DNA from: an uncultured Chloroflexia bacterium
GTDB taxonomy: Bacteria; Chloroflexota; Limnocylindria; Limnocylindrales; CSP1-4
DNA length: 64,000 nucleotides
NCBI GenBank assembly: GCA_963849495.1
Contig: CAWKHN010000012.1
Span: forward strand, 21,906 to 85,905
Reading direction: 5' to 3'
Numbering within the stretch: the stretch's first letter is position 1; each line of letters starts with the position of its first letter. The position numbers were made by a program, and so were the translations under genes. Below the pieces are notes generated by a model that did no database searches, was not told where the DNA came from, and saw nothing but the letters and a program-made list of their open reading frames with translations. Below are positions 1 to 64,000 of this stretch, piece after piece.

Positions 1-2
1 CC

Positions 3-581
3 GAGGAGACGCTCCTGGTCGCGATCGCCGATCTTGCAGCGACGGCGATTGCAGCGTTCCGCACGGCGTCCCTCGCCGCGGAGCGCGCCGAGTGGTTCGA
101 GCGCGTGGCCCACACCGATCCCCTCACGGGTCTGTCGAACTCCCGGACCCTCGCGCGCATCCTGGAGCTGGAGGTCGCGCGGGCGCAGCGACAGGAGAGC
201 GAGGTGTCCGTCGCCCTGTTCGACATCGACGGCTTTACCGAGCTCAACGCCAAGTCCGGGTCGCGCGCCGGCGACCAGGTCCTCCGACAGGTCGCCGCTG
301 TGCTGGCCGAGAAGGTGCGCCTCGTGGACACGATCGCCCGCACGGGCGGCGATGAGTTCGTGCTGGTCGCACCGGGCTCGGCCGGCGTGACGGTCGCGAG
401 GCGCGTGCTCGACGGCATCGCGGCGCTCGAGGCGGTCGACGGCCTTCCGATCTCCGTGTCCGCCGGCGTGGCGCGGTTCCCGCAGGATGGGGCGGACGCG
501 GATGCGCTGCTGGCCGCGGCGCGAGAGGCTCTGGCCGGGTCATCGGACCGGGCATCGATCTCCGAGGCAGCCGGCGCCTGA
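3..581 (+). CDS. Sensor diguanylate cyclase (GGDEF domain), 5'-truncated by the window edge
   Basis: Frame is open from base 3 (EETLLVAIADLAATAI..., resembling a GAF C-terminal helix) into TDPLTGL and ARTGGDEF. Stop at 579-581. Confidence 0.9.
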   Translation, partial: EETLLVAIADLAATAIAAFRTASLAAERAEWFERVAHTDPLTGLSNSRTLARILELEVARAQRQESEVSVALFDIDGFTELNAKSGSRAGDQVLRQVAAVLAEKVRLVDTIARTGGDEFVLVAPGSAGVTVARRVLDGIAALEAVDGLPISVSAGVARFPQDGADADALLAAAREALAGSSDRASISEAAGA

Positions 582-597
582 CGGAGCCGGCCTCCCC

Positions 598-1293
598 TCA
601 GCCGGCGGGCCGGATCGTGACCCCGACCGCCGCGGCAAGACAGGGCAGGCGGTCCGCGACGCGGCGCACGGCCGTGACGGCACCGGTCAGCACCGCGGCC
701 TCGTCTCCTGTCGCATCCACGATCGCGTAGCGGCCCGGCTCCTCGGCCGCGAAGCCGAGGAACGCCTCGCGCACCCGGCGGTGGTAGTCCACGTCCTGGA
801 ACGCCTCGAATCGGGTGACCTCGGCTGACTTGCGGCCAAGGCCCGCTTCGACGGGGAGATCGAGGAGGATGGTGAGGTCGGGCACCAGGCCCCCGGTCGC
901 GAACCGCTGCACGACCCTGAGCTCGTCCATCGGCACGCCGGACGCGTGACCCTGGTAGGCGAGCGAGGAGTCCGCATACCGGTCACACACAACGACGGCC
1001 CCGCGTGCCAGCGCCGGGCGGATCACCTCGGTGACGTGCTGCGCGCGCGAGGCGGCGAACAGCAGCGCATCCGCGAGCCCGGTGCGGTCGATCCGGGGCT
1101 CCGTGTCGAGCACGAGACGGCGGATCTGGTCGCCGAGCGGCGTGGACCCTGGTTCGCGGGTCGTCACCACATCACAGCCACCGGTGCGCAGCACGGCTGC
1201 GAGCCGGGGCAGCAGGCTCGACTTCCCGGATCCGTCCGGCCCCTCGAGGGTGATGAACACGCCCCGGACGGAAGCGTCAGCGATGCTCTCCAC
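598..1293 (-). CDS. tmk: Thymidylate kinase
   Basis: P-loop FITLEGPDGSGKS, TREPG and CDRY..SS.AYQG motifs. TACACT -10 hexamer 6 nt before the GTG. Confidence 0.95.
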   Translation of the reverse strand: MESIADASVRGVFITLEGPDGSGKSSLLPRLAAVLRTGGCDVVTTREPGSTPLGDQIRRLVLDTEPRIDRTGLADALLFAASRAQHVTEVIRPALARGAVVVCDRYADSSLAYQGHASGVPMDELRVVQRFATGGLVPDLTILLDLPVEAGLGRKSAEVTRFEAFQDVDYHRRVREAFLGFAAEEPGRYAIVDATGDEAAVLTGAVTAVRRVADRLPCLAAAVGVTIRPAG

Positions 1294-1403
1294 GGATCGA
1301 GTGTATGGGATCGCGGCGGGGCCGAGCCGGACTCGCCCGGCAGCGCGCGATGACCTCCAATGCCCGGCAGCGCCCGGCAGGCGGGCTTGGTACCCTCGAC
1401 CCG

Positions 1404-2846
1404 ATGCGGGATCTGACCAATCGTGCCCTCGACACGGCCACCGCCCTCGGTGCGAGCTACGCCGACGTGCGGGTGGTTCGGCGCCTCGACGAATCCATCA
1501 ACATCAAGTCCGCCCGGGTCGAGGGGGTCTCGAGCGGCGAGACCGAGGGCTTCGGCGTCCGTGTCATCGTGGATGGAGCCTGGGGATTCGCCGCCAGCCA
1601 TCACCTGAGCACCGGCGAGGCTGATCGGGTCGCCGCCGAAGCCGTCCGCATCGCGAAGGCGAGCGCGACAGCAATCCGGACCCCGGTCCGACTGGATGAC
1701 AGGCCTCCGTCACGCGGATCGTTCGAGGGCCCGGTCGGCGAGGACCCGTTCGCCATGCCGCTGGACCGGAAGATCGCGGACCTGCTCGCCGCGGACCGGG
1801 CCATGAACCGGGTCAAGGGGATCGCCTACACCGAGTCGCTCTACTCGGCCCAGCGCGAGTGGAAGACCTTCGCGGCCAGCGACGGCAGCTACACGGAGCA
1901 GGTCATCACCCACATCGGCAGCGGCCTGGAGGCGAACGCCATCGAGGGCGACGAGCACCAGCGGCGCAGCTTCCCCGACAACGGCGGCCTGTGGGCGTCG
2001 GCTGGGTACGAGTTCGTCCGGGCGATGGACCTGGAGGCCAACGCGGAGCGGATCGCGAGCGAGGCCGTCGAGCTTCTGAGCGCACCGCCCCTGCCGGCCG
2101 GGACCCGTACGATCCTGCTCCATCCCAGCCAGCTCTACATGCAGGTCCACGAGAGCTGCGGCCACCCGACGGAGCTCGATCGCGCATACGGCACGGAGGC
2201 CAGCTACGCCGGCACGAGCTTCCTCATGCCGGACATGCTCGATGACTTCCGCTACGGGTCCGACCTGGTCGACATCGTCGCCGACGCCACGGTCGCAGGG
2301 GGCCTCGGCACCTTCGGCTGGGACGATGAGGGCGTCGTGGCACAGCAGGTCCCCCTGATCAGGGAGGGGATGTTCGTCGGCTACCTGAGCTCACGCGAGA
2401 CGGCCCCTCGAATCGGGCGGCGGTCCGGGGGAGCAATGCGGGCCGACGGCTGGAACCGCATCCCGCTGATCCGGATGACGAACGTCAACCTGCTGCCGAA
2501 GCCGGGCATGAGCTTCGAGGACATCGTCGCCGACACCGACGACGGGCTGCTGTTCGAGACCAATCGCAGCTGGTCCATCGATGACCGGCGCCTCAACTTC
2601 CAGTTCGCCACGGAGATCTGCCGGGAGATCAAGGGCGGCAAGCCCGGCCGTCTCTATCGCAACGGCACGTACACCGGCATCACCCATGAGCTGTGGCGCT
2701 CGATGGACGCCGTCGGCGACGCGAGCTCGTGGTCGATGTGGGGCACGCCGAACTGCGGCAAGGGCGAGCCGCCGCAGACCGGCCACGTGGGCCACGGGGT
2801 CTCCGGGGCCCGGTTCCGGAACGTCCGGGTGGGGGTCATGGGGTGA
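1404..2846 (+). CDS. tldD: TldD family metalloprotease subunit
   Basis: HESCGHPTE metal motif, GTFGWDDEG, RMTN and C-terminal CGKG. Start placed at ATG 1404, after the TACCCT -10. Confidence 0.92.
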   Translation: MRDLTNRALDTATALGASYADVRVVRRLDESINIKSARVEGVSSGETEGFGVRVIVDGAWGFAASHHLSTGEADRVAAEAVRIAKASATAIRTPVRLDDRPPSRGSFEGPVGEDPFAMPLDRKIADLLAADRAMNRVKGIAYTESLYSAQREWKTFAASDGSYTEQVITHIGSGLEANAIEGDEHQRRSFPDNGGLWASAGYEFVRAMDLEANAERIASEAVELLSAPPLPAGTRTILLHPSQLYMQVHESCGHPTELDRAYGTEASYAGTSFLMPDMLDDFRYGSDLVDIVADATVAGGLGTFGWDDEGVVAQQVPLIREGMFVGYLSSRETAPRIGRRSGGAMRADGWNRIPLIRMTNVNLLPKPGMSFEDIVADTDDGLLFETNRSWSIDDRRLNFQFATEICREIKGGKPGRLYRNGTYTGITHELWRSMDAVGDASSWSMWGTPNCGKGEPPQTGHVGHGVSGARFRNVRVGVMG

Positions 2847-4213
2847 GCGAGCATCACGGCATCGGCGGCGACCCCGCTGAGGCACTCCGGCTGGCCGAGC
2901 TCGTGGTCGACCTGTCCGCGACGGCAGGGGCGACCGAGGCGGAGGCGCTGGTCGTCGCCGGCGAGTCGGCGCTGACCCGGTTCGCCAACTCCGAGATCCA
3001 CCAGAACGTTGCCAGCGCAGAGGTGTTCGTCAACCTGCGGTTCGTGATCGGACGTCGCGTGGGTGTCGCCTCTTCCGGGCGCATGGACGAGGAGGGGTTG
3101 CGCGCCCTGGTCGAGCGTGCGTCCGCCATCGCGGCCAACGTCGAAGAGCTCGAGGACTGGCCCGGCCTGCCCGAGGCGGATGCCCCGCAGCCGTTAAGCG
3201 CTGCCTGGTCCGACGGCACGGCCCACGCGACACCGGAGCTTCGGGCCGAGGGAGTCAGGGCCGTGATCGCCGCGGCGGATGCGGCGGGAGTAACCGCCTA
3301 CGGCTCGTTCTCGACCGAGGCCGAGGCGGTCGCGGTCGCGAGCTCGAAGGGGATCCGGGCGGCCGAGCGGCGGACCACGTCCCAGCTCCTGACGGTCACG
3401 ATGGGTCCCGACAACGGAACCGGGTACGCGGAGCAGTGCGCGGTGGACGCCACGACCATCGACGCCGCCGCGATCGGCCGCGAAGCCTCGGAGCGAGCCC
3501 GGGCCAGCGCCAACCCCGTCGACATCGCGCCCGGTGACTACCCGGTGGTCCTCCAGAGCTACGCCGTGGTGGACCTCACGGACATGCTCGGCTACCTCGG
3601 CTTCTCGGCGCTCGCCGTGCAGGAGGATCGCTCGTTCTTCGAGGCCGGCAAGCGGGTGGCGTCGCCCCTGGTCTCGATCACAGATGACGGGCGCGATCCG
3701 GCCGGACTGCCGATGGGCTTCGACGCGGAGGGCGTCCCCAAGCAGCGTCTCGCGCTCCTGGACGCCGGCGTGTGCCGGGATCTCGCATACGACCGGCAGA
3801 CGGCGGCACGCGCCGGGCGCCGGTCGACTGGTCACGGGCTCCCGGCCCCCAACCCGTACGGGCCGTTCCCGACCAACATGGTCATGGCCTCAGGCGACGC
3901 GAGCATCGAGGATCTCGTCGGCGGGCTGGATCGCGGGCTGCTGGTCACCCGCTTCCATTACACCAACCCGGTGTACCCGAAGCGGATGGTGATCACGGGC
4001 ATGACCAGGGACGGCACCTTCCTCGTCGAGGGCGGCAAGGTCGTGGGACCCGTGCGGAACCTGCGGTTCACGATGTCGTATCTCGATGCTCTCGCCAACG
4101 TGGAGGCTGTCGGCCGCGACCGGCGATGCCTGCGCGGGCTCCTGGGTGGCAGTGTCGTCCCGGCCCTGCGCCTGTCGTCGTTCTCCTTCACCGGCGCGAC
4201 GGCCGCCGGCTGA
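2843..4213 (+). CDS. tldE: TldE/PmbA family protein
   Basis: TRFANSEIHQN, FDAEGVP, STGH and TGMTRDG motifs. GTGA overlap with the tldD stop. Confidence 0.88.
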   Translation: MSEHHGIGGDPAEALRLAELVVDLSATAGATEAEALVVAGESALTRFANSEIHQNVASAEVFVNLRFVIGRRVGVASSGRMDEEGLRALVERASAIAANVEELEDWPGLPEADAPQPLSAAWSDGTAHATPELRAEGVRAVIAAADAAGVTAYGSFSTEAEAVAVASSKGIRAAERRTTSQLLTVTMGPDNGTGYAEQCAVDATTIDAAAIGREASERARASANPVDIAPGDYPVVLQSYAVVDLTDMLGYLGFSALAVQEDRSFFEAGKRVASPLVSITDDGRDPAGLPMGFDAEGVPKQRLALLDAGVCRDLAYDRQTAARAGRRSTGHGLPAPNPYGPFPTNMVMASGDASIEDLVGGLDRGLLVTRFHYTNPVYPKRMVITGMTRDGTFLVEGGKVVGPVRNLRFTMSYLDALANVEAVGRDRRCLRGLLGGSVVPALRLSSFSFTGATAAG

Positions 4214-4225
4214 ACGGCGGGCACG

Positions 4226-4519
4226 ATGGGGATCGGCGACGCGCGCTCATCGGACCTGACGATCTTCATCGACCCGGATGCGTCGATCACGGTGGACGTA
4301 GGCTCCCGGTTCGTCGCCGTGGACGCCGAGGAGCTCGAACGCATCCTTGACCGCCTCGCCGCCGACGGCGGATCGCTGCGGCTGCTGGGCGCTCCCGACC
4401 GCGCGGACGATGGCGACGAGCCGCCCGACCGCGAGAGCGATCCGGCCGTCGGCGCTGCCTCGCACGTGCTGGCACTGGCCCATGCCCGCGGGCTCGACGT
4501 GATCCGCGGAGACCAGTGA
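4226..4519 (+). CDS. Hypothetical protein (97 aa)
   Basis: Fills the gap between tldE and the next gene on the same strand. No family recognised. Confidence 0.55.
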   Translation: MGIGDARSSDLTIFIDPDASITVDVGSRFVAVDAEELERILDRLAADGGSLRLLGAPDRADDGDEPPDRESDPAVGAASHVLALAHARGLDVIRGDQ

Positions 4520-4520
4520 C

Positions 4521-4973
4521 ATGGCCCCGAAGGACACCATCCGATCCCGGCTCGCCCGCCGGTTCGATCCCGCCGAGCTGCGTGCGATCAAGCGCCTCTG
4601 GATCCGCCATTCGATCGCGGAGGACGCGCGCGACATCGACGGGCTGATCGCGACGCTGGCTCCGGATTGCGTCTACGAGATGGTGCCCACCGGCCAGCGA
4701 TGGGAGGGCCACGAGGGGGCCCGGATGTTCTACACGGAGCTGTTCGCAGCCTTTCCGGACAACCGTTTCGGGCTGACTGACATCGTGGTGGGGCCGCAGG
4801 GCGTGTTCGAGGCCGCACAGCTGACGGGGACGAACCTGGGACCCTGGGCCGGCGTACCGGCATCCGGGCTGCCGGTCAGCCTGGGTGTGCTGATCCTGTT
4901 CCCGTGGGACCCCGCCACGCGGCTGTTCCTCGGCGAGCGAATCTGGTTCGACCGCGGCGCCATCGGCAGCTGA
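4521..4973 (+). CDS. SnoaL-like/ester cyclase (NTF2-like) protein
   Basis: HSIAEDARDIDGLIATL...FYTELFAAFPD...GTNLGPWAGVPASG pattern. Confidence 0.85.
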   Translation: MAPKDTIRSRLARRFDPAELRAIKRLWIRHSIAEDARDIDGLIATLAPDCVYEMVPTGQRWEGHEGARMFYTELFAAFPDNRFGLTDIVVGPQGVFEAAQLTGTNLGPWAGVPASGLPVSLGVLILFPWDPATRLFLGERIWFDRGAIGS

Positions 4974-5078
4974 TCTCGTCGGGAGCCCGGGACGGCATCG
5001 TGACCGGCCGCGCGAGGCGTGCCGGTCACGACGAGGAAGGGGGGAATGCCCGGGATCAACCCGGGCTGGAGCTCCGGG

Positions 5079-6008
5079 TCAGTGGTGTCCGAACGTGCCG
5101 TTGACCTGGTCGGTCGCCCGCTGGGTGACCTCGGTCTTCATGCTGTCGGCCTGGGCCTGCGTGATGGTCCCGGCCTTGACCTGGGCGGCGAGCTCGTCGA
5201 GCCCGTCCTGGACGAGGGCGTCGATCACCGTCTGGGTGGCGACGTTGTGGGCCTTGGCGACGTCCGCGATCGTCTGGCCGCCCTGGAGGGCGGTCTTGAG
5301 ATCGGCCTCGGTGATCCCGATCGCCTTGGCGACGACCGAGGCATCGCTGACAGCTTCATTGCGGCCGAAGCCGCCCGGGCCGGCGTGATCGCCTCGCCCG
5401 GGGCCGGCCCTGAACGTGCCGTTGACCTGGTCGGTCGCCCGCTGGGTGACCTGCGTCTTCATGCTGTCGGCCTGGGCCTGGGTGATGGTCCCGGCCTTGA
5501 CCTGGGCGGCGAGCTCGTCGAGCCCGTCCTGGACGAGGGCGTCGATCACCGTCTGGGTGGCGACGTTGTGGGCCGTCGCGACCTGCGCGATGGTCTGGCC
5601 GCCCTGGAGGGCGGTCTTGAGATCGGCCTCGGTGATCCCGATCGCCTTGGCGACGACCGAGGCATCGCTGACAGCTTCATTGCGGCCGAAGCCGCCCGGG
5701 CCGGCGTGATCGCCGCCCTTGCCGGGACCCGGATGATCGCCATCCGCTTTCGGGTTCGTGTCGGCATCTGTGTTGCCCGTGGCGGCGGGCGTCGTGGTTG
5801 CTGCGGGGGTCGGTGAGGCGGCGTCCACTGCCAGCGGCCCGACGATCGATGCTGCGGCGATCCCGCCGGCCACGATCGTCCCGAGCGCAGCCGCCTTGAT
5901 GCCGTGGCCGCGCCGACGGACACGCGGAGTCGTGGGGACGGCAGCCTCGGGCGAGCCGAACGGGTCGCCGGGAAGAAACGGTTCCGGCATCTCGTTGTCG
6001 TTGGTCAT
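5079..6008 (-). CDS. Secreted or membrane-anchored hypothetical protein with two near-identical ~100-aa helical domains
   Basis: Arg-rich stretch, hydrophobic helix and AVDA motif, a Thr/Pro linker, then the duplicated AVSDASVVAKAIGITEADLK...DQVNGTF domain. Confidence 0.85.
   Translation of the reverse strand: MTNDNEMPEPFLPGDPFGSPEAAVPTTPRVRRRGHGIKAAALGTIVAGGIAAASIVGPLAVDAASPTPAATTTPAATGNTDADTNPKADGDHPGPGKGGDHAGPGGFGRNEAVSDASVVAKAIGITEADLKTALQGGQTIAQVATAHNVATQTVIDALVQDGLDELAAQVKAGTITQAQADSMKTQVTQRATDQVNGTFRAGPGRGDHAGPGGFGRNEAVSDASVVAKAIGITEADLKTALQGGQTIADVAKAHNVATQTVIDALVQDGLDELAAQVKAGTITQAQADSMKTEVTQRATDQVNGTFGHH
5091..5714. repeat. Intragenic direct repeat, two ~303-bp copies with 321-bp period (5091-5393 and 5412-5714)
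   Basis: Copies align base by base with about ten mismatches by eye. Confidence 0.92.
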
Positions 6009-6050
6009 CGGGGTTCCTTTCAAGGTGCGGTGGCCGCCGGGCGGCCCATT

Positions 6051-6081
6051 GGCTCGCGGACCGCGCAGGCGTCCGCGAGCC
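6051..6081. terminator. GC-rich stem-loop (GGCTCGCGGA / TCCGCGAGCC) downstream of the BTAD regulator
   Basis: Perfect 10-bp inverted repeat with an 11-nt loop. No U-tract. Confidence 0.4.
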
Positions 6082-6145
6082 GTACCCTGCCCTGCCGATC
6101 CTTTCGAACCCGTGACACGCGGCGGAGGTTGCGCGGCGCCCGGAC

Positions 6146-9022
6146 CTACCAGGTCACGAGCTTCCAGATCTCGGGCTCGAGCTCGCCGGGCCGGCCCCCG
6201 ACCTCCGCGAAGATCGCCACCGCCCGCTTGAGGTGGACCATCGCCTCGTCCGGCAGGCCGACGGCGTGGAGCTGATCGGCGAGGTTGTTCTCGACAGCTG
6301 CCTCAAGGTGGCGCTCGCCCGTCCGCCGGCACGCCTCGAGGGCTGCTTCGAGCAGGACGATGGCAGCCCTCCGGTCTCCGGAGGCTGCCTCCACCAGCGC
6401 GAGGGCATTGCGGGCCGCGATCGCCGCCCCCGCGTCCGGATCGGCTTCGGCAAGCTCGAGGCTGCGCAGGAGGACCGTTCGGGCTTCGGCAAGGTCACCG
6501 CGTTCCCTGGCGACAAGCCCGAGCACCCGGTGCGCGGCACCGGCCGCGGGATCATCGCCCGCGGCTTGAGCCAGCTCCAGCGCGCGGACCGCGAACGCCG
6601 CCGCCCGCGTGAGCTCGCCCGCCCGGTGGGCGACGACGGACCGTTCCACCAGCGCGCGGGCGAGAAGCCGGTGGTCGCCGACGGTAGACCTGTCCGCTTC
6701 GATCGCGGCGTCGAGATAGCTTGCCGCAGCGACAAGGTCGCCGCGACGTGCGTGCACCCGGCCGAGGCGGAGCTCCACCCCGGGCAGCCCTGCCTCGTCC
6801 GTGACCGCAGCGGCGGCCTCCAGTGCTGCGATCGCGCCCGCGTAGTCTCCGACCGCGGTCCGAACCTCGCCGAGGGCAAGCTGGATCCCGGCAACGTCCG
6901 GGTGCCCGAGCGCAAGCGCAGTCTCGAGGTGAGCGACGGCCTCGCGCGGGGCGTACAGCGCGCGCTCACGGAGGCCCGCCTGGCGGAAGGCTTCAGCCGC
7001 CTCAGCGTCACGTCCTGCCTCGCGCTCGTGGACCGCCACCTGGACGAGGCGGCCGGGATCGTCGCGGTGGGCCGGGTCGGCGCGCAGCAGGTCGGCCGTC
7101 CGGCGGTGGAGCAGCCGGCGGCGGGCCAGGCCGATCGCCTCGTGGGCGGCTTCGCGAAGCCTCGCGTGGGAGAAGTCGAACGCGATCCCGGGCCTCGTCC
7201 CGACCTCTCGCACGATCCCGTGTCGGACCAGCTCCTCCAGCGCCGTGAGCGTCTCATCCTCCGACCGGCCGCTGGTTCCCCGGACCAGCGAGAGGTCGAA
7301 CGAGCGGCCGATGACGGCCGCGGCGGCCAGCACCTGGCCGGCCGTCTCGCTCACCCTGGAGAGTCGTTCGCGCAGCAATGCGCGGACCGTCCTCGCGGGC
7401 CCGTCCGCGCCAGGCGATCCGGCGGCGAGCGCTTCCACGATGTACAGGGGGAGGCCTTCCGAGGCCTCGACCAGCGCGTCAACCTCGACCGGCCGCAACC
7501 CTGCGTCGGCGGCGGAGGCCGCCAGCGTCGCGACGACGTCACGGGACAGCCGGCCCAAGGTAACGGACACCACCCCGGGAAGAACCTCGATCGTCGTCGC
7601 AAACGCCGCGCCGGGCGGATCGAGATCCTCGGGCCGCCAGGCCAGCAGGAGCAGCATCGGACGTCCGGCGAGGCGCCGGGCGAGGTACGTCAGCACCTCC
7701 CGCGAGGCGTCGTCGGCCCAATGGAGGTCCTCGACGATGACGAGCCCGGGCACTGGCCCGGCGACGAGTGCGGCCAGCGAGGTCGCCAGGGCGTCCAAAA
7801 GGCGGGCGCGCGCGCCGGGGAGGTCTCCGGGTGCGTCGGGTGCGCTCCGGCGGCCGCCGGCGCGTGCCGCGCTCGCGGGGAGCGCCACGAGTCGCTCCAG
7901 CTCGCCGAGCGTCGCGTCGGGCAGGTCGCGCAGGCGGTCGAGCGCATCGTGGCGCGCAAGGCCGGCACGCAGCAGCTCGATGATCGGCCCGTAGGCGATG
8001 CCGCTCTCGGACGCGAACGCCCGCGCGCCAAGGGTCACGCCACCGGCAGCCTCCACGGCCCCGGTGACGGCCTCCGCGATCCGGGTCTTGCCGATCCCCG
8101 CCTCGCCGGTCACAGCCACGACCCGCCCATCCGTGCCCGCGGCCCGGTACGCCGACAGGATGGCCGCCAGCTGGGCATCGCGCCCGACCATCGGCAGCCG
8201 ACCGGGGGCAACCGGCGCCGAGGCCACGATGATCGAGCCGGGCTCCGGCTGCGGGATCGTCACGCTGAGGCGGCCATTGCGGATCGCCTCATAGAGCTCG
8301 GTGGTCTCGGCAAGGGGGGCCACGCCCAGCTCACGCTCCAGAACCGCGACGCACGCCCGGTACTGGCGGATCGCCCCGGCGCGATCCCCGGACCGGGCGA
8401 GGTACGTCATCAGCCGCCGATGCGCGGGCTCGTCGAGCGAGTCGAGGTCGACGAGCCGCTGCGCAGCCGCGATCGCCCCGTCGAGGTCCCCGGACGCCTC
8501 GGCAGCCGATGCCAGCCGGTCGAGCACTCCCATGACGCTCCGGTCGACGGAGACCGACCGCGTCGCCCGCCAGTCGTCGAACTCGGGGCTGTCGCGCAGG
8601 GAGAACCCGACGAGGAACGGGCCGCGGGCGAGATCCGCGGCGGCTCGCAGCGCGTCGGCATCCGACGTGGACGTGGCAACCTCGAGCACCGCGAGATCCA
8701 CCCACGCCCCGTCGAGCTCGACACTGGAGCGGTCGACGCGGAGCCACCGGTCGCCAAGCGCCGCCCGGAGGACCGACAGCGTCCGCCGGAGGGCGCCCCG
8801 GGCCGACTCGTCGTCCGACTCGGGCCACAGCATCGCGGCGAGCTCCTCGCGCGCCAACGGGCGTCCCTCCACTGCCAGCAGCGCGAGGATGGCGAGGGCC
8901 TTGCGCGTGTCCACGACCAGGGGCACGCCGTCCACTCGAACCTCGAGCGGACCGAGGATGCGGATCTGAAGCCCAGCCGGCGAAACGGGCTCCGAGGCCG
9001 TCGTGGTCACGGAGTGAGACAT
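6146..9022 (-). CDS. SARP/AfsR-like transcriptional activator: winged HTH + BTAD + STAND/AAA ATPase + TPR
   Basis: IRILGPLEV...LWPESDDESARGALRRTLS (wHTH), DLARGPFL...FDDW and DEPAHRRLM (BTAD), VGRDAQL...GEAGIGKT (Walker A), VEDLHWAD (Walker B), then TPR helices. Start placed at ATG 9022. Confidence 0.92.
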   Translation of the reverse strand: MSHSVTTTASEPVSPAGLQIRILGPLEVRVDGVPLVVDTRKALAILALLAVEGRPLAREELAAMLWPESDDESARGALRRTLSVLRAALGDRWLRVDRSSVELDGAWVDLAVLEVATSTSDADALRAAADLARGPFLVGFSLRDSPEFDDWRATRSVSVDRSVMGVLDRLASAAEASGDLDGAIAAAQRLVDLDSLDEPAHRRLMTYLARSGDRAGAIRQYRACVAVLERELGVAPLAETTELYEAIRNGRLSVTIPQPEPGSIIVASAPVAPGRLPMVGRDAQLAAILSAYRAAGTDGRVVAVTGEAGIGKTRIAEAVTGAVEAAGGVTLGARAFASESGIAYGPIIELLRAGLARHDALDRLRDLPDATLGELERLVALPASAARAGGRRSAPDAPGDLPGARARLLDALATSLAALVAGPVPGLVIVEDLHWADDASREVLTYLARRLAGRPMLLLLAWRPEDLDPPGAAFATTIEVLPGVVSVTLGRLSRDVVATLAASAADAGLRPVEVDALVEASEGLPLYIVEALAAGSPGADGPARTVRALLRERLSRVSETAGQVLAAAAVIGRSFDLSLVRGTSGRSEDETLTALEELVRHGIVREVGTRPGIAFDFSHARLREAAHEAIGLARRRLLHRRTADLLRADPAHRDDPGRLVQVAVHEREAGRDAEAAEAFRQAGLRERALYAPREAVAHLETALALGHPDVAGIQLALGEVRTAVGDYAGAIAALEAAAAVTDEAGLPGVELRLGRVHARRGDLVAAASYLDAAIEADRSTVGDHRLLARALVERSVVAHRAGELTRAAAFAVRALELAQAAGDDPAAGAAHRVLGLVARERGDLAEARTVLLRSLELAEADPDAGAAIAARNALALVEAASGDRRAAIVLLEAALEACRRTGERHLEAAVENNLADQLHAVGLPDEAMVHLKRAVAIFAEVGGRPGELEPEIWKLVTW

Positions 9023-9055
9023 TGCGCGTAACGGTACCGCGCCGCGGCCAGATCT

Positions 9056-9088
9056 CGTAACGTTCTGCAAACGGCGCCGTTCCACCAT
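9056..9088 (+). promoter_or_regulatory. Direct-repeat activator box plus -10 (site 1): CGTAACG-ttctg-CAAACG ... CACCAT
   Basis: TAACG and AAACG are 11 bp apart, and a NANNNT hexamer sits at offset 27-32. Same geometry as sites 2 and 3. An extra CGTAACG lies at 9027. Confidence 0.6.
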
Positions 9089-9096
9089 CCGAGGCC

Positions 9097-9186
9097 ATGA
9101 CCGCGTCCCGAGCCGTGCCCAACGTCGCACGCGTACCCGTCCCGCTTGCCGTCGCCATCTCGGCCGTCGCGCCGGAGCGACCTTGA
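9097..9186 (+). CDS. Putative 29-aa leader peptide (MTASRAVPNVARVPVPLAVAISAVAPERP)
   Basis: ATG 8 nt after the site-1 -10. Its TGA overlaps the ATG of the next gene (TGATG). Confidence 0.4.
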   Translation: MTASRAVPNVARVPVPLAVAISAVAPERP

Positions 9187-10412
9187 TGGGCGCGACCGAC
9201 AGCCGGAGCGGCGCACGGGCGGAGGCCCGGCTTGGGCGCCTCCCGACGGCGGCTCTCTGGGCAGTGATCCTTGTCCTCGCCACGGGGGGCCTGGCCAACG
9301 TCCTGCTGCCGGAGACTTCAACTCAGAACACCGACGCGATCGCCTTCGTGCTCTCGGCGGTGATCACGCTGCTGTTCGGTAGCGTCGGCTCGCTCGTCGT
9401 CAGCCGGCAGCCGGCCAACGCTGTCGGCTGGTTGCTGTGGCTCGTGGGCGTCCTCATCGGCCTGAGCATGGCATCGACCGCGTTCACGGCGTGGAGCCTG
9501 AGCGCGTTCGATGCGCAGCTGCCCGGGACGGTAGTCGCCGCCTGGATCACCCAGTGGACGTTCAGCCCGACCCTGGTCATCACCCTGCTATTCCTGCCCC
9601 TCCTCTTCCCCGACGGCCGGCTTCCGTCGCGGCGCTGGCGCTGGGCGCTCGGGTTCGCCACCCTGGCCGCCGTCGCCGCCGGCCTGCCAGACATGCTCCA
9701 ACCCGGCCCGCTCGAGCCGACGGGGATCCCAAATCCGACCGGTTGGTCGGGTAGCCCCTCACTGCTGGACGCGCTGCGGGCCTTCAACTCGATCAGCCCG
9801 ATCCCCGCGTTCCCGGTCGTGGTCGCGTCCGCCGTCGTCCGCTTCCGGCACGGCAGCGCCATCGAGCGCCAGCAGCTCAAGTGGTTCGGGGCCACGGTCG
9901 CGCTCGCGCTGATCTCGCTCGCCGTGGCGGTGATCGCCCCCGACCCGATCGGGTACGCCGGCTTCTTCGGGGCGATGGTCGCTGTCGCCCTCCTGCCGGT
10001 CGCGATCGGGATCGCCATCCTGCGCTACCGCCTGTATGCGATCGACCGCCTCATCAGCCGGTCGATCTCGTGGGCCATCGTCAGCGTGAGCCTCACCGCC
10101 ATCTTCGTCACCGTGCTCGTCGCGCTCCAGGCGGCCCTCGCCGGGGTCACCCAGGGCGGCACCCTCGCGGTCGCCGCCTCCACCCTCGCGTCGTTCGCGC
10201 TGTTCCAGCCGTTGCGACAGCGGGTCCAGGAGATCCTCGACCGGCGCTTTGATCGTGCTCGCTACGACAGCCATCGACTCGCAGACGCCTTCGCCGAGCG
10301 CCTGCGGGACGAGGTCGACCTTGCCGAGATCTGCGACCAGATGCTCGCGACCGTGGCGACGGCCGTCCGTCCTGAGCACGGGTCGGTCTGGCTGAGAGGA
10401 GGTGGCACATGA
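9186..10412 (+). CDS. Multi-pass membrane sensor-like protein, array member 1 (ends in an N-terminal GAF fragment)
   Basis: About 9-10 hydrophobic segments. Motifs RQPANAVGW, LFPDGRLPSRRWR, ERQQLKWF, ILRYRLYAIDR and FQPLRQRVQ...DRRFDR...RLRDEVDL...VRPEHGSVWLR. Confidence 0.9.
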   Translation: MGATDSRSGARAEARLGRLPTAALWAVILVLATGGLANVLLPETSTQNTDAIAFVLSAVITLLFGSVGSLVVSRQPANAVGWLLWLVGVLIGLSMASTAFTAWSLSAFDAQLPGTVVAAWITQWTFSPTLVITLLFLPLLFPDGRLPSRRWRWALGFATLAAVAAGLPDMLQPGPLEPTGIPNPTGWSGSPSLLDALRAFNSISPIPAFPVVVASAVVRFRHGSAIERQQLKWFGATVALALISLAVAVIAPDPIGYAGFFGAMVAVALLPVAIGIAILRYRLYAIDRLISRSISWAIVSVSLTAIFVTVLVALQAALAGVTQGGTLAVAASTLASFALFQPLRQRVQEILDRRFDRARYDSHRLADAFAERLRDEVDLAEICDQMLATVATAVRPEHGSVWLRGGGT

Positions 10413-10602
10413 CCGCGCCCGCACGCAACGGGCGATCGAGTGGTTCGGGCGCGTGACCCAGCCCGACGCCGTCACCGCGCCTCGCCCGCTGCGGTCGCCC
10501 GCCCCTCTCGGCGCCCCGCTCGCGGCACTCGCCTTCCCGGTGCTCGGATGGCGCCCGTGAGGCCCCGTGCCGCCCATCGGCGAGCCGCCGGGCGGCTCCT
10601 GC

Positions 10603-10635
10603 CGTAACGTTCCCGGAACGGAGGTTTCAGAGGAT
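10603..10635 (+). promoter_or_regulatory. Direct-repeat activator box plus -10 (site 2): CGTAACG-ttccc-GGAACG ... GAGGAT
   Basis: TAACG and GAACG at 11-bp period, GAGGAT at offset 27-32, and the in-frame GTG start at offset 39. Confidence 0.65.
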
Positions 10636-10641
10636 CACCTG

Positions 10642-11952
10642 GTGAGCCAGAGCGTCCCAAGCCCCAGGCCACTCGATCCGGAGGATCGTGGCCGTGCGCC
10701 GCTCGCAAAGCCGCCCGACGGTCCTGCCGCGGTCGGCCGCGTGTCCGCGCGCACGTGGCTCGCCGGGATCGCCTGGGCCGCCTCCGCCGCGCTCGGCGGC
10801 CTCGGCATCGCCTTGCTTGCCGCGACATGGTCGACCAATGTCCCGGGCGTGTGGGGAGTTCGCGGCTTCTCGATTGCGCTCGGGCTCGCGTCGGCATCGA
10901 TCGGCGTCGTCGTGGTCGTCCGGGTGTCCGGCAATCCGATCGGTTGGCTGTTCATGACCAGCGGCCTCCTGGGCGCACTCCAAGGCTTCTGCGTGCAATA
11001 TGCGGTTGCCGGGTTGCTCGCTGCGCCGGGCAGCCTGCCCGGCCCGGAGCTGGCGGCCTGGGTGGGGGGCTGGGCCTGGATCCCCGCCATGAGCGCCATG
11101 GGGGCGTTCCTGCCGTTGGTCTTCCCGTCCGGAAGCCTGCCGTCGCCCCGCTGGCGACCCTTGGTCGCGTTCGGTGCGGTGTGCGCGAGCCTCGCCACCC
11201 TGGGCGCCATGCTCCTGCCCGGTCGGCTCGACAACTCCGCGTACCTGGACAATCCGTACGCCGTCGTCACCGGGTTCCCGGGTCAGGCGCGCTGGATCGC
11301 TTACCTGCCGCTGATCATGGCCATCGTGGTGGGCGGCGTCACGCTGGCCGTAACGTTCCGCCGATCCACCGGCGAGCGACGCCAACAGCTGAAGTGGCTC
11401 GCGTTCTCGGCCGCCATCGCCGCGGCGGCCCTGGCCCTGGTCCCGATCGGCCAGGCCGGGATCGGCGTCCTGCCCGCCTGGGCATCGAGGGGGACTGAGA
11501 TCCTGGTGGTGCTCGGTCTGCTGGGCATACCCGTCTCGGCCGGGGTCGCCGTGCTCCGCTACCGGTTGTGGGAGATCGACCGGATCGTCAGCCGAACCAT
11601 CAGCTACCTGATCGTCAGCGCCGTGCTCGCCGCTCTGTTCGCTGCCACCGTCGTTGGGCTCCAGGAGCTGCTGAGCCCGGTGACCGGGCAGAGCACGGTC
11701 GCGGTGGCAGCCGCCACGCTGCTCGCCTTCACGGTGTTCCAGCCGCTGCGTCGCCGCGTCCAGCTCACGGTTGATCGTCGCTTCAATCGGGCGCGCGTGG
11801 ATGCCCAGCGCGTCCTCGACGGGTTCGCCGCCGGGCTGCGCGACGACACGGAGCTCGACTCCCTCAACGATCACCTCGAAATGGTCGTCGCGCGATCGAT
11901 GCAGCCGCGGGCAGTCGGCATCTGGACACGGCAGGGAGGGACGGCACGGTGA
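10642..11952 (+). CDS. Multi-pass membrane sensor-like protein, array member 2
   Basis: GNPIGWLF, FPSGSLPSPRWR, RRQQLKWL, VLRYRLWEIDR and FQPLRRRVQ...MQPRAVGIWTR. GTG start 6 nt after the -10. Confidence 0.9.
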   Translation: MSQSVPSPRPLDPEDRGRAPLAKPPDGPAAVGRVSARTWLAGIAWAASAALGGLGIALLAATWSTNVPGVWGVRGFSIALGLASASIGVVVVVRVSGNPIGWLFMTSGLLGALQGFCVQYAVAGLLAAPGSLPGPELAAWVGGWAWIPAMSAMGAFLPLVFPSGSLPSPRWRPLVAFGAVCASLATLGAMLLPGRLDNSAYLDNPYAVVTGFPGQARWIAYLPLIMAIVVGGVTLAVTFRRSTGERRQQLKWLAFSAAIAAAALALVPIGQAGIGVLPAWASRGTEILVVLGLLGIPVSAGVAVLRYRLWEIDRIVSRTISYLIVSAVLAALFAATVVGLQELLSPVTGQSTVAVAAATLLAFTVFQPLRRRVQLTVDRRFNRARVDAQRVLDGFAAGLRDDTELDSLNDHLEMVVARSMQPRAVGIWTRQGGTAR

Positions 11953-12062
11953 CAGTCGTCGACCTCGACGCCGTCCGGGCGGGACTGGTGGGCGCCGTCG
12001 ATGAGATCCTGAACCCGACGGACCTGAGGTTATGGCTCCGGATGGACGGCGGAGGCCGATGA
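11949..12062 (+). CDS. 37-aa microprotein made only of the array C-terminal tail (MTVVDLDAVRAGLVGAVDEILNPTDLRLWLRMDGGGR)
   Basis: Not in the ORF track. GGAGGG RBS, GTGA overlap with the member-2 stop and ATGA overlap with the member-3 start. Matches the VDL...V...P....WLR tail. Confidence 0.7.
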   Translation: MTVVDLDAVRAGLVGAVDEILNPTDLRLWLRMDGGGR

Positions 12063-13285
12063 TGAGGATCCGCCCCGGGCTCGCGGCGCATGCCCTGGCT
12101 GTTGGCGCGCTGCCGCTCGACGTCGGATTCCTGCTGCTCCTCCTGCCGGCCCCGGCTGAGGAGCTGGCGCAGCTCGGCACGACCTCGGCCGGCGGGTTCG
12201 TGCTGGGGGCCACATTTCCGATCGTCGGCTGGATGGTCGCCTCGAAGCGGCCGGGCAACCCGATGGGCTGGATCTTCCTGGGCGTCGGGCTGTCGCAGGC
12301 GCTCGACACGTTCGCATCGCAGTACGCGATCGTCGGCCTGCAGACCGCGCCCGGATCGCTGCCTGCCGCCGATGTCATGTCCTGGATCGCCAGCTGGGTG
12401 TGGGCACCGGGCTTCGCCTTGCTCCTGACCGCGACGGTGCTCCTGTTCCCCGACGGGCGTCCACCGTCGCCCCGCTGGCGGCCCGTGCTGTGGGCCGGGG
12501 CCCTGGCCGTCGTCCTCCTGGCCATACCGATCGCGATCATCGCCTGGCCCAGCCGGGGCGTCGCCCTGCTAGGCCCCGGGCCCGGCCCGTCCGACGTGGT
12601 GGCTGGCGATCCGGTCGCCACTGCCGTGCTCGGTTTCCTCGGTGCGCTCACGAATGTCGGGCTGCTGTTGCTGCTCGCGTCGGGTGCCTGCTCGGTTGCC
12701 GGGCTCATCATCCGCTTCCGGCGTTCCGCGGGCGTCGAGCGAGCGCAGCTCACATGGTTCGCGGCGGCCGGTGTCGTCGAGATCGCGCTGATCGTGGCAT
12801 CAACGCTCGAGATCCTCCCGTGGCCGCAGTTGAACACGGCGCTCGCGATCGCCGTGTCACCGCTGCTCCCGGTGGCCGCGGCGATCGCGATCCTCCGTTA
12901 CCGGCTGTACGAGATCGACCGGATCGTCAGTCGGACGATCGGCTACCTGCTCGTGTCGGGCCTGCTCGCGGCGATGTTCGCCCTCCTGGCGGTCACGCTG
13001 CAGGGGCTGCTGGCGCCGTTCACGGAGCGCAACGGCCTGGCGGTCGCCGGATCGACGCTCGCGGTGGCAGCCCTGTTCCAGCCGGTACGCCGCCGGATCC
13101 AGCGGGCCGTGGATCGCCGCTTCAATCGCGCACGAGTGGATGCCGAACGGATCGAGGGCGAACTTACCAACCGCATCCGCGACCAGGTCGATGCCGGCGC
13201 CGTTGTCGGCCTGCTCGTCACGTCCGTCGAGCAGACGGTGCAACCGGCGTTCAGCACAGTCTGGATCCGGGAGCGGGCTCGGTGA
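12059..13285 (+). CDS. Multi-pass membrane sensor-like protein, array member 3
   Basis: RPGNPMGWIF, LFPDGRPPSPRWR, ERAQLTWF, ILRYRLYEIDR and ...VQPAFSTVWIR. Confidence 0.9.
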   Translation: MMRIRPGLAAHALAVGALPLDVGFLLLLLPAPAEELAQLGTTSAGGFVLGATFPIVGWMVASKRPGNPMGWIFLGVGLSQALDTFASQYAIVGLQTAPGSLPAADVMSWIASWVWAPGFALLLTATVLLFPDGRPPSPRWRPVLWAGALAVVLLAIPIAIIAWPSRGVALLGPGPGPSDVVAGDPVATAVLGFLGALTNVGLLLLLASGACSVAGLIIRFRRSAGVERAQLTWFAAAGVVEIALIVASTLEILPWPQLNTALAIAVSPLLPVAAAIAILRYRLYEIDRIVSRTIGYLLVSGLLAAMFALLAVTLQGLLAPFTERNGLAVAGSTLAVAALFQPVRRRIQRAVDRRFNRARVDAERIEGELTNRIRDQVDAGAVVGLLVTSVEQTVQPAFSTVWIRERAR

Positions 13286-14559
13286 CCGGTCCTGCCGGCG
13301 CGCAGCTCCAGTCGCCGACGCCTCCCAAGTTCGATCCAGCGCAACGAGGCGCAATGTCCAGTCAACGGCCGAGAGCGGGCGGCCATCCCTCGAGCCCGGT
13401 TGCGGCGGTCCTCGCTGCGGCCCTCACTGTTGGCGTCGGGACGGCCGCGATCGCGTTCCTGCTGATCCCGGCCCGCGCTGGCATCCAGGGGACCGGGCTC
13501 TCCCCCGACGTGGCAATGACGGCAATGTTCGTCCTGGTGACGCCGGTCCTCGGCGCGTTGCTGGCGGTCCGCCAGCCTGGCAACCGCATCGGCTGGCTGT
13601 TCATTGCGGTCACCTTCTTCTTCGTGATCGGATTCCTGGGCGACGGGGTTGCGCGGCACGCGGCGCCGACGCCGTTGATCGCGTCGTTCGCGGTAATCAG
13701 CAACGCGCTCGGCTACTTCGCGTTCGCCCTGCTGTTCGTGATCTTCCAGGTGTTCCCGACCGGACAGGTCCTTCCCGGTTGGGGCTGGCTGCCCGTGGGC
13801 GTGATCGCCGGCTCGGCGATGCAGGCGATCACCGGCCTGGTCGGCCCGCTGTCCTTGGTGCCGCCGATCCCAGACCTCTCGAACCCGCTGGTGCAGCCTG
13901 CCTGGCAACCGGCGCTCGACGCGATCGACCTCGTCACCGGCCTCGTGTTGGTCGTGGTGGCGGTCGGCACCATCGTCGCGCTCGCGATCCGATTCCGACG
14001 TGCCAAAGGGGTCGAGCGCCAGCAGATCAAGTGGTTCGCGTGGGCCGGGATGCTCACGGTCGGCCTGCTGGCAGCGAGCCTGCTCAGCAGTCCGTGGGGT
14101 CCAGTCTCGGGCGCGCTGTGGGCGCTCGCCCTGGCGAGTCTCGTCCTGATTCCGGTCGCCACGACCGCAGCGATCCTGCGCTACCGGCTGTGGGACATCG
14201 ACCGGATCGTCAGCCGCACCCTGTCGTACGCGATGGTGAGCGCTCTCCTGGCGACGGTCTTCGCGGCGCTCGTGCTCGGGCTTCAGGAGCTGCTGGCGTC
14301 GGTCACGGGTGCGGGCACGATCTCGATCGCCGCTTCGACCCTGGCCGTGTTTACGCTGTTCCAGCCAGCGCGGCGGCGGGTCCAGCGCATGGTCGACCGG
14401 CGGTTCGACCGCAGTCACTACGACGCCGAGCTGGCCCTGGCCCGTCTTGCCGCCCGCCTGCGGAGCGAGACCAGCTTCGACCTCGTTGGCCTCGAGGTCG
14501 AGGCTGCCATCCGTCACGCCCTGGCGCCCTCGCGGGTGGCCGTCTGGACGCGTCGATGA
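13282..14559 (+). CDS. Multi-pass membrane sensor-like protein, array member 4
   Basis: GTGA overlap (alternative ATG at 13354). RQPGNRIGWLF, FPTG, ERQQIKWF, ILRYRLWDIDR and ...LAPSRVAVWTRR. Confidence 0.9.
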   Translation: MTGPAGAQLQSPTPPKFDPAQRGAMSSQRPRAGGHPSSPVAAVLAAALTVGVGTAAIAFLLIPARAGIQGTGLSPDVAMTAMFVLVTPVLGALLAVRQPGNRIGWLFIAVTFFFVIGFLGDGVARHAAPTPLIASFAVISNALGYFAFALLFVIFQVFPTGQVLPGWGWLPVGVIAGSAMQAITGLVGPLSLVPPIPDLSNPLVQPAWQPALDAIDLVTGLVLVVVAVGTIVALAIRFRRAKGVERQQIKWFAWAGMLTVGLLAASLLSSPWGPVSGALWALALASLVLIPVATTAAILRYRLWDIDRIVSRTLSYAMVSALLATVFAALVLGLQELLASVTGAGTISIAASTLAVFTLFQPARRRVQRMVDRRFDRSHYDAELALARLAARLRSETSFDLVGLEVEAAIRHALAPSRVAVWTRR

Positions 14560-15767
14560 GGCCGGCTGGACGCCGCCCGCGGCTGCGGTTGGCGATCATC
14601 CTCGGGGTCGCGGCGGTCGCGCTCGCGTTCGTCGCCGTGGGGGTCCCGATGGGGATCGCGACACTCGATCAGTACGGGCCGACCGGGCCACTGTTCATCG
14701 TCATCTTCCCGGCGATCGTGCTGTCGCTCACGTTGGTCGGCGCATTCGTGGCGGCTCGCGTGGCCAACCCGGTCGGCTGGCTGCTGGAGCTGTCCGGGCT
14801 CGCTGCCGCGGTCGGCATCTTCGGCGGGACGTACGTGAACTACGACCACGACACGGCGGCCGGACTGCCGCTGGTGGTCCCGCTTGCCTGGCTGTCGAGC
14901 TGGACGCTCCTGCCCGCGATCGGGATGCTCCTGGTCTATGTCCCAATGCTGTTTCCGAGCGGCCAATTCCTGGGACCCCGGTGGCGGGCGCTGGGCCTGA
15001 TCGGCCTGCTGGGCGTCGCCGGGACGATCGCATCCGGCTTCACGCCGGGTCCGTTGTCGAGCACCCCGTGGATCCAGAACCCGGTCGGGATCCCGGGCGC
15101 GGGGGACGCGCTGGCGGTGGTCTCGACCCTGTCCAACCTTGCCACGCCATTCGTGTTCGGGGGTGCCGTGATCAGTGTCTTCGTTCGCTACCGGCGGGCG
15201 GACACGGTCGAGCGCCAGCAGCTCAAGTGGTTCGGCCTCGTGGCCGGCATCGCGGTGGTGGCCTTCGTCGTCTCCATCCCCAACAACGGGCCGGTCTCGG
15301 ACATCGCCTGGGAGGTCGGCCTCGTCACGCTGGTGCTGCTGCCGGTGGCGATCGGGATCGCGATCCTCCGCTACCGCCTGTGGGACATCGACCGGATCGT
15401 CAGCCGGACGATCGCTTGGGTCGTGATCACCACGATCCTGGCGGCCGTGTTCGCCGGCCTGATCGTGGGCCTGCAGGCGGCGCTGGCACCCGTGACCGCG
15501 AGCAACTCGCTCGCCGTGGCAGCCTCCACGCTGGCTGCGGCCGCCCTGTTCCAGCCCCTTCGCCGCCGGGTTCAGACGGCTGTCGATCGCCGGTTCAATC
15601 GGAGTCGCTACGATGCCGAGCGCACGGTCGGCAGCTTCGCCGAGCACCTCCGGGGCGTCACCGATCTGGCCGAGATCAGCGACGGCGCGGTCGCGGCGGT
15701 CGTTCGGTCGCTCAGCCCGAACGGTGCCGCGGTCTGGATCCGATCACACGGGGAGGGGGACGCATGA
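14556..15767 (+). CDS. Multi-pass membrane sensor-like protein, array member 5
   Basis: ATGA overlap. NPVGWLL, LFPSGQFLGPRWR, ERQQLKWF, ILRYRLWDIDR and ...LSPNGAAVWIR. Confidence 0.9.
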   Translation: MRPAGRRPRLRLAIILGVAAVALAFVAVGVPMGIATLDQYGPTGPLFIVIFPAIVLSLTLVGAFVAARVANPVGWLLELSGLAAAVGIFGGTYVNYDHDTAAGLPLVVPLAWLSSWTLLPAIGMLLVYVPMLFPSGQFLGPRWRALGLIGLLGVAGTIASGFTPGPLSSTPWIQNPVGIPGAGDALAVVSTLSNLATPFVFGGAVISVFVRYRRADTVERQQLKWFGLVAGIAVVAFVVSIPNNGPVSDIAWEVGLVTLVLLPVAIGIAILRYRLWDIDRIVSRTIAWVVITTILAAVFAGLIVGLQAALAPVTASNSLAVAASTLAAAALFQPLRRRVQTAVDRRFNRSRYDAERTVGSFAEHLRGVTDLAEISDGAVAAVVRSLSPNGAAVWIRSHGEGDA

Positions 15768-16963
15768 CGCTCCTGCGGAGCCGGCCGATGCGCGCGATCC
15801 CGTATCTCGCCGTTGCGACCCTGACCGGCGGCCTCTCGGCCTGGTTCAACCAGGACTGGTCGGGGTGGTTGATCGTCATCTCGTTCTCCGCCGTCGGCAT
15901 GTTCCTGCTCTGGCGGCGCCCCCGGGAGATCGTCGCCTGGCTCCTGGTCGGAGCCGCGATCCTGTTCCCGTGGGTTGGCAGCAGCCTGCCGGGCTCGGCA
16001 TCGCAGGTCGTCGACGGCAACGCCGAGCCGGTGGTCACGCTGTTCGCCTGGCTCAACTCCTGGTGCAGCAGCCTGTTCTTCGGGGCCTTCGTCGCGCTCG
16101 CGGCGCTGTTTCCGGCCGGCCGCTTCCCGGCGGGACGGCTTGGGATCGCCAGCCGCATCGCCGTCGCGACACCGATCGCGTTCGCCGTCGTGCTCGCGTT
16201 CGCCCCAAGCGTCACGATCACGTTCGTCGACGGGACCGCGGCGGCGGTCGGCCTGCCGCTCGCCATCTTCCCGGACTGGCCTGGTTGGGCGGTTCTCCAG
16301 GTCGGGGTCTACTTCGCCGTGCTCACGGCTCTCGCGGTCTCCGTTGTGACCCTGATCGTCCGATTCCGGCGAGCCCGCGGTTCGGAACGCGCCCAGCACA
16401 AGTGGCTGCTGGCGGCCCTGGCCGCGACCCTGGGCTCGGTGATCTTCGCCTTCGCGATGATCCTCCTGGTCGATCCCGTCGGCACCTGGATGTGGGTGGC
16501 AGCCGTGGTTGCCTATCCCACGATCCCGATCGCGATCGGGATCGCGATCCGCCGCTACCACCTGTACGACATCGACCGCGTCGTCAGCCGGACCATCGCC
16601 TATCTCGTCGTGACCGGGCTGCTCCTCGTCATCTTCGGCGGGCTCGTCGTCAGCCTCCAGGCGGCTCTTGCCGGGCTTACCCAGGGACAGACCCTCGCGG
16701 TCGCAGCCTCGACCCTGGCTGCCCTCGCCCTGTTCCAGCCGCTGCACCGTCGTGTGCAGGCGACCGTGGACCGTCGGTTCGATCGGACGAGCGTGGATGC
16801 GCAGCGAACCATTGACGGCTTTGCCGGGCAGCTTCGAGACGAGGTCGATCTCGCGACGCTGCGCGGCGTCCTGGTCGCGACCGCGGATTCGGCCGTCCGC
16901 CCGGACGGGGTGGCCCTCTGGGTTCGTAACGTCTCGAAGGCTCGATCATCCGTGGTTTCGTAA
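15764..16963 (+). CDS. Multi-pass membrane sensor-like protein, array member 6
   Basis: ATGA overlap with GGAGGGGG RBS. LFPAGRFP, ERAQHKWL, IRRYHLYDIDR and QLRDEVDL...VRPDGVALWVR. Confidence 0.9.
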   Translation: MTLLRSRPMRAIPYLAVATLTGGLSAWFNQDWSGWLIVISFSAVGMFLLWRRPREIVAWLLVGAAILFPWVGSSLPGSASQVVDGNAEPVVTLFAWLNSWCSSLFFGAFVALAALFPAGRFPAGRLGIASRIAVATPIAFAVVLAFAPSVTITFVDGTAAAVGLPLAIFPDWPGWAVLQVGVYFAVLTALAVSVVTLIVRFRRARGSERAQHKWLLAALAATLGSVIFAFAMILLVDPVGTWMWVAAVVAYPTIPIAIGIAIRRYHLYDIDRVVSRTIAYLVVTGLLLVIFGGLVVSLQAALAGLTQGQTLAVAASTLAALALFQPLHRRVQATVDRRFDRTSVDAQRTIDGFAGQLRDEVDLATLRGVLVATADSAVRPDGVALWVRNVSKARSSVVS

Positions 16964-16991
16964 CGATGTCCGGACACGCACGCATGAGGAT
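16959..16991 (+). promoter_or_regulatory. Direct-repeat activator box plus -10 (site 3): CGTAACG-atgtc-CGGACA ... GAGGAT
   Basis: GAGGAT at offset 27-32 and ATG at offset 39, as at site 2. An extra CGTAACG lies at 16925. The TAA stop of member 6 lies inside the motif. Confidence 0.65.
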
Positions 16992-16997
16992 CTGGTC

Positions 16998-18641
16998 ATG
17001 ACAGCACTGACCCGTCCATTCCGGCGCCTGCGCGGACGCCAGGACGTCCCATCGGTCGACGCGGCCGTCGCCGAACCGGCGCCTGCCACGGAGGAGTCGT
17101 CCGGTATTGCGATCGACATTCCGCATTCGGACCCGCTGTTCGCATACCTCCAGTCGGCACCGGGGCCGGTGGACCTCACGAAGCTCGAGCTCGCGTCCGA
17201 GGTGCTCGAGCAGCTTCGTGAGGCCGGCGTGGCCCTCGTGGTGCCGCTGGTCACCCAGGGCGAGCTGATCGGCACCCTGAACCTCGGTCCACGGCTTTCC
17301 GAGCAGGACTACTCGACGGACGACCGACGGCTGCTGGCCACGCTTGCCGCCCAGGCTGCGCCCGCGATCCGCGTCGCCCAGCTCGTCCGTGAGCAGGCGG
17401 CGGAGGCGGCTGAACGCGAGCGGTACGAGCAGGAGCTGAAGGTCGCGCAGCTGATCCAGCAGCAGTTCCTGCCGCACGAGCTGCCGAACCTCCCCGAGTG
17501 GCAGATCGCGGCCTACTACGGCCCGGCGCGTGTCGTGGGCGGCGACTTCTACGACTTCATCGACCTCGGCGAGGGCCGGATCGGCGTGGTCGTCGGCGAT
17601 GTCACCGACAAGGGGGTCCCTGCCGCCCTGGTCATGGCCCGCACCCATTCGATCATGCGCGCCGAGGCACCGCGGCTCATCGATCCGGGCAAGGTCCTCG
17701 CACGCGCCAACGAGCTGCTGGTGCCGGAGATGCCGCCGCGGATGTTCGTGACCTGCCTCTACGGCGTGCTCGAGCCCGCGACCGGCCGGTTCAGGTTCGC
17801 CAACGCCGGCCACAACCTGCCCTATGTCCGGACCGCAGACGGCGTGATCGAGCTGCGGGCGACCGGGCTGCCGCTCGGCCTGCTGCCGGAGATCAGCTAC
17901 GAGGAAACCGTGGGAACGATCGCTGCCGGCGACGCGATGCTGCTGTACTCGGACGGCGTCGTCGAGCAGCACGGGCCGGGGCGCGAGATGTACGGGTTCC
18001 CCCGGCTCCGCGAGGCGATGGCCACCAACGAAGCCGGCAGCCGCTTGCTGGATCGCCTGCTCGAGGGCCTGCACGCGTTCACCGGCGCAAGCTGGGAGCA
18101 GGAGGACGACATCACGCTCGTCACGCTGCGCCGAGCGGCGGCGGTGGCCGGGGACTGGTCCGAGGATCGGCCGGAGGTCGAGCTCACCCGTGATGATGCG
18201 CCAGCGGTCGACGATGGCGAGGTTTTGGCCTCGTTTACCATCCAGGGCGCGATCGGCAACGAGCGCGAGGCGATGGAGCGAGTCGCGGTGGCCGTGGCCC
18301 CCCTCGGTCTGGCCGAGTCGCGCCTGGAGCGCCTGAAGACTGCCGTCGCCGAAGCCGTCATGAACGCGATCGAGTACGGATCCCAGGGGAATCCCGACGT
18401 CCCGGTGGACGTGCGGGTCGACGCGGATGCCGGGGAGATCCGGATCCAGGTGACGGATCGCGCGCTGTCGGGCCCCGTGCCGGACGTGGAGGCGCCGGAT
18501 CTCGACGCCAAGCTCGAGGGTCGCCAGAAGCCGCGCGGCTGGGGGCTGTTCCTCATCCGCCACATGGTCGACGGGATGGATGTCCACGCCGCCGACGGTC
18601 TGCAGACCGTGACCCTCACCCTCGCCCGGGACGGGCGCTGA
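16998..18641 (+). CDS. Partial GAF + SpoIIE/RsbU-type PP2C phosphatase + RsbW-like HATPase fusion
   Basis: GAF C-terminal part (VALVVPLVTQGELIGTLNLGPR...DDRRLLATLAAQAA) and a coiled coil. PP2C motifs VGGDFYD, GDVTDKG, MFVT, NAGH, YSDG and DDIT. HATPase motifs EAVMNAIEYG and RGWGLFLI. Confidence 0.92.
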   Translation: MTALTRPFRRLRGRQDVPSVDAAVAEPAPATEESSGIAIDIPHSDPLFAYLQSAPGPVDLTKLELASEVLEQLREAGVALVVPLVTQGELIGTLNLGPRLSEQDYSTDDRRLLATLAAQAAPAIRVAQLVREQAAEAAERERYEQELKVAQLIQQQFLPHELPNLPEWQIAAYYGPARVVGGDFYDFIDLGEGRIGVVVGDVTDKGVPAALVMARTHSIMRAEAPRLIDPGKVLARANELLVPEMPPRMFVTCLYGVLEPATGRFRFANAGHNLPYVRTADGVIELRATGLPLGLLPEISYEETVGTIAAGDAMLLYSDGVVEQHGPGREMYGFPRLREAMATNEAGSRLLDRLLEGLHAFTGASWEQEDDITLVTLRRAAAVAGDWSEDRPEVELTRDDAPAVDDGEVLASFTIQGAIGNEREAMERVAVAVAPLGLAESRLERLKTAVAEAVMNAIEYGSQGNPDVPVDVRVDADAGEIRIQVTDRALSGPVPDVEAPDLDAKLEGRQKPRGWGLFLIRHMVDGMDVHAADGLQTVTLTLARDGR

Positions 18642-18644
18642 CCG

Positions 18645-19019
18645 ATGGAGGTAGCCATGAACGAGCGGCGACTCGACATCGAGGTGATCACCTCGATCCC
18701 CGGGGAGGCTCGGCTTGCGATGCGCGGTGACGTCGACATCGCGGCCGACGAGACCCTGGCCTCGGCCTACAAGGCCGCGGCATCGGCCGGCGCCACCCGC
18801 GTCGTCCTCGACTTCACCACCGTCGACTACATCAACTCGACCGGCATCGCTCTGATCGTCCGCCTCCTCGCCGAGGCCCGTCGCGATCATCGCGACGTCA
18901 TCGCGGTCGGTCTGTCCGATCACTACCGGGAGATCTTCCGGATCACCCGCCTGTCCGACTACCTCACCATCGCCGACGGCGTTTCGGCAGGCAGCGTTCC
19001 AGAGGAGGGCAACCGATGA
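18645..19019 (+). CDS. STAS-domain anti-sigma-factor antagonist 1
   Basis: GDVD...VVLDFTTVDYINSTGIALI...IFRITRL. Phosphorylatable Ser present. ATG 18657 is an alternative start. Confidence 0.9.
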   Translation: MEVAMNERRLDIEVITSIPGEARLAMRGDVDIAADETLASAYKAAASAGATRVVLDFTTVDYINSTGIALIVRLLAEARRDHRDVIAVGLSDHYREIFRITRLSDYLTIADGVSAGSVPEEGNR

Positions 19020-19360
19020 CCGATACCATGATCGAGGTCGGCCAGCACGGCGACGCAACGATCCTGCGCATCCACGGGGACATCACGGGGGGCAGCGAGC
19101 CAGCGCTGATGGACGCCTACAGCCAGGCTGGGTCGGCTCGGTCCGTCGTGCTCGACTTCGGCGATCTCGAGTACATGAACAGCGGTGGGATCGGGCTGCT
19201 GGTGACACTGCTGGTGCGCACGCAGCGAGCCGGCCAGAAGCTGCTCGCGGTCGGCCTGACCGAGCACTACCGCCAGATCCTGGCCCTGACGCGCCTCGAC
19301 GAGGCGATCTCCATCCACGACGACGAGCCGGCGGCACTGGCCGCGGCCGCCTCCACCTGA
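19016..19360 (+). CDS. STAS-domain anti-sigma-factor antagonist 2
   Basis: VVLDFGDLEYMNSGGIGLLV...ILALTRLD. ATGA overlap. Confidence 0.9.
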   Translation: MTDTMIEVGQHGDATILRIHGDITGGSEPALMDAYSQAGSARSVVLDFGDLEYMNSGGIGLLVTLLVRTQRAGQKLLAVGLTEHYRQILALTRLDEAISIHDDEPAALAAAAST

Positions 19361-19374
19361 ACGGAGCGTTCCCC

Positions 19375-20115
19375 ATGACCACCCAGCCTCGCACTCCCCG
19401 CGACAAGGAGTCCTGGGCACGTCCCGTTGACCGGCTGTCCACGACCGCGAAGACCGGCGGCATGGACACCGTCACCGGCAAGCGCGTCTCGGGCCCGATC
19501 CAGGGCTTCGGGCAGATGTGGCAGAAGACGTTCAAGGTGAGGCTCGACGGCGTCGACCTCGACCCGGAGGCGGTCATCGCGCACTGGAAGGCCGGCTTCC
19601 CGACCTTCTGGCCCAAGGGAGCCGCGTTCTACGCCCCCCTGGCGGGCATTACGCCCGGCGAGGTCGCGCTGCTCGAGGTGGCACCCGTGCCCGGTTCGCC
19701 TGTGAAGATGTCGACCGGCGTGCTGGTGATCTACGCTGACAACGAGTCGTTCACGTTCATGACGCCCGAGGGTCACGCACTGTCCGCATGGATCACCTTC
19801 TCCGCCTACCGGGACGGCGACGTCACCGTCGCCCAGGCCCAGGCCCTCGAGCGGACGAGCGATCCGTTCATCGAGCTCAGCTACATGTTTGGCGCAAACC
19901 GCTCGAACGACCGATTCTGGGAGCGGACCCTGGAGAACCTCGCTGTGTCGCTGGGTGTCGCGGCGCCGGTCATCGAGGCCCAGAAGGTGTGCGTGGACAG
20001 GCGGCGCCAGTGGCGGTACGTCCGCAACCTGCGGCACAGCGCGGCGGTGAACATGGCGATCGGCACCGTCACTGCGCCGGCGCGCTGGATGCGTCGGCGG
20101 CGGGCCACCGGCTGA
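19375..20115 (+). CDS. Hypothetical protein (possibly DUF1990/SRPBCC-like)
   Basis: SFTFMTPEGH..S.WITF segment resembles DUF1990-like proteins. Co-oriented in the operon. Confidence 0.75.
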   Translation: MTTQPRTPRDKESWARPVDRLSTTAKTGGMDTVTGKRVSGPIQGFGQMWQKTFKVRLDGVDLDPEAVIAHWKAGFPTFWPKGAAFYAPLAGITPGEVALLEVAPVPGSPVKMSTGVLVIYADNESFTFMTPEGHALSAWITFSAYRDGDVTVAQAQALERTSDPFIELSYMFGANRSNDRFWERTLENLAVSLGVAAPVIEAQKVCVDRRRQWRYVRNLRHSAAVNMAIGTVTAPARWMRRRRATG

Positions 20116-20143
20116 GCGGTCAGACGGCCTCGGCGGCGGCTCG

Positions 20144-21589
20144 GTGACCGGGTCAGGCGGCCGAGCCGGTCTCGACGCCATCGTCGTCGGCGCCGGGCCC
20201 AACGGCCTCGCTGCAGCCATCAAGCTGGCGCAGGCCGGTCGATCGGTCCGGATCTACGAGGCGGCGGATGCGGTGGGCGGGGGGACCCGATCGGCCGAGC
20301 TGACCCTGCCGGGCTTCGTCCATGACGTGTGCTCGGCGGTGCACCCACTGGGCGTCGCATCGCCGTTCTTCCGGTCGCTGGACCTCGCCCGGCACGGGCT
20401 GGAGTGGGTCCAGCCGGCCGCGGCGCTCGCGCACGCTTTGGTGCCGGGCCGGAGCGTGGTGCTGGAGCAGGACCTCTCGGCACTGGGCGATGCGCTCGGC
20501 CCGGACACGAGCGCCTGGCTCCGGCTGTTCGGGCCGCTCGTCCGGGAGTGGGAGCGGCTGGTGCCACCGCTGCTCGGACCCGTGGTCAGGCCCCCCCGTC
20601 ACCCGGTCCTGATGGCCCGGTTCGGGCTGCCCGCGCTGCTCCCGGCGACGACCCTCGCCCGGCTCTGGTTCCGCGAACCGGCGGCCCGCGCGCTGTTCTC
20701 GGGCATGGCCGGTCACTCGATGGTCCGCCTGAACCGGCCGCTGACCGCCTCGTTCGGGCTCGTGATGGGGCTTCTCGCCCACGCCATCGGCTGGCCGCTG
20801 GCACGCGGCGGGAGCGGCCGCGTCGCCGCCGCGCTCGAGGCAGAGGCCCGGGCGCTGGGCGTAGAGATCGTCACCGGGCACCGGGTCGGCTCGATCTCGG
20901 AGCTGCCGGCCGCGCGGGCCGTCCTGCTCGACCTCACCCCGCGCCAGGTCGTGGCGATCGCGGGCGACCGGCTGTCGGGAGCCTATCGGCGCCGGCTCGA
21001 GGCCTACCGGTACGGACCGGGCGTGTTCAAGATCGACTGGGCGCTCGACGGGCCGATCCCGTGGCGCGACCCGGCGACGTCGCGAGCCGGGACCGTGCAC
21101 CTGGGCGGGTCGATGCGCGAGGTGGCGGAATCCGAGGAGGCGACCGCCCGCGGCCGTCTCCCGGAACGCCCGTTCGTGATCCTCGTCCAGCCCACGGTCG
21201 CGGATCCGTCCCGCGCCCCGGCGGGCAAGCACGTCGCCTGGGCGTACTGCCACGTGCCCAGCGGGTCCACCCGGAGCATGACCGGCGCCATCGAGGACCA
21301 GGTCGATCGTTTCGCCCCCGGGTTCCGGGATCTCGTCCTCGCGCGGAGCACAACGACGGCGAGCGCTCTCGAGGGCTACGACGCGAACTACGTGGGGGGC
21401 GACATCAACGGCGGCATCCAGGACGTCCGCCAGCTGCTGTTTCGACCCGTCCCTCGCTGGAACCCGTACACCACGCCGGACCCGGGTCTGTTCCTGTGCT
21501 CGTCGTCGACACCGCCCGGCGGGGGCGTCCATGGCATGTGCGGCGTGCACGCCGCCCGGGAGGCGGAGCGGCAGCTGCATCGGAGCTGA
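20144..21589 (+). CDS. Phytoene dehydrogenase-like FAD-dependent oxidoreductase
   Basis: VVGAGPNGLAAA, LTLPGFVHDVCSAVHP, NYVGGDI and STPPGGGVHGMCG. Confidence 0.9.
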   Translation: MTGSGGRAGLDAIVVGAGPNGLAAAIKLAQAGRSVRIYEAADAVGGGTRSAELTLPGFVHDVCSAVHPLGVASPFFRSLDLARHGLEWVQPAAALAHALVPGRSVVLEQDLSALGDALGPDTSAWLRLFGPLVREWERLVPPLLGPVVRPPRHPVLMARFGLPALLPATTLARLWFREPAARALFSGMAGHSMVRLNRPLTASFGLVMGLLAHAIGWPLARGGSGRVAAALEAEARALGVEIVTGHRVGSISELPAARAVLLDLTPRQVVAIAGDRLSGAYRRRLEAYRYGPGVFKIDWALDGPIPWRDPATSRAGTVHLGGSMREVAESEEATARGRLPERPFVILVQPTVADPSRAPAGKHVAWAYCHVPSGSTRSMTGAIEDQVDRFAPGFRDLVLARSTTTASALEGYDANYVGGDINGGIQDVRQLLFRPVPRWNPYTTPDPGLFLCSSSTPPGGGVHGMCGVHAAREAERQLHRS

Positions 21590-21640
21590 CACCTCGCGCC
21601 GCCGCCATCGACGGCCCGCAAGGTGGCAGTGATCGCAGCC

Positions 21641-24196
21641 TCAGAGCAGGCCGAGGAACCGGTCCACGAGACGCCGCTCCCAGAATGTCCGGACGAGCAG
21701 CACCCACGCCACCGCGGCCACGGCCACGATCGCGGCCTCGCGCGGACCGGGGACGACGAGCTGGAAGAACCCGCGCGCCGGCGGGACCAGCAGGACCACG
21801 ATGTACCCGGCCGCAAGGCCGATGGCGAGCAGCGCGGGTCGACGGTCGGTGGTCAGCGGTTCGGCCACTGCGAACCACGGGACGGGTGGCTCGACGAACA
21901 GGATCAGCAACAGCCCGGCGAACACGAGGAACGAGGTGAGCGCCGTCCGGGCATCCCGGCTCGCGGCACCGAGACCGGACGGGTCGGGTGCCGACAGGGC
22001 GAGGACCCCGTAGAACACGGCCAGACCGACGAGGCTCGACACGACGGCGGCCGGAACCACGAACCGCGCAAGCGTCCGGCCCAGCGTGTCGCGGACGCGC
22101 CTGCCCGGCTGCGCCCACACGGCAAGCATGGCGCTCGGGATCCCGACCGTGAACACCGTCAGTGCGGATGCGTTGCGGAGCTCGATCGGGAACGTGATCA
22201 CGACCATCGAGCTCACGATGACCAGGCCGACGGTGGCGATCCGGGTGAGGAACAGCTTGAGGATGTCCTGCATGCCGTTGAGGATCCGCTGCCCCTCGCC
22301 GACAGCCTGCGCCACCGCCGCGAACGAGTCCTGCATCAGCACCAGGTCGGCCACGCCACGGGTGGCCTGGCTGCCACTGCCCATGGCGATCGCGAGGTTT
22401 GCCCTCTTGAGCGACAGCACGTCGTTCACACCATCGCCGATCATCGCCACGTAGTGGCCCCGGGCGCGCAGGGCAACCACCAGCCGTTCCTTCTGCGCTG
22501 GCGTGATCCGGCCGAACACGATGGTCTCCTCGGCGACCTCGCCGAGTGCCGCGTCGTCCATGTCGGCGAGGTCCGGCCCGGCGATCCAGGGCACATCCCC
22601 CGTCAGGCCCGCCTGGCGGGCAAGTGCGACGACGGTCTCGGGGTCGTCGCCCGAGATGATCTTCACCTGGACCCCGGCATCAAGGAACGCGCGGAGCGTG
22701 GATCCGGCCTCGCTGCGCAGCTCATCCGCGAGCGCGATCAGCCCCAGCGCCCGCATCCCGCCCGGGAGCGTCGCGTCCGGATCATGCTCGTCCTCGTACG
22801 CGGGGAGGGCGGCTGGATCCGGGTGCGTGGCGACCAGGAGGACGCGCAACCCGCGATCCGTCCAGGCGGCGGCCATCGCCGCGAGCTCAGCCCACCCGAG
22901 CGGCTGGCCGTCCGCGCCGGCCTCGAGATACGGCCGAAGGAACGTCGGAGCACCGAGCGCGACGATCCCGCGCGGCCCGTCCGAGCCGGGCCCGGACGCC
23001 GCTGCAGTCCCTCCGAGGGCCTCGAAGGCGCACGCGCTCCACTTGCGGGCCGAAGAGAACGGGATCTCTCCCGCGAGGGGTCGAGCGGGCGCCGGCCAGT
23101 GGGCCGCAATCGCCTCGCTCGTCATGTTTCTCGATGTCGCGCCGGCCGCCAGAGCCGCAGCCGCCCCCCGGACGTCATCCTCCGTCGCGCCGGCCAGCGG
23201 GGCCACTGCCGTCACGGTCATGCGGTTGGCTGTCAGCGTTCCCGTCTTGTCCAGGCACAGCACGTCGACGTGGCTGAGCGACTCGATCGCGTTCGACTGC
23301 TGCACGAGCGCGCCAAAGCGCAGGATCCGGATTGCTCCCAGGGCGTACGCGACCGCGATCGACACGAACAGGCCGTTGGGGACCAGGCCCGCGAGCAGGG
23401 TGGCGTCCGCGACCACCTGGCCGATCGCGGACGCGTGCAGCGCGCCGCGCAGCACGAGCAGGATCTCGAGGTAGAGCACGATCCCGAGCACGACGCGGAT
23501 GACGAGGTTGATCTCGCCCTGCAGCGGGGTGATCACACGGCGGAACGACCGGGCCCCGGTCGTCAGCTGGTTCGCGAAGCTGGCGTCCCGGATCTTCTCG
23601 GCCACGTAGCGCCCGCCGCCGGATGTGGCGAAGCTCCCGCTCAACACCTCGTCACCGGGACGCTTCCGGACCACGTCAGATTCGCCGGTGAGCTGGGACT
23701 CGTCCAGGCCGGCGGCACCCGTCACCAGGCGGCCGTCGAGCACGACCTGGTCGCCGGCATTGAATGCGATGAGATCGCCAAGGACGAGGTCCTCCGCCCC
23801 GACCTCCCGGATCGTGCCGCCCCTGACAACGGCGGCCGTCGGGCGTGTCAGGAGCGCGATCCGGTCCAGGGTCCGCTTTGCCCTGACCTCCTGGACGATC
23901 CCGACGACAACGTTGGTCGAGATGACCGTCAGCGAGACGAGCGCATCCATCGGTCGCCCGACCAGCACCAGCGCGAGGCCCAGCACGAACAGGATGTCGT
24001 TGATGAACGTGAACACGTTCTCGCGGAAGATCTGCGCGTAGGTGCGGGTCGTCGGGGGCGGCGGCGTGTTCCCCAGGCTGGCGGCGCGGCGGCGATCGAC
24101 CTCCGTGTCGTCCAGGCCCGTCGCCGGGGTCGGCGGCACCTCCGGGTGACCGGGTATCCCGTCGTGGGTGCTCACCGGCGGCGTGATCGTCGTCAC
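21641..24196 (-). CDS. Cation-transporting P-type ATPase (CtpE-like)
   Basis: LTGES, VPNGL, DKTGTLT, ISGD and GDGVND motifs. GTG 24196 follows a TATGCT -10. Confidence 0.92.
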   Translation of the reverse strand: MTTITPPVSTHDGIPGHPEVPPTPATGLDDTEVDRRRAASLGNTPPPPTTRTYAQIFRENVFTFINDILFVLGLALVLVGRPMDALVSLTVISTNVVVGIVQEVRAKRTLDRIALLTRPTAAVVRGGTIREVGAEDLVLGDLIAFNAGDQVVLDGRLVTGAAGLDESQLTGESDVVRKRPGDEVLSGSFATSGGGRYVAEKIRDASFANQLTTGARSFRRVITPLQGEINLVIRVVLGIVLYLEILLVLRGALHASAIGQVVADATLLAGLVPNGLFVSIAVAYALGAIRILRFGALVQQSNAIESLSHVDVLCLDKTGTLTANRMTVTAVAPLAGATEDDVRGAAAALAAGATSRNMTSEAIAAHWPAPARPLAGEIPFSSARKWSACAFEALGGTAAASGPGSDGPRGIVALGAPTFLRPYLEAGADGQPLGWAELAAMAAAWTDRGLRVLLVATHPDPAALPAYEDEHDPDATLPGGMRALGLIALADELRSEAGSTLRAFLDAGVQVKIISGDDPETVVALARQAGLTGDVPWIAGPDLADMDDAALGEVAEETIVFGRITPAQKERLVVALRARGHYVAMIGDGVNDVLSLKRANLAIAMGSGSQATRGVADLVLMQDSFAAVAQAVGEGQRILNGMQDILKLFLTRIATVGLVIVSSMVVITFPIELRNASALTVFTVGIPSAMLAVWAQPGRRVRDTLGRTLARFVVPAAVVSSLVGLAVFYGVLALSAPDPSGLGAASRDARTALTSFLVFAGLLLILFVEPPVPWFAVAEPLTTDRRPALLAIGLAAGYIVVLLVPPARGFFQLVVPGPREAAIVAVAAVAWVLLVRTFWERRLVDRFLGLL

Positions 24197-24284
24197 GGGT
24201 CGAGCATACGCGCGACCCGGGGTCAACCCCCTGACGGGCCCGGGCGGCGTTGGCCGCAACCCCGGGCGGGCGAGGACGCTGCTC

Positions 24285-26408
24285 CTAGCGCCAGGCGGTC
24301 CGCGCGACGTCAGGGTAGAGGCGGACCCGCCGGTACGGCTCACGCCCGCGCGAGCGCGAGACCAGGTTTGCGCGCTCTGCCATCTGGTGCTGCAGACGAC
24401 GGATGTACGCATTCTGCGGAGCCAGCTCCACCGGCTCCTGTTCCTTCATGACGAGGCCGATCGCCTGCTCCGTCTCCCGGAGGGCAGCCTCGCGCGGATC
24501 AACCTCGAGCGCGAAGATCGACGTCAGCGACGCCTGCATCTGCGCGATCGTGTTCGCCTTGAGGACATAGACCGGGATTGCCCGCTCCTCCGCCTCACGG
24601 ATCGCGGGCGGCTTCTGGCGGTACTCGCTGCGGAGCGTCATGGCCACGTCAGCCTCATCCACGTCCCGCGCCACGATCACGGGCAGCTGGAGATCCCGGA
24701 TGGCCTGCTCCAGGCGCTTGCGGCTGATCCCGTGCGGGAAGACGCGCAGCGTGGGGAGCGTGCCACCCTCGACCTCGAGGGCTCCGGATCCGAACGCAGC
24801 CTCGTCATCGTCGCCGTCCTCCGACCCGATCGTCGACGGCCCGGTCTCGCCCGGAACCATCAGCGCCAGCTGGCGCTCCTCCTCGGCCTCGAGCTCCGCG
24901 GCATTGACCGGCCGCGTGCCCTCATCCTCGTGGAGGGCGTTGAGCGCCTTGGCGGCCTCGTCGCGCCAGGCCTTCTGACGCTGCAGCTCGCGTGCGTCGC
25001 GGGCGCGAACCTCGGCCGCAGCCGCGGCTGCGGCTTCGGCACGCTCCAGCGGTCCGCGGTCGGCGATCTCCCCGGCCACGAACGGTGCCCCGGGCGGGAC
25101 GGCGAACCGCTCGCCCGGCAGCATGCTCAGCGACGCCGATCGGTCGCCCTCCGGGGTGCGCGCCCCACGCTCGCTGCCGCCGCGCTCGGCCCCGCCGCGG
25201 GCGTTCCGCCATCCGCCGGACTGACCGGGCCGGAACCCGGGACGCGCGGGCAGGCGATCCTCGCCCGCGTACCCGCCCGTCCGGTACTGCGATGAGCCGC
25301 GCCAGCCCGGCTCCCGGCCCCAGGCGCCCGCACCCGAGCCGGTCAGGCCGTTGAACCGATCACCGGAGACGGCTTCCCGGGCCGATGGCTTGGGCCGGGC
25401 CTGGGACCGATGAACGCCCTCCTCGTCTCGCCAGCGCAGCTCCGGGGAGACCGCATCCCCGAGCAGCATCGCGTCCACCGTCGCGGCCACGTCCGCGTGA
25501 ACCATGACCTTCTCGCGGTCCTGGATCTCGACGATCACGTCGAAGGTGGGCGGTGCCTTCCGCTCCAGAACGCTCTTCTGGGTCCGGCGCCGGCGTGCCT
25601 CCTCGTCACCCAGGGTCACGCTCTGGATGCCGCCGATGAGATCGGACAAGGTTGGGTTGAGCATCAGGTTGTCGAGGGTGTTGCCGTGCGCGGTGCCGAT
25701 CAGCTGCACGCCGCGCTCCGCGATCGTGCGCGCGGCGTGCGCCTCGAGCTCCGTCCCGATCTCGTCGATGACGATGACCTGGGGCATGTGGTTCTCGACC
25801 GCCTCGATCATCACCTCGTGCTGGAGCGACGGTGTCCGGACCTGCATCCGGCGCGCCTTGCCGATTGCCGGGTGAGGGATGTCACCGTCGCCCGCGATCT
25901 CGTTCGAGGTGTCCACCACCACGACCCGCTTGCGCTGCTCCTCGGCAAGCACGCGCGCCGCCTCGCGCAGCATCGTCGTCTTGCCGATGCCGGGGCGGCC
26001 CATGATCAGGATCGACTTCCCGCTCTCCACGAAGTCCGCGATGATCTCGATCGTGCCGTAGACCGCACGCCCGATCCGACACGTCAGGCCGACCACCTTG
26101 CCGTTGCGGTTGCGGATGGCGCTGATCCGGTGCAGCGTGCGCTCGATGCCGGCCCTGTTGTCGTCACCGAAGGTGCCGATGTGGTCGACCACGTACTGGA
26201 TGTCGGCTTCACTGACCTCGCGGTCGAGCAGCCCGACCTCGCTGTTCGGGTAGCGGGCCTCGGGCCGGCGGCCGAGATCCAGGACGACCTCGATCAGGGT
26301 CTCCCGGTCGGGCAGGGCGTGGATGGCCGTGACGATCTCCGGCGGCAGCGCCGCGAGGAGCACGTCGAGATCGTCCATGGTCTCGCGCCGACGATCCTGG
26401 GATCCCAC
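24285..26408 (-). CDS. Ycf45/SpoIIIAA-like AAA ATPase with C-terminal R3H domain
   Basis: [39 protein letters not shown] and IDEIG motifs. R3H motif [10 protein letters not shown]. Confidence 0.9.
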
Positions 26409-26437
26409 GCTGATCAGACCTCCTTCCGTCCGCAGTG

Positions 26438-27484
26438 CTAGCGAACGCCGGCCGGCACGAGGCTCGGCTCGGCGACGCGGACCAGGGTTTCCTTCATCAG
26501 GAGCGTGACCGTCGCGACGGCCTCGAAGCCTTCCTCCTCGAGCCGCCTGTCGAGCGGCGCCTCGTAGGTGCGAACCGGGGCAAGCACGCCGAGGTGATGG
26601 CCGGCCCTCGGATCCGCCCGGGCGGCGATGACGCCCAGCGCGTACCGGAGCAGGGGCACGACATCTGCCTCCGGCCTTGCCAGCACCTTGAGGTAGTGGG
26701 GTTGATCCTCCTTTGCGACACCGACCTGGACGAAGCCGTCCAGTTGGGTGCCGTCCGAACCGCCACCCGGAGCCTCCTGGACGAACCCGTCGACATCAGC
26801 GAAGCGGAGGATGGGCGCCAGGGAGCTGCGGGGCACCCGCCAGTCACGGCCCTGCCTCTCCCAGTCCGCGAGCCGGAACGCCTCGAGGCGCTGGATCGGG
26901 GCCGGGGTCACCGATGCGTAGAGCCGTGACAGCGCGACGGCGTCCAGGGCGGTGGCCGGGCGGATACGGGCAGCACCGGCTTCCTCGTCGCTCCATGGCG
27001 CCGGCAGCGGATTGGCTGGGTCGCGGAACATCACCCGCTCATCGCCGTAGCGCATGAAGCCTGCCTGCATGAACAGCTCGACGTTGTCGTCAGCGTCGGC
27101 GCAGGCGACATGGAACCGGACCGCCCCCCGTTTTGCACCGTCGCGGAGCAGGTGCTGCACCAGCCGGAACCGCACATCACCCGCGTCGAGACCGCCGACG
27201 GCGTCGAGCTCGACGAGCGTCCACTCGTCGCGCGGGCTCTCACGCTCCACACGCAGCAGGCCGGCGATGTGGCCGTCCCGGTCGAACACGTACAGCACAT
27301 CGTGCGGCCGGAACGCACCCAGCGGCAGACGGAACAGGCTGAACATGCCGATCGGCGGCCCGCTGACGGGCAGCCCGAGCGACCGCGTCCCCTCGACGTC
27401 TCCCTGCGCGAGTCGCGACAGCTCACCCAGGGCGGCGAGGTCCGTCAGCCGGGCGTTCCGCACCTTGCCCGTGCTCCGAGCCAT
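26438..27484 (-). CDS. Hypothetical protein with probable tandem GNAT-like folds
   Basis: [12 protein letters not shown] and [16 protein letters not shown] starts, plus ELFMQAGF and LEEEGF motif-B-like ends. Confidence 0.7.
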
Positions 27485-27491
27485 GGTGTCG

Positions 27492-28130
27492 TCACCCTCC
27501 CCGCTGCGTGCGGCGGGTCGGATGGGGTCGCCGGCCGACGCCCTCGCCGGGCTCAGCATGCTCAGCCGCCATCGTGGCCACGAGCCGGTGGAAGCGCGTC
27601 TCGCCGGCAAGCTCCGGGTGAAATGACGTCGCGATCACGTTGCGCTCGCGGACCGCGACGATCCGGCCATCGGGCAGCTGCGCCATGACGTCGACGCCCG
27701 GACCGAGCCGCTCGATGACGGGAGCGCGGATGAACACCCCGTGCACCGGTTGCGAGCCCAGCAACGGCACGTCCAGCTCGGCCTCGAACGAATCCAGCTG
27801 GCGCCCGAACGCGTTGCGCCGGACCGTGACGTCCAGCAGCGGCAGGATCGGCGGCTCCCCGCCCATGATCTCGCGTGCGAGCACGATCATCCCGGCGCAG
27901 GTGCCGAACAGGGGCGCGCCACGGTCTGCCAGGTCGAGGATCGGCTGGTGGAGGCCCCAGCGGTCGATGAGGCGACGCATCGTGGTGCTCTCGCCGCCGG
28001 GGATGATCAGGCCGTCCACGTCGTCCAGCTGCGCCGGCAGACGCACCTCGACCGGCTCCACGCCGATCGTGCACAGCACGGCAACGTGCTCCGCGAACGC
28101 CCCTTGCAGGGCGAGCACCCCGATGCGCAT
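27492..28130 (-). CDS. pdxT: PLP synthase glutaminase subunit
   Basis: GVLALQG, PGGESTT, GTCAG, RNAFGRQ, FIRAP and FHPE. Confidence 0.96.
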   Translation of the reverse strand: MRIGVLALQGAFAEHVAVLCTIGVEPVEVRLPAQLDDVDGLIIPGGESTTMRRLIDRWGLHQPILDLADRGAPLFGTCAGMIVLAREIMGGEPPILPLLDVTVRRNAFGRQLDSFEAELDVPLLGSQPVHGVFIRAPVIERLGPGVDVMAQLPDGRIVAVRERNVIATSFHPELAGETRFHRLVATMAAEHAEPGEGVGRRPHPTRRTQRGG

Positions 28131-28159
28131 GGCGCCGGCTCGCCGCCGACCCTGTTCGC

Positions 28160-29044
28160 CTACCAACCGCGGACCGCGAGCCGCTCCTGCTCCGGAATGG
28201 CTTCCATGGCCAGGCCCCGCATCGGCGCTCCCAGGCCCTTGGAAACCTCGGCGATGATCTTCGGGTCCTGGAAGTGCGTGGTGGCCTGCACGATGGCATT
28301 CGCCATCCGTGCCGGGTCCTCGCTCTTGAAGATGCCGGAGCCGACGAACACGCCTTCGGCCCCCAGCTGCATCACCAGCGCGGCATCGGAGGGGGTGCTG
28401 ATCCCGCCGGCGACGAAGTTGACGACCGGGAGCCGTCCGTTTGCCGCAACGTCCCTGACCACGTCGTACGGTGCCCCGAGCTCCTTGGCCGCGACGAACA
28501 GCTCGTCCTCGCGCATGCCCTGGAGACGGCGGATCTCGGCCAGCACGTCGCGCAGCTGGCGAACGGCCTCCACGATGTTGCCGGTGCCCGCCTCGCCCTT
28601 CGTGCGCATCATCGCCGCGCCCTCGTTGATGCGGCGCAGGGCCTCACCGAGGTTCCGGCAACCGCACACGAACGGGACCTTGAACGCGTGCTTGTCGATG
28701 TGGTTCGTCTCGTCGGCCGGCGTGAGCACCTCGGACTCGTCGATGTAGTCGACGCCGAGCGCCTCGAGGACCTGCGCCTCGACGAAGTGGCCGATCCGGG
28801 CCTTGGCCATGACGGGGATCGTCACGGTCTCCATGATCTCCACGATCATCGCGGGATCCGACATGCGGGCGACACCGCCGGCGGCACGGATATCGGCCGG
28901 GACGCGCTCGAGCGCCATCACGGCGACGGCGCCGGCTTCCTCGGCGATGCGGGCCTGCTCCGGGGTGACGACGTCCATGATGACGCCGCCCTTGAGCATC
29001 TGGGCGAGGCCCTTCTTGGTGGCCCAGGTGGAGGTTTCAGTCAT
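28160..29044 (-). CDS. pdxS: PLP synthase lyase subunit
   Basis: [26 protein letters not shown] and RTKGEAGTG. Confidence 0.97.
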
Positions 29045-29210
29045 GGCTGGCAGGGCTCTCCGGGAGGACGCGTGAGTGGTCGGCCGGTCGACTGGCCCCG
29101 GGGTCGTCGCCCGTTCGAGTCGGTTCGGTCCGACGTCACTGTCAAATTATCGCATGCGTGGCGGCGCCGCCCCATCATGCGCCGTCGAACCGGACCAGAA
29201 CCGGTGGCGC

Positions 29211-29954
29211 CTAGCGCACCAGGGTGCGGACCACGCCCGACATCAGCGTCGTGGCGCGCCGGGCGGAGGTTGGCGACAGCCGGCTCAAGGCCTCGACCAG
29301 GCCGAGGACGTCGTCGTCCGGAAGCCCGTCGAGGAGCTTCACGAGCCGCATCACCGTGTCGTCCGGGACCTCGCCGAGGAGTCGCAGCGCGCGCTCCAGC
29401 TCCGTGGGCTCGAGCCGCGACACGAGCCCGACGGCCCGGTCGAACAGCCGGACGAACACGAGGAACGTCGACAGCCAGTCACGAAGGCGGAGGAGATCCG
29501 GATCACCGGGGTGCTGCTGGAGAGCCGTGAACGTGTCGGCGAGCGTCCGCTCGAGAACGATGACGATGGGGTCCCCTTCGCGGACCTTGCGCTCCGCAAC
29601 GACGCGCCCGAACCAGCGCCAGTGGTCTCCGATCGCCATGTAGGCGGTGCCGGCCGGGCCGCGCCGCCCCACCCGGCGAGGCTCGGCGACTCGTTCCACC
29701 AGGCCCCACGCCTCGGCCTCGGCGAGCGCGAGGCTGGCTGCCCGGTGACTGAGGTTCAGTGCCTCGCGGACCTCGCGCTCGGTCAGCGGCTGCTGGCGCG
29801 CCATGAGGTAAGCGTGCACGCGTGCGATCGCCGGCGCGACGCCCCAGGCAGCGCCCATCTCGCCCCACGCGTCGGCCAGACGGAGACGGATCTCCTCGGC
29901 CATGGTCGAGGTCGGGCGCCTGTTCGCCTCGATCGCGGTGGCAGCATCGATCAC
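29211..29954 (-). CDS. GbsR/MarR-like winged-helix transcriptional regulator with C-terminal extension
   Basis: WGEMGAAWGV..AIARVHAYL...PLT...AEAEAWGLVER pattern. Start may be ATG 29903. Confidence 0.75.
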   Translation of the reverse strand: MIDAATAIEANRRPTSTMAEEIRLRLADAWGEMGAAWGVAPAIARVHAYLMARQQPLTEREVREALNLSHRAASLALAEAEAWGLVERVAEPRRVGRRGPAGTAYMAIGDHWRWFGRVVAERKVREGDPIVIVLERTLADTFTALQQHPGDPDLLRLRDWLSTFLVFVRLFDRAVGLVSRLEPTELERALRLLGEVPDDTVMRLVKLLDGLPDDDVLGLVEALSRLSPTSARRATTLMSGVVRTLVR

Positions 29955-30114
29955 GTCGGCATCCTACTCCGTGCCGGGGCCTCGGACAGAAACCTGCACC
30001 CGGAGGATAGCCGATTTCCGACCCACGGCTGTGAACCCGGCGAGGCCGTGAGCCCGGGCGCCCATCGGCCAGACGGCGCAGGCGGTCTGCGCGTCGCTCG
30101 CATAGGATGCGCCG

Positions 30115-31380
30115 ATGACCGACACCATCCACGACGCCGCGGCCCGTGGCTTCGCGGCCGCCGCCGACGCCTATGAGCGCTCCCGCCCGGACTACCCGTC
30201 CGCCGCCGTGGCCACGATCGTGGAACGCCTGGACCTGCGGCCCGGACGAACCGTGCTGGAGCTGGGTGCCGGCACCGGGAAGCTCACCCGCCTGCTCGTG
30301 CCCTCAGGTGCCCGGGTCGTGGCCGTCGAGCCCGTGGAGGAGATGCGCGCGAAGCTCGCGTCCGCGGCACCCTCCGCTGAACTGATCGACGGCACGGCGG
30401 AGTCGATCCCGCTGCCGGGGGCGTCGGTGGACGCTGTCGTCGCCGCCCAGGCGTTCCACTGGTTCGATGCGATCCGCGCCCTGTCGGAGATCCACCGTGT
30501 GCTGCGACCGGGCGGCCGGCTGCTCCTGGCGTGGAACTTCCGGGACCAATCGGTGCCGTGGGTGCACGAGCTGGGCGCCCTGATGCACAGGCTGGCGAGG
30601 AACGAGCCGCAGGCGTGGGACCAGGAATGGCGCGACGCGCTCGCACGCTGTGGGTTGTTCACACCGTTCGAATCCTCGACCTTCCACCACGTCCATGCGC
30701 TCACGCCGGATGCCGTCCGGGATCGGGTGGCGTCCATCAGCTACGTGGCGGCCGCGGCACCCGCGGCACGAGCCGCGGTGCTGGCAGACGTGGCCGCGTT
30801 GCTCCGCTCCGACCCGGACACGGCCGGCCGCGCCGTCGTCGACCTGCCGTACACGACGGAGATCATGTGGGCGGAGCGGGAGACGATCGAGCCGGGACAT
30901 GCCGGCATCGTGGCTTCCGTCAATGTCAACGGGGGCGGCGTGCCCAAGCCGCCGATCGACCGGACACTCGTCCTGACGCTGGGCCTGGAGGGCGATGGCC
31001 ATACCGAGCCGGAGCCGGTTCACGGCGGGCTGGACGGAGCTGTGTGCCTGTACGCGCAGGAGGCGATCGAGCGAGTGCGCGCGGACGGACACGCGGCGTT
31101 CCCCGGCGCCTACGGTGAGAACCTCACCGTCCTCGGGCTGGACTGGGCGGCCCTGCGCCCGGGCGACCGGCTCGCGCTGGGTGAGGGTGATGACGGGCCG
31201 CTGCTGGAGCTGACGACCCCTGCCGCGCCCTGCCAGACGATCGCTCACTGGTTCGTCGAGCGACGCATCGCGCGGATCAGCCCGAAGACCCGCCCGGAGG
31301 ATGCCCGCTGGTACGCCCGGGTCGTGCGGGAGGGGCCGGTCGCACCCGGGGTGACGGTCAGGCGGATCCCGGCCGCGTAG
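30115..31380 (+). CDS. Class I SAM methyltransferase - MOSC domain fusion
   Basis: YERSRPDYP, LELGAGTGK and AQAFHWFD, then GGVPK, HGG..AVCLY, GENL, PC and WYARV. Confidence 0.88.
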   Translation: MTDTIHDAAARGFAAAADAYERSRPDYPSAAVATIVERLDLRPGRTVLELGAGTGKLTRLLVPSGARVVAVEPVEEMRAKLASAAPSAELIDGTAESIPLPGASVDAVVAAQAFHWFDAIRALSEIHRVLRPGGRLLLAWNFRDQSVPWVHELGALMHRLARNEPQAWDQEWRDALARCGLFTPFESSTFHHVHALTPDAVRDRVASISYVAAAAPAARAAVLADVAALLRSDPDTAGRAVVDLPYTTEIMWAERETIEPGHAGIVASVNVNGGGVPKPPIDRTLVLTLGLEGDGHTEPEPVHGGLDGAVCLYAQEAIERVRADGHAAFPGAYGENLTVLGLDWAALRPGDRLALGEGDDGPLLELTTPAAPCQTIAHWFVERRIARISPKTRPEDARWYARVVREGPVAPGVTVRRIPAA

Positions 31381-31473
31381 AGCGACAGGCGTCGCATCGG
31401 TGCGGCTGCGCGGCAGCGCGGCCCCGTTTGTGCCTCGTCGCGCTACCCTTCCACCTGGCGTACCGGAGGACCC

Positions 31474-31674
31474 ATGACCAGCAAGACCGGGACCGGCAGC
31501 GACACGCCGGCCGCGACACGCGAACAGCTCCTCGCCCAGCACGCGGAGGCCCGCGCGCGACGCAACGCCGCCCCGCTCGGCGGCCACGACTGGGAGGCCG
31601 CTTCCGCCGACGTCGCGCGCATCGAGGTCGAGATCGCCCGCATCGAGCGGGCCACGGACCCGCCCCGGGTCTGA
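31474..31674 (+). CDS. Small hypothetical helical protein (66 aa)
   Basis: GGAGGA RBS, coiled-coil-like sequence, fits the intergenic gap. Confidence 0.65.
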   Translation: MTSKTGTGSDTPAATREQLLAQHAEARARRNAAPLGGHDWEAASADVARIEVEIARIERATDPPRV

Positions 31675-31747
31675 CGAGGAGCCCGCCGCCAAGACGTCGA
31701 TCCAGCCGCTCGCCGCCACCGCCGACGGTCCTGTTATCGTTCGGCCG

Positions 31748-32263
31748 ATGGACGGTGTCGTGCTCGTTCTGAACCAGAACTACGAGCCGCTGAACGTCTG
31801 CAACATCCCGCGGGCGTTCCGGCTCCTGTTCGGCTCCAAGGCCGAGGTCATCGAGTACAACCACGCCGAGATCCGGACGGTCCGGCAGGTCTATCGCGCG
31901 CCGTCGGTGATCCGCCTCCAGCACCACATCCGCAGGCCACGCCCGCGCGTGAAGCTGACCCGCCGCGAGATCTTCGCGCGGGACCGCCACACCTGCCAGT
32001 ACTGCGGACGCCAGGCGCACGACCTGACGCTCGATCACGTGATGCCCCGTCACCGCGGTGGCACGCACACCTGGGACAACCTGGTCGCGGCCTGCAAGAC
32101 CTGCAACCACCGCAAGGGCGGACACACGCCCGAAGAGGCACGGCTCAAGCTCACCCGTCCCCCGTTCGAGCCGCGCAGCGACCTCTACTCGCTGTTCACG
32201 CCCTATCTCGAGGACGACCGGAACGAGGCCTGGAGGTCCTACCTCTTCCTCGGCCGCAACTGA
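31748..32263 (+). CDS. HNH endonuclease (McrA-like)
   Basis: VLVLN..YEPL, RD.HTCQYCG, DHVMP.HRGG and NLVAACKTCNHRKG. Confidence 0.92.
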   Translation: MDGVVLVLNQNYEPLNVCNIPRAFRLLFGSKAEVIEYNHAEIRTVRQVYRAPSVIRLQHHIRRPRPRVKLTRREIFARDRHTCQYCGRQAHDLTLDHVMPRHRGGTHTWDNLVAACKTCNHRKGGHTPEEARLKLTRPPFEPRSDLYSLFTPYLEDDRNEAWRSYLFLGRN

Positions 32264-32268
32264 GGTCC

Positions 32269-33651
32269 GTGGTGTCCGCTTCGGACCCCACGGGCGCGCG
32301 GCTCTCCACCGTCGTCCCGCCCCGGGTCCGGGGTCTCATCGAGCATCTGCACGATGCCGGCCACGGCGCGTTCGTCGTCGGCGGCTCGCTCCGCGATGTG
32401 CTGCTGGACCGCCCGCCCGCCGACTGGGACCTCGCGACCGACGCCCGTCCCGAACGGATCGTGGAGCTGTTCCCTGGTGCCGTGTACGAGAACCGCTTCG
32501 GAACGGTGGCGGTCCGCCGGGACGAGGACGTGTTCGAGATCACGACCTTCCGGACCGAGCACGACTACGCCGACTTCCGCCGGCCACACCGGGTGGAGTT
32601 CGGCGACGACGTGGTCGCGGACCTGGCCCGTCGCGACTTCACCGTCAATGCCATCGCCTGGGGCCGAACCGCGGATGATGAGGGCCCGAATGCGATCCGG
32701 GATCCGTTCGACGGGAGAGCGGACCTCGCGGGGCGACGGCTGGGCGCCGTGGGTGACCCGGATGCGCGCTTCCGCGAGGACGCCCTGCGGATGATCCGGG
32801 CGGTGCGCCTGGCAGCCACGCTCGGCTTCGAGATCGAGCCCGCGACGCTGGCTGCGATCCGAGCCAACGCCCTGCTCGTCGGACACCTGTCGGGTGAGCG
32901 GATCGGAGCGGAGCTGGAGAAGCTGCTGGCGGCGCCGGCCCCGTCGATCGGGCTGCGCCTGGCGTTCGACACGGGTCTGCTGGCAATCATCTCCCCGGAG
33001 CTCGCCCGGCAGCGCGGGATCACCCAGAACAAGATTGACGGCGAGGATCTCTGGGACCACACGCTGCGGGCGGTGGACGCGGCACCGGCAGACCGGCCCG
33101 TCGTCCGCCTGGCGGCCCTCCTCCACGACATCGCCAAGCCGGCGACACTCGCCGACGGGCACTTCCACCACCATGACGTGGTCGGGGCGACGATGGCGGA
33201 TGAGCTCCTGCGCCGGCTGCGATTCCCGCGCGCCGCCGCGGACGAGGTCATCCACCTCATCCGTCACCACATGTTCACCGTCGACGCCGACGCCAGCGAC
33301 TACGCCGTGCGCCGGTTCATCAAGCGGATCGGGCGCGACTCCATCGACATGCTGTTCGAGCTCAGGCGTGCGGACGACATCGGGAGCGGGGTCCCGCCGG
33401 ACGATCCGGCGCAGCTCGCGTTCCGAGCGCGGATCGAGGCCGAGATCGCCGCGGAGGTCGTGCTCGACCGCAACGCTCTTGCGATCGACGGCGGCGACCT
33501 GATCCGCGAGCTGGGCCTGCAGCCCGGCCCGCGCCTCGGTGGCGTGCTGGAGGCGCTGGTCGAGAAGGTGCTCGCAGATCCAGGCCTCAATGACCCGGCC
33601 ACCCTGATGCTGCTCGCACAGGGCATGCTTGCCGACATGGGTGATTCATGA
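32269..33651 (+). CDS. cca: tRNA nucleotidyltransferase (CCA-adding/poly(A) polymerase family) with HD domain
   Basis: VGGSLRD...DWDLAT, EITTFRTE.DY.D.RRP loop, DLARRDFTVNA, EDALRMIRAVR and LLHDIAKP. Confidence 0.88.
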   Translation: MVSASDPTGARLSTVVPPRVRGLIEHLHDAGHGAFVVGGSLRDVLLDRPPADWDLATDARPERIVELFPGAVYENRFGTVAVRRDEDVFEITTFRTEHDYADFRRPHRVEFGDDVVADLARRDFTVNAIAWGRTADDEGPNAIRDPFDGRADLAGRRLGAVGDPDARFREDALRMIRAVRLAATLGFEIEPATLAAIRANALLVGHLSGERIGAELEKLLAAPAPSIGLRLAFDTGLLAIISPELARQRGITQNKIDGEDLWDHTLRAVDAAPADRPVVRLAALLHDIAKPATLADGHFHHHDVVGATMADELLRRLRFPRAAADEVIHLIRHHMFTVDADASDYAVRRFIKRIGRDSIDMLFELRRADDIGSGVPPDDPAQLAFRARIEAEIAAEVVLDRNALAIDGGDLIRELGLQPGPRLGGVLEALVEKVLADPGLNDPATLMLLAQGMLADMGDS

Positions 33652-34406
33652 TCGAGCTCCTTCTTCAGGCGGAGCGGGCCCTGGCCGTGGGGCTCGTCGA
33701 CCACGCGGAGCGCCTGTACCGCCAGGCCATCGCAGCGGACCCGCGCAACTCGATCGCCGTCGTCGGGCTGGCGCGCGTGGCCCTGGAGCGCGCGGACGAT
33801 GCGGAGGCATACCGCCGCGCCAGGCAGGCGCTGACCATCGACCCGGAGAACGTCGCGGCACTGCGGCTGACCGGCCGGCTCGAGGAGGTCTACGCGCACC
33901 GGGGTGAGACACTGCCGGGTGTTGACGACGCGCGTGCGATCTCCGCACCCGCGAGTTCCGCACCCGTCATGGCCCAGGCCGGGCCTCCGGTCGCCTCGAT
34001 CGCTGCGGGAGCGCCCGTGGCTCCGACCGGACATCTGACTGCAGAACCCGCGGTCGAGCCTGCCGCACCCGCGATCGCGCCCCCGGCACCGGCGATCGAG
34101 CCTGCCGCCGCGCAGGCCACCCCGGCGATCCCGGTCATCCAGGCCGCCCCGGCCATCCAGCCCCCGGTGGCCGCACCGGTCCCGGCAGCCGCGGTCCCGG
34201 CAGCCGCGGTCCCGGCAGCTGCGGTCCCTGCCGCTGGCGCGGCCCTCGAGCCTGCGGCCACACCTGCCGTCACGCCGCCGCCGACCGAGGCGCCGACCGC
34301 GCAGGTGAAAGCTCCGCCCGTTCGGACACCGGCACCGGCTCCCGGTCCCCCTCCACCTGTCCACCGCTCCTTCCTCGATCGCCTGTTGCGGAGGAATCGT
34401 CCATGA
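33648..34406 (+). CDS. TPR protein with long Pro/Ala-rich tail
   Basis: Two TPR-like helix pairs (AERLYRQAIAADPRN, ARQALTIDPEN) and a low-complexity C-terminal half. Confidence 0.8.
   Translation: MIELLLQAERALAVGLVDHAERLYRQAIAADPRNSIAVVGLARVALERADDAEAYRRARQALTIDPENVAALRLTGRLEEVYAHRGETLPGVDDARAISAPASSAPVMAQAGPPVASIAAGAPVAPTGHLTAEPAVEPAAPAIAPPAPAIEPAAAQATPAIPVIQAAPAIQPPVAAPVPAAAVPAAAVPAAAVPAAGAALEPAATPAVTPPPTEAPTAQVKAPPVRTPAPAPGPPPPVHRSFLDRLLRRNRP
34177..34236. repeat. 15-bp tandem repeat x4 (CGGTCCCGGCAGCCG; encodes VPAAA)
   Basis: Read directly. The last two copies are degenerate. Confidence 0.8.
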
Positions 34407-35413
34407 AGATCCTGGTCACCGGCGGCGCCGGCTACGTGGGCGGCGTGTCCGTGGACGCGCTCCTCGCCGCCGGACACGACGTCGTCGTGCTGGACGACCT
34501 CAGCACCGGCCACGCGCCGGTCGTCAACCCCGCGGCCCGCCTCACGGTGGGCAGCTATGTGGACGAGGCGGCCACCCGAACGCTCCTGGAGACGGAGCGA
34601 ATCGACGCGATCCTTCACTGTGCCGCCCGCTCTCTGGTCGGCGAGAGTGTTCTCGACCCCGCGAAGTACTACCGCGACAACGTGGCCGGGGGCATCGCGC
34701 TGCTGGAGGCCGCGCGCTCGGCCGGCGTCCGGCGGGTGGTGTTCTCGTCGACGGCAGCGGTCTACGGCGTGCCGGACGCGACCCCGATCCCGGAGGACGC
34801 TCCGCTCCGGCCGATCAACACGTACGGCGAGACGAAGCGCACGTTCGAGGGGGCACTCCACTGGTACGGCCAGGCGTACGGGCTCCGGAGCGTCATCCTC
34901 CGCTACTTCAACGTTGCCGGTGCGACGCAACGCCTCGGAGAGATCCACCGTCCCGAGACCCACCTGATCCCGAACGTGCTGATCGCGGTCGAGGGAGGCC
35001 GGCCGCTCACCCTGTTCGGCGAGGACTACCCGACGCCGGACGGGACGCCGATCCGCGACTACATCCACGTCGAGGACCTCGCGGACGCGCATGTCGCGGC
35101 ACTCGAGGCCACGGCCCCGGAAGACGCCAGGACCGGACCAGCGTCCGGTTCGACGACGCCCGTGATCGCCAACCTCGGGACCGCATCCGGGTTCTCGGTC
35201 CGCGAGGTGCTCCGTGCGGCCGAGGCCGTCGTGGGCCGACCCGTGCCCCACTCGGTGGGACCGCGCCGGCCCGGGGATCCGCCGGTGCTGGTGGCGTCCA
35301 ACGCGAAGGCGCGCGACGTCCTGGGCTGGACGCCCGCACGCTCGACGCTGGACGAGATGATCGGCTCCGCGTGGGCTTGGCGGGTCGCGCATCCGGGCGG
35401 CTACGGGGACTGA
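34403..35413 (+). CDS. galE: UDP-glucose 4-epimerase
   Basis: GGAGYVG, VGES, FSSTAAVYG, YGETK, LRYFNVAGA and DGTPIRDYIHV. Confidence 0.95.
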   Translation: MKILVTGGAGYVGGVSVDALLAAGHDVVVLDDLSTGHAPVVNPAARLTVGSYVDEAATRTLLETERIDAILHCAARSLVGESVLDPAKYYRDNVAGGIALLEAARSAGVRRVVFSSTAAVYGVPDATPIPEDAPLRPINTYGETKRTFEGALHWYGQAYGLRSVILRYFNVAGATQRLGEIHRPETHLIPNVLIAVEGGRPLTLFGEDYPTPDGTPIRDYIHVEDLADAHVAALEATAPEDARTGPASGSTTPVIANLGTASGFSVREVLRAAEAVVGRPVPHSVGPRRPGDPPVLVASNAKARDVLGWTPARSTLDEMIGSAWAWRVAHPGGYGD

Positions 35414-35462
35414 GGCCCCGGGGCCGCGCGGTCAGGTCACATTCGGAGGCACGCCCCGACGG

Positions 35463-37655
35463 TCACGGTACGACCAGGTGGACCGGGTTGCCCTGCACGG
35501 ACACCTGCCAGGTCGTGGTGTCGTTGCCGCCTGCCGTGACGGTGTACTGGATCTGCCACCAGCCGCCCTTCCAGAGCCCGGTCGATCCGTAGGTGTTGGG
35601 GAGCGGGATGCTGATGTGGATCCAGGTGTTGTTGGTGGCCTGCTTGCTGTTGTACGTGGTGATGAACTGGCTGACGTTCGTATACGTGCCGCAGGGGCTG
35701 GTCCCGGTCTGGGCCTGGCAGTTCGAATCCGTGGTGTAGTTGAAGTTGACCGCCTGCGGCGTACCGCCATCGGGGCTCAACACCGTGAGGGTGCCGTTGC
35801 CATTGATGTCGCCCGCGTCGAACAGGTCGATCAGCGCCGTCTTCCCCGCGCCTGTTGCCTGGTCGATCTTGGCCAGGTAGAACTGCTGGATCCCATTGTT
35901 GGTGGTGTTGTAGGCGAGGTTGTTGTACACCGTCATCCGGCCGTTGCCGTACACCTGTGCCCCGGCGCCGGCCGCCTCGATCGCCCACATGTTCTCGGCA
36001 TTCGTGCCCGCGTTGACCGAGCTGTCGGCGCTGCTGCTCGGTGGGTTGGTCTTGGAGGTCTGCACCTGGAGGACGTACGTGCCCCCCGGCAGCAGGCCCG
36101 TCGGAAGCGTCCACCAGGCGTTGTGGTAGGGATCACAGCCGGCCGTCGCACCACCGGGTGCCGATCCCGTGCCATTCGGGCCCATGTTGCTCGGGTCGTA
36201 CCCCGTCTCGTCCTCGAACAACGCATTGGAGGTGTACACCTTGGACCACGTCGACTGCAGGCCGAGCTTGCCGTTCGTGTTCCACAGCGTGTAGTACGTC
36301 GACACAGGCGTGCCGCTCGTGCCGATCCAGTGGTCGCCGGCGCCCAGTGACCCGCCCGTGCCGTTCGAGCCCATCGCGCAGAACCCGGGGTCGAACACCT
36401 TGACCGACCCGCCGGACGGCATCTGCAGTGCGTACATGTAGCCGCTGGGGTCATAGTTCAGGTTGGCGTTGGAGCCGTCGTTTGCGGGAGCATACGCGTC
36501 GCCGTTGCCCTGCTGGCCGCCCTTGGTGATGATCGCGCCCCAGGCACCCTGGCTGTTCAGGAACGTGGCGCCGTCCGAAACGCCCGCGGTCGTGACCGTT
36601 GTGGTGGCCCCGGGGGTGGTCCGCGAATACGTGTAGTTCGCCTGGACGCTGATGGCGTCGACCCGGAGCCGCGTGGTGGATGTGGAGCACCCTTTGTTGG
36701 CCATCAGGCGGAGCCGGAACCTGCCATCCGAGAGCGCAGCCTCATTCCAGGTCTGGCCCGGCCAGGCGGCCATGCTGTTCGTCGCGCCGAAGGTGAAGGG
36801 CTGGTTCGAGGTGGTGAGCGCGCCCGTGACCTGGGTGCCCGAGGTCCAGTTCGCGCCTCCGTCGCCGGACAGGGCCACGGAGATCGACGAACTGGAACAC
36901 GAGGCGGACAGCCTTACGTTCGTCAGGGTCACCTGGATCCCGTTCACCGACGTGATGGCGTCGGTACCGGCGAGGTTGGACAGCAGGCCGAAGCTTGACC
37001 ACTGCTGCGACTGTCCGTTCGTGGTCGAATAGGCGTATCCCGAGCCGGTGCCGCTGACGGCGGCAACCAGGGTGCCACGGCTCGAGGTCCAGACATCCGA
37101 CGGCGTCGCCGACGCCGAGGTTGCACCGGAGTTGCCGGTCAGCCCGGTCTGGACCGTCCCGGCCGACGTCTTGTTCACGCTGTAATCGCCGACGCCGTAG
37201 TAGTCGAGCGGGCTGCCCATCGGGACCGGCAGCACGTAGACGCCCTTGGCGGTCCTGGCCATCGGCCACGACGTGATCCCGATGACCCGGGCGAAGAACG
37301 TCGGCACGCTCGCGCTGATCGTCACATCAAGCTGGCGCGGATCGCTCGAATCCTGGACCGGCGTGACCGTCACGCCCCCGCCGTTCGTGAAGCCGTTCTG
37401 AGTCGCGGACGCCCGAGCCTCCGAGTACGCCGTCGTGATGTCCCCCGGGAGGTAGACCGCTCCTGCGAGGGCGGCGGCATCGGCCGCTCGCTGGGCCCGC
37501 AGGGTGTTCACCCAGTAGAACGAGATGTCCACGACGATCGCGCACAGCAGCACGAACAGCGTGATCGACATCGCAAAGATCACCGCAACCTGGCCGCGGG
37601 AGCGCGATGAGGGGTGGACCCCGGCACGCCGGGGACGTCGAAGGATCGTCATCAT
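35463..37655 (-). CDS. tadG: TadG-like pilus tip protein / adhesin (730 aa)
   Basis: Prepilin-like RSRG|QVAVIF plus hydrophobic helix, then QRAADAAALAGA and a long Thr/Ser/Gly/Asn-rich extracellular region with several Cys. Confidence 0.8.
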   Translation of the reverse strand: MMTILRRPRRAGVHPSSRSRGQVAVIFAMSITLFVLLCAIVVDISFYWVNTLRAQRAADAAALAGAVYLPGDITTAYSEARASATQNGFTNGGGVTVTPVQDSSDPRQLDVTISASVPTFFARVIGITSWPMARTAKGVYVLPVPMGSPLDYYGVGDYSVNKTSAGTVQTGLTGNSGATSASATPSDVWTSSRGTLVAAVSGTGSGYAYSTTNGQSQQWSSFGLLSNLAGTDAITSVNGIQVTLTNVRLSASCSSSSISVALSGDGGANWTSGTQVTGALTTSNQPFTFGATNSMAAWPGQTWNEAALSDGRFRLRLMANKGCSTSTTRLRVDAISVQANYTYSRTTPGATTTVTTAGVSDGATFLNSQGAWGAIITKGGQQGNGDAYAPANDGSNANLNYDPSGYMYALQMPSGGSVKVFDPGFCAMGSNGTGGSLGAGDHWIGTSGTPVSTYYTLWNTNGKLGLQSTWSKVYTSNALFEDETGYDPSNMGPNGTGSAPGGATAGCDPYHNAWWTLPTGLLPGGTYVLQVQTSKTNPPSSSADSSVNAGTNAENMWAIEAAGAGAQVYGNGRMTVYNNLAYNTTNNGIQQFYLAKIDQATGAGKTALIDLFDAGDINGNGTLTVLSPDGGTPQAVNFNYTTDSNCQAQTGTSPCGTYTNVSQFITTYNSKQATNNTWIHISIPLPNTYGSTGLWKGGWWQIQYTVTAGGNDTTTWQVSVQGNPVHLVVP

Positions 37656-37671
37656 GGCATCGCCGTTCTGC

Positions 37672-38313
37672 CTAGTTGCTCGGGTTGAGGTTCATGACGG
37701 TGTGGTCCGTCATGGCCAGCGTCGAGGAGGAGGATCCGCCGAAGAACCTCATGATCGCGGCCAGCCCAGTCTGGAACTGGTACGTGTATGAGAGGGACAC
37801 TCCCAGGGCGTCAGCGTTGGCGCCGTTGTTTCGGGAGCAGGGACTCCAGCCGGTCGAGGTCGCCTTGAAGTCCAGCGCCTTGCCATCGACGACTGGGCCG
37901 GCACCCGGAGCGAGAGACCAGACGTTGACGGCGCTGGTCGGGGTGCCGTCACTCTTCGCAAGGTAGACCGAGATCGTGCTGATCCGGTTAATCTCGATGG
38001 GCGAACCCGGTGACTCCAGCACGCGCTCGACGGCGGCGATGATGGGTGCGTCGAAGTCCGGCGTGGTGCATGGGTAGCCCGTATTGCCCTTCCCGAGGGC
38101 TGCGCCTGTGCGGGCGCCTTCGCGTGTGGCGTACGCCAGGGTCTGGTCGTGGGTGAACGCCAACCCGAACTCGAGCATGCCAAGCAGGAGCAGCATGAAG
38201 ACGGGCACCACGAGCGCGAATTCGACGAGGCCCTGGCCATCTTGTCGGCTTCCGAGATGGCGTTCCGGACGCCCGCAGCAGGTGGACCGCCCCTCCGGCG
38301 CCCGCACCCTCAC
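37672..38313 (-). CDS. tadE: TadE-like minor pilin
   Basis: G|QGLVEFALVVPVF...LEFG...ATREGAR. GTGA overlap with the upstream gene. Confidence 0.88.
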   Translation of the reverse strand: MRVRAPEGRSTCCGRPERHLGSRQDGQGLVEFALVVPVFMLLLLGMLEFGLAFTHDQTLAYATREGARTGAALGKGNTGYPCTTPDFDAPIIAAVERVLESPGSPIEINRISTISVYLAKSDGTPTSAVNVWSLAPGAGPVVDGKALDFKATSTGWSPCSRNNGANADALGVSLSYTYQFQTGLAAIMRFFGGSSSSTLAMTDHTVMNLNPSN

Positions 38314-38984
38314 AGGACCGGCTCCATCCGCATCGCGTTGGACTGCACGAGCGTCGTTCCGGAGCCACCCAGGGAAACGAGATTCGCGAGGGGCGTGACC
38401 CACGTGTGCCGGTAGGTGACCTTGACGCCGATCGTGTCGAGGGTGGGGTGGCCGGGCTGGCAGCCGCCTGACACGTCGCCGGCGAGGATGTTGCAGCGGT
38501 CTGCGGCAGGGTAGGTCAGGTCCGCCGGGGGAGCCGAGTAGGGGACGGTGAGCGTCGTGCCATCTGGCATCAGGCACGACGTCGAACCGGTCCGCGTGTA
38601 GATGTTCTCCTGTCCGCCGTACACCGCACCGTTCTGGTCCGCGCGGTAGATGACGACTTCCGTGATCCGCGAGCGGTCCGCCGGCGCCGTCACGTCGTTC
38701 TCGACCTGCTGGAGGATCACGCAGTCGGCCGCGGAGGAGTTGCCTGCCTCGGCCGCGACCAGTGCTGCGTCCCGCGTCGCATGTCCGATGGACAGGAGCG
38801 CGTTGAACACGAACGCGAACTCGAGCAGGGCCATCAACATCGTGATGAAGATCGGGAACACGAGCGCGAACTCCACGAGCGCCTGGCCGGTGGAATGCGG
38901 GACTCGCCTGCTCGGACCTGGCTGCGGGGCCCGAACGCGCAGACGGCGCATCCAGGACCGCGCAGTGCAGTGCATGTAACCCAT
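38310..38984 (-). CDS. tadE: TadE-like minor pilin
   Basis: G|QALVEFALVFPIF...LEFA...ATRDAA. Start uncertain. Confidence 0.88.
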   Translation of the reverse strand: MGYMHCTARSWMRRLRVRAPQPGPSRRVPHSTGQALVEFALVFPIFITMLMALLEFAFVFNALLSIGHATRDAALVAAEAGNSSAADCVILQQVENDVTAPADRSRITEVVIYRADQNGAVYGGQENIYTRTGSTSCLMPDGTTLTVPYSAPPADLTYPAADRCNILAGDVSGGCQPGHPTLDTIGVKVTYRHTWVTPLANLVSLGGSGTTLVQSNAMRMEPVL

Positions 38985-39079
38985 GAGCGACGGTTGCCCC
39001 CGACGGGTGTGCTTGATATGAGAGCCGGACTATGCGGCGCGTAACTTGCAATGAACCTTACCGCGGCGGTTGCCCAGGC

Positions 39080-40537
39080 TCATCCGGGACCATTGGATGG
39101 GCTGCCGGTACTTCTGGCTGCCGACACCGCCTGCGAGCAATCCTCGAGTGGAGCCAGGTCCGGCGCAAGCGGCGGCGGGGCGTCGGCGAGGTCTGGCGGG
39201 ACCTCGCCGGAGCCGGCCCAGCGGTCGCTGACGGGCCACACGAGCCACAGCCCGATCAGCATCGTGACGATCAGGCTGAGGATGGCGACCTGGTAGGCCC
39301 CGACGCCGAGGGCACCCAGGAGCAGGAACACGATCGCCCCGTACAGGATCTGGCCGATCACCTGCGAAGCCTTGCCGACGAGCCCGTAGACACCGAAGAA
39401 CTCGCCCACGCGAGCGGGCGGCGAGAGACGGACCATGAACACGCGATCGGCCACCTGGACGCCGCCCAGGCCGCTGCCCAGGATCGCCCCGGCGACCAGG
39501 AACAGCCCGAAGCCGAGCGGGGCGGGCGTCGGCCCACCGGTCACCGGATTGGTGCCGTTGAGCGAGAGCGAGATCGCGCCCAGCACCAGCCCGACGGCCC
39601 AGCTGAGCAGGACCGCGATCAGCGTCCGGCGCGGTCCGACGCGATCGCTCAGCCACCCCCACACGAACGACATCAGGATCGCGACCACCGTAAGCGACAG
39701 CAGCACCAGGTTCGCCTGGGCCGCGGTGAGGCCCACCGCCTCGACGGCGACAACGGTCATGACCACGATCACCGTGTTGACGGCATCCGAGTAGAAGAAC
39801 CGGCCGACAAGGAACCGCGGCAGGCCGGGCACCTCGCGCGCATGGACGATCGTGATGCGCAGCTGGCGCCACGAGGCGACGACGTCGGCGACGGTCAGTG
39901 GCGCGGCCGTCGGGTCGCGGTGCTCGCGCACGATCGCGAACACCGGGACGGCGAACAACGCGAACAGGAGCGCGGAGAGCGGGAAACGCGCCTCGACGGG
40001 AATGTCGAACAGGAAGATGAGCAGGCCGACGAACACGGTGCCGCCGTACCCGACGGCCGTCCCGATGCCGCTCAACCGGCCCCGCGTGCTGGGCGTGCTC
40101 ACGAGCTTGATCGAGGCGTCGTAGTAGATCAGTGCGGCCTGGTAGCCGAAGTTGGCGAGGACGAACAGCAGGACCCCGACCAGCGGGCCGCTGAAGCCGA
40201 TGACGGCGGTCGGCCCGATGCACAGCGCCGTGAACGCGAGCAGGAACGGCAGCCGGCGTCCGCCGCGATCGGACAGGGCGCCCAGGACCGGCGACACGAT
40301 CGCGTTGAGGCCGACGCTCACGGCGATGGCGATGCTCAGCACGAGCTGGCCGGTGGCGGCGCCGAACCGCGAATCGTCCGTCAGCCACAGGCCGATCGCG
40401 CCGGACACGATCGCGAACGAGAAGATCGTGTTCGCGAAGTCGTACATCACCCACGACGCCTGGGCAACCGGGCGAAGGTTCGGGTCGCGACCCATGCTCG
40501 CCGCGGGCGAGGTCGCGGTGACTGACGATGCCGGCAT
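39080..40537 (-). CDS. MFS transporter (UMF1/ATG22-like)
   Basis: SWVMYDFANTIFS, SPVLGALSDRGGRR and GEFFGVYGLVGK. About 12 TM segments. Confidence 0.9.
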   Translation of the reverse strand: MPASSVTATSPAASMGRDPNLRPVAQASWVMYDFANTIFSFAIVSGAIGLWLTDDSRFGAATGQLVLSIAIAVSVGLNAIVSPVLGALSDRGGRRLPFLLAFTALCIGPTAVIGFSGPLVGVLLFVLANFGYQAALIYYDASIKLVSTPSTRGRLSGIGTAVGYGGTVFVGLLIFLFDIPVEARFPLSALLFALFAVPVFAIVREHRDPTAAPLTVADVVASWRQLRITIVHAREVPGLPRFLVGRFFYSDAVNTVIVVMTVVAVEAVGLTAAQANLVLLSLTVVAILMSFVWGWLSDRVGPRRTLIAVLLSWAVGLVLGAISLSLNGTNPVTGGPTPAPLGFGLFLVAGAILGSGLGGVQVADRVFMVRLSPPARVGEFFGVYGLVGKASQVIGQILYGAIVFLLLGALGVGAYQVAILSLIVTMLIGLWLVWPVSDRWAGSGEVPPDLADAPPPLAPDLAPLEDCSQAVSAARSTGSPSNGPG

Positions 40538-40700
40538 GGGCCTCTCGCGAGCTTGGTGGGTGGGGCGCCCCGGGGTGGCGCGATGATAGAGGGCACGGCA
40601 ACCTCCGATGGGGCCGACTCGCGATGCCGCCGGTCGGCACCCGCGTGCTGCGACGGCCCGCGGGCCGGCCGACTCGGCTGGGGCGAGGTAGCATCGGGCC

Positions 40701-41450
40701 ATGCTGGACCCCGCCTCTTCGCACGAGGTCGCCGCCGCGTGGCAGCCGCAGCTGCCGGGCAAGCGCGCCGCGCGCGACATCCCGGACGCGCTGGTGGAAC
40801 CCGACTGGGGCGGGGCCCGGGTGGTCGCGGCCCTCACCCGGGACGAGGCGGCCCTGTACGCCCACGGCGAGGCGATCGCCGTCCCGGAGAATCTCCTGCA
40901 GGCGCTGATCGAGGCGTTCGGCGCCGACGAGGCCGTGATCGAGGGCCACCTCACGACTGCCGCGCTGAGGACCGGCGAGGGGGCATTCCCGGAACCGCCG
41001 TCGGTGGAGCGGCCACCCATCCTCATCCCACGCGCGTTCCGGCAGGGCGCAAGGGACGATCCATACGTCATCGCCCGCGACCACGTGTCGCGCTCTCGGG
41101 CGATCGAGCCCGCGGTGCTGGACGCGCTGGAGAACGGTGAGCCCCATGCGTTCGTTGCCACCGACCTCCTGTGGGTGGACGGGGAGTCGCTCGTGGACGT
41201 CCCGCTGCTCGAGCGCAAGCGGCTCCTCGAGCCGATCCTCGAGGAGAGCCGGCTGGTGCGCGTGACGACGTTCGTCAAGGCCACCGCCGGGCTCACGCTC
41301 GTCACGTGGGGAACGCTCGGGTTCACCGAAGTCTCCTACCGGGCCGCGAACAGCCGCTATCTCGCCGGTCGGGAGAACCGGGATTGGGCCGTCGCCCGCA
41401 CGCCGCACCGTTCCGGCGGGGCGTCGAGGCTGCCGACGCCAGGGCGCTGA
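40701..41450 (+). CDS. ATP-dependent DNA ligase adenylation-domain homologue with degenerate catalytic motifs
   Basis: DLLWVDGESL.DVPL.ERKRLL and SRY.AG...DW match ligase motifs, but motif I reads EPDWGGAR with no Lys. Confidence 0.75.
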   Translation: MLDPASSHEVAAAWQPQLPGKRAARDIPDALVEPDWGGARVVAALTRDEAALYAHGEAIAVPENLLQALIEAFGADEAVIEGHLTTAALRTGEGAFPEPPSVERPPILIPRAFRQGARDDPYVIARDHVSRSRAIEPAVLDALENGEPHAFVATDLLWVDGESLVDVPLLERKRLLEPILEESRLVRVTTFVKATAGLTLVTWGTLGFTEVSYRAANSRYLAGRENRDWAVARTPHRSGGASRLPTPGR

Positions 41451-41495
41451 TCGCTCAACGGCCCGCGTCGGATCACCGGGTGGTAGGGTGGCGCT

Positions 41496-42929
41496 GTGCC
41501 CGCGACGATGCTGACGCCCGCGATTCGCGATGAGATCGCCCGCCTCGGTCGCGCCGACATCATGGTCGGCATTCCGAGCTTCAAGAACGCCGCCACGATC
41601 GGCTACGTCGTCCGTGCGGCGCATGCCGGGCTGGTCCAGTACTTCCCCGACCTGAAGCCGGTGCTCGTCAACTCCGACGCGGGAAGCCCGGACGGCACCC
41701 AGCGCGTCGTGGTCGAGACGGAGCCCCCGGACTACGTCGCCTCGATCCTGCTCGTCCGGCCCACCAACCGTCTCGACCGGGTCACGATCACGTACCCGGA
41801 GATCGACGGCATCGGTGGCAAGGGTGCTGCGCTGCGGACGATCTTCGAGATCGCCGCCGAGCTCGAGGTCCAGGCCCTGGTCGTCGTGGACAGCGACCTG
41901 CGCAGCATCGTGCCGGAGTGGATCGAGCTGCTCGCCGGGCCGATCCTCAAGGGCGGCTACGACTTCGTCGCTCCCCTGTACGCCCGCTACAAGTACGACG
42001 GCACGATCACCAACACCGTCACCTATCCGCTGACACGCGCCCTCTATGGCCACCGGATCCGCCAGCCGATCGGCGGCGACTTCGGGGTCAGCGGCGACCT
42101 GGTCCGGCACTACCTGGCCCAGGATGACTGGACCCCGGACATCAGCAAGTTCGGGATCGACATCTGGATGACGACATCCGCGTTGATCGGCGGGTTCGCG
42201 GTGTGCCAGACGCGGCTCGGGGCCAAGGTGCACGATCCCAAGGATCCCAGCGCGGACCTTGGCCCGATGTTCCGCCAGGTCGTGGGCACGATCCTGCGCA
42301 TGGCCGCCACGCACCCCGAGGCCTGGCTGACGATCCGTGGCAGCCACGACGTGCCAGCCTACGGGTTCGAGCGGATCGTGGATCCGCCGCCGCTGGAGGT
42401 GAATGCGATCCGGCTGCTGTCGGAGTTCCACGGCGGTTCGCTCGGCCTCGCCGACACCTGGCGCCGCATGCTCGACCCCGCGAACGTCGAGACGATCCTG
42501 ACGCTGGCCGAGGAGGCCGGCCGGATGGCGGATGCGGCCTCGAACCGGCTGGGTCTCGGCTCCGAGGGCGACACCGCGCACCCGACGACACTGGAGATGA
42601 CCGAGGCGCTGGCAGGCTTCCACTTCCCGGACGACCTGTGGGCTCGAGTGGTCTACGACCTCGTCCTGGCGACCCGGCGCGGCTCCGTGGACACCCCCCA
42701 GCTGGTCGCCGCGCTGGTGCCCATCTACTTCGGCCGCGTGGGCAGCTTCGTGATCGAGAACCGCCATCTCACGACCGCGGACGCCGAAGAGCGAGTGGAG
42801 CGACAGGCGCGCGAGTTCGAGCTGCTCAAGCCGTACCTGGTCGAGCGCTGGGAGGCCCAGGACGAGGAGCGGGCCGGCGGGGCCGGCGCGGGTCACGACG
42901 AGGCTCAGCGCCCGGGTGGACGAGCATGA
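41496..42929 (+). CDS. GT-A glycosyltransferase, glucosylglycerate/mannosylglycerate synthase-like
   Basis: VGIPSFKNAATI, GKGAALRTIF, VDSDLRSI (DxD), KYDGTITN, RQPIGGDF and KVHDPKDP. Confidence 0.82.
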   Translation: MPATMLTPAIRDEIARLGRADIMVGIPSFKNAATIGYVVRAAHAGLVQYFPDLKPVLVNSDAGSPDGTQRVVVETEPPDYVASILLVRPTNRLDRVTITYPEIDGIGGKGAALRTIFEIAAELEVQALVVVDSDLRSIVPEWIELLAGPILKGGYDFVAPLYARYKYDGTITNTVTYPLTRALYGHRIRQPIGGDFGVSGDLVRHYLAQDDWTPDISKFGIDIWMTTSALIGGFAVCQTRLGAKVHDPKDPSADLGPMFRQVVGTILRMAATHPEAWLTIRGSHDVPAYGFERIVDPPPLEVNAIRLLSEFHGGSLGLADTWRRMLDPANVETILTLAEEAGRMADAASNRLGLGSEGDTAHPTTLEMTEALAGFHFPDDLWARVVYDLVLATRRGSVDTPQLVAALVPIYFGRVGSFVIENRHLTTADAEERVERQAREFELLKPYLVERWEAQDEERAGGAGAGHDEAQRPGGRA

Positions 42930-44842
42930 CGGGTGAGCCGCTGCCGGCTCGGATCCTGATCCCCGTCGCGAACCCGCTGACGGCGGAGGAGCTGATCCGG
43001 ATCGGCGCGTCGCTGCTCGACCCACGGACCGGCGAGCTGACCGCGCTCGGGATCGTCGAGGTCCCCGAGGGAATGGCGCTCAGCGATGGCGCCACGCGGG
43101 CACGTCAGGCCCGCCGCCTGCTGCAGAAGGTGATGGACTACGTCCCCGAGGGCACGACGATCCACCCCCTGGTCCGGATCGGGCGCCACGCAGCCGCCGG
43201 GATCGTCGAGGCGGCTACCGAGCAGGAGGCGGACCTGCTCATCTTCGGCTGGGGCGGCAAATCCGGGACGCGCCGGGACGCCGGCGGTCCGGTGATCTCG
43301 CCCACCATCGACGAGGTCGTGCGCGAATCGCCGTGCGACATCGCAGTCGTCAAGCAACGGGGCGCGAAGGAGATCCGGCGGATCCTCGTGCCCGTGCGCG
43401 GTGGCCCGCACGCGGAGCTCGCGCTCCGGTTCGCGGACGCGCTCGCGCACCGCCACGACGCAACGGTCGCGGTCATGCACCTGGTGCCGGCCGGTGTCAC
43501 GGAAGCCGTGCGAGCCCAGGCCGAGCATGCGCTGGCCGCATTCGCGCGCCAGCACGTCACCGCACGTTCGGAGCCGATCCTGCGCGAGACCCAGAACGTC
43601 CGGACCACGATCCTGCGCGAGGCGGAGCGCTCGGACCTGGTCGTGATGGGCGCGTCGGCGCCACCGGACGACGCCGGCAGCTCGCTGTTCGGGGCGCTTC
43701 CGGAAGCCATCGCCCAGCGCGCCAAGTCGACCGTGATCGTCGTCAAGACGCGCGAGCCCATCGGGCGCCAGACCTTCGAGCAGCTTGCCCAGCGTGCCGA
43801 GTCGCTCGCAGCGGCCGATCGCGCTGCCGAGGAGTCCCGGGCAATCCCCGCCCGCGTGGAGCGCTGGTTCGCGGAGGCCAACTTCCACCATTCCGAGTTT
43901 GCGGATCTTGCGCGGCTGACCACGCTCAAGGAGAAGCTGGGCGTCACGGTCAGCCTCGTGCTGCCGACCCTCAACGAGGCCGAGACGGTCGGACCCATCG
44001 TCCGCCGGGCCATCCGGGAGATGCAGGAGCGGTTCCCGCTCCTCGACGAGATCCTCGTGATCAATTCGGCGTCCACCGACGACACGCGCGCGATCGCCGA
44101 GGCCGAGGGTGCGCGCGTGGTCCAGCACCCGGACGTGCTGACCCGGTATGGCTCGTTCCGGGGCAAGGGCGAGGCCCTGTGGAAGTCGCTGTACGAGACG
44201 ACGGGCGACATCGTCGTGTGGGCCGACACGGACGTCCGGAACTGGCATCACCGGATGGTCTACGGGACCCTCGGGCCACTGCTCGTCGAGCCGCGGCTCC
44301 AGTACGTCAAGGGCTACTACCAGCGCCCGATCGTCGAGGCGGGCGTGCTCAAGGAGGGCGGCGGCGGGCGCGTGACCGAGCTCGTGGCACGGCCGCTCAT
44401 CAACCTGTTCTTCCCGGAGCTCTCGGGGATGATCCAGCCCCTGTCGGGCGAGTACGCGGGGCGGCGATCGCTGCTCGAGCAGCTGCCTTTCTTCACCGGG
44501 TACGCGGTCGAGATCGGCCACCTGATCGATGCGTCCGAGCGGGCGGGCATCGAGGGGCTGGGCCAGGTGGACCTGGAGCGTCGCGTGCACCGGAACCAGG
44601 AGCTCGAGGGACTGTCGCGGATGTCGTTCGTGATCCTCCAGGCCGTCATGAAGCGGCTGGAGGAGCGCCGGCGCGCGCGGCTGTTCGCGGAGCTCGGCTC
44701 CACGATGAAGCTGCCGCGCTCGGGACACGGACGCCTGTCGCTCGAGGTCATGGAGCTCGCCGACCACGAGCGGCCCCCGATGATCCGGATCCCCGAGTAC
44801 CTGGAGAAGCGGCGGGCCGCATCCGGCGACGACCTGTCGTGA
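42926..44842 (+). CDS. gpgS: Tandem universal stress protein domains fused to glucosyl-3-phosphoglycerate synthase
   Basis: RILIPVAN and RILVPVRGG Usp repeats, then VSLVLPTLNEAETV, GKGEALWKSL, ADTD, GGGRVTELVARP, QPLSGEYA and HRNQ. Confidence 0.88.
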   Translation: MTGEPLPARILIPVANPLTAEELIRIGASLLDPRTGELTALGIVEVPEGMALSDGATRARQARRLLQKVMDYVPEGTTIHPLVRIGRHAAAGIVEAATEQEADLLIFGWGGKSGTRRDAGGPVISPTIDEVVRESPCDIAVVKQRGAKEIRRILVPVRGGPHAELALRFADALAHRHDATVAVMHLVPAGVTEAVRAQAEHALAAFARQHVTARSEPILRETQNVRTTILREAERSDLVVMGASAPPDDAGSSLFGALPEAIAQRAKSTVIVVKTREPIGRQTFEQLAQRAESLAAADRAAEESRAIPARVERWFAEANFHHSEFADLARLTTLKEKLGVTVSLVLPTLNEAETVGPIVRRAIREMQERFPLLDEILVINSASTDDTRAIAEAEGARVVQHPDVLTRYGSFRGKGEALWKSLYETTGDIVVWADTDVRNWHHRMVYGTLGPLLVEPRLQYVKGYYQRPIVEAGVLKEGGGGRVTELVARPLINLFFPELSGMIQPLSGEYAGRRSLLEQLPFFTGYAVEIGHLIDASERAGIEGLGQVDLERRVHRNQELEGLSRMSFVILQAVMKRLEERRRARLFAELGSTMKLPRSGHGRLSLEVMELADHERPPMIRIPEYLEKRRAASGDDLS

Positions 44843-44879
44843 GCGGGGCGGGCCGCGACGCCCTGCCGGGAGCTCTCGC

Positions 44880-46022
44880 GTGACCGGGGCGGCGCCGCGC
44901 ACGATCGGACGGTCGCTCGGCATCCTGGTCGCTCCCGATTCGTTCAAGGGCTCGCTCACCAGCGTCCAGGTGGCACGTGCCCTCGCAACCGGCTGGATGC
45001 GGGGCCGGCCCGACGACAGGGTCCACCTCGCCCCGCTCGCGGACGGGGGCGAGGGCACCCTCGTCGCGATCGAGGCGTCCGGCGGCTGGCACCGGCGCGA
45101 AGCTCCCGCGCTGGATCCTTTGCGCCGCCCCATCCGTGCCCCCTGGCTCACCCGCGACGACGACGGGGCGGCGGTCGTGGAGATGGCAGCGGCGTCCGGC
45201 CTCTCGCTGCTGACCGCCGGCGAGCGTGATGCCGAGCGAGCCACCAGCCAGGGCACGGGTGACGTGCTCCGGGAGGTGCTCGACGCCGGGATCCGCGAGA
45301 TCGCGCTGGGGATCGGCGGCAGCGCAACGAGCGATGGCGGCGCCGGGATCCTGGTTGCCCTGGGAGCGACCGTGGCGGAGGACCTGTCGTCGGTCGATCT
45401 CGCCGGCCTCGACCCGCGGCTCGCACAGACGAGCCTCCGCATCGCATGCGACGTCTCCAACCCACTCCTCGGGCCGGCCGGGGCGGCGGCCACGTATGGG
45501 CCCCAGAAGGGCGCGACACCCGATGACGTGGCGCGGCTCGACGCACGTCTGGCGCGCTTTGCCGATGCCCTGGAAACCGCGAGCGGCCGCCGCGAGCGTG
45601 ACACGCCCGGCGCCGGAGCGGCGGGCGGCGTGGGGTTCGGGCTGCTGTGCCTGGCGGACCGGTTTGCCTCGCTGGAGCTTCGGCCCGGCGTGGACCTCGT
45701 GATGGAGGAGGCGGGCTTCGACGCTGCCCTGGCGACCGCCGACATCGTGATCACCGGCGAGGGCCGGGTCGACGAGCAGACCGCGTTCGGCAAGACCGCG
45801 CTGGGCGTGGCCCGGCGGGCCCGCGCGGCCGGCGTTCCGTGTATCGCCGTGGGCGGCGGGGTCACGACCGCGGGGATCCAGGCGCTCGCCGCGGTCGGTG
45901 CGGTGGTCGTGCCGGTGGCGGAGGCTCCGCAGACCGTCGAGACGGCGATGGCCGCCGGCCCCGGCCCGGTCGAGCGATGCGGGGAGCGGATCGCGCGCCT
46001 CGTGTCCCTCGGGCAGCGCTGA
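44880..46022 (+). CDS. glxK: Glycerate kinase (GlxK/GarK family)
   Basis: APDSFKGSL, ADGGEGT, GIGGSAT.DGG, YGPQKGA, GAGAAGG and TGEG..D.QT..GK. Confidence 0.92.
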   Translation: MTGAAPRTIGRSLGILVAPDSFKGSLTSVQVARALATGWMRGRPDDRVHLAPLADGGEGTLVAIEASGGWHRREAPALDPLRRPIRAPWLTRDDDGAAVVEMAAASGLSLLTAGERDAERATSQGTGDVLREVLDAGIREIALGIGGSATSDGGAGILVALGATVAEDLSSVDLAGLDPRLAQTSLRIACDVSNPLLGPAGAAATYGPQKGATPDDVARLDARLARFADALETASGRRERDTPGAGAAGGVGFGLLCLADRFASLELRPGVDLVMEEAGFDAALATADIVITGEGRVDEQTAFGKTALGVARRARAAGVPCIAVGGGVTTAGIQALAAVGAVVVPVAEAPQTVETAMAAGPGPVERCGERIARLVSLGQR

Positions 46023-46036
46023 GCAGGATCGCATCC

Positions 46037-46894
46037 ATGCCGGGTCGACCCTCTCCGACCACGCCGCATGCCGCGAAGCGAACCGCGGCCCGGCCGGCGA
46101 AGCGGACCCGCAGGCCGGCCGATCCGGTGCGGGCGTGGGCAGGCTACCTGCGTCGCTACCGGCCCGATCTGGCCGGCTACGTGCTGGAGCGGCTGACCGA
46201 GACCTACGGGCCGCAGGCGTGGGAGCCCCGGCTTGATCCGACGAGCGAGCTGATCCTCACCATCCTGACCCAGAACACCGCGGACGTGAACGCGGAGAAG
46301 GCTTTCGAGGCGCTGCGCGCCGCCTATCCCAGCGACCTCCCCCCCGAAGAGCACCGGCCGGGGATCGGGTGGGGCGGTGAGGGTCTCTCGACGGCGCCAC
46401 CCCCCGACTGGTCGATGGTGGAGGACGCACCGCTTCCCCAGCTGACCGACGTCATCCGCCCCGGCGGCCTCGCCCCCCAGAAGGCACCGCGCATCCAGGC
46501 CACGCTGCGGCACATTCGCGAGCAGCGCGGCGACTACTCGCTGGCCTTCCTGGGCGACATGCCGGCGCTGGAAGCCCGCGACTGGCTGACGGCGATCGGC
46601 GGCATCGGCAGGAAGACCGCCTCGATCGTGCTCGCGTTCTGCTTTGGTGCACCCCTGATGGCCGTCGACCGCCACGTCGAGCGGGTGTCCAAGCGGATCG
46701 GGCTCATACCCGCCAAGGCCACCGCGGACCAGGCCCACGACCTGTTCCTGGGCCTGCTCGAACCCGACCAGATGTACGCCGCCCACGTCCTGCTGATCCA
46801 CCACGGCCGCGCGATCTGTCATGCGCAGAACCCGGCGCATGACCTGTGCCCGGTGCAGGACCGCTGCCGCTTCGTGAACGCGAAGGCGCCCTGA
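46037..46894 (+). CDS. nth: Endonuclease III-family HhH-GPD DNA glycosylase
   Basis: TILTQNT, HhH GIGRKTA with catalytic Lys, AVDRHV, and an Fe-S loop variant C-x6-H-x2-C-x5-C. Confidence 0.85.
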   Translation: MPGRPSPTTPHAAKRTAARPAKRTRRPADPVRAWAGYLRRYRPDLAGYVLERLTETYGPQAWEPRLDPTSELILTILTQNTADVNAEKAFEALRAAYPSDLPPEEHRPGIGWGGEGLSTAPPPDWSMVEDAPLPQLTDVIRPGGLAPQKAPRIQATLRHIREQRGDYSLAFLGDMPALEARDWLTAIGGIGRKTASIVLAFCFGAPLMAVDRHVERVSKRIGLIPAKATADQAHDLFLGLLEPDQMYAAHVLLIHHGRAICHAQNPAHDLCPVQDRCRFVNAKAP

Positions 46895-46948
46895 GCGAGA
46901 CGCCCGAGCCGCGACCCCATCTGGAACCGGTGGCGCACACTCCTCCAG

Positions 46949-47094
46949 ATGACCATCGAGGTGCTCGTCATCGCCGCGGTCCGGATCGCGGGCTCGCTGC
47001 CGGTGCTCCGCTGGCCCCTGGCCGGCGGGATCCTGGCGATCCTCGTGGACCTGTCCGACTTGCTGCTGATGAACGTCCTGGATCTCGGCGGCGA
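46949..47094 (+). pseudogene. Probable N-terminal remnant of a membrane protein gene, cut off by the convergent TetR gene
   Basis: About 48 protein-like hydrophobic codons (MTIEVLVIAAVRIAGSLPVLRWPLAGG...DLSDLLLMNVLDLGG), then the frame runs antisense into TetR. Confidence 0.45.
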
Positions 47095-47106
47095 AGGCCC
47101 CGAGCG

Positions 47107-47706
47107 TCAGTGCCGCCGGCGGGCCACCCCGTCTGCCGCCGCGACCATCGACGCCGAGATCTCGTCCGGTGACCAGCCCCGCTCGATGCGCAGGTGCGCG
47201 TAGAGGTCCGCATCCAGCATGCCCATGACCAGCTCCGCGCACACGTCCGGTGCCGGCGTGCCAGCTGCCTCGAGGAGCGTCTCCACGTGGTGCCGCCACT
47301 CCGCGTACGCCACGCTGCGGTAGCGGGCGCCCGGGGCCGCGGTCTCGCCGAGCACGATCAGGTCCAGGTTGCGCTCGAGGTGCTCGGCATAGGCGGCCAC
47401 GAACGCGCGCAACCGCGATTTCGGCCCGGCACCCGGGCCGAGGGGCGGCGGCCCGGACGCAATCGCATCGCGCAGAGCACGATCCCGCGCATCGAGCACG
47501 GCCATCGCGAGGCCGGACTTGTCGCCGAAGCGCCGGTACAGGGTGCCCTTGCCCACGCCTGCCGCCGCGGCGACATCGTCCATCGAGACCGCCGCGACGC
47601 CGCGGGTGGCGAACAGGCGCGCCGCGGCGACCAGCAGGAGGCTGCGGTTGCGGGTCGCGTCGCTGCGTTCGCGGCGCGGGAGACCGGGCGGAGGCTGCGC
47701 ACTCAT
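47107..47706 (-). CDS. TetR/AcrR family transcriptional regulator
   Basis: ERSDATRNR...VSMDDVAAAAGVGKGTLYRRFGDKSGL. Confidence 0.93.
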   Translation of the reverse strand: MSAQPPPGLPRRERSDATRNRSLLLVAAARLFATRGVAAVSMDDVAAAAGVGKGTLYRRFGDKSGLAMAVLDARDRALRDAIASGPPPLGPGAGPKSRLRAFVAAYAEHLERNLDLIVLGETAAPGARYRSVAYAEWRHHVETLLEAAGTPAPDVCAELVMGMLDADLYAHLRIERGWSPDEISASMVAAADGVARRRH

Positions 47707-47714
47707 CAGCAACC

Positions 47715-47726
47715 GGACTATAGTCC
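47715..47726. promoter_or_regulatory. Perfect palindrome GGACTATAGTCC, likely TetR operator
   Basis: 12-bp palindrome 8 nt upstream of the TetR ATG, in the divergent intergenic region. Confidence 0.65.
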
Positions 47727-47787
47727 ATTAGCAGTGCCGGGTCAAGGGGTCAGCCGCGCATGCGTCCGGGCGCGTAGCATCCGCAGC

Positions 47788-48873
47788 GTGCACACCACCG
47801 ACGACCGCGGCGCCCGCATCCCCCTGATCCTCGACGTCGACACCGGCATCGACGACTCGCTGGCGATCCTCTATGCGTGCGCCAGCCCGGAGGCGGATCT
47901 GCTCGCGGTGACCTGCGTGTCGGGCAACGTCGCGGCGGCGGACGTCGAGCGGAACACCCGGCAGGTGCTGGAGCTTGCAGGCCGCGGGGACGTCACGGTG
48001 GCCGTCGGCCGAACGGTGCCGCTCCTCCGCCCACTGGAGATCACCCCCGAGACGCACGGTCCACGCGGTGTCGGGTACGCGGAAATGGCGGAACCGTCGA
48101 GGCCGCTGTCGAACCGCTTCGCTCCGGATCTCATCGTGGCCGAGGCACGGAGGCGCCCGGGCCAGGTCACGCTGGTCACCCTCGGCCCGCTCACCAACCT
48201 CGCGATCGCCGTGCTCATGGAGCCCGGGCTGCCGCGCCTCCTGCGGCGCTGGGTGATGATGGGAGGCAGCTTCCGCGTTCCCGGCAACATCACGCCCGCG
48301 TCGGAATGGAACATCCACTGCGACCCGGAGGCCGCGAAGATCGTCTTCGCCGCCTGGGAGACGGCCATCGACGAGGATCCGTCCATCCCGAGGGCACTCG
48401 CGCTCGGACTGGACGTCACCGAGACGGCGAAGATCACCCCGGACCACGTGGTGGCGCTGGCACGGCGCGCCGGCAGCACGCCCGATGACACGCTCGATCC
48501 GGGGCGGGCGCCCGGCGCCCCCGAGCAACGGAGCGTGGCCAGCAACCCGGTCGTGCGCTACGTCGCCGACGCGCTGCGCTTCTACATGGAGTTCCACGCC
48601 CGGTACGACGGCTTCTACGGCGCCTTCATCCACGACCCTCTGGCCACCGCTGCCGCACTCGACCCGGGCCTGGTGCGCACCGAGGCCGTGGCCGTGGACG
48701 TCGATGTCTCGCACGGCGTAGCCGATGGCCAGACCCTCGCCGACTGGCGCGGACTGTGGCACCGGAAGCCGAACGTCGACGTGGCGGTCGAGGCCGATTC
48801 GACGGAGTTCATCCGCCGCTGGATCGAACGGGTCGGAGGGCTGGCGGCGACCCGGTCGGACGTGTCACGCTAG
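47788..48873 (+). CDS. Nucleoside hydrolase (IUNH family)
   Basis: DVDTGIDD, GPLTNLA, SEWN..CDPEAA and IHDP. TAGCAT -10 7 nt before the GTG. Confidence 0.93.
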   Translation: MHTTDDRGARIPLILDVDTGIDDSLAILYACASPEADLLAVTCVSGNVAAADVERNTRQVLELAGRGDVTVAVGRTVPLLRPLEITPETHGPRGVGYAEMAEPSRPLSNRFAPDLIVAEARRRPGQVTLVTLGPLTNLAIAVLMEPGLPRLLRRWVMMGGSFRVPGNITPASEWNIHCDPEAAKIVFAAWETAIDEDPSIPRALALGLDVTETAKITPDHVVALARRAGSTPDDTLDPGRAPGAPEQRSVASNPVVRYVADALRFYMEFHARYDGFYGAFIHDPLATAAALDPGLVRTEAVAVDVDVSHGVADGQTLADWRGLWHRKPNVDVAVEADSTEFIRRWIERVGGLAATRSDVSR

Positions 48874-48921
48874 GCACGGGAGATCCGCCGCGACCGAGAG
48901 CGCGACGGCCTGGAGGTGCAC

Positions 48922-49737
48922 ATGAGCAGGATCTTCAGCACGCGGGTCATCGCCCTGATGCCCGTGGCGATCGTGATCAACATCGTCCTGGGCTACACCG
49001 TCCAGACCGTGCTCAAGCTGCCGATCTACCTTGACTCGATCGGAACCATTCTCGTCGGCGTTCTCGCCGGTCCGATCGCGGGCGCGCTGACCGGGATCCT
49101 GACGAACCTCATCTGGCAGTACGCACCCGGTATCGGCGGCGGCACCATCGGCCCGTTCGCGATCACGGCGGGCGTCATCGGCGTCCTCGCCGGCATCTGG
49201 GGGCAGCTGGGCGTCTACCGCAGCCGCCCGGCCAGCGGGGTGCAGCTCATGGCAGCTGCGGTGATCGCGGCCGCGCTCGTGATCCTGGTCGTGATCCCGA
49301 TCCTGAACAACCCCGCCTACACGAACCCGGACATCGGCGGGTACCCGGACTGGGTCTACACGGCCGCGATCGCGATCGCCGCGATCGCCGCGGTCGTCGT
49401 CGCCGCGTTCATCTACCTCCGCCGTGACCTGGCCGGTCTGTGGGTGGCCGTTGCCGGCGTGATCACCGGCCTCATCGCGGCCGTCGTCTCGGCGCCGATC
49501 GCCGCGTACGTGTTCGGGGGCGTGACCGGCAGCGGCACCGATGTCCTCGTCGCGGCGCTGCGCCAGGGCGGCTCCGACGTCTTCAGCGCCTCGCTCGGGC
49601 AGGGCCTGTTCAGCGATCCGATCGACAAGACGATCACCAGCTTCGTGGTGTTCATCGTCCTGGCCGGCCTCTCCCCGAGGCTGATCGCCCGGTTCCCGAA
49701 CGGCGAGAAGCTGACCGGCTCGAGCACCAGGTGGTAA
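48922..49737 (+). CDS. ECF transporter substrate-specific (S) component
   Basis: LPIYLDSIGT...GP..GA..G, SAPI..YVFGGVTGSG and DPIDK. GGAGG RBS. Confidence 0.88.
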   Translation: MSRIFSTRVIALMPVAIVINIVLGYTVQTVLKLPIYLDSIGTILVGVLAGPIAGALTGILTNLIWQYAPGIGGGTIGPFAITAGVIGVLAGIWGQLGVYRSRPASGVQLMAAAVIAAALVILVVIPILNNPAYTNPDIGGYPDWVYTAAIAIAAIAAVVVAAFIYLRRDLAGLWVAVAGVITGLIAAVVSAPIAAYVFGGVTGSGTDVLVAALRQGGSDVFSASLGQGLFSDPIDKTITSFVVFIVLAGLSPRLIARFPNGEKLTGSSTRW

Positions 49738-49741
49738 TCCG

Positions 49742-50554
49742 CTGACCCACGCAGCCGGAACGGGCACGGGACGGCTGCCCGACTACGTCCTCCGCCGGCC
49801 ATCGGGCCCGTTCCGGGGCCTCAACCCGACGACCAAGCTCGTCGTGTCGTTCTCGGTCGCCGCGGTCGCGTTCGGCGTGCGGGGCTGGACCGGCCCGGTC
49901 GTGATGCTGGCGGTGGTCGTCACGATCGCCGTTGCAGCCCACCTCGGGCGGGGCCTCCGCCCGTACCTTCTTGCGGCACTGCCGCTCGTCGCCTCGATCC
50001 TCATCGTCAACACGTTCTTCTACCCGGGTGCGACGGACACGATCGTCGCCCTGGGTCCCGTTCAGGCGACCTGGACCGGCCTCGCGGAGGCACTCCAGGC
50101 CGCGCTGCGGGTGCTGGCATTCGCCCTCAGCGTGGCGCTGCTCGGTTTGACGACGGAGGTGGACGATCTCCTGGACGACCTCGAGCACCGGGGCCTGGGC
50201 CGGCGGGCGATTTTCGTCATCGGCTCGGCCATACGCACGATCCCGCGCATGATCGAGCGGGCCGGCGAGATCGTCGACGCGCAGCGCGCGCGAGGCCTGG
50301 ACACGGAGGGGTCCCCGTGGCGCCGGATCCGCGGCCTCGTCCCGCTCGCGGGCCCGATGATCCTGTCCGCCCTGTCCGAGGTCGAGGAGCGGACGATGGC
50401 CCTGGAGGCTCGCGCCTTCTCTGCGCCCGGGCGGCGCGCGACGCTCCGACCCCAGCCCGACCGGCCGGCGGAGCGAGTGCTCCGCTGGGGCCTCGTGATC
50501 GGGGCGCTCGCGCTGGTCGCGTTGTCCGTCTCCGGCAGGTTTCCGCTCCCGTGA
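49742..50554 (+). CDS. ecfT: ECF transporter transmembrane (T) component
   Basis: LNPTTKL, AQRARG and ALEARAF motifs. The only plausible start upstream of LNPTTKL is a CTG. Confidence 0.88.
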   Translation: MTHAAGTGTGRLPDYVLRRPSGPFRGLNPTTKLVVSFSVAAVAFGVRGWTGPVVMLAVVVTIAVAAHLGRGLRPYLLAALPLVASILIVNTFFYPGATDTIVALGPVQATWTGLAEALQAALRVLAFALSVALLGLTTEVDDLLDDLEHRGLGRRAIFVIGSAIRTIPRMIERAGEIVDAQRARGLDTEGSPWRRIRGLVPLAGPMILSALSEVEERTMALEARAFSAPGRRATLRPQPDRPAERVLRWGLVIGALALVALSVSGRFPLP

Positions 50555-51519
50555 GCGAGCCCGCCGCGTCTCCCGCCGCCCGCGCGGTGGGCGTTGACGA
50601 GGTCGTGCTCCGTCTCGACGGCGTCCGGTACGCCTATGCGGGGACCCGCCGGTGGGTGCTCGACGGGATCAGCCTGCATCTCCGGGCAGGCCGCGTTCTC
50701 GGGATCGTGGGGCCGAACGAGTCCGGCAAGTCGACCCTGTGCCTGGTCGCCGCCGGGCTCGCGCCGGCGGCGATCGCCGGGCGCCTCGAGGGCGAGGTCC
50801 TCCTGGGCGGGATCCCGACGGCAACCGCAAGGCCCCACGAGGTCGCCCAACGAGCCGGGATCCTGTTCCAGAACCCGGCGACCCAGCTGTCGGCGACCGC
50901 AGCGACGGTCTGGGAGGAGGTGGCGTTCGGGCCGCGGAACCTCGGTCTGGCGATCGACCAGATCGCCGACCGGGTGGAGGCGGCCCTCGCGACGCTCCGG
51001 ATCGAGGCCCTGGCCCCCCGGGACCCGATGCGCCTGTCGGGCGGACAGGCGCAGCTGGTCGCACTCGCCTCGGTCATCGCCCTCCGGCCACCGGTCCTCG
51101 TGCTCGACGAGCCCACGAGCCAGCTGGACCCTGCCGGCACCCATCTCGTGGGAGAGGCCCTCGCCGGGCTGGCGACCGGCACCGGGACCGCGATCCTGAT
51201 CGTCGAGCACAAGACTGCCCTCCTGGCAGACCTCGCCGATGAGGTCGCGCTCGTCGCGGATGGCAGGGTCGTCACCCTGGGCCCGACCGGAGACGTCCTG
51301 GCCGATCCTCGTCTTGTCGATCTCGGGGTCGAGCCGCCGCCGGCGGTCAGGCTGCAGCGTGCGGCGGCGGCCCTTGGTGTGAGGCTCGACCCAGTCATCG
51401 TCGCCGAGGTCGCGGCGCGGTCGGGTGCGCGCGGGTCCGGGACTGCGTCTGGCTCAGGGACCGCGACCGGCTCCCAGGCCACGCCTGGCTCCGAGGCTGC
51501 GCCGGGAGGAGCACCGTGA
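50551..51519 (+). CDS. ecfA: ECF transporter ATPase A1
   Basis: GPNESGKST, FQNP, LSGGQ, LDEPT and EH. Confidence 0.9.
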   Translation: MSEPAASPAARAVGVDEVVLRLDGVRYAYAGTRRWVLDGISLHLRAGRVLGIVGPNESGKSTLCLVAAGLAPAAIAGRLEGEVLLGGIPTATARPHEVAQRAGILFQNPATQLSATAATVWEEVAFGPRNLGLAIDQIADRVEAALATLRIEALAPRDPMRLSGGQAQLVALASVIALRPPVLVLDEPTSQLDPAGTHLVGEALAGLATGTGTAILIVEHKTALLADLADEVALVADGRVVTLGPTGDVLADPRLVDLGVEPPPAVRLQRAAAALGVRLDPVIVAEVAARSGARGSGTASGSGTATGSQATPGSEAAPGGAP

Positions 51520-52325
51520 CCGAGGCCGCCGCAATCCATGGCGTCGGGTTCACGTACCCGGACGGGACACGCGCCCTGGCGGACATCCAGCTGACGCTGC
51601 GGGCGGGCGAGCGGGTCGCCATCGTGGGCCAGAACGGATCCGGCAAGTCCACGCTCGCCCGCCACCTCAACGGGCTTCTCCGCCCGACGGTCGGGAGGGT
51701 CTCCCTGTTCGGCCGCGACACTGCCGACGTGCACGTCGCGGAGCTCGCCCGAACGGTCGGCCTCGTGTTCCAGAACCCTGACCGCCAGATCTTCGCGAGC
51801 TCGGTGCGGGCCGAGGTGGGGTTCGGGGCGAGGAACCTCGGCCGGCGGGGATCCGAGCTTGATCGGGCAGTGACGGCGGCCCTCTCGGTGGTGGGCCTGG
51901 ACGGCGAGGCCGGCACGAACCCGTACGACCTCGGCTACTCGCGCCGGAAGCTCCTGGCCCTCGCGTCGATCCTGGCCATGGAGACGCCCATCGTCGTCCT
52001 GGACGAGCCGACCACCGGGCAGGACGCGCGAGGGATCGAACGGATCCAGCGGATCGTGACCGATCTGGAGGCGTCGGGCCGGACGGTGATCACGATCAGC
52101 CACGACATGCGCTTCGTGGCGGAATCGTTCGCCCGGGTGGTCGTGATGCGTGACGGTCGCGTGATCCTCGACGGGTCCCCGGCCGAGGTGTTCGCGGGGA
52201 CCAACGCGGAGGCGCTGGCATCCACGTATCTCGAGCCGCCGTTCGCCGCGCGTCTCGGGGAACGGCTCGGCCTGGGCACGACGCCGACCGAGGGGACTCT
52301 TCTCGATGCGCTTTCCCGGTCGTAA
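51516..52325 (+). CDS. ecfA: ECF transporter ATPase A2
   Basis: GQNGSGKST, FQNPDRQIF, LDEPTTGQD and SHDM. Confidence 0.9.
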   Translation: MTEAAAIHGVGFTYPDGTRALADIQLTLRAGERVAIVGQNGSGKSTLARHLNGLLRPTVGRVSLFGRDTADVHVAELARTVGLVFQNPDRQIFASSVRAEVGFGARNLGRRGSELDRAVTAALSVVGLDGEAGTNPYDLGYSRRKLLALASILAMETPIVVLDEPTTGQDARGIERIQRIVTDLEASGRTVITISHDMRFVAESFARVVVMRDGRVILDGSPAEVFAGTNAEALASTYLEPPFAARLGERLGLGTTPTEGTLLDALSRS

Positions 52326-52450
52326 CCTGAGGCTGCTCCGGCACGTTCCGTGCACCGGATCTCGGGCACAACGGGCTCGGGGATGAGGCCGTTCGGCCGA
52401 TCCGGATGGTCGCAGCCGGACGGACGATTGAACAGGATCGGAGGTCCCTG

Positions 52451-53371
52451 ATGCGCATCCTGCTTGGCGTCGACGGCTCGGCCTGCAGCGACCGTGCCAT
52501 CGAACTCGTGGCATCCCTTTCCCTCCCGGCAGGCTCCGTGATCCGGGTGGTCTCGGTGCAGCAGCCGTACGTGGACGTCCTGGCACTGACCTGGGCGCCT
52601 GTCGCACATGACCCCGAGACCATGGACGCCGAGGTGGAGGAGGACGAGCACCGTCACCGGGAGTCGGTCGAGACCGCGGAGCGTGCCCTCCAGCGGCCCG
52701 GCCTCAAGGTCGAGGGCTTCCTGCTGCGCGGCCGCCCCGGCAGCGCGATCGTTGACGAGGCGAGGTCCATGCACGCCGACCTCGTCGTCGTCGGCAGCCG
52801 CGGCCACGGCACGATCGCCACGATGGTCCTGGGCAGCACGGCGGCCGAGATCGTCGACCACGCCCCATGCCCGGTCCTGGTGTCGCGCGGCGGCTCGCTG
52901 GGCACGATCGCATTCGCGGACGACGGATCGAGCTCAGCCCGCACCGCCGAAGGGGTCCTGGCATCCTGGCCGATCTTTGCGGGCCACCAGGTGAGCGTCA
53001 TCACGGTGGCCGAGACGACGGTGCCGGTCGCGGCGGGCTTCACGCCCGGGCTGTACGACCAGGTGCTCGCGTCCTACTCGCGATCCGTCGATGAGGCGCG
53101 GGAGGAGGTCCGGGCCGAGGCGGACACCGCGGCCGGGCGTCTCGGTGGTGCGAGCCTGGACGCGCAGCCCGTTGTGCTCGAGGGCGATGCCGCGGGGGAG
53201 ATCGTGCGCTTCGCGACGGACCGGGGGATCGGCACGATCGTGATGGGCACCCGCGGCCACACAGGTCTCGCCCGCCTGGTTCTGGGCAGCGTGGCGCGCA
53301 ACGTGCTGCTGCACGCGCCGTGCTCCGTCCTCGTGGTTCGCGAGAAGAAAGGCGCCGAGCCTGCCGGCTAA
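52451..53371 (+). CDS. Tandem-domain universal stress protein
   Basis: MRILLGVDGS...VVGSRG...LGS...APCPVLV, repeated twice. Confidence 0.92.
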   Translation: MRILLGVDGSACSDRAIELVASLSLPAGSVIRVVSVQQPYVDVLALTWAPVAHDPETMDAEVEEDEHRHRESVETAERALQRPGLKVEGFLLRGRPGSAIVDEARSMHADLVVVGSRGHGTIATMVLGSTAAEIVDHAPCPVLVSRGGSLGTIAFADDGSSSARTAEGVLASWPIFAGHQVSVITVAETTVPVAAGFTPGLYDQVLASYSRSVDEAREEVRAEADTAAGRLGGASLDAQPVVLEGDAAGEIVRFATDRGIGTIVMGTRGHTGLARLVLGSVARNVLLHAPCSVLVVREKKGAEPAG

Positions 53372-54604
53372 CTAACCGCCGACCGCACTGCCGGAGCCCT
53401 GAACGGCAGGGGGCCAGGAGAGGACGTCCCGTACCTCGTGCGCGATCTCGAGGTCCTCGCGTGCCGTGAGGACGAGGGTGCGGACTGCCGCGCCGTCCGC
53501 ACCGATCTCGCGGTCCGGGGTTCCCGACTCGTTGCGCGACGGATCCAGCGCGACACCGAGGAACCCCAGCCCGTCCGCCGTCCGTGCGCGGACGGCAGGT
53601 GCATGCTCGCCGACCCCGCCCGTGAACGCGAGGGCATCGAGCCCCCCGAGCGAGGCCGCCATCGCCGCGATCGCCGCCCGCAGGCGGTGGACGTAGACAT
53701 CGAGCGCCAGCCGGGCATCCGGCTCCCCCGCTTCGGCGCCCGCGACGATCACCTTCATGTCCGCGGTGCCGGCGAGCCCGAGCAGCCCGGATCGATGCTC
53801 GAGCGTCGCGGCCAGCTCTGCCGGCGGCATCCCCACGTGGTCCGCCAGCCACAGCACCAGCCCGGGATCCACGCTCCCGGAGCGGGTGGCCATCACCAGG
53901 CCCTCGAGCGGAGTGAAGCCCATCGTGGTGTCGACCGAGCGACCATCGATGATCGCGGCAAGAGAGGCGCCCGCACCGAGATGGCAGGTGACGAGCCGCA
54001 GCCCCGCGGCCGAGCGTCCCAGCATCTCCGTCGCGCGGCGAGCGGCATAGGCGTGGGACAGCCCGTGGAACCCGTACCGGCGCAGGTCCCAGCGCTTGCG
54101 CCACTCGGAGGGAAGGGCGTAGGTGGAGGCGGCCGCAGGCAGGCCGGCGTGGAACGCGGTGTCGAAGCATGCGACGGCGGGAACGTCCGGCAACACGGCG
54201 CTGACCGAGGCGAGGGCCGCGAGCGACTTCGGCTGGTGGAGCGGGGCGAGGTCGGTGAGCGTCTCGAGCCGGCTGATGACCCGGGCGTCGATGCGGACGG
54301 GACTCGAGTAGATCGTGCCCCCGTGCACGATCCTGTGGCCCACGGCCGCAACCTCACCGAAGCCACGGATCGCGTCAGCGACGGCAGCCGAGTCCGTCGA
54401 GCCCCGCGGCGCGGGCAGGTCCGCGGACGCGACGACCGCGTCAGCGGCATCGAGCACCCGCAGCTTGAGGCTGCTCGACCCGGCGTTGACGACCAGGATC
54501 CGGCCGCCGTCCGGGCGCACAGCCGTGTCTGCCGCCGTCCCGATGCCCGTGGCCCGGGAACCGGCGCCGGCCGCCGAGCTCTCCACGCCGTCCGGACGGC
54601 TCAT
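53372..54604 (-). CDS. ackA: Acetate kinase
   Basis: [42 protein letters not shown] and FTGGVGE. Confidence 0.95.
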
Positions 54605-56997
54605 ACGGCCGGCTGTGGCCAGGTCCAGTCGGAGATCTCGGGCGCATCCTCGCCCTCGAGCCGGGTGTAGGCGCGGGCCTCGATGCGCTTGTCCACCATC
54701 AGCTGTCGCACGTGGCCCGCCCTCGGACCGAGGCCGGGAACGCGGTCGATGACGTCGATCACGAGGTGGAACCGGTCGAGGTCGTTGAGCATGACCATGT
54801 CGAAGGGCGTGGTGGTCGTGCCCTCCTCCTTGTAGCCGCGGACGTGGAGATTGGCGTGGTTCGTGCGCCGGTACGTGAGGCGGTGGATGAGCCACGGGTA
54901 ACCGTGGTATGCGAAGACGATCGGCTTGTCCGTCGTGAACAGGGCATCGAACTCGGCGTTGGAGAGCCCGTGCGGGTGCTCCTTCTCATCCTGGAGCCGC
55001 ATGAGGTCCACGACGTTGATGAACCGCACCTTCAGGTCCGGCAGGTGCTGGCGGATGAGGTCGACGGCGGCAAGCGCCTCGAGCGTGGGGATGTCCCCCG
55101 CTGCTGCGATGACGACATCCGGCTCGCCGCCCTGGTCATTGCTCGCCCAGTCCCAGATGCCGATGCCGCGCGTGCAGTGCAGGATCGCCTGGTCCATCGG
55201 CAGCCAGTTCGGCCCCGGCTGCTTGCCGGCTACGATCACGTTGACGTAATGGCGGCTCCGGAGGCAGTGGTCGCCAACCGACAGCAACGTGTTCGCGTCG
55301 GGCGGCAGGTAGACCCGGATCACGTCCGACTTCTTGTTCACGACGTGGTCGATGAAGCCCGGGTCCTGGTGCGAGAACCCGTTGTGGTCCTGGCGCCAGA
55401 CGAGCGAGCTCAGCACGTAGTTGAGGGACGCGATCGGCTGCCGCCACGGGATGTCACGGGTGACCTTCAGCCACTTCGCGTGCTGGTTGAACATCGAGTC
55501 GACGATGTGGATGAAGGCCTCGTAGCAGTTGAACAGGCCGTGTCGGCCGGTGAGCAGGTAGCCCTCCAGCCAGCCCTGGCACTGGTGCTCCGAGAGGACC
55601 TCCATGACCCGGCCCTCCGACGACTGGAACTCGTCCGTGGGCAGGAGCTCCGCGTCGAACTGGCGGTCCGTCACCTCGAACACCGCACTCAGCCGGTTGG
55701 ACAGCGTCTCATCGGGCCCGAACAGGCGGAAGGTGTCCCTGTTCCGATCGATGACTTCGCGCAGGTACGCGCTGAGCACACGCGTGGGCTCGGACGTCGT
55801 TGCCCCGGGGTTTGGGACGTCGACGGCATAGTCGCGGAAGTCTGGCAGCCGCAGGTCCCGGAGGAGCCCGCCGCCGTTGGCAACCGGGTTGGCGCTCATC
55901 CGCCGGTAGCTCTTGGGTGGCATCGCGGCAAGCTCCGGGACCAGGGTGCCGTGCTCGTCGAACAGCTCCTCGGGATGGTAGCTCCGCATCCAGCTCTCGA
56001 GGATCTCGCGGTGCTGGGTATTCGTGCGCACCTCAGCCATGGGCACCTGGTGCGACCGCCATGTGCCCTCGACCGGCTTGCCATCGATCTCCTTGGGCCC
56101 GGTCCAGCCCTTCGGCGTCTTGAACACGATCATCGGCCAGCGCGGCCGGTCCGTGATCCCGTCGTCGCGGGCCGCCTTCTGGATCGCGTGGATCTCCTCC
56201 ACCACGGTGTCGAGGACTGAGGCCAGCTGCTGGTGCACGTCGGCCGGGTCGTCGCCCTCGACGAAGTACGGCTTGTGGCCGTAGCCCTCCAGCAACGCCC
56301 GCAGCTCTGACTCGGGAATCCGTGCGAGGACGGTCGGATTCGCGATCTTGTAGCCGTTGAGGTGGAGGATCGGGAGGACGGCACCGTCGCGCACGGGGTT
56401 CAGGAACTTGTTGGAGTGCCAGCTGGTTGCCAGGGGACCCGTCTCGGCCTCACCGTCGCCAACGATCGCGCACACCAGGAGGTCGGGGTTGTCGAACGCC
56501 GCGCCGTACGCGTGGGACAGCGCGTAGCCGAGCTCGCCGCCCTCGTGGATGGACCCGGGTGTCTCCGGTGCCACGTGGCTCGGGATGCCGCCGGGAAACG
56601 AGAACTGGCGGAACAGCTTCCGCATCCCATCCTCGTCCGGCGTGATGCTCGGGTAGACCTCGCTGTAGGTTCCCTCGAGGTACGCGTTGGCCACGATGGC
56701 CGGGCCGCCGTGCCCGGGTCCGATGATGTAGATCGCGTTGAGGTCCCAGTTCCGGATCACCCGGTTCATGTGGGCGTAGATGAAGTTGAGACCCGGTGTC
56801 GTGCCCCAGTGGCCGAGAAGCCTCGGCTTCACATGCTCCGGCCTGAGCGGCTCACGCAGCAGGGGGTTGTCGAGCAGGTAGATCTGGCCGACGGACAGGT
56901 AGTTCGCCGCACGCCAGTAGGCGTCGATCCGCTGCAGTTCGTCGTCGGAAAGTGGGCCGGCCGCCGTGGAGGTCGGTCGAGTATCACCGGCGCTCAT
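54601..56997 (-). CDS. xfp: Xylulose-5-phosphate/fructose-6-phosphate phosphoketolase
   Basis: [40 protein letters not shown] and [13 protein letters not shown]. Confidence 0.97.
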
Positions 56998-57117
56998 GCC
57001 TGTCCTCCGGTTCGTTGGGGTCCACGGACTAGCCTACCCCTCGGCAGGCTCGATCGCGACACGTGGATCCCCGCGGTTTCCCGGGTCTCCGGCAAGCCGG
57101 AGAAGTCACTGCCGTCC

Positions 57118-57266
57118 ACGATGAGACCCCGCGCATCACCCGGCGGTCGCCAAGGCGGCGCGGTCGCTGGCAGAGGCGATGACGCCCCGCGCATCACCCG
57201 GCGGGCGCCAGGGCGGCGCGGTCGCTGGCGGCGGCGATGAGGCCCGCGCATCACCCGGCGGGCGCA
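57118..57266. repeat. About 2.5 tandem copies of a 57-58-bp unit, each containing a REP-like imperfect palindrome (CGATGA...CGCGCATCACCC)
   Basis: GCGCATCACCCGGCGG recurs at 57131, 57189 and 57246. Confidence 0.85.
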
Positions 57267-57301
57267 AGTCGCCGATAAGGGACACGTGGTGTGATGCGCC
57301 G

Positions 57302-57595
57302 ATGCAGGACCTCGACGACGCGACGGCCAAGGGCGCGCTGGGGGCATGGATCGCCCGATGGCGACGCCAGGCGGGCGTTTCCCAGCGGGCGCTGGCGTGG
57401 CACGCGGGCGTCGACCAGGGCGGTCTGTCGCGGGTCGAGCGCGGCCTTGAGGGCCTCGGGTCGCGTCGCCTGGCACGTCTCGTGATCGTGCTGGATGAGC
57501 TCTGCGCTCAGGGGTCCATGGGCTCACTGCCACCGCCACCTGTGGTCCTTCGTCGTGCGCGGCATCCGGCTGCCGGCTCACGCGACCCGCAGTGA
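57302..57595 (+). CDS. Small XRE-family helix-turn-helix protein
   Basis: LGAWIARWRRQAGVSQRALAWHAGVDQGGLSRVERG. Confidence 0.75.
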   Translation: MQDLDDATAKGALGAWIARWRRQAGVSQRALAWHAGVDQGGLSRVERGLEGLGSRRLARLVIVLDELCAQGSMGSLPPPPVVLRRARHPAAGSRDPQ

Positions 57596-57667
57596 CCGGG
57601 CGGTCGGCCCTGAGGCGCACGCTGGCCCCGGCTGCCATGTTCCTGGGCGGCCGCCCCGCACCGCCAC

Positions 57668-57812
57668 GTGATGCGGCGAGGCTCATCGCAGGTAGCAGTG
57701 GATGTCGGGGCGCCGCATCCGCCGAGCGCCGGGCGCCGCATCCGCCGAGCACGGGGCGACGCCAATCTCGGCGCGACGCCGCGCGCGCGGGTGATGCGGC
57801 GAGACTCATCGC
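57668..57812. repeat. Two inverted REP-like copies (GTGATGCGGCGAGRCTCATCGC at 57668 and 57791) around a 24-bp tandem duplication
   Basis: Near reverse complement of the left-hand palindromes. GGGCGCCGCATCCGCCGAGC is repeated between them. Confidence 0.75.
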
Positions 57813-57842
57813 CAACCGCGGTGGATTTCCCTGGGCCGGGGC

Positions 57843-58265
57843 TCAGCCGTCGCGACGGAGGGTCACCACCAGCATCAGGAACGACGTCTCGAGCACGTCG
57901 ACGCCGGCGATCACGAGCGCGACGACGAACGGGACCGGGTGACCGACAAGCCAGCCGACGCCGGCGGCGAAGGCGGCGACCGCAAGGAACACGTACCGCG
58001 CCCCGCGAACGAGAGTGGCCACGTCCCGGGCGGCGAGCTCAGCGGTCCTCATTCCGCGTCCGGCCTCCAGCGATCGCACGGCGCGTCCGACGAGAGCAAG
58101 CCCGAGGACAACCGAGGCACCAACGAGGGCTGCCCGGACGAGGGCAGGCGGGGTGGCCAGCGCCTCCAGCAGCGACCCGTTCCAGCCGAGCAGGGTCCCA
58201 CCGGCGAAGGCAAGGACCCCGAACCCAAGCCATGCCACGCGGCCGCGGTCGAGCGGCTCAGCCAT
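57843..58265 (-). CDS. Hypothetical membrane protein (about 4 TM)
   Basis: Hydrophobic ORF overlapping the GNAT stop; last gene of the operon. Confidence 0.7.
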   Translation of the reverse strand: MAEPLDRGRVAWLGFGVLAFAGGTLLGWNGSLLEALATPPALVRAALVGASVVLGLALVGRAVRSLEAGRGMRTAELAARDVATLVRGARYVFLAVAAFAAGVGWLVGHPVPFVVALVIAGVDVLETSFLMLVVTLRRDG

Positions 58266-58818
58266 CAACCAGGTCGCCGGGGAGCAGGTCCAGCAGCAGG
58301 CCGTCGTGCCAGGTACCGTCGGGGCCGCGCTCGTAGCTGCGCATCACCCCGACCGGGCGGAACCCGACCTTGGCGTACGCTCGGATCGCGTTGGCGTTCG
58401 CAGCGCTGGGATCGATCGTGATCCGGTGATGTCGGCGGACGGCGAACAGCCACCTTGCGACCGCACGGATCGCGTCCGGGCCGAGGCCCTGCCCCTGCGC
58501 CGACCCGAGCAGCGAGAGGTCGATGCCCGCGTGCCGGTAGTCGGGCTCTGTCTCCTCCCATCCCTGGATGATGCCCACGATCGCCCCCTCGACCTCGATC
58601 GCCCAGACCACGCGGTTCGCTTCCGGCACAACGTGCTCGCGCGCCTCGGCTACGGGATCGGGCGCCGGCCACCAGCGTCGGACGGTCGGGTCCGAGAACA
58701 GCGCGGTGAAGGCCGTCAGGTGCTCGTCCGTCGCCGGGACCAGCCGCACCCTGTTGCCCGTGAGTGCCGCGACCCCCGCGGGCAATTTGGGAACGGACGT
58801 GTCCCGGTCGGGGATCAT
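58258..58818 (-). CDS. GNAT acetyltransferase (aminoglycoside 6'-N-acetyltransferase/RimJ-like)
   Basis: HAGIDL.L...QGQGLG, HHRITIDP..AN..AIRAY.KVGF. Confidence 0.85.
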   Translation of the reverse strand: MIPDRDTSVPKLPAGVAALTGNRVRLVPATDEHLTAFTALFSDPTVRRWWPAPDPVAEAREHVVPEANRVVWAIEVEGAIVGIIQGWEETEPDYRHAGIDLSLLGSAQGQGLGPDAIRAVARWLFAVRRHHRITIDPSAANANAIRAYAKVGFRPVGVMRSYERGPDGTWHDGLLLDLLPGDLVDG

Positions 58819-59264
58819 GCGACCTCCAGGGGGACCTCCTGCGTCCCGCCATCGACGATCCGCCACGCGCGAAGGGACGGCGAGCCCGTGGATGGGTCGG
58901 CCTCGTCCGGCGACAGCGAGACCAGGATGTACAGCGCGTCGGGGTAGAAGGCGAGCCCGATATCCGTGGGCGACGGGACGGCTGGCGACTTCACGTGCGA
59001 ATGGACGATCGCCCAGAACACCTGGTCGTCGCCGTCGGCCGCGAGCGTGATCCGGAACAGGTCATCAGGGTGGATCTCGTAGCGGTAGGGCGAGGCCGCC
59101 CTGTTTCGACATGCTTCATACCGGACCGCGGTCCCGCCGTCTGCCGCGGACCCGGTGCCGATGACCAGCCCGCACGCCTCGTTGGGGTACTCGTCGCGGG
59201 CCTGGGCCACGATCGTATCCGCGATATCGACGGGGAGGCGAGCGACGGCCGGCTCGATCACCAC
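58815..59264 (-). CDS. mec: JAMM/M67 metallopeptidase (CysO-cysteine peptidase-like)
   Basis: YPNEACGL and the HSH..SPA.PS.TD JAMM motif. Adjacent to cysM and cysO. Confidence 0.88.
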   Translation of the reverse strand: MVIEPAVARLPVDIADTIVAQARDEYPNEACGLVIGTGSAADGGTAVRYEACRNRAASPYRYEIHPDDLFRITLAADGDDQVFWAIVHSHVKSPAVPSPTDIGLAFYPDALYILVSLSPDEADPSTGSPSLRAWRIVDGGTQEVPLEVA

Positions 59265-60268
59265 CAGTTGACCCCGCCCTCGAAGTCGTCCTCCATCTCG
59301 TCCAGATCTCGCTCGAACGTGCCGGCCGAGAGGTATTTCCAGCCGCCGTCCGGGAGCAGGGCCACGATCGTGCCGGCGTCCATCTGACGCGCCTCGCGCG
59401 CGGCCGCCACGAGCACCGCGCCGCATGACGGTCCGGCGAACACGCCCTCCTTGAACACCAGGTCTCGGAGAGCCGCGACGGCGTCCCGGTTCGACACCAG
59501 GTATTTCGCATCGAGCATCGACGGATCGAGGATCTCGGGCACGAAGCCCTCCTCCAGCGACCGCAGGCCCTGCACGTTTTCCCCGGGGAGCGGCTCCGCG
59601 GCGACGATCCTCACCCGCGGCTTGTGCTCCCGGAGGTAGCGGCCCGTCCCCATCAACGTCCCCGAGGTGCCCAGCCCGGCCACGAACACGTCGATCTCGG
59701 GGCAATCGGCGAGGATCTCCGGACCCGTGGTCTCGTAGTGGGCCAGCGGGTTCGCGTCGTTCCCGTACTGGTATGGCATCACGAACCGGGGATCGCTCGC
59801 GCACAGCTCCTTGGCCATCGCGATCGCCCCATTGGACCCGAGGCGACCGGGCGAGTCGATGATCTCGGCGCCGAACAGCGCCGCCACCTGGCGCCGTTCC
59901 ATGGTCACGTTGTCCGGCATCACCAGCGCCACCCGGTACCCCCGGCGACGCCCGATCATCGCCAGCGCGATGCCGGTGTTGCCGGATGTCGGCTCCAGGA
60001 TGATCGAGTCCGGGTGCAGGAGCCCGCGCCGTTCCAGGTCCTCGACCAGGTACTTTGCGGCGCGATCCTTCACGGACCCCGTGGGGTTGTACATCTCGAG
60101 CTTCGCGTAGATGCGGACCCTAGGGTTCGGGCTCATGCGGGGGATGGCGACCAGCGGCGTATGGCCGACCGCGTCGAGGATGGACTCGTAGCGACCGCCG
60201 TGGCGCCCGAGCACATCGTGCGCGTGCGCGTGGAGGTCGTCGGCCGCCGTCATGCCGGCCGCCGTCAC
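59258..60268 (-). CDS. cysM: PLP-dependent cysteine synthase, sulfur-carrier-dependent CysM type
   Basis: KLE..NPTGSVKDR, EPTSGNTG, GLGTSGT and DGGWKYLS. Clustered with cysO and mec. Confidence 0.88.
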   Translation of the reverse strand: MTAAGMTAADDLHAHAHDVLGRHGGRYESILDAVGHTPLVAIPRMSPNPRVRIYAKLEMYNPTGSVKDRAAKYLVEDLERRGLLHPDSIILEPTSGNTGIALAMIGRRRGYRVALVMPDNVTMERRQVAALFGAEIIDSPGRLGSNGAIAMAKELCASDPRFVMPYQYGNDANPLAHYETTGPEILADCPEIDVFVAGLGTSGTLMGTGRYLREHKPRVRIVAAEPLPGENVQGLRSLEEGFVPEILDPSMLDAKYLVSNRDAVAALRDLVFKEGVFAGPSCGAVLVAAAREARQMDAGTIVALLPDGGWKYLSAGTFERDLDEMEDDFEGGVNWW

Positions 60269-60570
60269 CGTGCCTCGCCGGACCCGCCGGACCCGCCGGA
60301 CCCGCCGGCCATCGCTGGCAGGAGCCGGACCTCGTCTGCGTCGGCCACGGTGGTCCCGCGCCCGTCGAGATAGCGCACATCCTGGCCGTTGACGTAGACG
60401 TTGACGAACCGGTTGAGCTCGCCGTCCTCGGTGAACAGCTGATCGCGAAGCGCGGGATACGTCGCGACGAGACCGTCGAGCACCTCGCCGATCGTCGATC
60501 CGGGGGAATCCACCTCCCGTGCACCTCCCACGTTCGCACGCAGGACGGCGGGGAATTTGACCGTGCTCAC
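60265..60570 (-). CDS. cysO: MoaD/ThiS-family ubiquitin-like sulfur carrier with C-terminal extension
   Basis: FVNVYVNGQDVRYL...LLPAMAGG followed by SGGSGGSGEAR. GTGA overlaps at both ends. Confidence 0.88.
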   Translation of the reverse strand: MSTVKFPAVLRANVGGAREVDSPGSTIGEVLDGLVATYPALRDQLFTEDGELNRFVNVYVNGQDVRYLDGRGTTVADADEVRLLPAMAGGSGGSGGSGEAR

Positions 60571-61760
60571 CGTGATCCTCCCAGGACGAAGACGCCGTCG
60601 CTGAACGTCGCGACGGGAAGAGGGGTCCCGGCCTCGCGGGCCGCTCGCGCGGCGTCGGAGCAGACGGGGCAGCCCGGATCGCGGCGGAGGCGGAGCTCGG
60701 TGAACTCGGTCTCGAGGGCGTCGAACAGGAGCAGCCGGCCGGCCAGGGTCTCGCCGATGCCCAGCAGGAGCTTGAGCACCTCGTTGGCCTGGAGCATGCC
60801 CATGATCCCGGGCACGACGCCCAGGACCCCGGCCACGGAGCAGCCCGGGGCGAGCTCGGGTGGCGGCGGCGTGGGGTACAGGCAGCGATAGCACGGTCCC
60901 TCGTACGGGACGAACGTCGTGAGCTGGCCCTCGAACCGGAACACCGACGCGTGCACGACCGGGATGCCGGCCGCCACCGCGGCGTCGTTGAGGATGTAGC
61001 GGGTCTCGAACGTGTCCGTGCCGTCGAGGATCACGTCGTAGCCGGCGATGATCCGCTCGACGTTGTCTCCGACCAGCATCTCGTCGTGGGCCACGACGTC
61101 CACGTCCGGGTTGAGGGCGGTCAGCGTCCTGCGCGCGGACTCCACCTTCTTCTCGCCGACCCGGTCGGTGGTATGGACGACCTGGCGTTGCAGGTTCGAC
61201 AGGTCGACGACGTCGAAGTCGACGATCCCGATCGTTCCCACGCCGGCGGCGGCAAGGTAGAGCGACGCCGGCGACCCGAGCCCGCCGGCGCCGATCAGCA
61301 GCACCTTCGACTCGAGCAGCTTCGCCTGGCCAGCCGACCCGACCTCGGGGATCAGCAGGTGACGGCTGTAGCGGACCTTCTGCTGGTCCGTGAGCTGCAC
61401 GGGCTGCGACCAGGGCAGGCCGTGACCCTTCCATGCCTGGAAGCCGCCGCTCATCGAGGCAACGTTCGTGTAGCCCATCGCGGCCAGGGTCTGGCCGGCG
61501 AACAGCGAGCGGACACCGCCCGCGCAATACAGGACGACGGGCGTGTCGCGGGTGGGGACGACAGCCTCGATCTCCTGCTCCAGGTAGCTCTTGGAGACGT
61601 GGGTGGCGCCGGGCACGTGGCCCTCGTCCCATTCGGACGTCTCGCGGACATCGATCAGCGCGATGCCGCCGCGCTGTCTGAGCGCATCCGCCTCGGCCGG
61701 CGTGATCTCGCGGATCTCGCTGCGGGCCTCTCGGAGGAGCTCAGCGTAGGTCTTGGACAT
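60567..61760 (-). CDS. moeB: Rhodanese + ThiF/MoeB adenylyltransferase (MoeZ-like)
   Basis: Rhodanese DVRE..EW..GH.PGA and YCAGGVRS. E1 domain RYSRH, GAGGLG, SNLQRQ and CYRC/CPVC. Confidence 0.92.
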   Translation of the reverse strand: MSKTYAELLREARSEIREITPAEADALRQRGGIALIDVRETSEWDEGHVPGATHVSKSYLEQEIEAVVPTRDTPVVLYCAGGVRSLFAGQTLAAMGYTNVASMSGGFQAWKGHGLPWSQPVQLTDQQKVRYSRHLLIPEVGSAGQAKLLESKVLLIGAGGLGSPASLYLAAAGVGTIGIVDFDVVDLSNLQRQVVHTTDRVGEKKVESARRTLTALNPDVDVVAHDEMLVGDNVERIIAGYDVILDGTDTFETRYILNDAAVAAGIPVVHASVFRFEGQLTTFVPYEGPCYRCLYPTPPPPELAPGCSVAGVLGVVPGIMGMLQANEVLKLLLGIGETLAGRLLLFDALETEFTELRLRRDPGCPVCSDAARAAREAGTPLPVATFSDGVFVLGGSR

Positions 61761-61913
61761 GAGCGGGGTTGCTCCGGTGGACGACGGGCCGCCGGTGAAC
61801 GGCGGGGCGGGACGATTGTCAGCGGGTGGGATCCGGACGGGGGCCGCCGGGACGCGGCATCCGGACGCGGTCAGCCGGCGGTCAGGCCGGCCGGCGACAC
61901 GCGCAGCGGCGCA

Positions 61914-62309
61914 TCAGCCGGCGTCCGTGGCGATCGGCTTGGCGCCGATCTCCTCGAGAAGATGCTGGAGGGACTCGAAGCTGAGCATGGCGCACTTCAG
62001 GCGCGCCGGGCTGATATCGATCCCGAGCAGGTCAAGCAGGTCGACCGCCTGGAACGCCGCGACGTCCGCGACCGGCTTGCCCTTCACCTCGTCGGTCAGG
62101 AGCGAGGCCGACGCCTGGCTGATGGCACAACCGCGACCGGTGAAGCCAACGCTTTCAACAACCCCGTCCTTGACGGTCAGCTGCATCGTGATCCGGTCGC
62201 CGCACAGGGGGTTGGCGCCCTCGTAGGTCGCGGACGGATCGTCGAGCACGCCGAAGTTGTGGGGCCGCCGGTAGTGCTCCAGGATGTAGTCGCGATACAG
62301 ATCGTCCAT
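61914..62309 (-). CDS. sufU: SufU/IscU-type Fe-S scaffold / sulfurtransferase
   Basis: LYRDYILEHY..PHN, NPLCGD, GCAISQASAS and RLKCA. Confidence 0.9.
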   Translation of the reverse strand: MDDLYRDYILEHYRRPHNFGVLDDPSATYEGANPLCGDRITMQLTVKDGVVESVGFTGRGCAISQASASLLTDEVKGKPVADVAAFQAVDLLDLLGIDISPARLKCAMLSFESLQHLLEEIGAKPIATDAG

Positions 62310-62659
62310 GGCCGAGGTCGAGTGTAGCGCCCCGCCCGAATTCCGACCAGAACGGTGGGGATTGGCGGTTCCGGGGCAATCCCGACAACAGCCACGCGGC
62401 GGCCGACCCGTCCGTTTGGCCGTCCGATCACAGTCCGTTAGCCGCGACAGGCGCGCGACAGGGTACGGCGGCGGGTAGTATGCGATTCGCAACGCTGGGC
62501 GCCGAGGCGGCGAGACCTTCGCCGAGGTATCGCCAGCGCCGCCGAGATGCAGGAGGAGAACCAGCCACTGATCTCGAACCCGAAGTCGTCTCCGCCGCTC
62601 CTCGTCCCGGTGCGGCGGCCAGACGGTGCAGAGCCAATCACCTCGTGTAGGAGAAGCCC

Positions 62660-63772
62660 GTGAACATGAGATCCCGTGCACTCGTCGGCCTGGCGGTGGT
62701 TGCCGTCCTGGTCGCCGCCTGCGGCAGCTCGAACTCGTCGGACAAGGCAAAGACCGCGACCTCGGCCGCCGACATGGGCGGCATGGACGCCCTCGTCACG
62801 GCCGCCAAGGCCGAGGGCACCCTGAACGTCATCGCGCTCCCGCCCGACTGGGCGAACTACGGCCAGATGATCACCGACTTCACCGCGAAGTACGGCATCA
62901 AGATCGTCTCCGACCAGCCCGACGGCAGCAGTGCCGATGAGATCACCGCTGCCAAGAACAACGCGGGCACCGACGCCGCACCCGACGTGTTCGACCTCGG
63001 CGCCAACGTGGCGATCGCGAACACCGACCTGTTCGCGCCGTACCAGGTGGCCGAGTGGAGCGACATCCCGGCCAACCTCAAGGAATCCACCGGCCTGTGG
63101 GTCAGCGACTACGCCGGCTACATGTCGATCGGCTGCGACACCGGCAAGGTCGCGATGCCGGCCACGGTGGCCGACCTGCTCAAGCCCGAGTACAAGGGCA
63201 TGATCGCCCTCAACGGCGACCCGACCCAGGCCTCCGCAGGCTTCCACGGCGTCGTCATGGCAGCCTTGGCCAACGGCGGCTCGGCCGACAACATCGGCCC
63301 CGGCGTGGACTTCTTCAAGAAGCTGTATGACGCGGGCAACCTCCTGCCCGTGGACCCGAACCCGGCCACGATCAAGTCGGGCCAGACGCCCTGCGTGATC
63401 GACTGGGAGTACAACAACGCCGCCCAGACCGCTGCCCTCAAGGGCACGATGGACTGGAAGGTCGTCATCCCGTCCGACGCCCCGCCGGTCGCTGCCTACT
63501 ACATCCAGGCAATCAACAAGCAGGCCCCGCATCCGGCCGCCGCTCGCCTGTGGGAGGAGTACCTCTACTCCGCTGCCGGCCAGAACACGTGGCTCAAGGG
63601 CTTCGCCCGGCCTGTGCTCCAGGACGTCATGATCAAGAACGGAACGATCGACCAGACCGCGCTGAGCGCACTGGCGACCACGACCGGCACGCCCGTCGTC
63701 CTCACCCAGGACCAGCTGGCCGCCGGCCAGGCATACCTGAAGAGCAACTGGAACTTCATCACGATCAAGTAG
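62660..63772 (+). CDS. ABC transporter substrate-binding lipoprotein (Fe3+/thiamine/polyamine class)
   Basis: Lipobox LVAAC, AAKAEG.L, DLLKPEYKG and APHPAAARLWEEY. AGGAG RBS. Confidence 0.9.
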   Translation: MNMRSRALVGLAVVAVLVAACGSSNSSDKAKTATSAADMGGMDALVTAAKAEGTLNVIALPPDWANYGQMITDFTAKYGIKIVSDQPDGSSADEITAAKNNAGTDAAPDVFDLGANVAIANTDLFAPYQVAEWSDIPANLKESTGLWVSDYAGYMSIGCDTGKVAMPATVADLLKPEYKGMIALNGDPTQASAGFHGVVMAALANGGSADNIGPGVDFFKKLYDAGNLLPVDPNPATIKSGQTPCVIDWEYNNAAQTAALKGTMDWKVVIPSDAPPVAAYYIQAINKQAPHPAAARLWEEYLYSAAGQNTWLKGFARPVLQDVMIKNGTIDQTALSALATTTGTPVVLTQDQLAAGQAYLKSNWNFITIK

Positions 63773-63790
63773 CTGGGAGATAGCACTCCC

Positions 63791-64000
63791 GTGAACGAGC
63801 CTGCCGGCACGCCCGCGATCCGCGGCGTGCCGGCCGACGGTTCCGGTACCGGCCCCCGATCGAGTGGGGCCGGTACGCGGCGCCCGCGGCGGATCAGCCC
63901 GTACGTCGGGCTGATCCCCTTCTTCCTCTACGTGACGGTGTTCCTGCTGCTGCCGACAGGGATCGTGGCGGTGGGCGCCTTCCAGGACGCCGCAGGTGCA
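63791..64000 (+). CDS. ABC transporter permease, 3'-truncated by the window edge
   Basis: GTG 63791 opens a frame to the window end containing GLIPFFLYVTVFLLLPTGIVAVGAF. Confidence 0.75.
   Translation, partial: MNEPAGTPAIRGVPADGSGTGPRSSGAGTRRPRRISPYVGLIPFFLYVTVFLLLPTGIVAVGAFQDAAGA
63846..63876. other. Stem-loop (GTACCGGCCCC / GGGGCCGGTAC) just after the binding-protein gene
   Basis: Perfect 11-bp stem. Position is typical of hairpins that stabilise binding-protein mRNA. Confidence 0.5.

Follow-up and report, generated by a model that had tools for sequence, protein, structure and literature searches.

Genomic organisation of the locus

The window analysed here, a 64,000-nt stretch of DNA from an uncultured Chloroflexia bacterium (GCA_963849495.1, CAWKHN010000012.1:21906-85905), carries a SARP-type regulator gene and, divergently from it, genes for receptor-like polytopic membrane proteins followed by an operon with signalling functions (Table 1). 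The first receptor-like protein, P1, belongs to no Pfam or NCBIfam family; a member of P1's family adjoins the regulator gene in 33 of 35 loci. The output operon additionally gave anti-sigma-kinase-like matches to NCBIfam models, under the cut-off.

Table 1 Features of the locus (window coordinates; bit scores are from the promoter weight matrix)
Feature	Position	Strand	Details
Regulator gene	6146..9022	-	958 aa from ATG 9022; SARP domain (winged helix + BTAD), AAA_16-type ATPase, TPR repeats
Conserved CGTAACGGTAC	9027..9037	+	Exact in 9/12 genus loci, one-or-two-base variants in the other 3
Promoter site 1	9056..9099	+	CGTAACG 9056-9062, GCAAACG 9067-9073, CACCAT 9083-9088, ATG 9097; 39.0 bits
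29-codon ORF	9097..9186	+	Begins at predicted transcript 5' end; stop overlaps P1 candidate starts TTG 9183 and ATG 9186 (TTGATG)
P1, receptor-like polytopic membrane protein	9186..10412	+	
Promoter site 2	10603..10644	+	CGTAACG 10603-10609, CGGAACG 10614-10620, GAGGAT 10630-10635, GTG 10642; 37.5 bits
Operon of five more receptor paralogues, P2-P6	10642..16963	+	Gaps of 79 and 68 bp (the latter assuming ATG 13354 as P4 start), then two ATGA stop/start overlaps
CGTAACG in P2 coding sequence	11349..11355	+	1.6 bits, not promoter-like
CGTAACG in P6 coding sequence	16925..16931	+	4.9 bits, not promoter-like, poorly conserved
Promoter site 3	16959..17000	+	CGTAACG 16959-16965, CCGGACA 16970-16976, GAGGAT 16986-16991, ATG 16998; 38.2 bits
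Output operon	16998..19360	+	Three genes (Pfam)
GAF-SpoIIE(PP2C)-HATPase_c_2 fusion	16998-18641	+	Pfam
Two STAS proteins	18645-19019, 19016-19360	+	Pfam

The ATG at offset 41 of site 1, which the initial annotation had taken as a start codon, is indeed present, but it opens a 29-codon ORF and not the first receptor gene. The equivalent ATG opens a full-length receptor (391-434 aa) in 6 of 12 other genus loci, and in four of the 12 a 27-55-aa ORF overlapping the start of the next gene; three of these four short peptides end like receptor C-termini. The ORF is probably a relic of an internally deleted receptor paralogue in which translation coupling has been kept.

The regulator

The predicted architecture of the regulator is that of a large SARP, with a central ATPase and C-terminal TPR repeats. 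Pfam searches identified BTAD (PF03704) at residues 121-248 with 74 bits against a cut-off of 22.1, and AAA_16 at residues 278-458 with 83.3 bits; TPR_12 reached 71.1 bits, further TPR models matched, and the NB-ARC model was absent from the Pfam matches. The winged helix is weak by sequence (Trans_reg_C scored only 19.2 bits, under its cut-off of 26.2). By fold, the modelled domain is clearly of the OmpR type: the AlphaFold model of residues 1-330 has a pLDDT of 88.4, and its best matches in the PDB were the AfsR SARP chains 8k60_J (E 5.7e-12) and 8hvr_I, which come from structures of transcription initiation complexes with promoter DNA, then EmbR, with the whole of the winged helix and BTAD aligned. 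The AfsR equivalog model NF053617 gave 71.4 bits against a cut-off of 1430, over residues 8-319 only, and the protein is therefore not assigned to it.

A signature of the DNA-binding helix, DTRKA...RRT[L/I]S, was found in 18 of 18 relatives that have the bipartite site described below and in none of four relatives with other direct repeats, a covariation that is confounded by phylogeny and includes only these four contrasting sequences. The genome encodes four further BTAD proteins, none of which has the signature.

Predicted promoter sites in the window and in the genome

The heptamer CGTAACG, read directly on the plus strand of the window, occurs at 9027, 9056, 10603, 11349, 16925 and 16959, a mild enrichment (6 versus 2.48 +/- 1.45 in shuffled sequences, with 2 of 100 shuffles reaching 6). 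The initial annotation had placed three promoters, at 9056, 10603 and 16959, and direct reading of the sequence confirmed these sites together with their half-sites, hexamers and start offsets. It had further listed the copies at 9027 and 16925, both of which exist, but had missed the one inside the second receptor gene. In all three sites the second half-site follows 11 bp on, about one turn of the helix, and the hexamer lies at offset 27-32, with start codons at offset 41, 39 and 39, so that their common form can be written as CGTAACG-N4-nnGRACG-N9-NANNAT-N6/8-ATG/GTG. The heptamer of site 3 includes the TAA stop of P6. No sigma-70 consensus promoter was found in 8900-19500, and an Rfam search of 8800-17300 on either strand gave no match at E <= 1, and hence no known riboswitch or leader family.

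Both coding-sequence copies of the heptamer score low (Table 1), and a heptamer at the 16925 position recurs in only 1 of 12 other genus loci. The copy at 9027 scores -2.7 bits as a promoter. Strings similar to CGTAACGGTAC also occur in other genera, and its minus strand contains TACCGT (9036-9031), 8 nt before the ATG of the regulator. TACCGT is a candidate -10 element for the regulator gene itself; one heptamer overlaps it, and autoregulation through that heptamer is possible. A weaker minus-strand candidate, proposed earlier at 6084..6117, was rejected: at -15.6 bits it is within background (a 200-kb scan puts the 99.9th percentile at -7.8), and the gene downstream of it is beside the regulator in 0 of 35 loci.

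The whole 3.81-Mb genome contains 66 copies of CGTAACG, counting both strands, and six of these fall within 8 kb at the present locus. The composite AACG-N7-RAC-N10-ANNNT-N6-RTG has five matches genome-wide, every one with the full heptamer. A weight matrix built from 68 sites, the present genome's six included, recovered six sites at 28.9-39.0 bits, the next best scoring 14.7, and found nothing above 18 bits in the reversed genome. These six are spread over four contigs, three in the window and three elsewhere; all three sites of the regulon as first proposed are thus real, but the genome has twice that number. Their predicted targets are P1 (via the 29-codon ORF), the P2-P6 operon, the PP2C/anti-sigma-kinase and STAS operon, two dispersed receptor paralogues and a ferric-reductase-like oxidoreductase. 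No biosynthetic cluster was seen among the targets. As predicted by the matrix, the regulon is complete and small, its six sites being separated from background by a clean gap.

Conservation of the sites and linkage to the regulator

The sites and their geometry are conserved and linked to the regulator gene. The bipartite site stands beside the start of the regulator orthologue in 12 of 12 loci of the same genus and in 25 of 25 loci outside it, belonging to other genera and one further family, in which the proteins are 43-66% identical; the scan of the genome and of homologous loci that the initial annotation had proposed therefore yields, besides the six genomic sites, 37 of 37 loci with a full-length orthologue. 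Among more distant relatives in genome_contigs the site was found in 11 of 21, including Microbacterium candidum, where a gene for a 534-aa SARP-like protein faces, across the site, a GAF-PP2C-HATPase gene whose product is 48% identical to the present one. Pattern matching found it for 7 of 10 proteins of family f3 (~500 aa), plus two in which it lies partly beyond the edge of the sequence examined. The nearest named relatives are MAGs called Limnocylindria or Chloroflexia, plus one Microbacterium.

Individual sites are conserved as well. An orthologous site 1 is present in 12 of 12 genus loci; an orthologous site 2, with GTG at equal offset, precedes the P2 orthologue (e.g., at 3020 in L027); and counterparts of site 3, TTCGTAACGATGTCCGRACG-N9-GAGGAT-like, stand before the PP2C gene in every genus locus of sufficient length to include it (11 of 11). 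The 12 genus loci together have 33 sites, each on the strand of its target, 18 before receptor genes and 12 before the PP2C gene.

Across the 70 genomes of the genus, a strict 33-nt pattern gave 152 matches in the 41 genomes with the regulator (at least one in 39) and 12 matches in the 29 in which it was not found (at least one in six), a phyletic signal that is partly trivial, with two to six sites inside the regulator's own locus, and that comes from related genomes, which are not independent observations. The reversed pattern matched six times in all 70. Outside the regulator's locus, a hand tally covering 36 regulator-positive genomes counted 53 sites.

Linkage in 37 of 37 loci, presence and absence over the 70 genomes, the helix signature and the AfsR-like fold all argue for the regulon of the divergent SARP-STAND protein suggested at the outset. 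The pair of CGTAACG-like repeats is very probably the binding site of this regulator, as judged from comparative sequence evidence.

Another winged-helix protein, such as an OmpR/PhoB-type response regulator, might bind the repeats instead, the SARP gene being only a conserved neighbour. The pho box of OmpR/PhoB class II promoters has the same 7+4+7 layout, with two 7-bp direct repeats and a 4-bp spacer that replace the -35 element and stand ~10 bp from the -10; the C8 site follows shortly after the end of a histidine-kinase gene, and the six genomes mentioned above have sites although no SARP orthologue was found there. However, five of these six are at most 82% complete, and the conserved core (SARP gene, site, receptor or PP2C gene) shows no response-regulator gene. 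The protein linked to the site has BTAD and no receiver domain, no regulator with a receiver domain shows such linkage, and a 314-aa neighbour with weak HTH matches was found in 0 of 35 loci. The site moreover tracks the helix signature of the SARP over three families and Microbacterium, despite differing C-terminal domains. We consider binding by such another protein unlikely.

Footprint of the sites and leaderless context

The 68 unique sites were gathered with the pattern CGTAACG-N7-RAC, whose positions are invariant by construction; conserved outside it are T8 (61/68), G13 (60/68), G17 (61/68), A28 (61/68), A31 (51/68) and T32 (59/68), and positions 18-26, the 9-bp spacer, contribute ~0 bits. 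The repeats follow the consensus yCGTAACGwT-N-ssGRACG with an 11-bp register. They occupy offsets 0-6 and 11-17, followed by the hexamer at 27-32; the sites have the layout of SARP promoters, two heptameric direct repeats, and the 11-bp-period direct repeats upstream of the -10 described in the initial annotation agree with published SARP sites. The gap between second repeat and hexamer is 9 bp as written versus the textbook 8 bp, and becomes 8 if the repeat frame is moved by one base.

Start codons (ATG/GTG) occur at offset 39, 40 and 41 in 28, 8 and 12 of the 68 sites, respectively, against a background of 1.3% per position. In the present genome five sites have a hexamer-to-start spacing of 6 nt, and site 1 has 8 nt. 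Over the whole genome, TANNNT is most frequent at distances of 6 nt (148 cases) and 7 nt (83) before candidate start codons, with ~6 cases at other distances, so that the 6-nt spacing coincides with the genome's leaderless -10 peak. The near-leaderless geometry proposed earlier accordingly matches the leaderless genes of this genome, the transcription starts being predicted. SD-like words are also enriched 5-9 nt before starts, and GAGGAT, with its 6-nt distance to the start codon, could serve as a ribosome-binding site as well.

It could then be argued that the regulator binds, but that the hexamer is a ribosome-binding site alone, with the real promoter upstream and the repeats forming an operator in the 5' region (for repression or otherwise). 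GAGGA ending 7 nt before the start codon would make a good SD, in keeping with the enrichment just mentioned, and read-through transcripts are probable at site 3, which lies at the end of the upstream gene. Against this, the hexamer keeps T6 in 59 of 68 sites and A2 in 61 of 68, neither of which an SD needs, and many SD-unlike hexamers (CACCAT, CATCAT, GATGGT, CACCGT, GACGAT) stand at equal offset. The 6-nt spacing is that of leaderless -10 elements, and the repeat-hexamer distance is fixed at 9 bp over variable intervening sequence. A mere ribosome-binding site is improbable on these grounds.

Slightly less probable again is that the motif represents the -35 and -10 elements of an alternative or ECF sigma factor, perhaps under the PP2C/anti-sigma-kinase/STAS module. 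The second repeat does contain GGAAC-like words, partner-switching parts are encoded at the locus and the genome has 22 sigma-70-family matches. An ECF -35 element, which the initial annotation had named as the reading that would overturn its own, implies two blocks ~16-18 bp apart, whereas the sites have three conserved blocks, with gaps to the hexamer of 20 bp from the first repeat and 9 bp from the second. The contig of the window is without a sigma gene, the hexamer resembles a housekeeping -10 (NANNAT) at the genome's leaderless position, and the site tracks the SARP gene, Microbacterium included. A neutral origin of the similarity, as a remnant of tandem duplications that copied receptor genes with their upstream regions, is very improbable: four of the genome's six sites do precede paralogues of one family, but conservation is limited to repeats, hexamer and start codon with spacers at ~0 bits, unrelated genes (PP2C, ferric-reductase-like) also have the site, and it is kept between loci with regulators only 43-66% identical.

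Proposed mechanism

SARP-dependent leaderless promoters thus probably drive the receptor-like membrane-protein family and the PP2C/anti-sigma-kinase operon. In the mechanism that we infer, from regulator binding and the direction of regulation to the transcription starts and a signal perceived through the ATPase/TPR part, the divergent SARP-ATPase-TPR gene would supply two protomers that sit side by side on the two heptamer direct repeats. The repeats would cover about -39 to -22 (with +1 set at offset 39), and a weak -10, [G/C]ANNAT and not TANNNT, would lie at -12 to -7. A usable -35 is missing at these promoters; the bound dimer would stand in for the missing contact and bring in RNA polymerase, as AfsR has been shown to do at the afsS promoter. 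Transcription would begin at the start codon or one to two bases before it, and the mRNAs would therefore be leaderless. The single heptamer over the candidate -10 of the regulator gene may mediate autorepression.

Comparison with known systems

Work on large SARPs has dealt almost exclusively with antibiotic regulators of Streptomyces, and operators have been defined for few of them. AfsR of Streptomyces coelicolor, acting at the afsS promoter, shares with the present regulator the domain order winged helix-BTAD, ATPase, TPR and the fold of the N-terminal 250 residues (target-normalised TM-score 0.70 for 8k60_J and 0.73 for 8hvr_I). In PMC10936776, SARP repeats are placed 11 or 22 bp apart with the 3' repeat 8 bp from the -10, and the afs box spans -40 to -19, with its centre at -29.5, at a promoter whose -10 and -35 are weak. 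The two systems agree in their layout: two direct repeats in an 11-bp register occupy the -35 region, their centre falling near -30, and the promoters have a weak -10 and a poor -35. The present protein is no AfsR orthologue, with 26% identity in the structural alignment, and the nearest relatives are labelled Chloroflexota (Limnocylindria); the repeats here are CGTAACG / GRACG, the transcripts are predicted to be leaderless, and where AfsR acts on an antibiotic regulator the targets here comprise receptor-like membrane proteins and a partner-switching operon.

The review PMC10972967 describes heptameric direct repeats that overlap the -35, and for ActII-ORF4, DnrI, RedD and PimR these have 4-nt spacers, as here; in those systems, too, the regulator gene adjoins its targets. 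Small and medium SARPs differ in that three repeats are reported for several of their sites (PMC10972967), against two at the present ones, and the six sites of the present regulon are scattered over four contigs. EmbR of Mycobacterium tuberculosis likewise has a winged helix and BTAD (phmmer to 2fez, E 5.7e-07, residues 18-246; Foldseek E 9.1e-10), but carries a C-terminal sensor FHA domain in place of ATPase and TPR. In reviews the SARP family is tied to secondary-metabolite clusters and confined to Actinobacteria ('exclusively found in actinobacteria', PMC10972967); the targets here are not biosynthetic genes, and the present lineage may lie outside that phylum.

A broader joint reading is plausible, though as a whole somewhat doubtful. 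The STAND-type SARP-ATPase-TPR regulator and the CGTAACG operator would form a portable circuit, untied to antibiotic clusters or to Actinobacteria, that acts in Chloroflexota (Limnocylindria-like) as a self-repressing master switch of a large family of orphan receptors and a PP2C/anti-sigma-kinase/STAS output, all leaderless, and that recurs in Microbacterium. On this reading, the operator and PP2C target in Microbacterium would imply either inter-phylum transfer of the regulator-operator-target unit or very old conservation. The locus offers a sharply defined 18-bp operator with its promoter context, in dozens of natural variants from uncultured soil bacteria, and the signalling genes among its targets provide a handle on the function of an orphan family of receptor-like membrane proteins. 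It also makes a test case for the 'sigma adaptation' of AfsR at leaderless promoters and outside Actinobacteria, and the site before a like target in Microbacterium candidum makes the prediction testable in a cultured organism.

Gene context of the regulator

In this region, with a G+C content of 71%, codon-position G+C and ORF analysis revealed six tandem paralogous polytopic membrane proteins on the plus strand (receptor-like proteins P1-P6), divergent from the gene for a SARP-ATPase-TPR regulator. No family was assigned to P1-P6 in Pfam or NCBIfam, and the protein Atlas places them in unnamed clusters only; the nearest named one is HisKA_7TM (0.83), a likeness that we treat as a lead and no more. 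A secreted-looking protein of ~309 aa (window 5079-6008, minus strand) consists of two near-identical repeats of ~100 aa each and has weak HTH-like Pfam matches; it adjoins the regulator in none of 35 related loci, and a receptor-family gene does so in 33 of 35.

The regulator scores under the cut-off of Pfam Trans_reg_C, and phmmer aligns its residues 18-246 to EmbR. An AlphaFold model of residues 1-330, based on a 22-sequence alignment, reached a pLDDT of 88.4, and its best PDB matches were AfsR SARP chains from transcription initiation complexes (8k60_J, E 5.7e-12; 8hvr_I), followed by EmbR. The protein is not an AfsR orthologue, with 71 bits against an NCBIfam cut-off of 1430.

Features of the regulator locus and of sites with the composite pattern
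Feature	Position	Strand	Details
Regulator gene	6146-9022	-	958 aa; BTAD 74 bits, AAA_16 83 bits, TPR repeats (Pfam)
Receptor P1	9186-10412	+	codon-position G+C, ORF analysis
Receptors P2 to P6	10642-16963	+	operon; gaps 79 and 68 bp, then two ATGA overlaps
GAF-SpoIIE(PP2C)-HATPase_c_2 fusion	16998-18641	+	Pfam; after P1-P6
Two STAS proteins	3' of PP2C fusion	+	Pfam
Composite-pattern site	window 10603	+	
Composite-pattern site	window 16959	+	
Composite-pattern site	contig C15:136702	+	
Composite-pattern site	contig C9:218294	-	
Composite-pattern site	contig C8:37294	-	
Short ORF at predicted transcript 5' end, stop overlapping receptor start	locus L003, 8104-8256	-	50 codons

CGTAACG sites in the window and the genome

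The initial annotation had proposed three promoters of identical geometry at 9056, 10603 and 16959, each with a CGTAACG heptamer, a second repeat 11 bp on, a -10-like hexamer at offset 27-32 (from the first C of the heptamer) and a start codon at about offset 39-41. On re-reading of the sequence all its coordinates and strings were correct. The three sites were confirmed, and a genome-wide weight-matrix scan gives six. The matrix covers the repeat and hexamer positions and scores the six at 28.9-39.0 bits, against 14.7 for the next best and nothing above 18 bits in the reversed genome; having been built on 68 sites that include these six, it makes the scan partly circular, and the gap to background is still large. 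The composite pattern AACG-N7-RAC-N10-ANNNT-N6-RTG fits five places in the 3.81 Mb genome, all five with the full CGTAACG, a heptamer of which the genome holds 66 copies.

Bare CGTAACG occurs six times in the window, the sixth copy being at 11349 within P2, against 2.48 +/- 1.45 in shuffles, of which 2 in 100 reach six; this count is a weak statistic for the window, and the composite pattern is not. A loose pattern with up to two mismatches was not enriched (35 vs 27.65 +/- 5.90). The heptamers at 11349 and 16925, both within coding sequence, receive 1.6 and 4.9 bits as promoters from the matrix. A weaker minus-strand candidate suggested at 6084-6117 was rejected, its -15.6 bits lying within background.

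Conservation beside the regulator

Regulator orthologues in same-genus genomes share 56-71% identity, and we compared the divergent side of 12 such loci. CGTAACG-N4-nnGRACG-N9-NANNAT precedes the first receptor-type ORF in all 12, with a start codon at offset 41-42 (8 or 9 nt past the hexamer) in 11 and none there in L027. Ahead of the PP2C gene, TTCGTAACGATGTCCGRACG-N9, a GAGGAT-like hexamer, N6/7 and ATG follow one another in each of the 11 loci long enough to include that gene. All 33 sites in the genus loci lie on the target strand: 18 before receptor genes, 12 before the PP2C gene and three before neither. A class-wide search added 25 further loci with full-length orthologues (43-66% identity), drawn from a second family as well as from this family's other genera, where CGTAACG-N7-RAC is found at most 300 bp from the regulator start; three genomes flagged as unpublished underlie none of the claims made here. 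The scan of homologous loci proposed at the outset found a site beside the regulator start in 12 of 12 genus and 25 of 25 further loci.

Among more distant relatives (genome_contigs, 38-64% identity) the site is kept in 11 of 21, one of which is the cultured actinobacterium Microbacterium candidum ASV49 (L079, NZ_JASXSZ010000005.1:315127-319822). There, a gene for a 534-aa SARP-like protein faces one for a GAF-PP2C-HATPase protein 48% identical to that of the window, and the shared intergenic site reads CGTAACG-CTTT-CGGAACG-N10-CATCAT-N6-ATG, with leaderless-type spacing. Ten SARP-domain proteins of ~500 aa from a third family (L156-L165) share the SARP domain (~50% identity) and not the rest of the protein, and have, directly at their own start, a CGTAACG operator whose hexamer is CAGAGT; the site was recovered by pattern match in seven of ten, two more being truncated at the slice edge. 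Since only the SARP domain is shared, yet the operator is the same, the operator follows the DNA-binding domain and not the sensor domains.

Footprint and phyletic distribution

We gathered 68 unique sites with the pattern CGTAACG-N7-RAC. Several positions outside this selection pattern are strongly conserved (T8 in 61/68, G13 in 60/68, G17 in 61/68), as are hexamer positions A28 (61/68), A31 (51/68) and T32 (59/68), and the 9-bp spacer between the second repeat and the hexamer holds about 0 bits. ATG or GTG stands at offset 39, 40 and 41 in 28, 8 and 12 of the 68, against a background of 1.3% per position. Three blocks at fixed distances with free spacers are what is expected where a protein-binding site adjoins a core promoter, and contradict drift after duplication as the origin of the likeness between sites.

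Across the genus, a loose 18-nt pattern gave no out-of-locus excess (~2.0 per genome by hand tally vs about 1.7-1.9 in the reversed control). Because it was too noisy, we adopted a strict 33-nt pattern that includes A and T of the hexamer; over 70 genus genomes its reversed form matched only six times in total, i.e., almost no background. The 41 regulator-positive genomes (40 at E <= 1e-60 and G062, which was rescued) contain 152 strict matches, at least one in 39 of them, and the other 29, in which no regulator was detected, contain 12, spread over six genomes of which five are at most 82% complete; these counts come from related, non-independent genomes and incomplete assemblies. By hand tally, 53 sites lie outside the regulator's locus in the 36 regulator-positive genomes fully listed, so the phyletic signal is not merely the locus travelling with itself.

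Predicted promoter mechanism

In published SARP sites, as described in PMC10936776 and PMC10972967, direct repeats of a heptamer, spaced 11 or 22 bp, overlie the -35 region, the 3' repeat being 8 bp from the -10, and a SARP dimer, its protomers side by side, touches region 4 of sigma as well as the polymerase core; the afs box of AfsR spans -40 to -19 (centre -29.5) at a promoter with poor -35 and -10 elements. With +1 set at offset 39, the CGTAACG repeats occupy -39 to -22, compared with -40 to -19 for the afs box, and the hexamer occupies -12 to -7. In the whole genome, TANNNT peaks 6 nt (148 occurrences) and 7 nt (83 occurrences) before candidate start codons, vs ~6 elsewhere; leaderless promoters are clearly used, and leaderless genes seem common in the lineage. 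The regulon hexamers stand at this same leaderless -10 distance, but their first base is G or C, not T, and no sigma-70 consensus promoter was found in 8900-19500; both features are compatible with activator dependence. From the SARP-like geometry, the leaderless spacing and these activator-type features, we read the sites as predicted SARP-dependent leaderless promoters.

The main rival is binding of the repeats by another winged-helix protein, e.g., a response regulator, because pho boxes have the same repeat layout; no such gene is conserved beside the site. For the GAGGAT sites only, the hexamer is possibly a Shine-Dalgarno sequence, but this reading fails where the hexamer at this offset is CACCAT, GATGGT, CACCGT or GACGAT, and it leaves the conserved T32 unexplained. 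A promoter of an alternative sigma factor, such as the ECF type whose -35 element the motif might have been, does not fit, as the site has three blocks with gaps of 20 bp and 9 bp and the window's contig has no sigma genes. An RNA element was dismissed, with no Rfam match and repeats that are direct, not inverted.

The regulator may also control itself: the minus strand of the conserved CGTAACGGTAC at 9027 holds TACCGT, 8 nt ahead of the regulator's ATG, and a heptamer over this candidate -10 suggests autorepression.

Predicted targets and possible coupler ORFs

Beyond the window, a seventh receptor paralogue (420 aa) lies downstream of the C15 site, and the C8 site is followed by an ORF of 50 codons, its stop overlapping the first codon of an eighth paralogue (TGATG). 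Downstream of the C9 site is a Ferric_reduct/FAD_binding_8/NAD_binding_1 oxidoreductase, for which a search of five related genomes gave nothing at E <= 1e-40. Out-of-locus sites from other genus genomes precede receptor-like genes in 9 of 14 cases, an assignment made by eye on the N-terminal motif.

Sigma-70-family genes occur 7-8 kb from the C9 and C8 sites (C9:225491-225691 and C8:45056-45244), and just upstream of the C8 site lies the end of a histidine-kinase gene. Contig pairs C17/C24, C14/C16 and C15/C27 have identical sequence contexts and identical sigma-factor matches, a sign that parts of the assembly may be redundant (contamination estimate 4.59%).

In the window, ATG 9097 opens a 29-codon ORF (9097-9186) whose stop overlaps the candidate P1 starts TTG 9183 and ATG 9186. 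Among 12 other genus loci, the corresponding ATG begins a receptor of full length (391-434 aa) in six, a 27-55-aa ORF with its stop overlapping the next receptor's start in four and a 212-aa ORF in one, and the twelfth locus has no start codon at offset 39-42; three of the four small peptides have a receptor-like C-terminus. From this comparison the short ORFs appear to be what is left of a first paralogue after an internal deletion, remnants that would keep its leaderless start and a predicted translational coupling.

Predicted recognition segments

In the segments predicted to read DNA, 18 of 18 relatives with a CGTAACG site have DTRKA and RRT[L/I]S, and 4 of 4 relatives with different direct repeats in their divergent regions do not, a small sample confounded by phylogeny; the four other BTAD proteins of the genome are without the DTRKA...RRT[L/I]S signature. 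Upstream of distant SARP-ATPase-TPR homologues, exact 7-mers with an 11-bp period were found in 3 of 21 loci (L077, L086 and L108), the repeats being two copies each of TGTGATCGTTT, TTGAACG and CCTGTGA, and that of L072 has a 12-bp period. Such 7-mers are found at 9 positions in 6,180 nt upstream vs 18 in 60,572 nt of coding control, an excess that is suggestive only. There are hints here of a family-wide code linking the regulator to its repeat.

A probable SARP regulon of signalling genes

The nearest named relatives are MAGs labelled Candidatus Limnocylindrales, Limnocylindria or 'uncultured Chloroflexia', with some labels inconsistent; Limnocylindria is a class of Chloroflexota, and the host is probably outside the Actinobacteria. 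SARPs are called exclusive to Actinobacteria in a recent review (PMC10972967). Among the literature matches listed, no paper dealt with the CGTAACG direct-repeat motif by title or abstract, and none joined SARP and Chloroflexi. By analogy, the mechanism would be the known SARP one. Leaderless mRNAs are predicted for the regulon, and its predicted targets are unusual in being signalling genes and not biosynthetic clusters. Microbacterium candidum offers a possible experimental model.

Follow-up and report, generated by a model that had tools for sequence, protein, structure and literature searches.

A gene module containing six membrane receptor genes (G1-G6), one enzyme gene (G7) and two STAS genes (G8 and G9) was identified on the forward strand of a 64,000-nucleotide stretch of DNA (the window) from an uncultured Chloroflexia bacterium. 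The module is probably a split-GAF partner-switching system, in which the receptors would complete one shared enzyme and transmit their signal through the completed GAF domain. The receptor tails appear to supply the first helix and strand of the GAF and G7 the rest. The same layout is kept in two phyla, so that many receptors probably share one enzyme. The split is shown by homology, and its conservation, the co-occurrence of the parts and purifying selection on them are likewise shown. The interface between tail and G7 is predicted, and we infer the signalling direction, the stoichiometry, the STAS target and competition between the receptors.

Organization of the receptor and enzyme genes

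The genes G1-G6 (9183-16963, + strand) encode six tandem paralogous polytopic membrane proteins. G1 (9183 or 9186 to 10412) encodes 409 aa with the tail at 10203-10409, as read from the translated open reading frame and the tail alignment. G2 ends at 11952 and may begin at 10567; its start is uncertain, giving at most 461 aa, and the alignment with its relatives begins at about residue 50 of the open reading frame (tail 11737-11949). G3 (12032-13285, 417 aa, tail 13076-13282) is 92% identical to its orthologue in locus L021. G4 starts at 13282 (GTG) or 13354 (ATG) and ends at 14559, with 401 aa from the ATG and the tail at 14359-14556. DNA contigs from two runs join 13287 to 14539, and the G4 unit is thus absent from related strains. 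G5 (14556-15767, 403 aa, tail 15549-15764) and G6 (15764-16963, 399 aa, tail 16733-16960) each overlap the preceding gene by ATGA. The earlier description of the genes as mostly translationally coupled is only in part correct. Four-base start/stop overlaps join G4/G5 and G5/G6, and would join G3/G4 if G4 began at the GTG at 13282. There are gaps between G1 and G2 and between G2 and G3, and G6 is 34 bases away from G7.

No domain above the Pfam cut-off was found in any of the six receptors and nothing above the NCBIfam cut-off in the two that were scanned (G1 and G6), in agreement with the earlier view that they carry no kinase or other output domain. The membrane part has no Pfam match above cut-off to named sensor modules (e.g., HisKA_7TM, PF16927), and a Foldseek search of the PDB with it returned nothing at E ≤ 0.001. 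The nearest named Atlas cluster scores 0.84, which serves as a lead only.

All six tails carry the motif FQPxRRRxQ, and a stop codon follows 66-76 residues past the F of the motif, which bears out the common end and stop noted before. The motif belongs to a conserved juxtamembrane helix (FQPxRRRxQxxVDRRFxRxRxD) placed after the last transmembrane helix. When the tails of the window are aligned with those of 19 related loci (76 tails in all), the positions F1, P3, Q9, R14, F16, R18 and W63 are invariant.

G7 (16998-18641, +) encodes a protein of 547 aa composed of a short leader (residues 1-33), the C-terminal part of a GAF domain (residues 33-124; 17094-17369), a long linker helix, a SpoIIE/PP2C domain (residues 192-379; 17571-18134; E 2.1e-50) and an RsbW-like HATPase_c_2 domain (residues 423-541; 18264-18620; E 7e-21), the domains being assigned by Pfam. 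The PP2C model PF07228 is matched at near full length (profile 2-191 of 192). The residues D183, D186, D201, D319, D370 and D371, which we take to be the PP2C metal ligands, are at least 90% conserved among 50 homologues. The ATPase domain matches PF13581 (HATPase_c_2), and the NCBIfam RsbW and SpoIIAB models fall far below cut-off. A 16-base motif, TTCGTAACGATGTCCG (16957-16972, +), lies some 25 bases upstream of G7 and is followed by GAGGAT. Its columns are at least 80% conserved across 19 aligned species, and one more copy, with 2 mismatches, is present elsewhere in the genome.

The genes G8 (18645-19019, +) and G9 (19016-19360, +) encode an anti-sigma-factor-antagonist-like STAS protein (PF01740, E 3.3e-12; TIGR00377, 56.1 bits) and a second STAS protein (PF01740, E 8e-14; TIGR00377, 60.7 bits), respectively. 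G9 overlaps G8 by ATGA, and both are above the curated TIGR00377 cut-off of 53.45 bits. In their translations both have a serine within a D/N-S-x-G stretch, presumably the STAS serine motif. A conserved protein of 246 aa (19375-20115, +), a possible output or accessory protein, is encoded directly 3' of the STAS genes, and is found behind G9 in 20/20 related loci and in many distant ones. It has no Pfam or NCBIfam match and is DUF1990-like by Atlas features only. Besides this protein, the conserved neighbours are a BTAD-AAA-TPR regulator and an FAD oxidoreductase; within this neighbourhood the analysis found neither a sigma factor nor another target for the STAS/ATPase pair.

Division of the GAF domain between tail and enzyme

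The GAF matches in G7 are confined to the C-terminal half to two-thirds of the Pfam models (PF01590, 64-133 of 133; PF13492, 48-127 of 129; PF13185, 91-135 of 136), and no whole-profile match was obtained. A genome-wide census counted 32 matches, of which 4, G7 included, are partial. The statement in the preliminary description that the enzyme begins mid-domain, ahead of PP2C and HATPase domains, is therefore upheld. Modelled alone, the GAF part of G7 forms an incomplete fold, as had been expected, with two short helices (46-53 and 68-75), a hairpin of strands 80-86 and 89-96 and the first part of a long helix (107-157); residues 1-29 and 31-33 have pLDDT below 50. In an AlphaFold2 model of G6 alone (mean pLDDT 85.9), the tail contains helices at 310-340, 346-359 and 363-378, and its final 20 or so residues (379-399) are without secondary structure.

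The search for fused homologues yielded single-chain proteins that contain both parts (P0163, P0164, P0170, P0172, P0178, P0180 and P0187). Upstream they carry this membrane module and tail, and a linker of about 10-75 residues connects these to a region that is 57-63% identical to G7 (from residues 29-41 to 188-190). The extent of the GAF was tested in four of them. It was full length in three (P0163, P0172 and P0187; profile 1-3 to 132-133), the match opening with the 'DL..L' helix in the tail-like part, whereas P0178 matches the profile only from position 54. Judged from these three proteins, the tail and the G7 N-terminus together make up one complete GAF, and the gene break lies in a variable loop inside it, because the GAF of the single-chain homologues starts in a tail-like segment. 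The NCBIfam PrsK model is weakly matched in consecutive parts by G6 (130-350) and G7 (404-469). Sequence comparison thus supports the division of one GAF fold between the receptor tails and the G7 N-terminus, a proposal of the preliminary description that held in every test run.

A complex of G7 residues 1-190 with the G6 tail was predicted in three runs with 3 controls. The score was 0.63 (runs 0.63, 0.62 and 0.64) and that of the best control 0.00; the model behind the score has, however, seen many GAF folds, and two halves of one such domain might reach a passing score through resemblance. The mark for this score is reached by 58/80 solved complexes and 2/110 mismatched pairs, a calibration that holds only roughly because our own alignments were used. 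The runs share at least 77% of contacts, and the pLDDT of the partners is at least 51 and modest (52-64). In the predicted complex, tail residues 54-65 run antiparallel to G7 90-97, the tail helix 30-51 packs on G7 109-131, and G7 36-41 likewise contacts the tail. The predicted arrangement of strands and helices appears GAF-like, as the earlier suggestion of a tail docked on the enzyme N-terminus would have it, and conservation is higher in the tail columns at the predicted interface than in the rest (1.80 vs 2.31 bits). The tail strand is placed between two G7 strands in the middle of the sheet; this would fit a stable assembly folded together better than a rapid plug-in.

The same predicted interface would also serve an unlikely alternative, in which the tails anchor G7 at the membrane and keep it either inactive or active, a stimulus frees G7 or alters receptor abundance, and the receptors act as competing sinks. 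The number of receptors per related locus varies from one full copy and a fragment up to about ten or more while G7 stays single, so stoichiometry could matter, and the sequestration and release of RsbT in partner-switching provides an established precedent (PMC12143880). Against this, release of a strand predicted to lie mid-sheet would be costly, and the domain order is the same in the single-chain relatives, an indication that the signal is passed on inside one assembly.

Conservation, co-occurrence and selection

Receptor genes lie directly upstream of the G7-STAS-STAS genes in 20/20 related loci, and the same split recurs in a second phylum, as the preliminary description had proposed should be looked for in other genomes. 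Among 36 genomes of the same genus, receptor and G7 occur together in 22, the receptor without G7 in 1, G7 without the receptor in 0, and 13 lack both; neither was found in any of the 24 sister-family genomes. A G7-like gene is present in 37/38 second-phylum genomes with strong receptor matches, and a receptor match in 42/42 G7-positive genomes; when 9 unpublished genomes are left out, the counts are 31/32 and 35/35. The exceptions, with receptor matches and no detected G7, are the genomes G011 (86% complete) and G276. The concern that such arrays might usually occur without a truncated partner was thus not borne out: receptor genomes nearly always have a G7 with a truncated GAF.

Of the 22 same-genus genomes with a G7 orthologue, 18 have one that spans residues 1 to 544-547 (70-89% identity), and 4 show a partial match. 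The half-GAF stretch is 83-93% identical among the 120 relatives listed. The dN/dS ratios are 0.24 for G3 (tail 0.14), 0.19 for G5 (tail 0.35) and 0.14 for G7, and both the tail and the half-GAF are under purifying selection.

These data bear on a second alternative, without complementation in trans, that we consider slightly less probable than sequestration. The receptors would act alone or with another partner, the tail would be a dimerisation or stabilising element, the half-GAF would be a degenerate linker or dimerisation module, and the linkage would reflect descent from a broken fusion gene. In its favour, the tails alone gave no significant match to Pfam, GAF included, or to PDB sequences, and the same membrane module is paired with a cyclase in this genome and with histidine kinases elsewhere. 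A G7-like gene lies within 7 kb in 49/79 receptor-centred loci and was not found within that distance in the other 30; two further tail-bearing copies occur in this genome on other contigs. Such copies without a nearby G7 would have to work in trans or have another role. Purifying selection on both tail and half-GAF, the high identity of the half-GAF and the near-perfect phyletic co-occurrence in two phyla all speak against this alternative, as does a complex prediction that passes its controls with partners that each model as incomplete alone.

An assembly or sequencing error, or decay of a frameshifted fusion gene into pseudogenes, is very improbable and is contradicted by the dN/dS values well below 1, by the orthologue coverage and by the stop point, which lies 60-94 residues past the motif (median 70) in 180/183 complete motif-bearing open reading frames from 79 further loci and at the same point in 24/25 from the second phylum; the fused-looking database proteins P0131, P0021 and P0004 that might suggest it, gene callers sometimes reading through, drop out of the tail frame ahead of the junction and continue across intergenic DNA. 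The argument that six independent stops speak against a frameshift was rejected. The stops are copies of an already split gene; not being independent, they are by themselves no argument, and a frameshift is countered instead by the two-phylum conservation and purifying selection.

Proposed mechanism and relation to known systems

In the split-GAF module that we favour, each receptor finishes in the opening helix and strand of a GAF, and the strands and helices that remain form the start of G7. The tail strand would slot between two G7 strands and the tail helix would pack on the last GAF helix of G7, and the completed fold would tether G7 to that receptor at the membrane. The signal would pass from the membrane part via the juxtamembrane helix and the completed GAF to the long linker helix of G7. 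The linker may then shift the balance between the PP2C phosphatase and the RsbW-like kinase/binding domain (putative activity) acting on the two STAS proteins. Different receptors would provide different input specificities for one output enzyme, and for a new specificity to evolve it would be enough to duplicate one 1.2-kb receptor gene.

Stressosomes with RsbR paralogues and chemoreceptor arrays with CheA also connect a number of paralogous sensors to a single output enzyme. Coupling in those systems is by docking of complete domains, whereas here one domain appears to be divided between sensor and enzyme. In the donor-strand complementation of chaperone-usher pili, a strand from another polypeptide completes an incomplete beta-sheet fold; unlike the present case, this serves extracellular fibre assembly and involves neither signalling nor a GAF fold. 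The uncharacterised single-chain proteins (P0163, P0172, P0178 and P0187) share the membrane module, juxtamembrane motif, GAF and PP2C with the system described here, and P0178 also shares HATPase_c_2 with G7. They have one receptor per enzyme in one polypeptide, whereas here the gene is interrupted in the loop that follows the first GAF strand, and its receptor half has been multiplied.

RsbR paralogues are named in PMC11821858. According to PMC12143880, RsbT in the general stress response of Bacillus subtilis docks on the linker and the regulatory N-terminus of the dimeric PP2C RsbU and activates it through a crossing helical linker, with dephosphorylation of a STAS protein as the output. 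G7 has a comparable long linker helix in its model (107-157), but the RsbU N-domain is absent from G7 in Pfam; RsbT is a folded kinase docking on a complete N-domain, whereas here, according to the prediction, the tail of a membrane protein contributes parts that the fold lacks. Rv1364c (M. tuberculosis), OsaC (S. coelicolor), RsbZ (C. difficile) and HltA (cyanobacteria; GAF-PP2C) are PAS/GAF-PP2C proteins like G7, some of them fused to anti-sigma and STAS domains, and Rv1364c, like G7, has sensor, PP2C and anti-sigma kinase domain in one chain (PMC12143880, PMC9430166). Their sensor domains are complete in cis, and in these sources none is described with a separate receptor array.

Literature searches found no published description of a split-GAF receptor array. 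A wider reading, plausible but tentative, is that the design is widespread, at least in Chloroflexota (Limnocylindria) and Actinomycetota (Acidimicrobiia). Interchangeable receptors would donate a central strand and first helix to one bifunctional phosphatase/kinase, the 1.2-kb receptor cassettes would be gained, lost and recombined, and the receptors would compete for or partition a fixed enzyme pool. If true, this would be, as far as the literature searches reach, the first natural case in which fold complementation multiplexes sensory input.

Organization of the receptor array and its enzyme

A cluster of nine plus-strand genes (G1 to G9) occupies positions 9183-19360 of the window (G+C about 71%), which is located on contig C12 of the genome G000 (3.8 Mb, 27 contigs, 96.7% complete). 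Close relatives of the encoded proteins bear names such as 'Candidatus Limnocylindrales bacterium', Limnocylindrales being an order of Chloroflexota. The genes G1-G6 (9183-16963) encode paralogous membrane receptors (399 residues for the shortest, no more than 461 for the longest), G7 (16998-18641) encodes an enzyme of 547 residues, and G8 (18645-19019) and G9 (19016-19360) encode STAS proteins that both score above the threshold of TIGR00377, the model for anti-sigma-factor antagonists. Overlaps of 4 bases are found at G4/G5, G5/G6 and G8/G9, and also at G3/G4 provided that the GTG at 13282 is the start; gaps are present at the remaining junctions. None of the six receptors has a Pfam match above the cut-off, and an NCBIfam scan of G1 and G6 likewise gave no match above its cut-off. 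In G7, three Pfam GAF models match residues 33-124 with their C-terminal part only (profile positions 64-133 of 133, 48-127 of 129 and 91-135 of 136). The Pfam domains SpoIIE/PP2C (residues 192-379, E = 2.1e-50) and HATPase_c_2 (residues 423-541, E = 7e-21) follow.

Several neighbours of the array are conserved among 20 related loci. A 246-residue protein (19375-20115) is encoded directly 3' of the STAS genes in all 20, and also in distant loci of both phyla in which the module occurs. It has no Pfam, NCBIfam or PDB sequence match, its likeness to DUF1990 comes from Atlas features alone, and it could be an output or an accessory component of the module. A FAD oxidoreductase is a neighbour in 20/20 loci. 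A BTAD-AAA_16-TPR regulator (AfsR/SARP-like, 947 aa; 6149-8989, minus strand), divergent and upstream of the array, is syntenic in 19/20, and the array lies between this regulator and G7. A 16-base motif, TTCGTAACGATGTCCG (16957-16972), followed by GAGGAT, lies about 25 bases 5' of the G7 start and overlaps the G6 stop codon. The motif is kept across 19 aligned species in flanking intergenic DNA that is not conserved, and a second copy with 2 mismatches (contig C9, 218281, minus strand) lies 5' of a gene read as ferric-reductase-like. The motif is possibly a promoter or operator that provides separate control of G7.

The six receptors have a common C-terminal tail, in which the stretch FQPxRRRxQxxVDRRFxRxRxD is followed by a D-L-helix, a proline, five residues, W-x-R and a stop codon, 66-76 residues downstream of the stretch. 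An alignment of 76 tails, taken from the window and from 19 related loci, contains the invariant positions F1, P3, Q9, R14, F16, R18 and W63, and R5, R7, V12, D13, R15, D22, R35, P57 and R65 are at least 90% conserved. The common ending, reported in the preliminary description for the six receptors, is real and a property of the family: the receptor alignment retrieved 79 further loci with 183 complete open reading frames that carry the motif, and 180 of these stop 60-94 residues past it (median 70), whereas the three exceptions extend 180, 262 and 469 residues past it.

A profile of the 76 tails retrieved only two chance-level matches from the PDB sequences (E = 2.6), both glutamate N-acetyltransferase, and single tails gave only scattered weak Pfam matches, none of them to GAF. 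The lack of a GAF match is expected for a segment of about 35 residues, and the GAF assignment of the tails therefore depends on single-chain relatives. The structural model of G6 (15764-16963) has no Foldseek match in the PDB at E <= 0.001, and shows only a generic helical-bundle likeness to GPCRs (TM about 0.3).

A GAF domain divided between two genes

Residues 1-190 of G7 were searched against 1.84 billion representatives. Two types of relatives were found, namely short proteins that share the start of G7 and proteins of 750-950 residues in which the match begins at 400-570. All seven long relatives that were read contain the same membrane module, juxtamembrane motif and tail as the receptors, followed by a variable linker of about 10-75 residues, a G7-like stretch and PP2C. 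The G7-like stretch, which corresponds to G7 from about residue 29-41 onward, shows 57-63% identity. Four were run against Pfam. In P0163, P0172 and P0187, GAF is matched from profile positions 1-3 to 132-133, and the match has its start precisely at the 'DL..L' helix, the counterpart of the last 35 tail residues; in P0178, which has HATPase_c_2 after PP2C, it begins only at profile position 54. More distant single-chain relatives (P0006, P0007 and P0008) carry the same membrane module and tail joined to GAF-histidine kinases, and G6 and G7 weakly match successive parts of the NCBIfam PrsK profile (positions 130-350 and 404-469, respectively). Of the apparent fusions from this clade, P0131, P0021 and P0004 were rejected as natural ones, since in them the tail frame is lost and intergenic DNA is read through; P0005 consists of two tandem receptor modules.

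A GAF fold split between genes, as put forward in the preliminary description, is supported by homologues that contain both halves in one chain. Judged by this homology, the tail and the G7 N-terminus together make up one GAF domain, with the break located in the loop that follows the first strand.

Structure predictions point in the same direction. The AlphaFold2 model of G7 alone (50-row alignment, mean pLDDT 85.8) has short helices at 46-53 and 68-75, a hairpin at 80-86 and 89-96, and a long helix at 107-157 leading into PP2C, with residues 1-29 and 31-33 below pLDDT 50; as modelled, G7 by itself is an incomplete GAF domain. For G6 alone (mean pLDDT 85.9), the model consists of about ten bundled helices and an external hairpin. 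Its tail forms helices at 310-340, 346-359 and 363-378, and residues 379-399, including P-x5-W-x-R, are without secondary structure.

When the G6 tail was modelled with residues 1-190 of G7, the intermolecular strand pairing expected in the preliminary description was obtained. The complex scored 0.63 (runs 0.63, 0.62 and 0.64) vs 0.00 for the best of three controls. The mark passed is one that 58 of 80 solved complexes attain, against 2 of 110 mismatched pairs. At least 77% of contacts are shared among the runs, and the partner pLDDT is at least 51. Tail residues 54-65 are predicted to lie antiparallel to G7 90-97 and the tail helix 30-51 against G7 109-131, and G7 36-41 also contacts the tail. 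In the model, the tail strand is placed between two G7 strands, the position of the first strand in the strand order of GAF domains. Among tail columns 23-68, those of the predicted interface are more conserved than the others (1.80 vs 2.31 bits). Since both chains are halves of a well-known fold, the score may stem from resemblance to solved GAF domains, and it supports tail-G7 binding without showing it.

The first 13 residues of G7 (16998-17036), MTALTRPFRRLRG, are conserved among the orthologues seen, and residues 14-33 are variable. This peptide is absent from the linkers of the single-chain relatives and lies outside the predicted interface of the fragment modelled; it may offer the receptors an additional docking site.

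Distribution, selection and receptor turnover

Orthologues of G7 (E <= 1e-160) were detected in 22 of 36 genomes of the same genus and in none of 24 genomes of a sister family (1.0-1.4 Mb). Eighteen of the 22 matches span residues 1 to 544-547 with 70-89% identity, and no more than a few dozen open codons precede them; the other four are partial. In 20/20 fetched loci, receptor genes immediately precede a co-directional G7-STAS-STAS set, in numbers from one full copy and a fragment up to about ten or more. Receptor matches occur in 23 of the 36 same-genus and 0 of the 24 sister-family genomes. Both components are present in 22 of the 36 genomes, receptors only in one (G011, one copy, 86% complete), G7 only in none and neither in 13, counts that come from related genomes that are not independent and in which physical linkage alone would produce joint gain and loss.

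The same split, sought in other genomes, was found in a second phylum as well as in the 20 related loci. A G7-like gene and STAS genes occur within 7 kb in 49 of the 79 receptor-centred loci from named MAGs, mostly Limnocylindria with a few labelled Acidimicrobiia, Acidobacteriota, Cellulomonas or Gemmatimonadota. Among the genomes behind loci with non-Chloroflexota labels, five were checked and four have a G7-like gene (about 540 residues); the Gemmatimonadota-labelled genome contained none at E <= 1e-20. A sample of 251 genomes (nine unpublished) was taken from the phylum of one Acidimicrobiia-labelled genome, Acidimicrobiia being a class of Actinomycetota. Strong receptor matches (E <= 1e-40) were found in 38 and a G7-like gene (E <= 1e-60) in 42. 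All of the strong-receptor genomes but one (G276) carry the G7-like gene, and all 42 with that gene have a receptor match at E <= 1e-15; with the nine unpublished genomes left out, the proportions are 31/32 and 35/35, respectively. In the published loci of this phylum, 24 of 25 motif-bearing open reading frames stop within 100 residues of the motif. The preliminary description had named arrays that usually lack a truncated partner as evidence against the split; a G7-like gene accompanies the receptors in 22 of 23 receptor-bearing same-genus genomes and in 37 of 38 of the second phylum.

Variant forms were also observed. A G7-like protein of about 396 residues, composed of half-GAF and PP2C without the ATPase domain, occurs in some genomes of the second phylum (G218, G257, G305 and G192). 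Genome G063 (locus L124) contains a split G7-like gene and an 821-residue GAF and PP2C gene with about 490 residues N-terminal to these domains.

The receptor module occurs nine times in G000, six times in the array and once each on contigs C8, C15 and C10. The tail-bearing copy on C8 (36042-37289) adjoins unrelated genes, and that on C15 (about 136700-138003) lies between genes read from their translations as branched-chain keto-acid dehydrogenase subunits. The C10 copy (255598-257151) has no tail and is fused to a domain read from its translation as a class III cyclase. A census of GAF domains in G000 gave 32 matches, four of them partial: G7, C15:70453, C11:416315 (profile 43-132) and C10:207739 (profile 82-133). 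Three alternative acceptors were rejected. The GAF protein most similar to G7, a REC-GAF-HisKA-HATPase on C10, has a complete GAF; the partial GAF at C15:70453 was read from translations as part of a multi-frame REC-PAS-GAF-PAS-EAL gene; and the second PP2C of G000 (C15) has no GAF. From the reading of G7 and C15:70453, G7 is the only cleanly N-terminally truncated GAF protein that could be established. The REC-PAS-GAF-PAS-EAL gene (C15, 67999-72211, minus strand) appears to be spread over several reading frames and is either frameshifted or misassembled.

The dN/dS ratios, computed against orthologues of one related species (L021), are 0.24 for G3 (tail 0.14), 0.19 for G5 (tail 0.35), 0.14 for G7 (0.145 for residues 34-160) and 0.22 for G8. 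Over residues 25-185, the half-GAF stretch, G7 shares 83-93% identity with its best 120 database relatives. In a quick unrooted tree of residues 34-380, G7 falls inside an all-split clade of 15 rows (SH-aLRT 95), whose nearest neighbours are the single-chain proteins P0163, P0164 and P0170. A few other short rows, which may be gene fragments, are dispersed among the single-chain forms. The tree is compatible with a split from a fused ancestor, is not proof of it, and does not fix the number or direction of split events.

Against L021, dS is 0.18 for both G3 and G5, far below that of G7 (0.46) and G8 (0.81), a difference that may reflect receptor cassettes having recently been exchanged or undergone gene conversion. 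DNA contigs from two metagenome runs link 13287 to 14539 with one extra letter, and exactly the G4 unit is absent in these related strains. The copy number also varies among species, and the receptor genes behave as cassettes that are gained and lost. Joints between paralogous positions with sides of less than 30 letters were left out as possibly derived from other organisms or repeats. RNA-library contigs (one library, 90-96% alike) with pieces of G4, G5, G6, G7, G8 and G9 were rejected as evidence of expression, because DNA was possibly in the library and contigs are unable to show transcripts.

Proposed mechanism and significance

The split, its conservation and the set of PP2C, RsbW-like ATPase and two STAS proteins provide the basis for a mechanism. 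The receptor tail would complete the GAF domain of G7 through the predicted interface and thereby tether G7 to the membrane. A conformational change would then pass from the last receptor helix and the juxtamembrane helix via the completed GAF to the long linker helix of G7, where it would set phosphatase vs kinase activity on G8 and G9. As the tail strand sits inside the sheet in the model, a stable assembly formed at folding is expected rather than rapid exchange, in which case the G7 pool would be divided among the receptors. These may also compete or give combinatorial input.

The proposed role of the linker helix is borrowed from RsbU and RsbT. In that system, RsbT is a separate protein that binds RsbU at its N-terminal domain and linker, which leads to a crossing coiled coil and an active PP2C dimer (PMC12143880). 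Similar linkers are predicted there in GAF- and PAS-PP2C proteins; one of these, Rv1364c, resembles G7 in having an anti-sigma kinase domain (PMC12143880). HltA is presented as a characterised GAF-PP2C protein (PMC9430166).

Sensor-GAF-PP2C proteins and partner-switching cascades are already known, and every part of the module is of a known kind. The new element is the division of a sensor fold, conserved in two phyla, in which the receptor gene is multiplied and the enzyme gene is single. Literature searches turned up neither a report of a split, partial or trans-completed GAF domain nor a description of this receptor family; within the literature on fold complementation and bacterial sensors, nothing was found on sensor domains.

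Small fragments allow the system to be tested directly, which makes it of high interest. If the reading is true, a 76-residue tail and a 190-residue fragment form a small defined pair for the signal path from membrane helix through GAF to PP2C linker, and the division between them is a natural, evolution-tested GAF split point that could serve engineered split sensors. A large family of 'hypothetical' membrane proteins of about 400 residues gains an annotation; 30 Atlas clusters lack a Pfam family. A sensor fold shared by a receptor family and one enzyme would be a new wiring, with many inputs leading to one output, and would explain how sensory range can grow through duplication of the receptor half alone.

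Follow-up and report, generated by a model that had tools for sequence, protein, structure and literature searches.

The 37-codon open reading frame (ORF) that lies between the second and third of six paralogous receptor genes in this uncultured Chloroflexia bacterium is, judging from its own sequence and from the same position in related genomes, close to certain to be what an in-frame deletion left of a seventh receptor gene once located between these two members. We consider it probable that this gene relic is still read by ribosomes, serving as a coupling bridge between members 2 and 3, and ribosome hand-over is most likely what has kept its frame open, rather than a role as a purpose-built microprotein.

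Two further readings have to be weighed against this one. According to the first, which we regard as unlikely, the ORF encodes a functional tail-only microprotein, in which the opening helix and strand of a GAF domain, as a free peptide, would dock into the incomplete GAF domain of the phosphatase encoded at 16998, where it would compete with the receptor tails or replace them. The second, quite improbable in our judgement, holds that the remnant is an inert scar without purposeful translation or selection, still open only because little time has passed since the deletion and stop codons are seldom met at ~70% G+C.

The receptor array and the signals of the 37-codon ORF

The window, by which we mean the whole 64,000-nt stretch of DNA that was analysed, belongs to a genome of 3.81 Mb in 27 contigs; G+C ranges from 0.67 to 0.74 across the window and amounts to 0.70–0.71 around the 37-codon ORF. 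Six paralogous membrane proteins (receptors), all encoded on the + strand, precede a phosphatase gene: member 1 (9183-10412), member 2 (10567-11952), member 3 (12059-13285), member 4 (13354-14559), member 5 (14556-15767) and member 6 (15764-16963), with members 2 and 3 delimited by the ORF listing and the paralog alignment. The phosphatase gene (16998-18641, + strand) encodes a protein consisting of a partial GAF domain, a SpoIIE (PP2C) phosphatase and an HATPase_c_2 domain (Pfam: SpoIIE 2.1e-50, HATPase_c_2 7e-21), presumed to be the common partner of the receptor tails. Two STAS protein genes come after it, and a divergent gene for a BTAD-AAA-TPR regulator lies upstream of the receptor array. 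A Pfam scan of the receptors matched no family, and the arrays of relatives contain between 3 and ~10 receptors.

The ORF under study (11949-12062, + strand, stop codon included) starts with GTG, the TG of which is common to the ORF and the stop codon TGA of member 2 (11950-11952), resulting in the overlap GTGA at 11949-11952. At the other end, the stop codon TGA of the ORF (12060-12062) overlaps the ATG at 12059 with which member 3 begins (ATGA, 12059-12062) and abuts another ATG at 12062. A Shine-Dalgarno-like GGGAGGG (11934-11940, + strand) is carried by the last codons of member 2, with its GGAGG core ending 9 nt 5′ of the GTG, and the Shine-Dalgarno sequence GGAGG of member 3 (12051-12055, + strand) is situated within the last codons of the ORF itself. 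The ORF listing and the sequence therefore agree with the original prediction, which had described an ORF with a ribosome-binding site (RBS) and 4-nt overlaps to both neighbours.

The base composition of the ORF is coding-like, with a GC content by codon position of 0.78/0.43/0.84. It also contains the rare codon pair AGG-TTA (12027-12032, + strand): codon counts over 12 genes of the window give TTA as 1 of 763 Leu codons and AGG as 26 of 575 Arg codons. The two adjoining rare codons are what one would expect of an inert scar and speak against a functional microprotein. The same pair creates an ATG at 12032 that is in frame with member 3, and an ORF spanning 12032-13285 is indeed listed. Short open frames are common at such a high G+C content, with 141 ORFs of at least 30 aa overlapping a 17-kb span, which favours the view that the remnant stays open for no particular purpose.

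Likeness to the receptor tails

The claim that the encoded 37-mer resembles the C-terminal tails of the receptors proved to be correct. All six paralogs have tails with which it can be aligned, and it retains P23, W29 and R31, three residues that do not vary across an alignment of 10 sequences, in keeping with a functional peptide. A profile hidden Markov model (HMM) was built from 45 tails of relatives, with the window and the parent-gene family excluded. Among the 1044 six-frame segments of the window, the frame of the relic ranks seventh with this tail HMM (E 4.4e-7, 26 bits), immediately behind the six real tails, which occupy ranks 1–6, and the next match after it has an E of 0.16. When the tail HMM is applied to the whole genome (62,499 segments), nine matches are obtained, and the relic is the only one without a receptor body (i-E 5.4e-5). 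Upstream in the relic frame, neither of the receptor core motifs (RxPxNxxGW and RYRLxxIDR) is present, and no receptor body is attached.

The tail of the relic is 43–51% identical to the tails of the parent family described below and 22–36% identical to the six tails of the window, which rules out a recent copy of one of the latter.

Decay series of one gene in relatives

The parent gene is preserved in full on the metagenome contig L041, where an intact 392-aa receptor (L041:1826-3004) lies exactly between the orthologs of members 2 and 3. Its ATG overlaps the stop codon of the member 2 ortholog (62% aa identity), its stop codon overlaps the start of the member 3 ortholog (91%), and orthologs of member 5 (94%) and member 6 (95%) are located downstream. 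Genome G061, one of the nearest relatives compared (member 3, 93%; member 5, 93.5%; phosphatase, 89%), holds the same parent gene at the same position in the form of a 281-aa ORF with two in-frame gaps of 7 and 104 residues. The 7-residue gap falls within the conserved RxPGNxxGW motif, and the RYRLYEIDR motif of this copy carries substitutions. Further decayed is the copy in G021, a 35-codon ORF composed of the first 78–81 nt and the last 27 nt of the parent, with breakpoints unlike those of the window, while in G085 there is no remnant and the member 3 ortholog begins directly at an ATGA on the member 2 stop codon. The orthologs of member 3 are highly similar throughout (93% identical in G061, 91% in L041 and 90% in G021), whereas those of member 2, which in the window has its own complete tail (tail HMM, 59.5 bits), share 56–69% aa identity in the six loci compared, with matches of up to 69% in three further loci.

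Compared with the L041 and G061 genes, the window ORF is best fitted by two pieces, the first 5–9 nt of the parent and its last 105 nt. The head remnant (11949-11957, + strand) thus corresponds to the start codon and two further codons of the lost receptor, with the best junction after nt 5–9, and the tail remnant (11958-12059, + strand), recognized by identity to the L041 and G061 gene ends, to its last 34 codons. Counting the stop codon, 67 of 105 nt of the tail remnant are identical to L041 and 68 of 105 to G061, and 19 of 34 amino acids are shared with the G061 tail. In the ~94%-identical variant introduced in the next section, A at 11949, G at 11954 and A at 11955 make the first 8 nt equal to the head of the parent. 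The deletion junction is not fixed to the nucleotide, and the block of the window that comprises member 2 and the relic is ~35% nt-diverged from both L041 and G061.

Missing from the relic are ~355 of the 392 codons, including all membrane segments and both conserved motifs. They were lost by an internal in-frame deletion, which stripped the gene of its membrane helices and conserved core and spared the start codon with two codons at one end and the last 34 codons at the other. Both ends of the parent thereby survived, the start codon still overlapping the stop codon of member 2 and the stop codon still overlapping the start of member 3. The RBS and the pair of overlaps came down from the parent gene and hence cannot count as separate evidence for a new function, which weakens the case for a microprotein.

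All three deletion derivatives of the parent (window, G061 and G021) are in frame, with a chance probability of 0.037 that is not extreme and can be accommodated by an inert scar as well. The three deletions are independent, and the lineages compared represent the decay series of one gene: whole, partly deleted, reduced to head plus tail, reduced to the tail only, and gone. In other contigs of the same metagenomes, member 3 is joined to unlike upstream sequence, the last 30 nt of which equal the end of the L041-type long gene, so the long and short forms co-occur in nature.

It is thus the alternative reading of the original prediction, in which the deletion of a seventh receptor left an in-frame scar, that is borne out by the full gene in L041, the partial gene in G061 and the different remnant in G021. 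Of the observations that it had named as speaking against a functional peptide, a full receptor at this position in relatives was found (L041), but the short form is not unique, being also present in the ~94% lineage.

The short form in a sister lineage

Contigs from three further metagenome runs (X2, X4 and X5), extending from 11804/11818 to 12231-12313, show 30–31 differences from the window and no gaps, and hence a ~94%-identical lineage carries the same short form. In a fourth run (X1), the short form is nearly identical to that of the window. The stretch is present in at least 17 sequencing runs listed, all of them DNA.

The start codon is kept in both lineages, as GTG in the window and as ATG in the ~94% variant. 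The GGGAGGG sequence is not conserved, since the ~94% lineage has other bases at 11936 and 11937, and L041 and G061 read GGGCGGGG at this position; this strong Shine-Dalgarno sequence is window-specific, a further point against a microprotein. Being either inherited or lineage-specific, the start codon and the RBS carry little weight as evidence for a functional small ORF.

Between the window and the ~94% variant, codons 2–37 differ by seven changes, four of them synonymous and three non-synonymous, with five located at third positions (P = 0.07 for at most three of seven being non-synonymous; P = 0.045 for at least five of seven at third positions). The resulting dN/dS of the relic (0.28; NG86, seven changes) compares with 0.22 and 0.28 in the flanking genes, providing a small hint that the peptide itself may be constrained. 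For the microprotein, an intact short form with a dN/dS of 0.28 in the ~94% lineage is a favourable sign, but the selection signal consists of seven substitutions only. The same data are harder to reconcile with an inert scar, considering that the short form survived ~6% nt divergence with changes mostly at third positions and that both lineages kept a start codon.

A comparison with the tail of G061 is non-discriminating: the dN/dS of the relic tail is 0.33–0.37 at a dS of ~1, next to 0.31 for the tail of member 2, and because the divergence may mostly predate the deletion, these values cannot separate the time as a gene from the time as a relic, which leaves room for an inert scar. The dN/dS analysis proposed in the original prediction gave a mixed outcome: the short form stands in the ~94% lineage with a dN/dS of 0.28 from only seven changes, and there is no tail-only ORF in G021, G085, G061 or L041.

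The tail as the start of a split GAF domain

The longer homologs of member 3 include single-chain proteins in which the membrane module is followed by GAF, SpoIIE and HATPase_c_2 domains (P0026 and P0033; 906–910 aa), and others are GAF-HisKA_3 kinases with the same membrane module. In one fused homolog (P0022), the Pfam GAF match covers residues 374-517 (profile positions 1-132), and residue 374 is where the tail begins with ‘DL’. Among the 21 fused homologs scanned, 12 have a GAF-family match that begins no later than profile position 7, and in all 12 it starts at the tail position or within ~12 residues of it. The phosphatase of the window, in turn, matches only positions 64-133 of the 133-position GAF profile, and its residues 36-200 are nearly invariant among eight orthologs. 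Taken together, the start of the matches at the tail and the partial profile in the phosphatase point to a GAF domain that is split between the two proteins, in which the tail would contribute the first helix and the first strand, while the remainder would open the phosphatase encoded at 16998. To that degree, the docking tail of the original prediction has a foundation. A natural read-through fusion of receptor to phosphatase is also known (P0017). On its own, the 37-mer matches no Pfam family at E up to 0.1, including the GAF families PF01590, PF13185 and PF13492; by transfer from the fused homologs, it corresponds to at most the first ~30 of the 133 GAF profile positions.

Co-folding of the 37-mer with residues 1-160 of the phosphatase resulted in a score of 0.46, as opposed to 0.01 for the best of three controls, which we regard as weak support. 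At least 84% of contacts are shared between the runs, and the partner has a pLDDT of at least 65. Of 80 solved complexes, 58 reach the mark that was passed, as do 2 of 110 mismatched pairs, counts that hold only roughly as own alignments were used here; at scores of 0.60 or below, it is reached by only 7 of the 80 solved complexes and by both of the mismatches that passed. Moreover, the two partners are complementary parts of one split domain, and such a pair may pass by resembling GAF structures already solved, without this particular copy binding. The predicted interaction with the N-terminus of the phosphatase is thus weakly favoured over the controls, with the caveat that mere GAF likeness may account for it.

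The structure models add little to this picture. An AlphaFold2 model of the P0017 fusion, based on a seven-sequence alignment, has a mean pLDDT of 63.5, with the tail region (241-333) below 50, and is uninformative on the packing of the tail against the GAF domain. For residues 1-200 of the phosphatase, the mean pLDDT is 58.8, with residues 38-156 at ~70–87. A VIA-align search with this model retrieved the GAF domain 3k2n_B (Z 5.8, rmsd 3.1, 104 residues aligned; model residues 33-137 on chain residues 35-174), but this match is tied with many coiled coils at Z 5.5–5.9 and is too weak to use.

For a functional tail-only microprotein, then, the correspondence of the tail to the N-terminal GAF piece in the fused homologs, the phosphatase that matches only the later part of the profile and the co-folding result all count in favour. 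Against it stands the comparison at the same position, where no tail-only peptide is conserved: G021 has the parent head with the last nine codons, G085 has nothing, and L041 and G061 have long genes. A broader version of the idea is that receptors collapsing by repeated in-frame deletion yield soluble tail-only peptides that plug the GAF domain of the phosphatase and set the baseline of partner switching, the 37-mer being one such peptide, selected in its species; we hold out only a slight prospect for it.

In-frame relics in related arrays

The tail HMM was run over 11 arrays, namely those of the window and of the G021, G009, G016, G020, G061, G085, G010, G067 and G065 loci and of L041, and returned 17 tail matches without a full receptor body. 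Seven of these were left out: a match at a contig edge, two C-terminal ends of genes that seem to be frameshifted, a shortened gene that still has the core motif, and three that come first in their array without an upstream gene on the same strand. Two relics, the 35-mer of G021 and a head-plus-end remnant of G010, were identified by eye and included; one of the two is in frame and the other is not. Among the resulting 12 internal relics in seven arrays, nine have an in-frame start codon overlapping the upstream stop codon (P = 0.004 for at least 9 of 12 at a chance rate of 1/3; the set is small and the events are not phylogenetically independent), and in 10 of the 12 the relic's own stop codon is overlapped by a start codon. 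Member 6 of G061, for example, is reduced to a 44-codon head-plus-tail ORF, and in G020 a 31-codon ORF combines the parent head with a member 3-type end. On the basis of these sequences, in-frame relics coupled at both ends appear to recur in related arrays. As the relics of G021 (35 aa) and G020 (31 aa) lack the first helix and are still in frame and coupled, the frame is probably kept for its effect on ribosomes rather than for the peptide.

Under the preferred reading, ribosomes that end member 2 would re-initiate on the relic, read its 37 codons and pass on to member 3, and the open frame would have been retained as a translation bridge of the operon, the peptide being a by-product. ATGA and TGATG overlaps commonly mediate strict termination–reinitiation coupling (PMC6728339), and the comEB-comEC pair illustrates how an ORF can be required for its translation and not for its product (bioRxiv 10.1101/2020.12.30.424838). 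Member 3 has its own GGAGG and may not need a bridge, and the coupling itself is read from the sequence.

The over-representation of in-frame, start-coupled relics also speaks against an inert scar.

Finally, a chance ORF, an assembly artefact or a non-coding RNA element, for which one can only point out that high-GC DNA is generally rich in spurious ORFs, is very improbable given the tail HMM matches in the window and genome-wide and the independent contigs from four runs that span the region without indels. No Rfam family was found within 9000-19500 and no promoter-like or terminator-like site within 11500-12500, which, with an RNA fold z-score of +0.81, rules out an RNA element.

Relation to known systems

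Gene relics are known from tandem paralog arrays that evolve by birth and death, and the relic in the window is a new instance of them: as in those cases, an internal deletion of a full-length paralog is at its origin, with the intact gene (L041), an intermediate (G061) and another remnant (G021) at hand. It differs from the usual form in being an intact in-frame mini-ORF that shares its start and stop signals with the neighbouring genes, and not a frameshifted wreck. More interesting than the relic as such are the recurrence of coupled relics and the putative split GAF domain. For annotation, the consequence is that the ORF should be labelled as a receptor-gene remnant and not as a new microprotein family, and at this locus the stepwise decay of a single gene can be followed with unusual clarity through closely related lineages. 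A rule is also hinted at: where the genes of an operon are tightly coupled, those that have died would shrink by in-frame losses, as it is the frame that takes ribosomes on to the next gene.

With the coupled ORFs of comEB-comEC in Bacillus subtilis and with ATGA/TGATG pairs, the relic shares the stop–start overlaps at both ends and a downstream Shine-Dalgarno sequence inside the upstream ORF. Unlike in comEB-comEC, the coupling in the window is deduced from the sequence and the in-frame bias, and the bridge would be a gene remnant and not a full gene.

MicroProteins, a concept from plants, are small proteins that consist of one interaction domain and titrate larger relatives. The relic resembles them in holding only the interaction piece of the receptor, modelled with weak support onto the incomplete domain of its partner. 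It differs in being a domain fragment (one helix and one strand) instead of a whole domain, and in not being conserved across lineages.

In the literature on GAF complementation and on GAF/PP2C partner switching, a limited search, which is not proof of absence, retrieved no description of this receptor array, of tail-only relics, of coupled in-frame relics or of a split GAF domain.

The receptor body, tail and phosphatase of the window, taken in sequence, match the single-chain architecture of the fused proteins P0026 and P0033 and of the GAF-HisKA_3 kinases, except that in the window the chain would be broken within the GAF domain and the receptor portion multiplied, with the relic representing only ~30 residues at the split. 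The relic may thus pinpoint the ~30-residue piece where a GAF domain is divided between many receptors and one phosphatase, and as a natural tail-only peptide it is a ready reagent for testing the split-GAF idea.

An apparently divided GAF domain

All six paralogous membrane receptors of the array (members 1–6, forward strand), which together with the phosphatase gene behind them (16998–18641, forward strand) occupy window 9183–18641, have as their C-terminus the opening ~30 residues of a GAF domain; the N-terminus of the phosphatase supplies the remaining part, matching the GAF profile over positions 64–133 only. Single-chain homologs that join the membrane module to this domain (P0017, P0022, P0026 and P0033) contain it whole. 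From these sequence matches, it looks as if one GAF domain has been divided up, with many receptors on one side of the split and a single phosphatase on the other. Downstream of this phosphatase–kinase gene lie two adjoining STAS-domain proteins of the anti-sigma-antagonist type (18645–19360), and the receptor array therefore probably feeds a partner-switching module. As a separate observation, in one relative (G021) a tail remnant (L013 10024–10083) lies 5′ of the phosphatase gene and shares one open frame with it, uninterrupted by any stop codon.

Receptor relics and the history of the array

Internal deletion of receptor genes has commonly left mini-ORFs of 31–183 codons consisting of a head and a tail in the arrays of relatives (L024 in G061, L013 in G021, L014 in G009, L015 in G016, L016 in G020 and L038 in G010). 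Of the 12 internal relics, 9 retain a start codon that is in frame and overlaps the stop of the gene before them. Member 6 is itself reduced to 44 codons in G061.

Within the window's own relic, the 37-codon leftover of a lost receptor between members 2 and 3 (11949–12062, forward strand), the rare codon pair AGG-TTA and the TGG after it (12027–12034) give rise to an ATG at 12032. This ATG shares the frame of member 3 and opens an ORF of 12032–13285. Relatives have GGC-GTG-TGG at this site, and their member 3 starts at the overlapped ATG.

Across the final 14 codons of member 2 (11907–11949), the window departs at 14 positions from the variant lineage that is ~94% identical to it, as against 7 differences in the next 108 nt, and here the variant resembles the type of G061 and of L041, the metagenome contig with the intact parent receptor. 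This pattern points to a short patch of recombination or conversion at the end of member 2, in which the Shine–Dalgarno sequence of the relic was altered too. On a larger scale, member 2 and the relic share 62–63% amino acid identity with the closest relatives (L041 and L024; dS 0.6–1.0), far more diverged than members 3, 5 and 6 (91–95%; dS about 0.2); the array thus seems to consist of two halves with different histories, meeting at a boundary near the 3′ end of the relic in the region compared (10567–13285). In neither L041 nor G061 does an ortholog of member 4 (13354–14559) stand between members 3 and 5, and the tail match of member 4 is the weakest among the six receptors (28 bits versus 49–63).

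Elsewhere in the window, a 314-aa ORF (5079–6023, reverse strand) contains two nearly identical tandem repeats of ~105 residues each.
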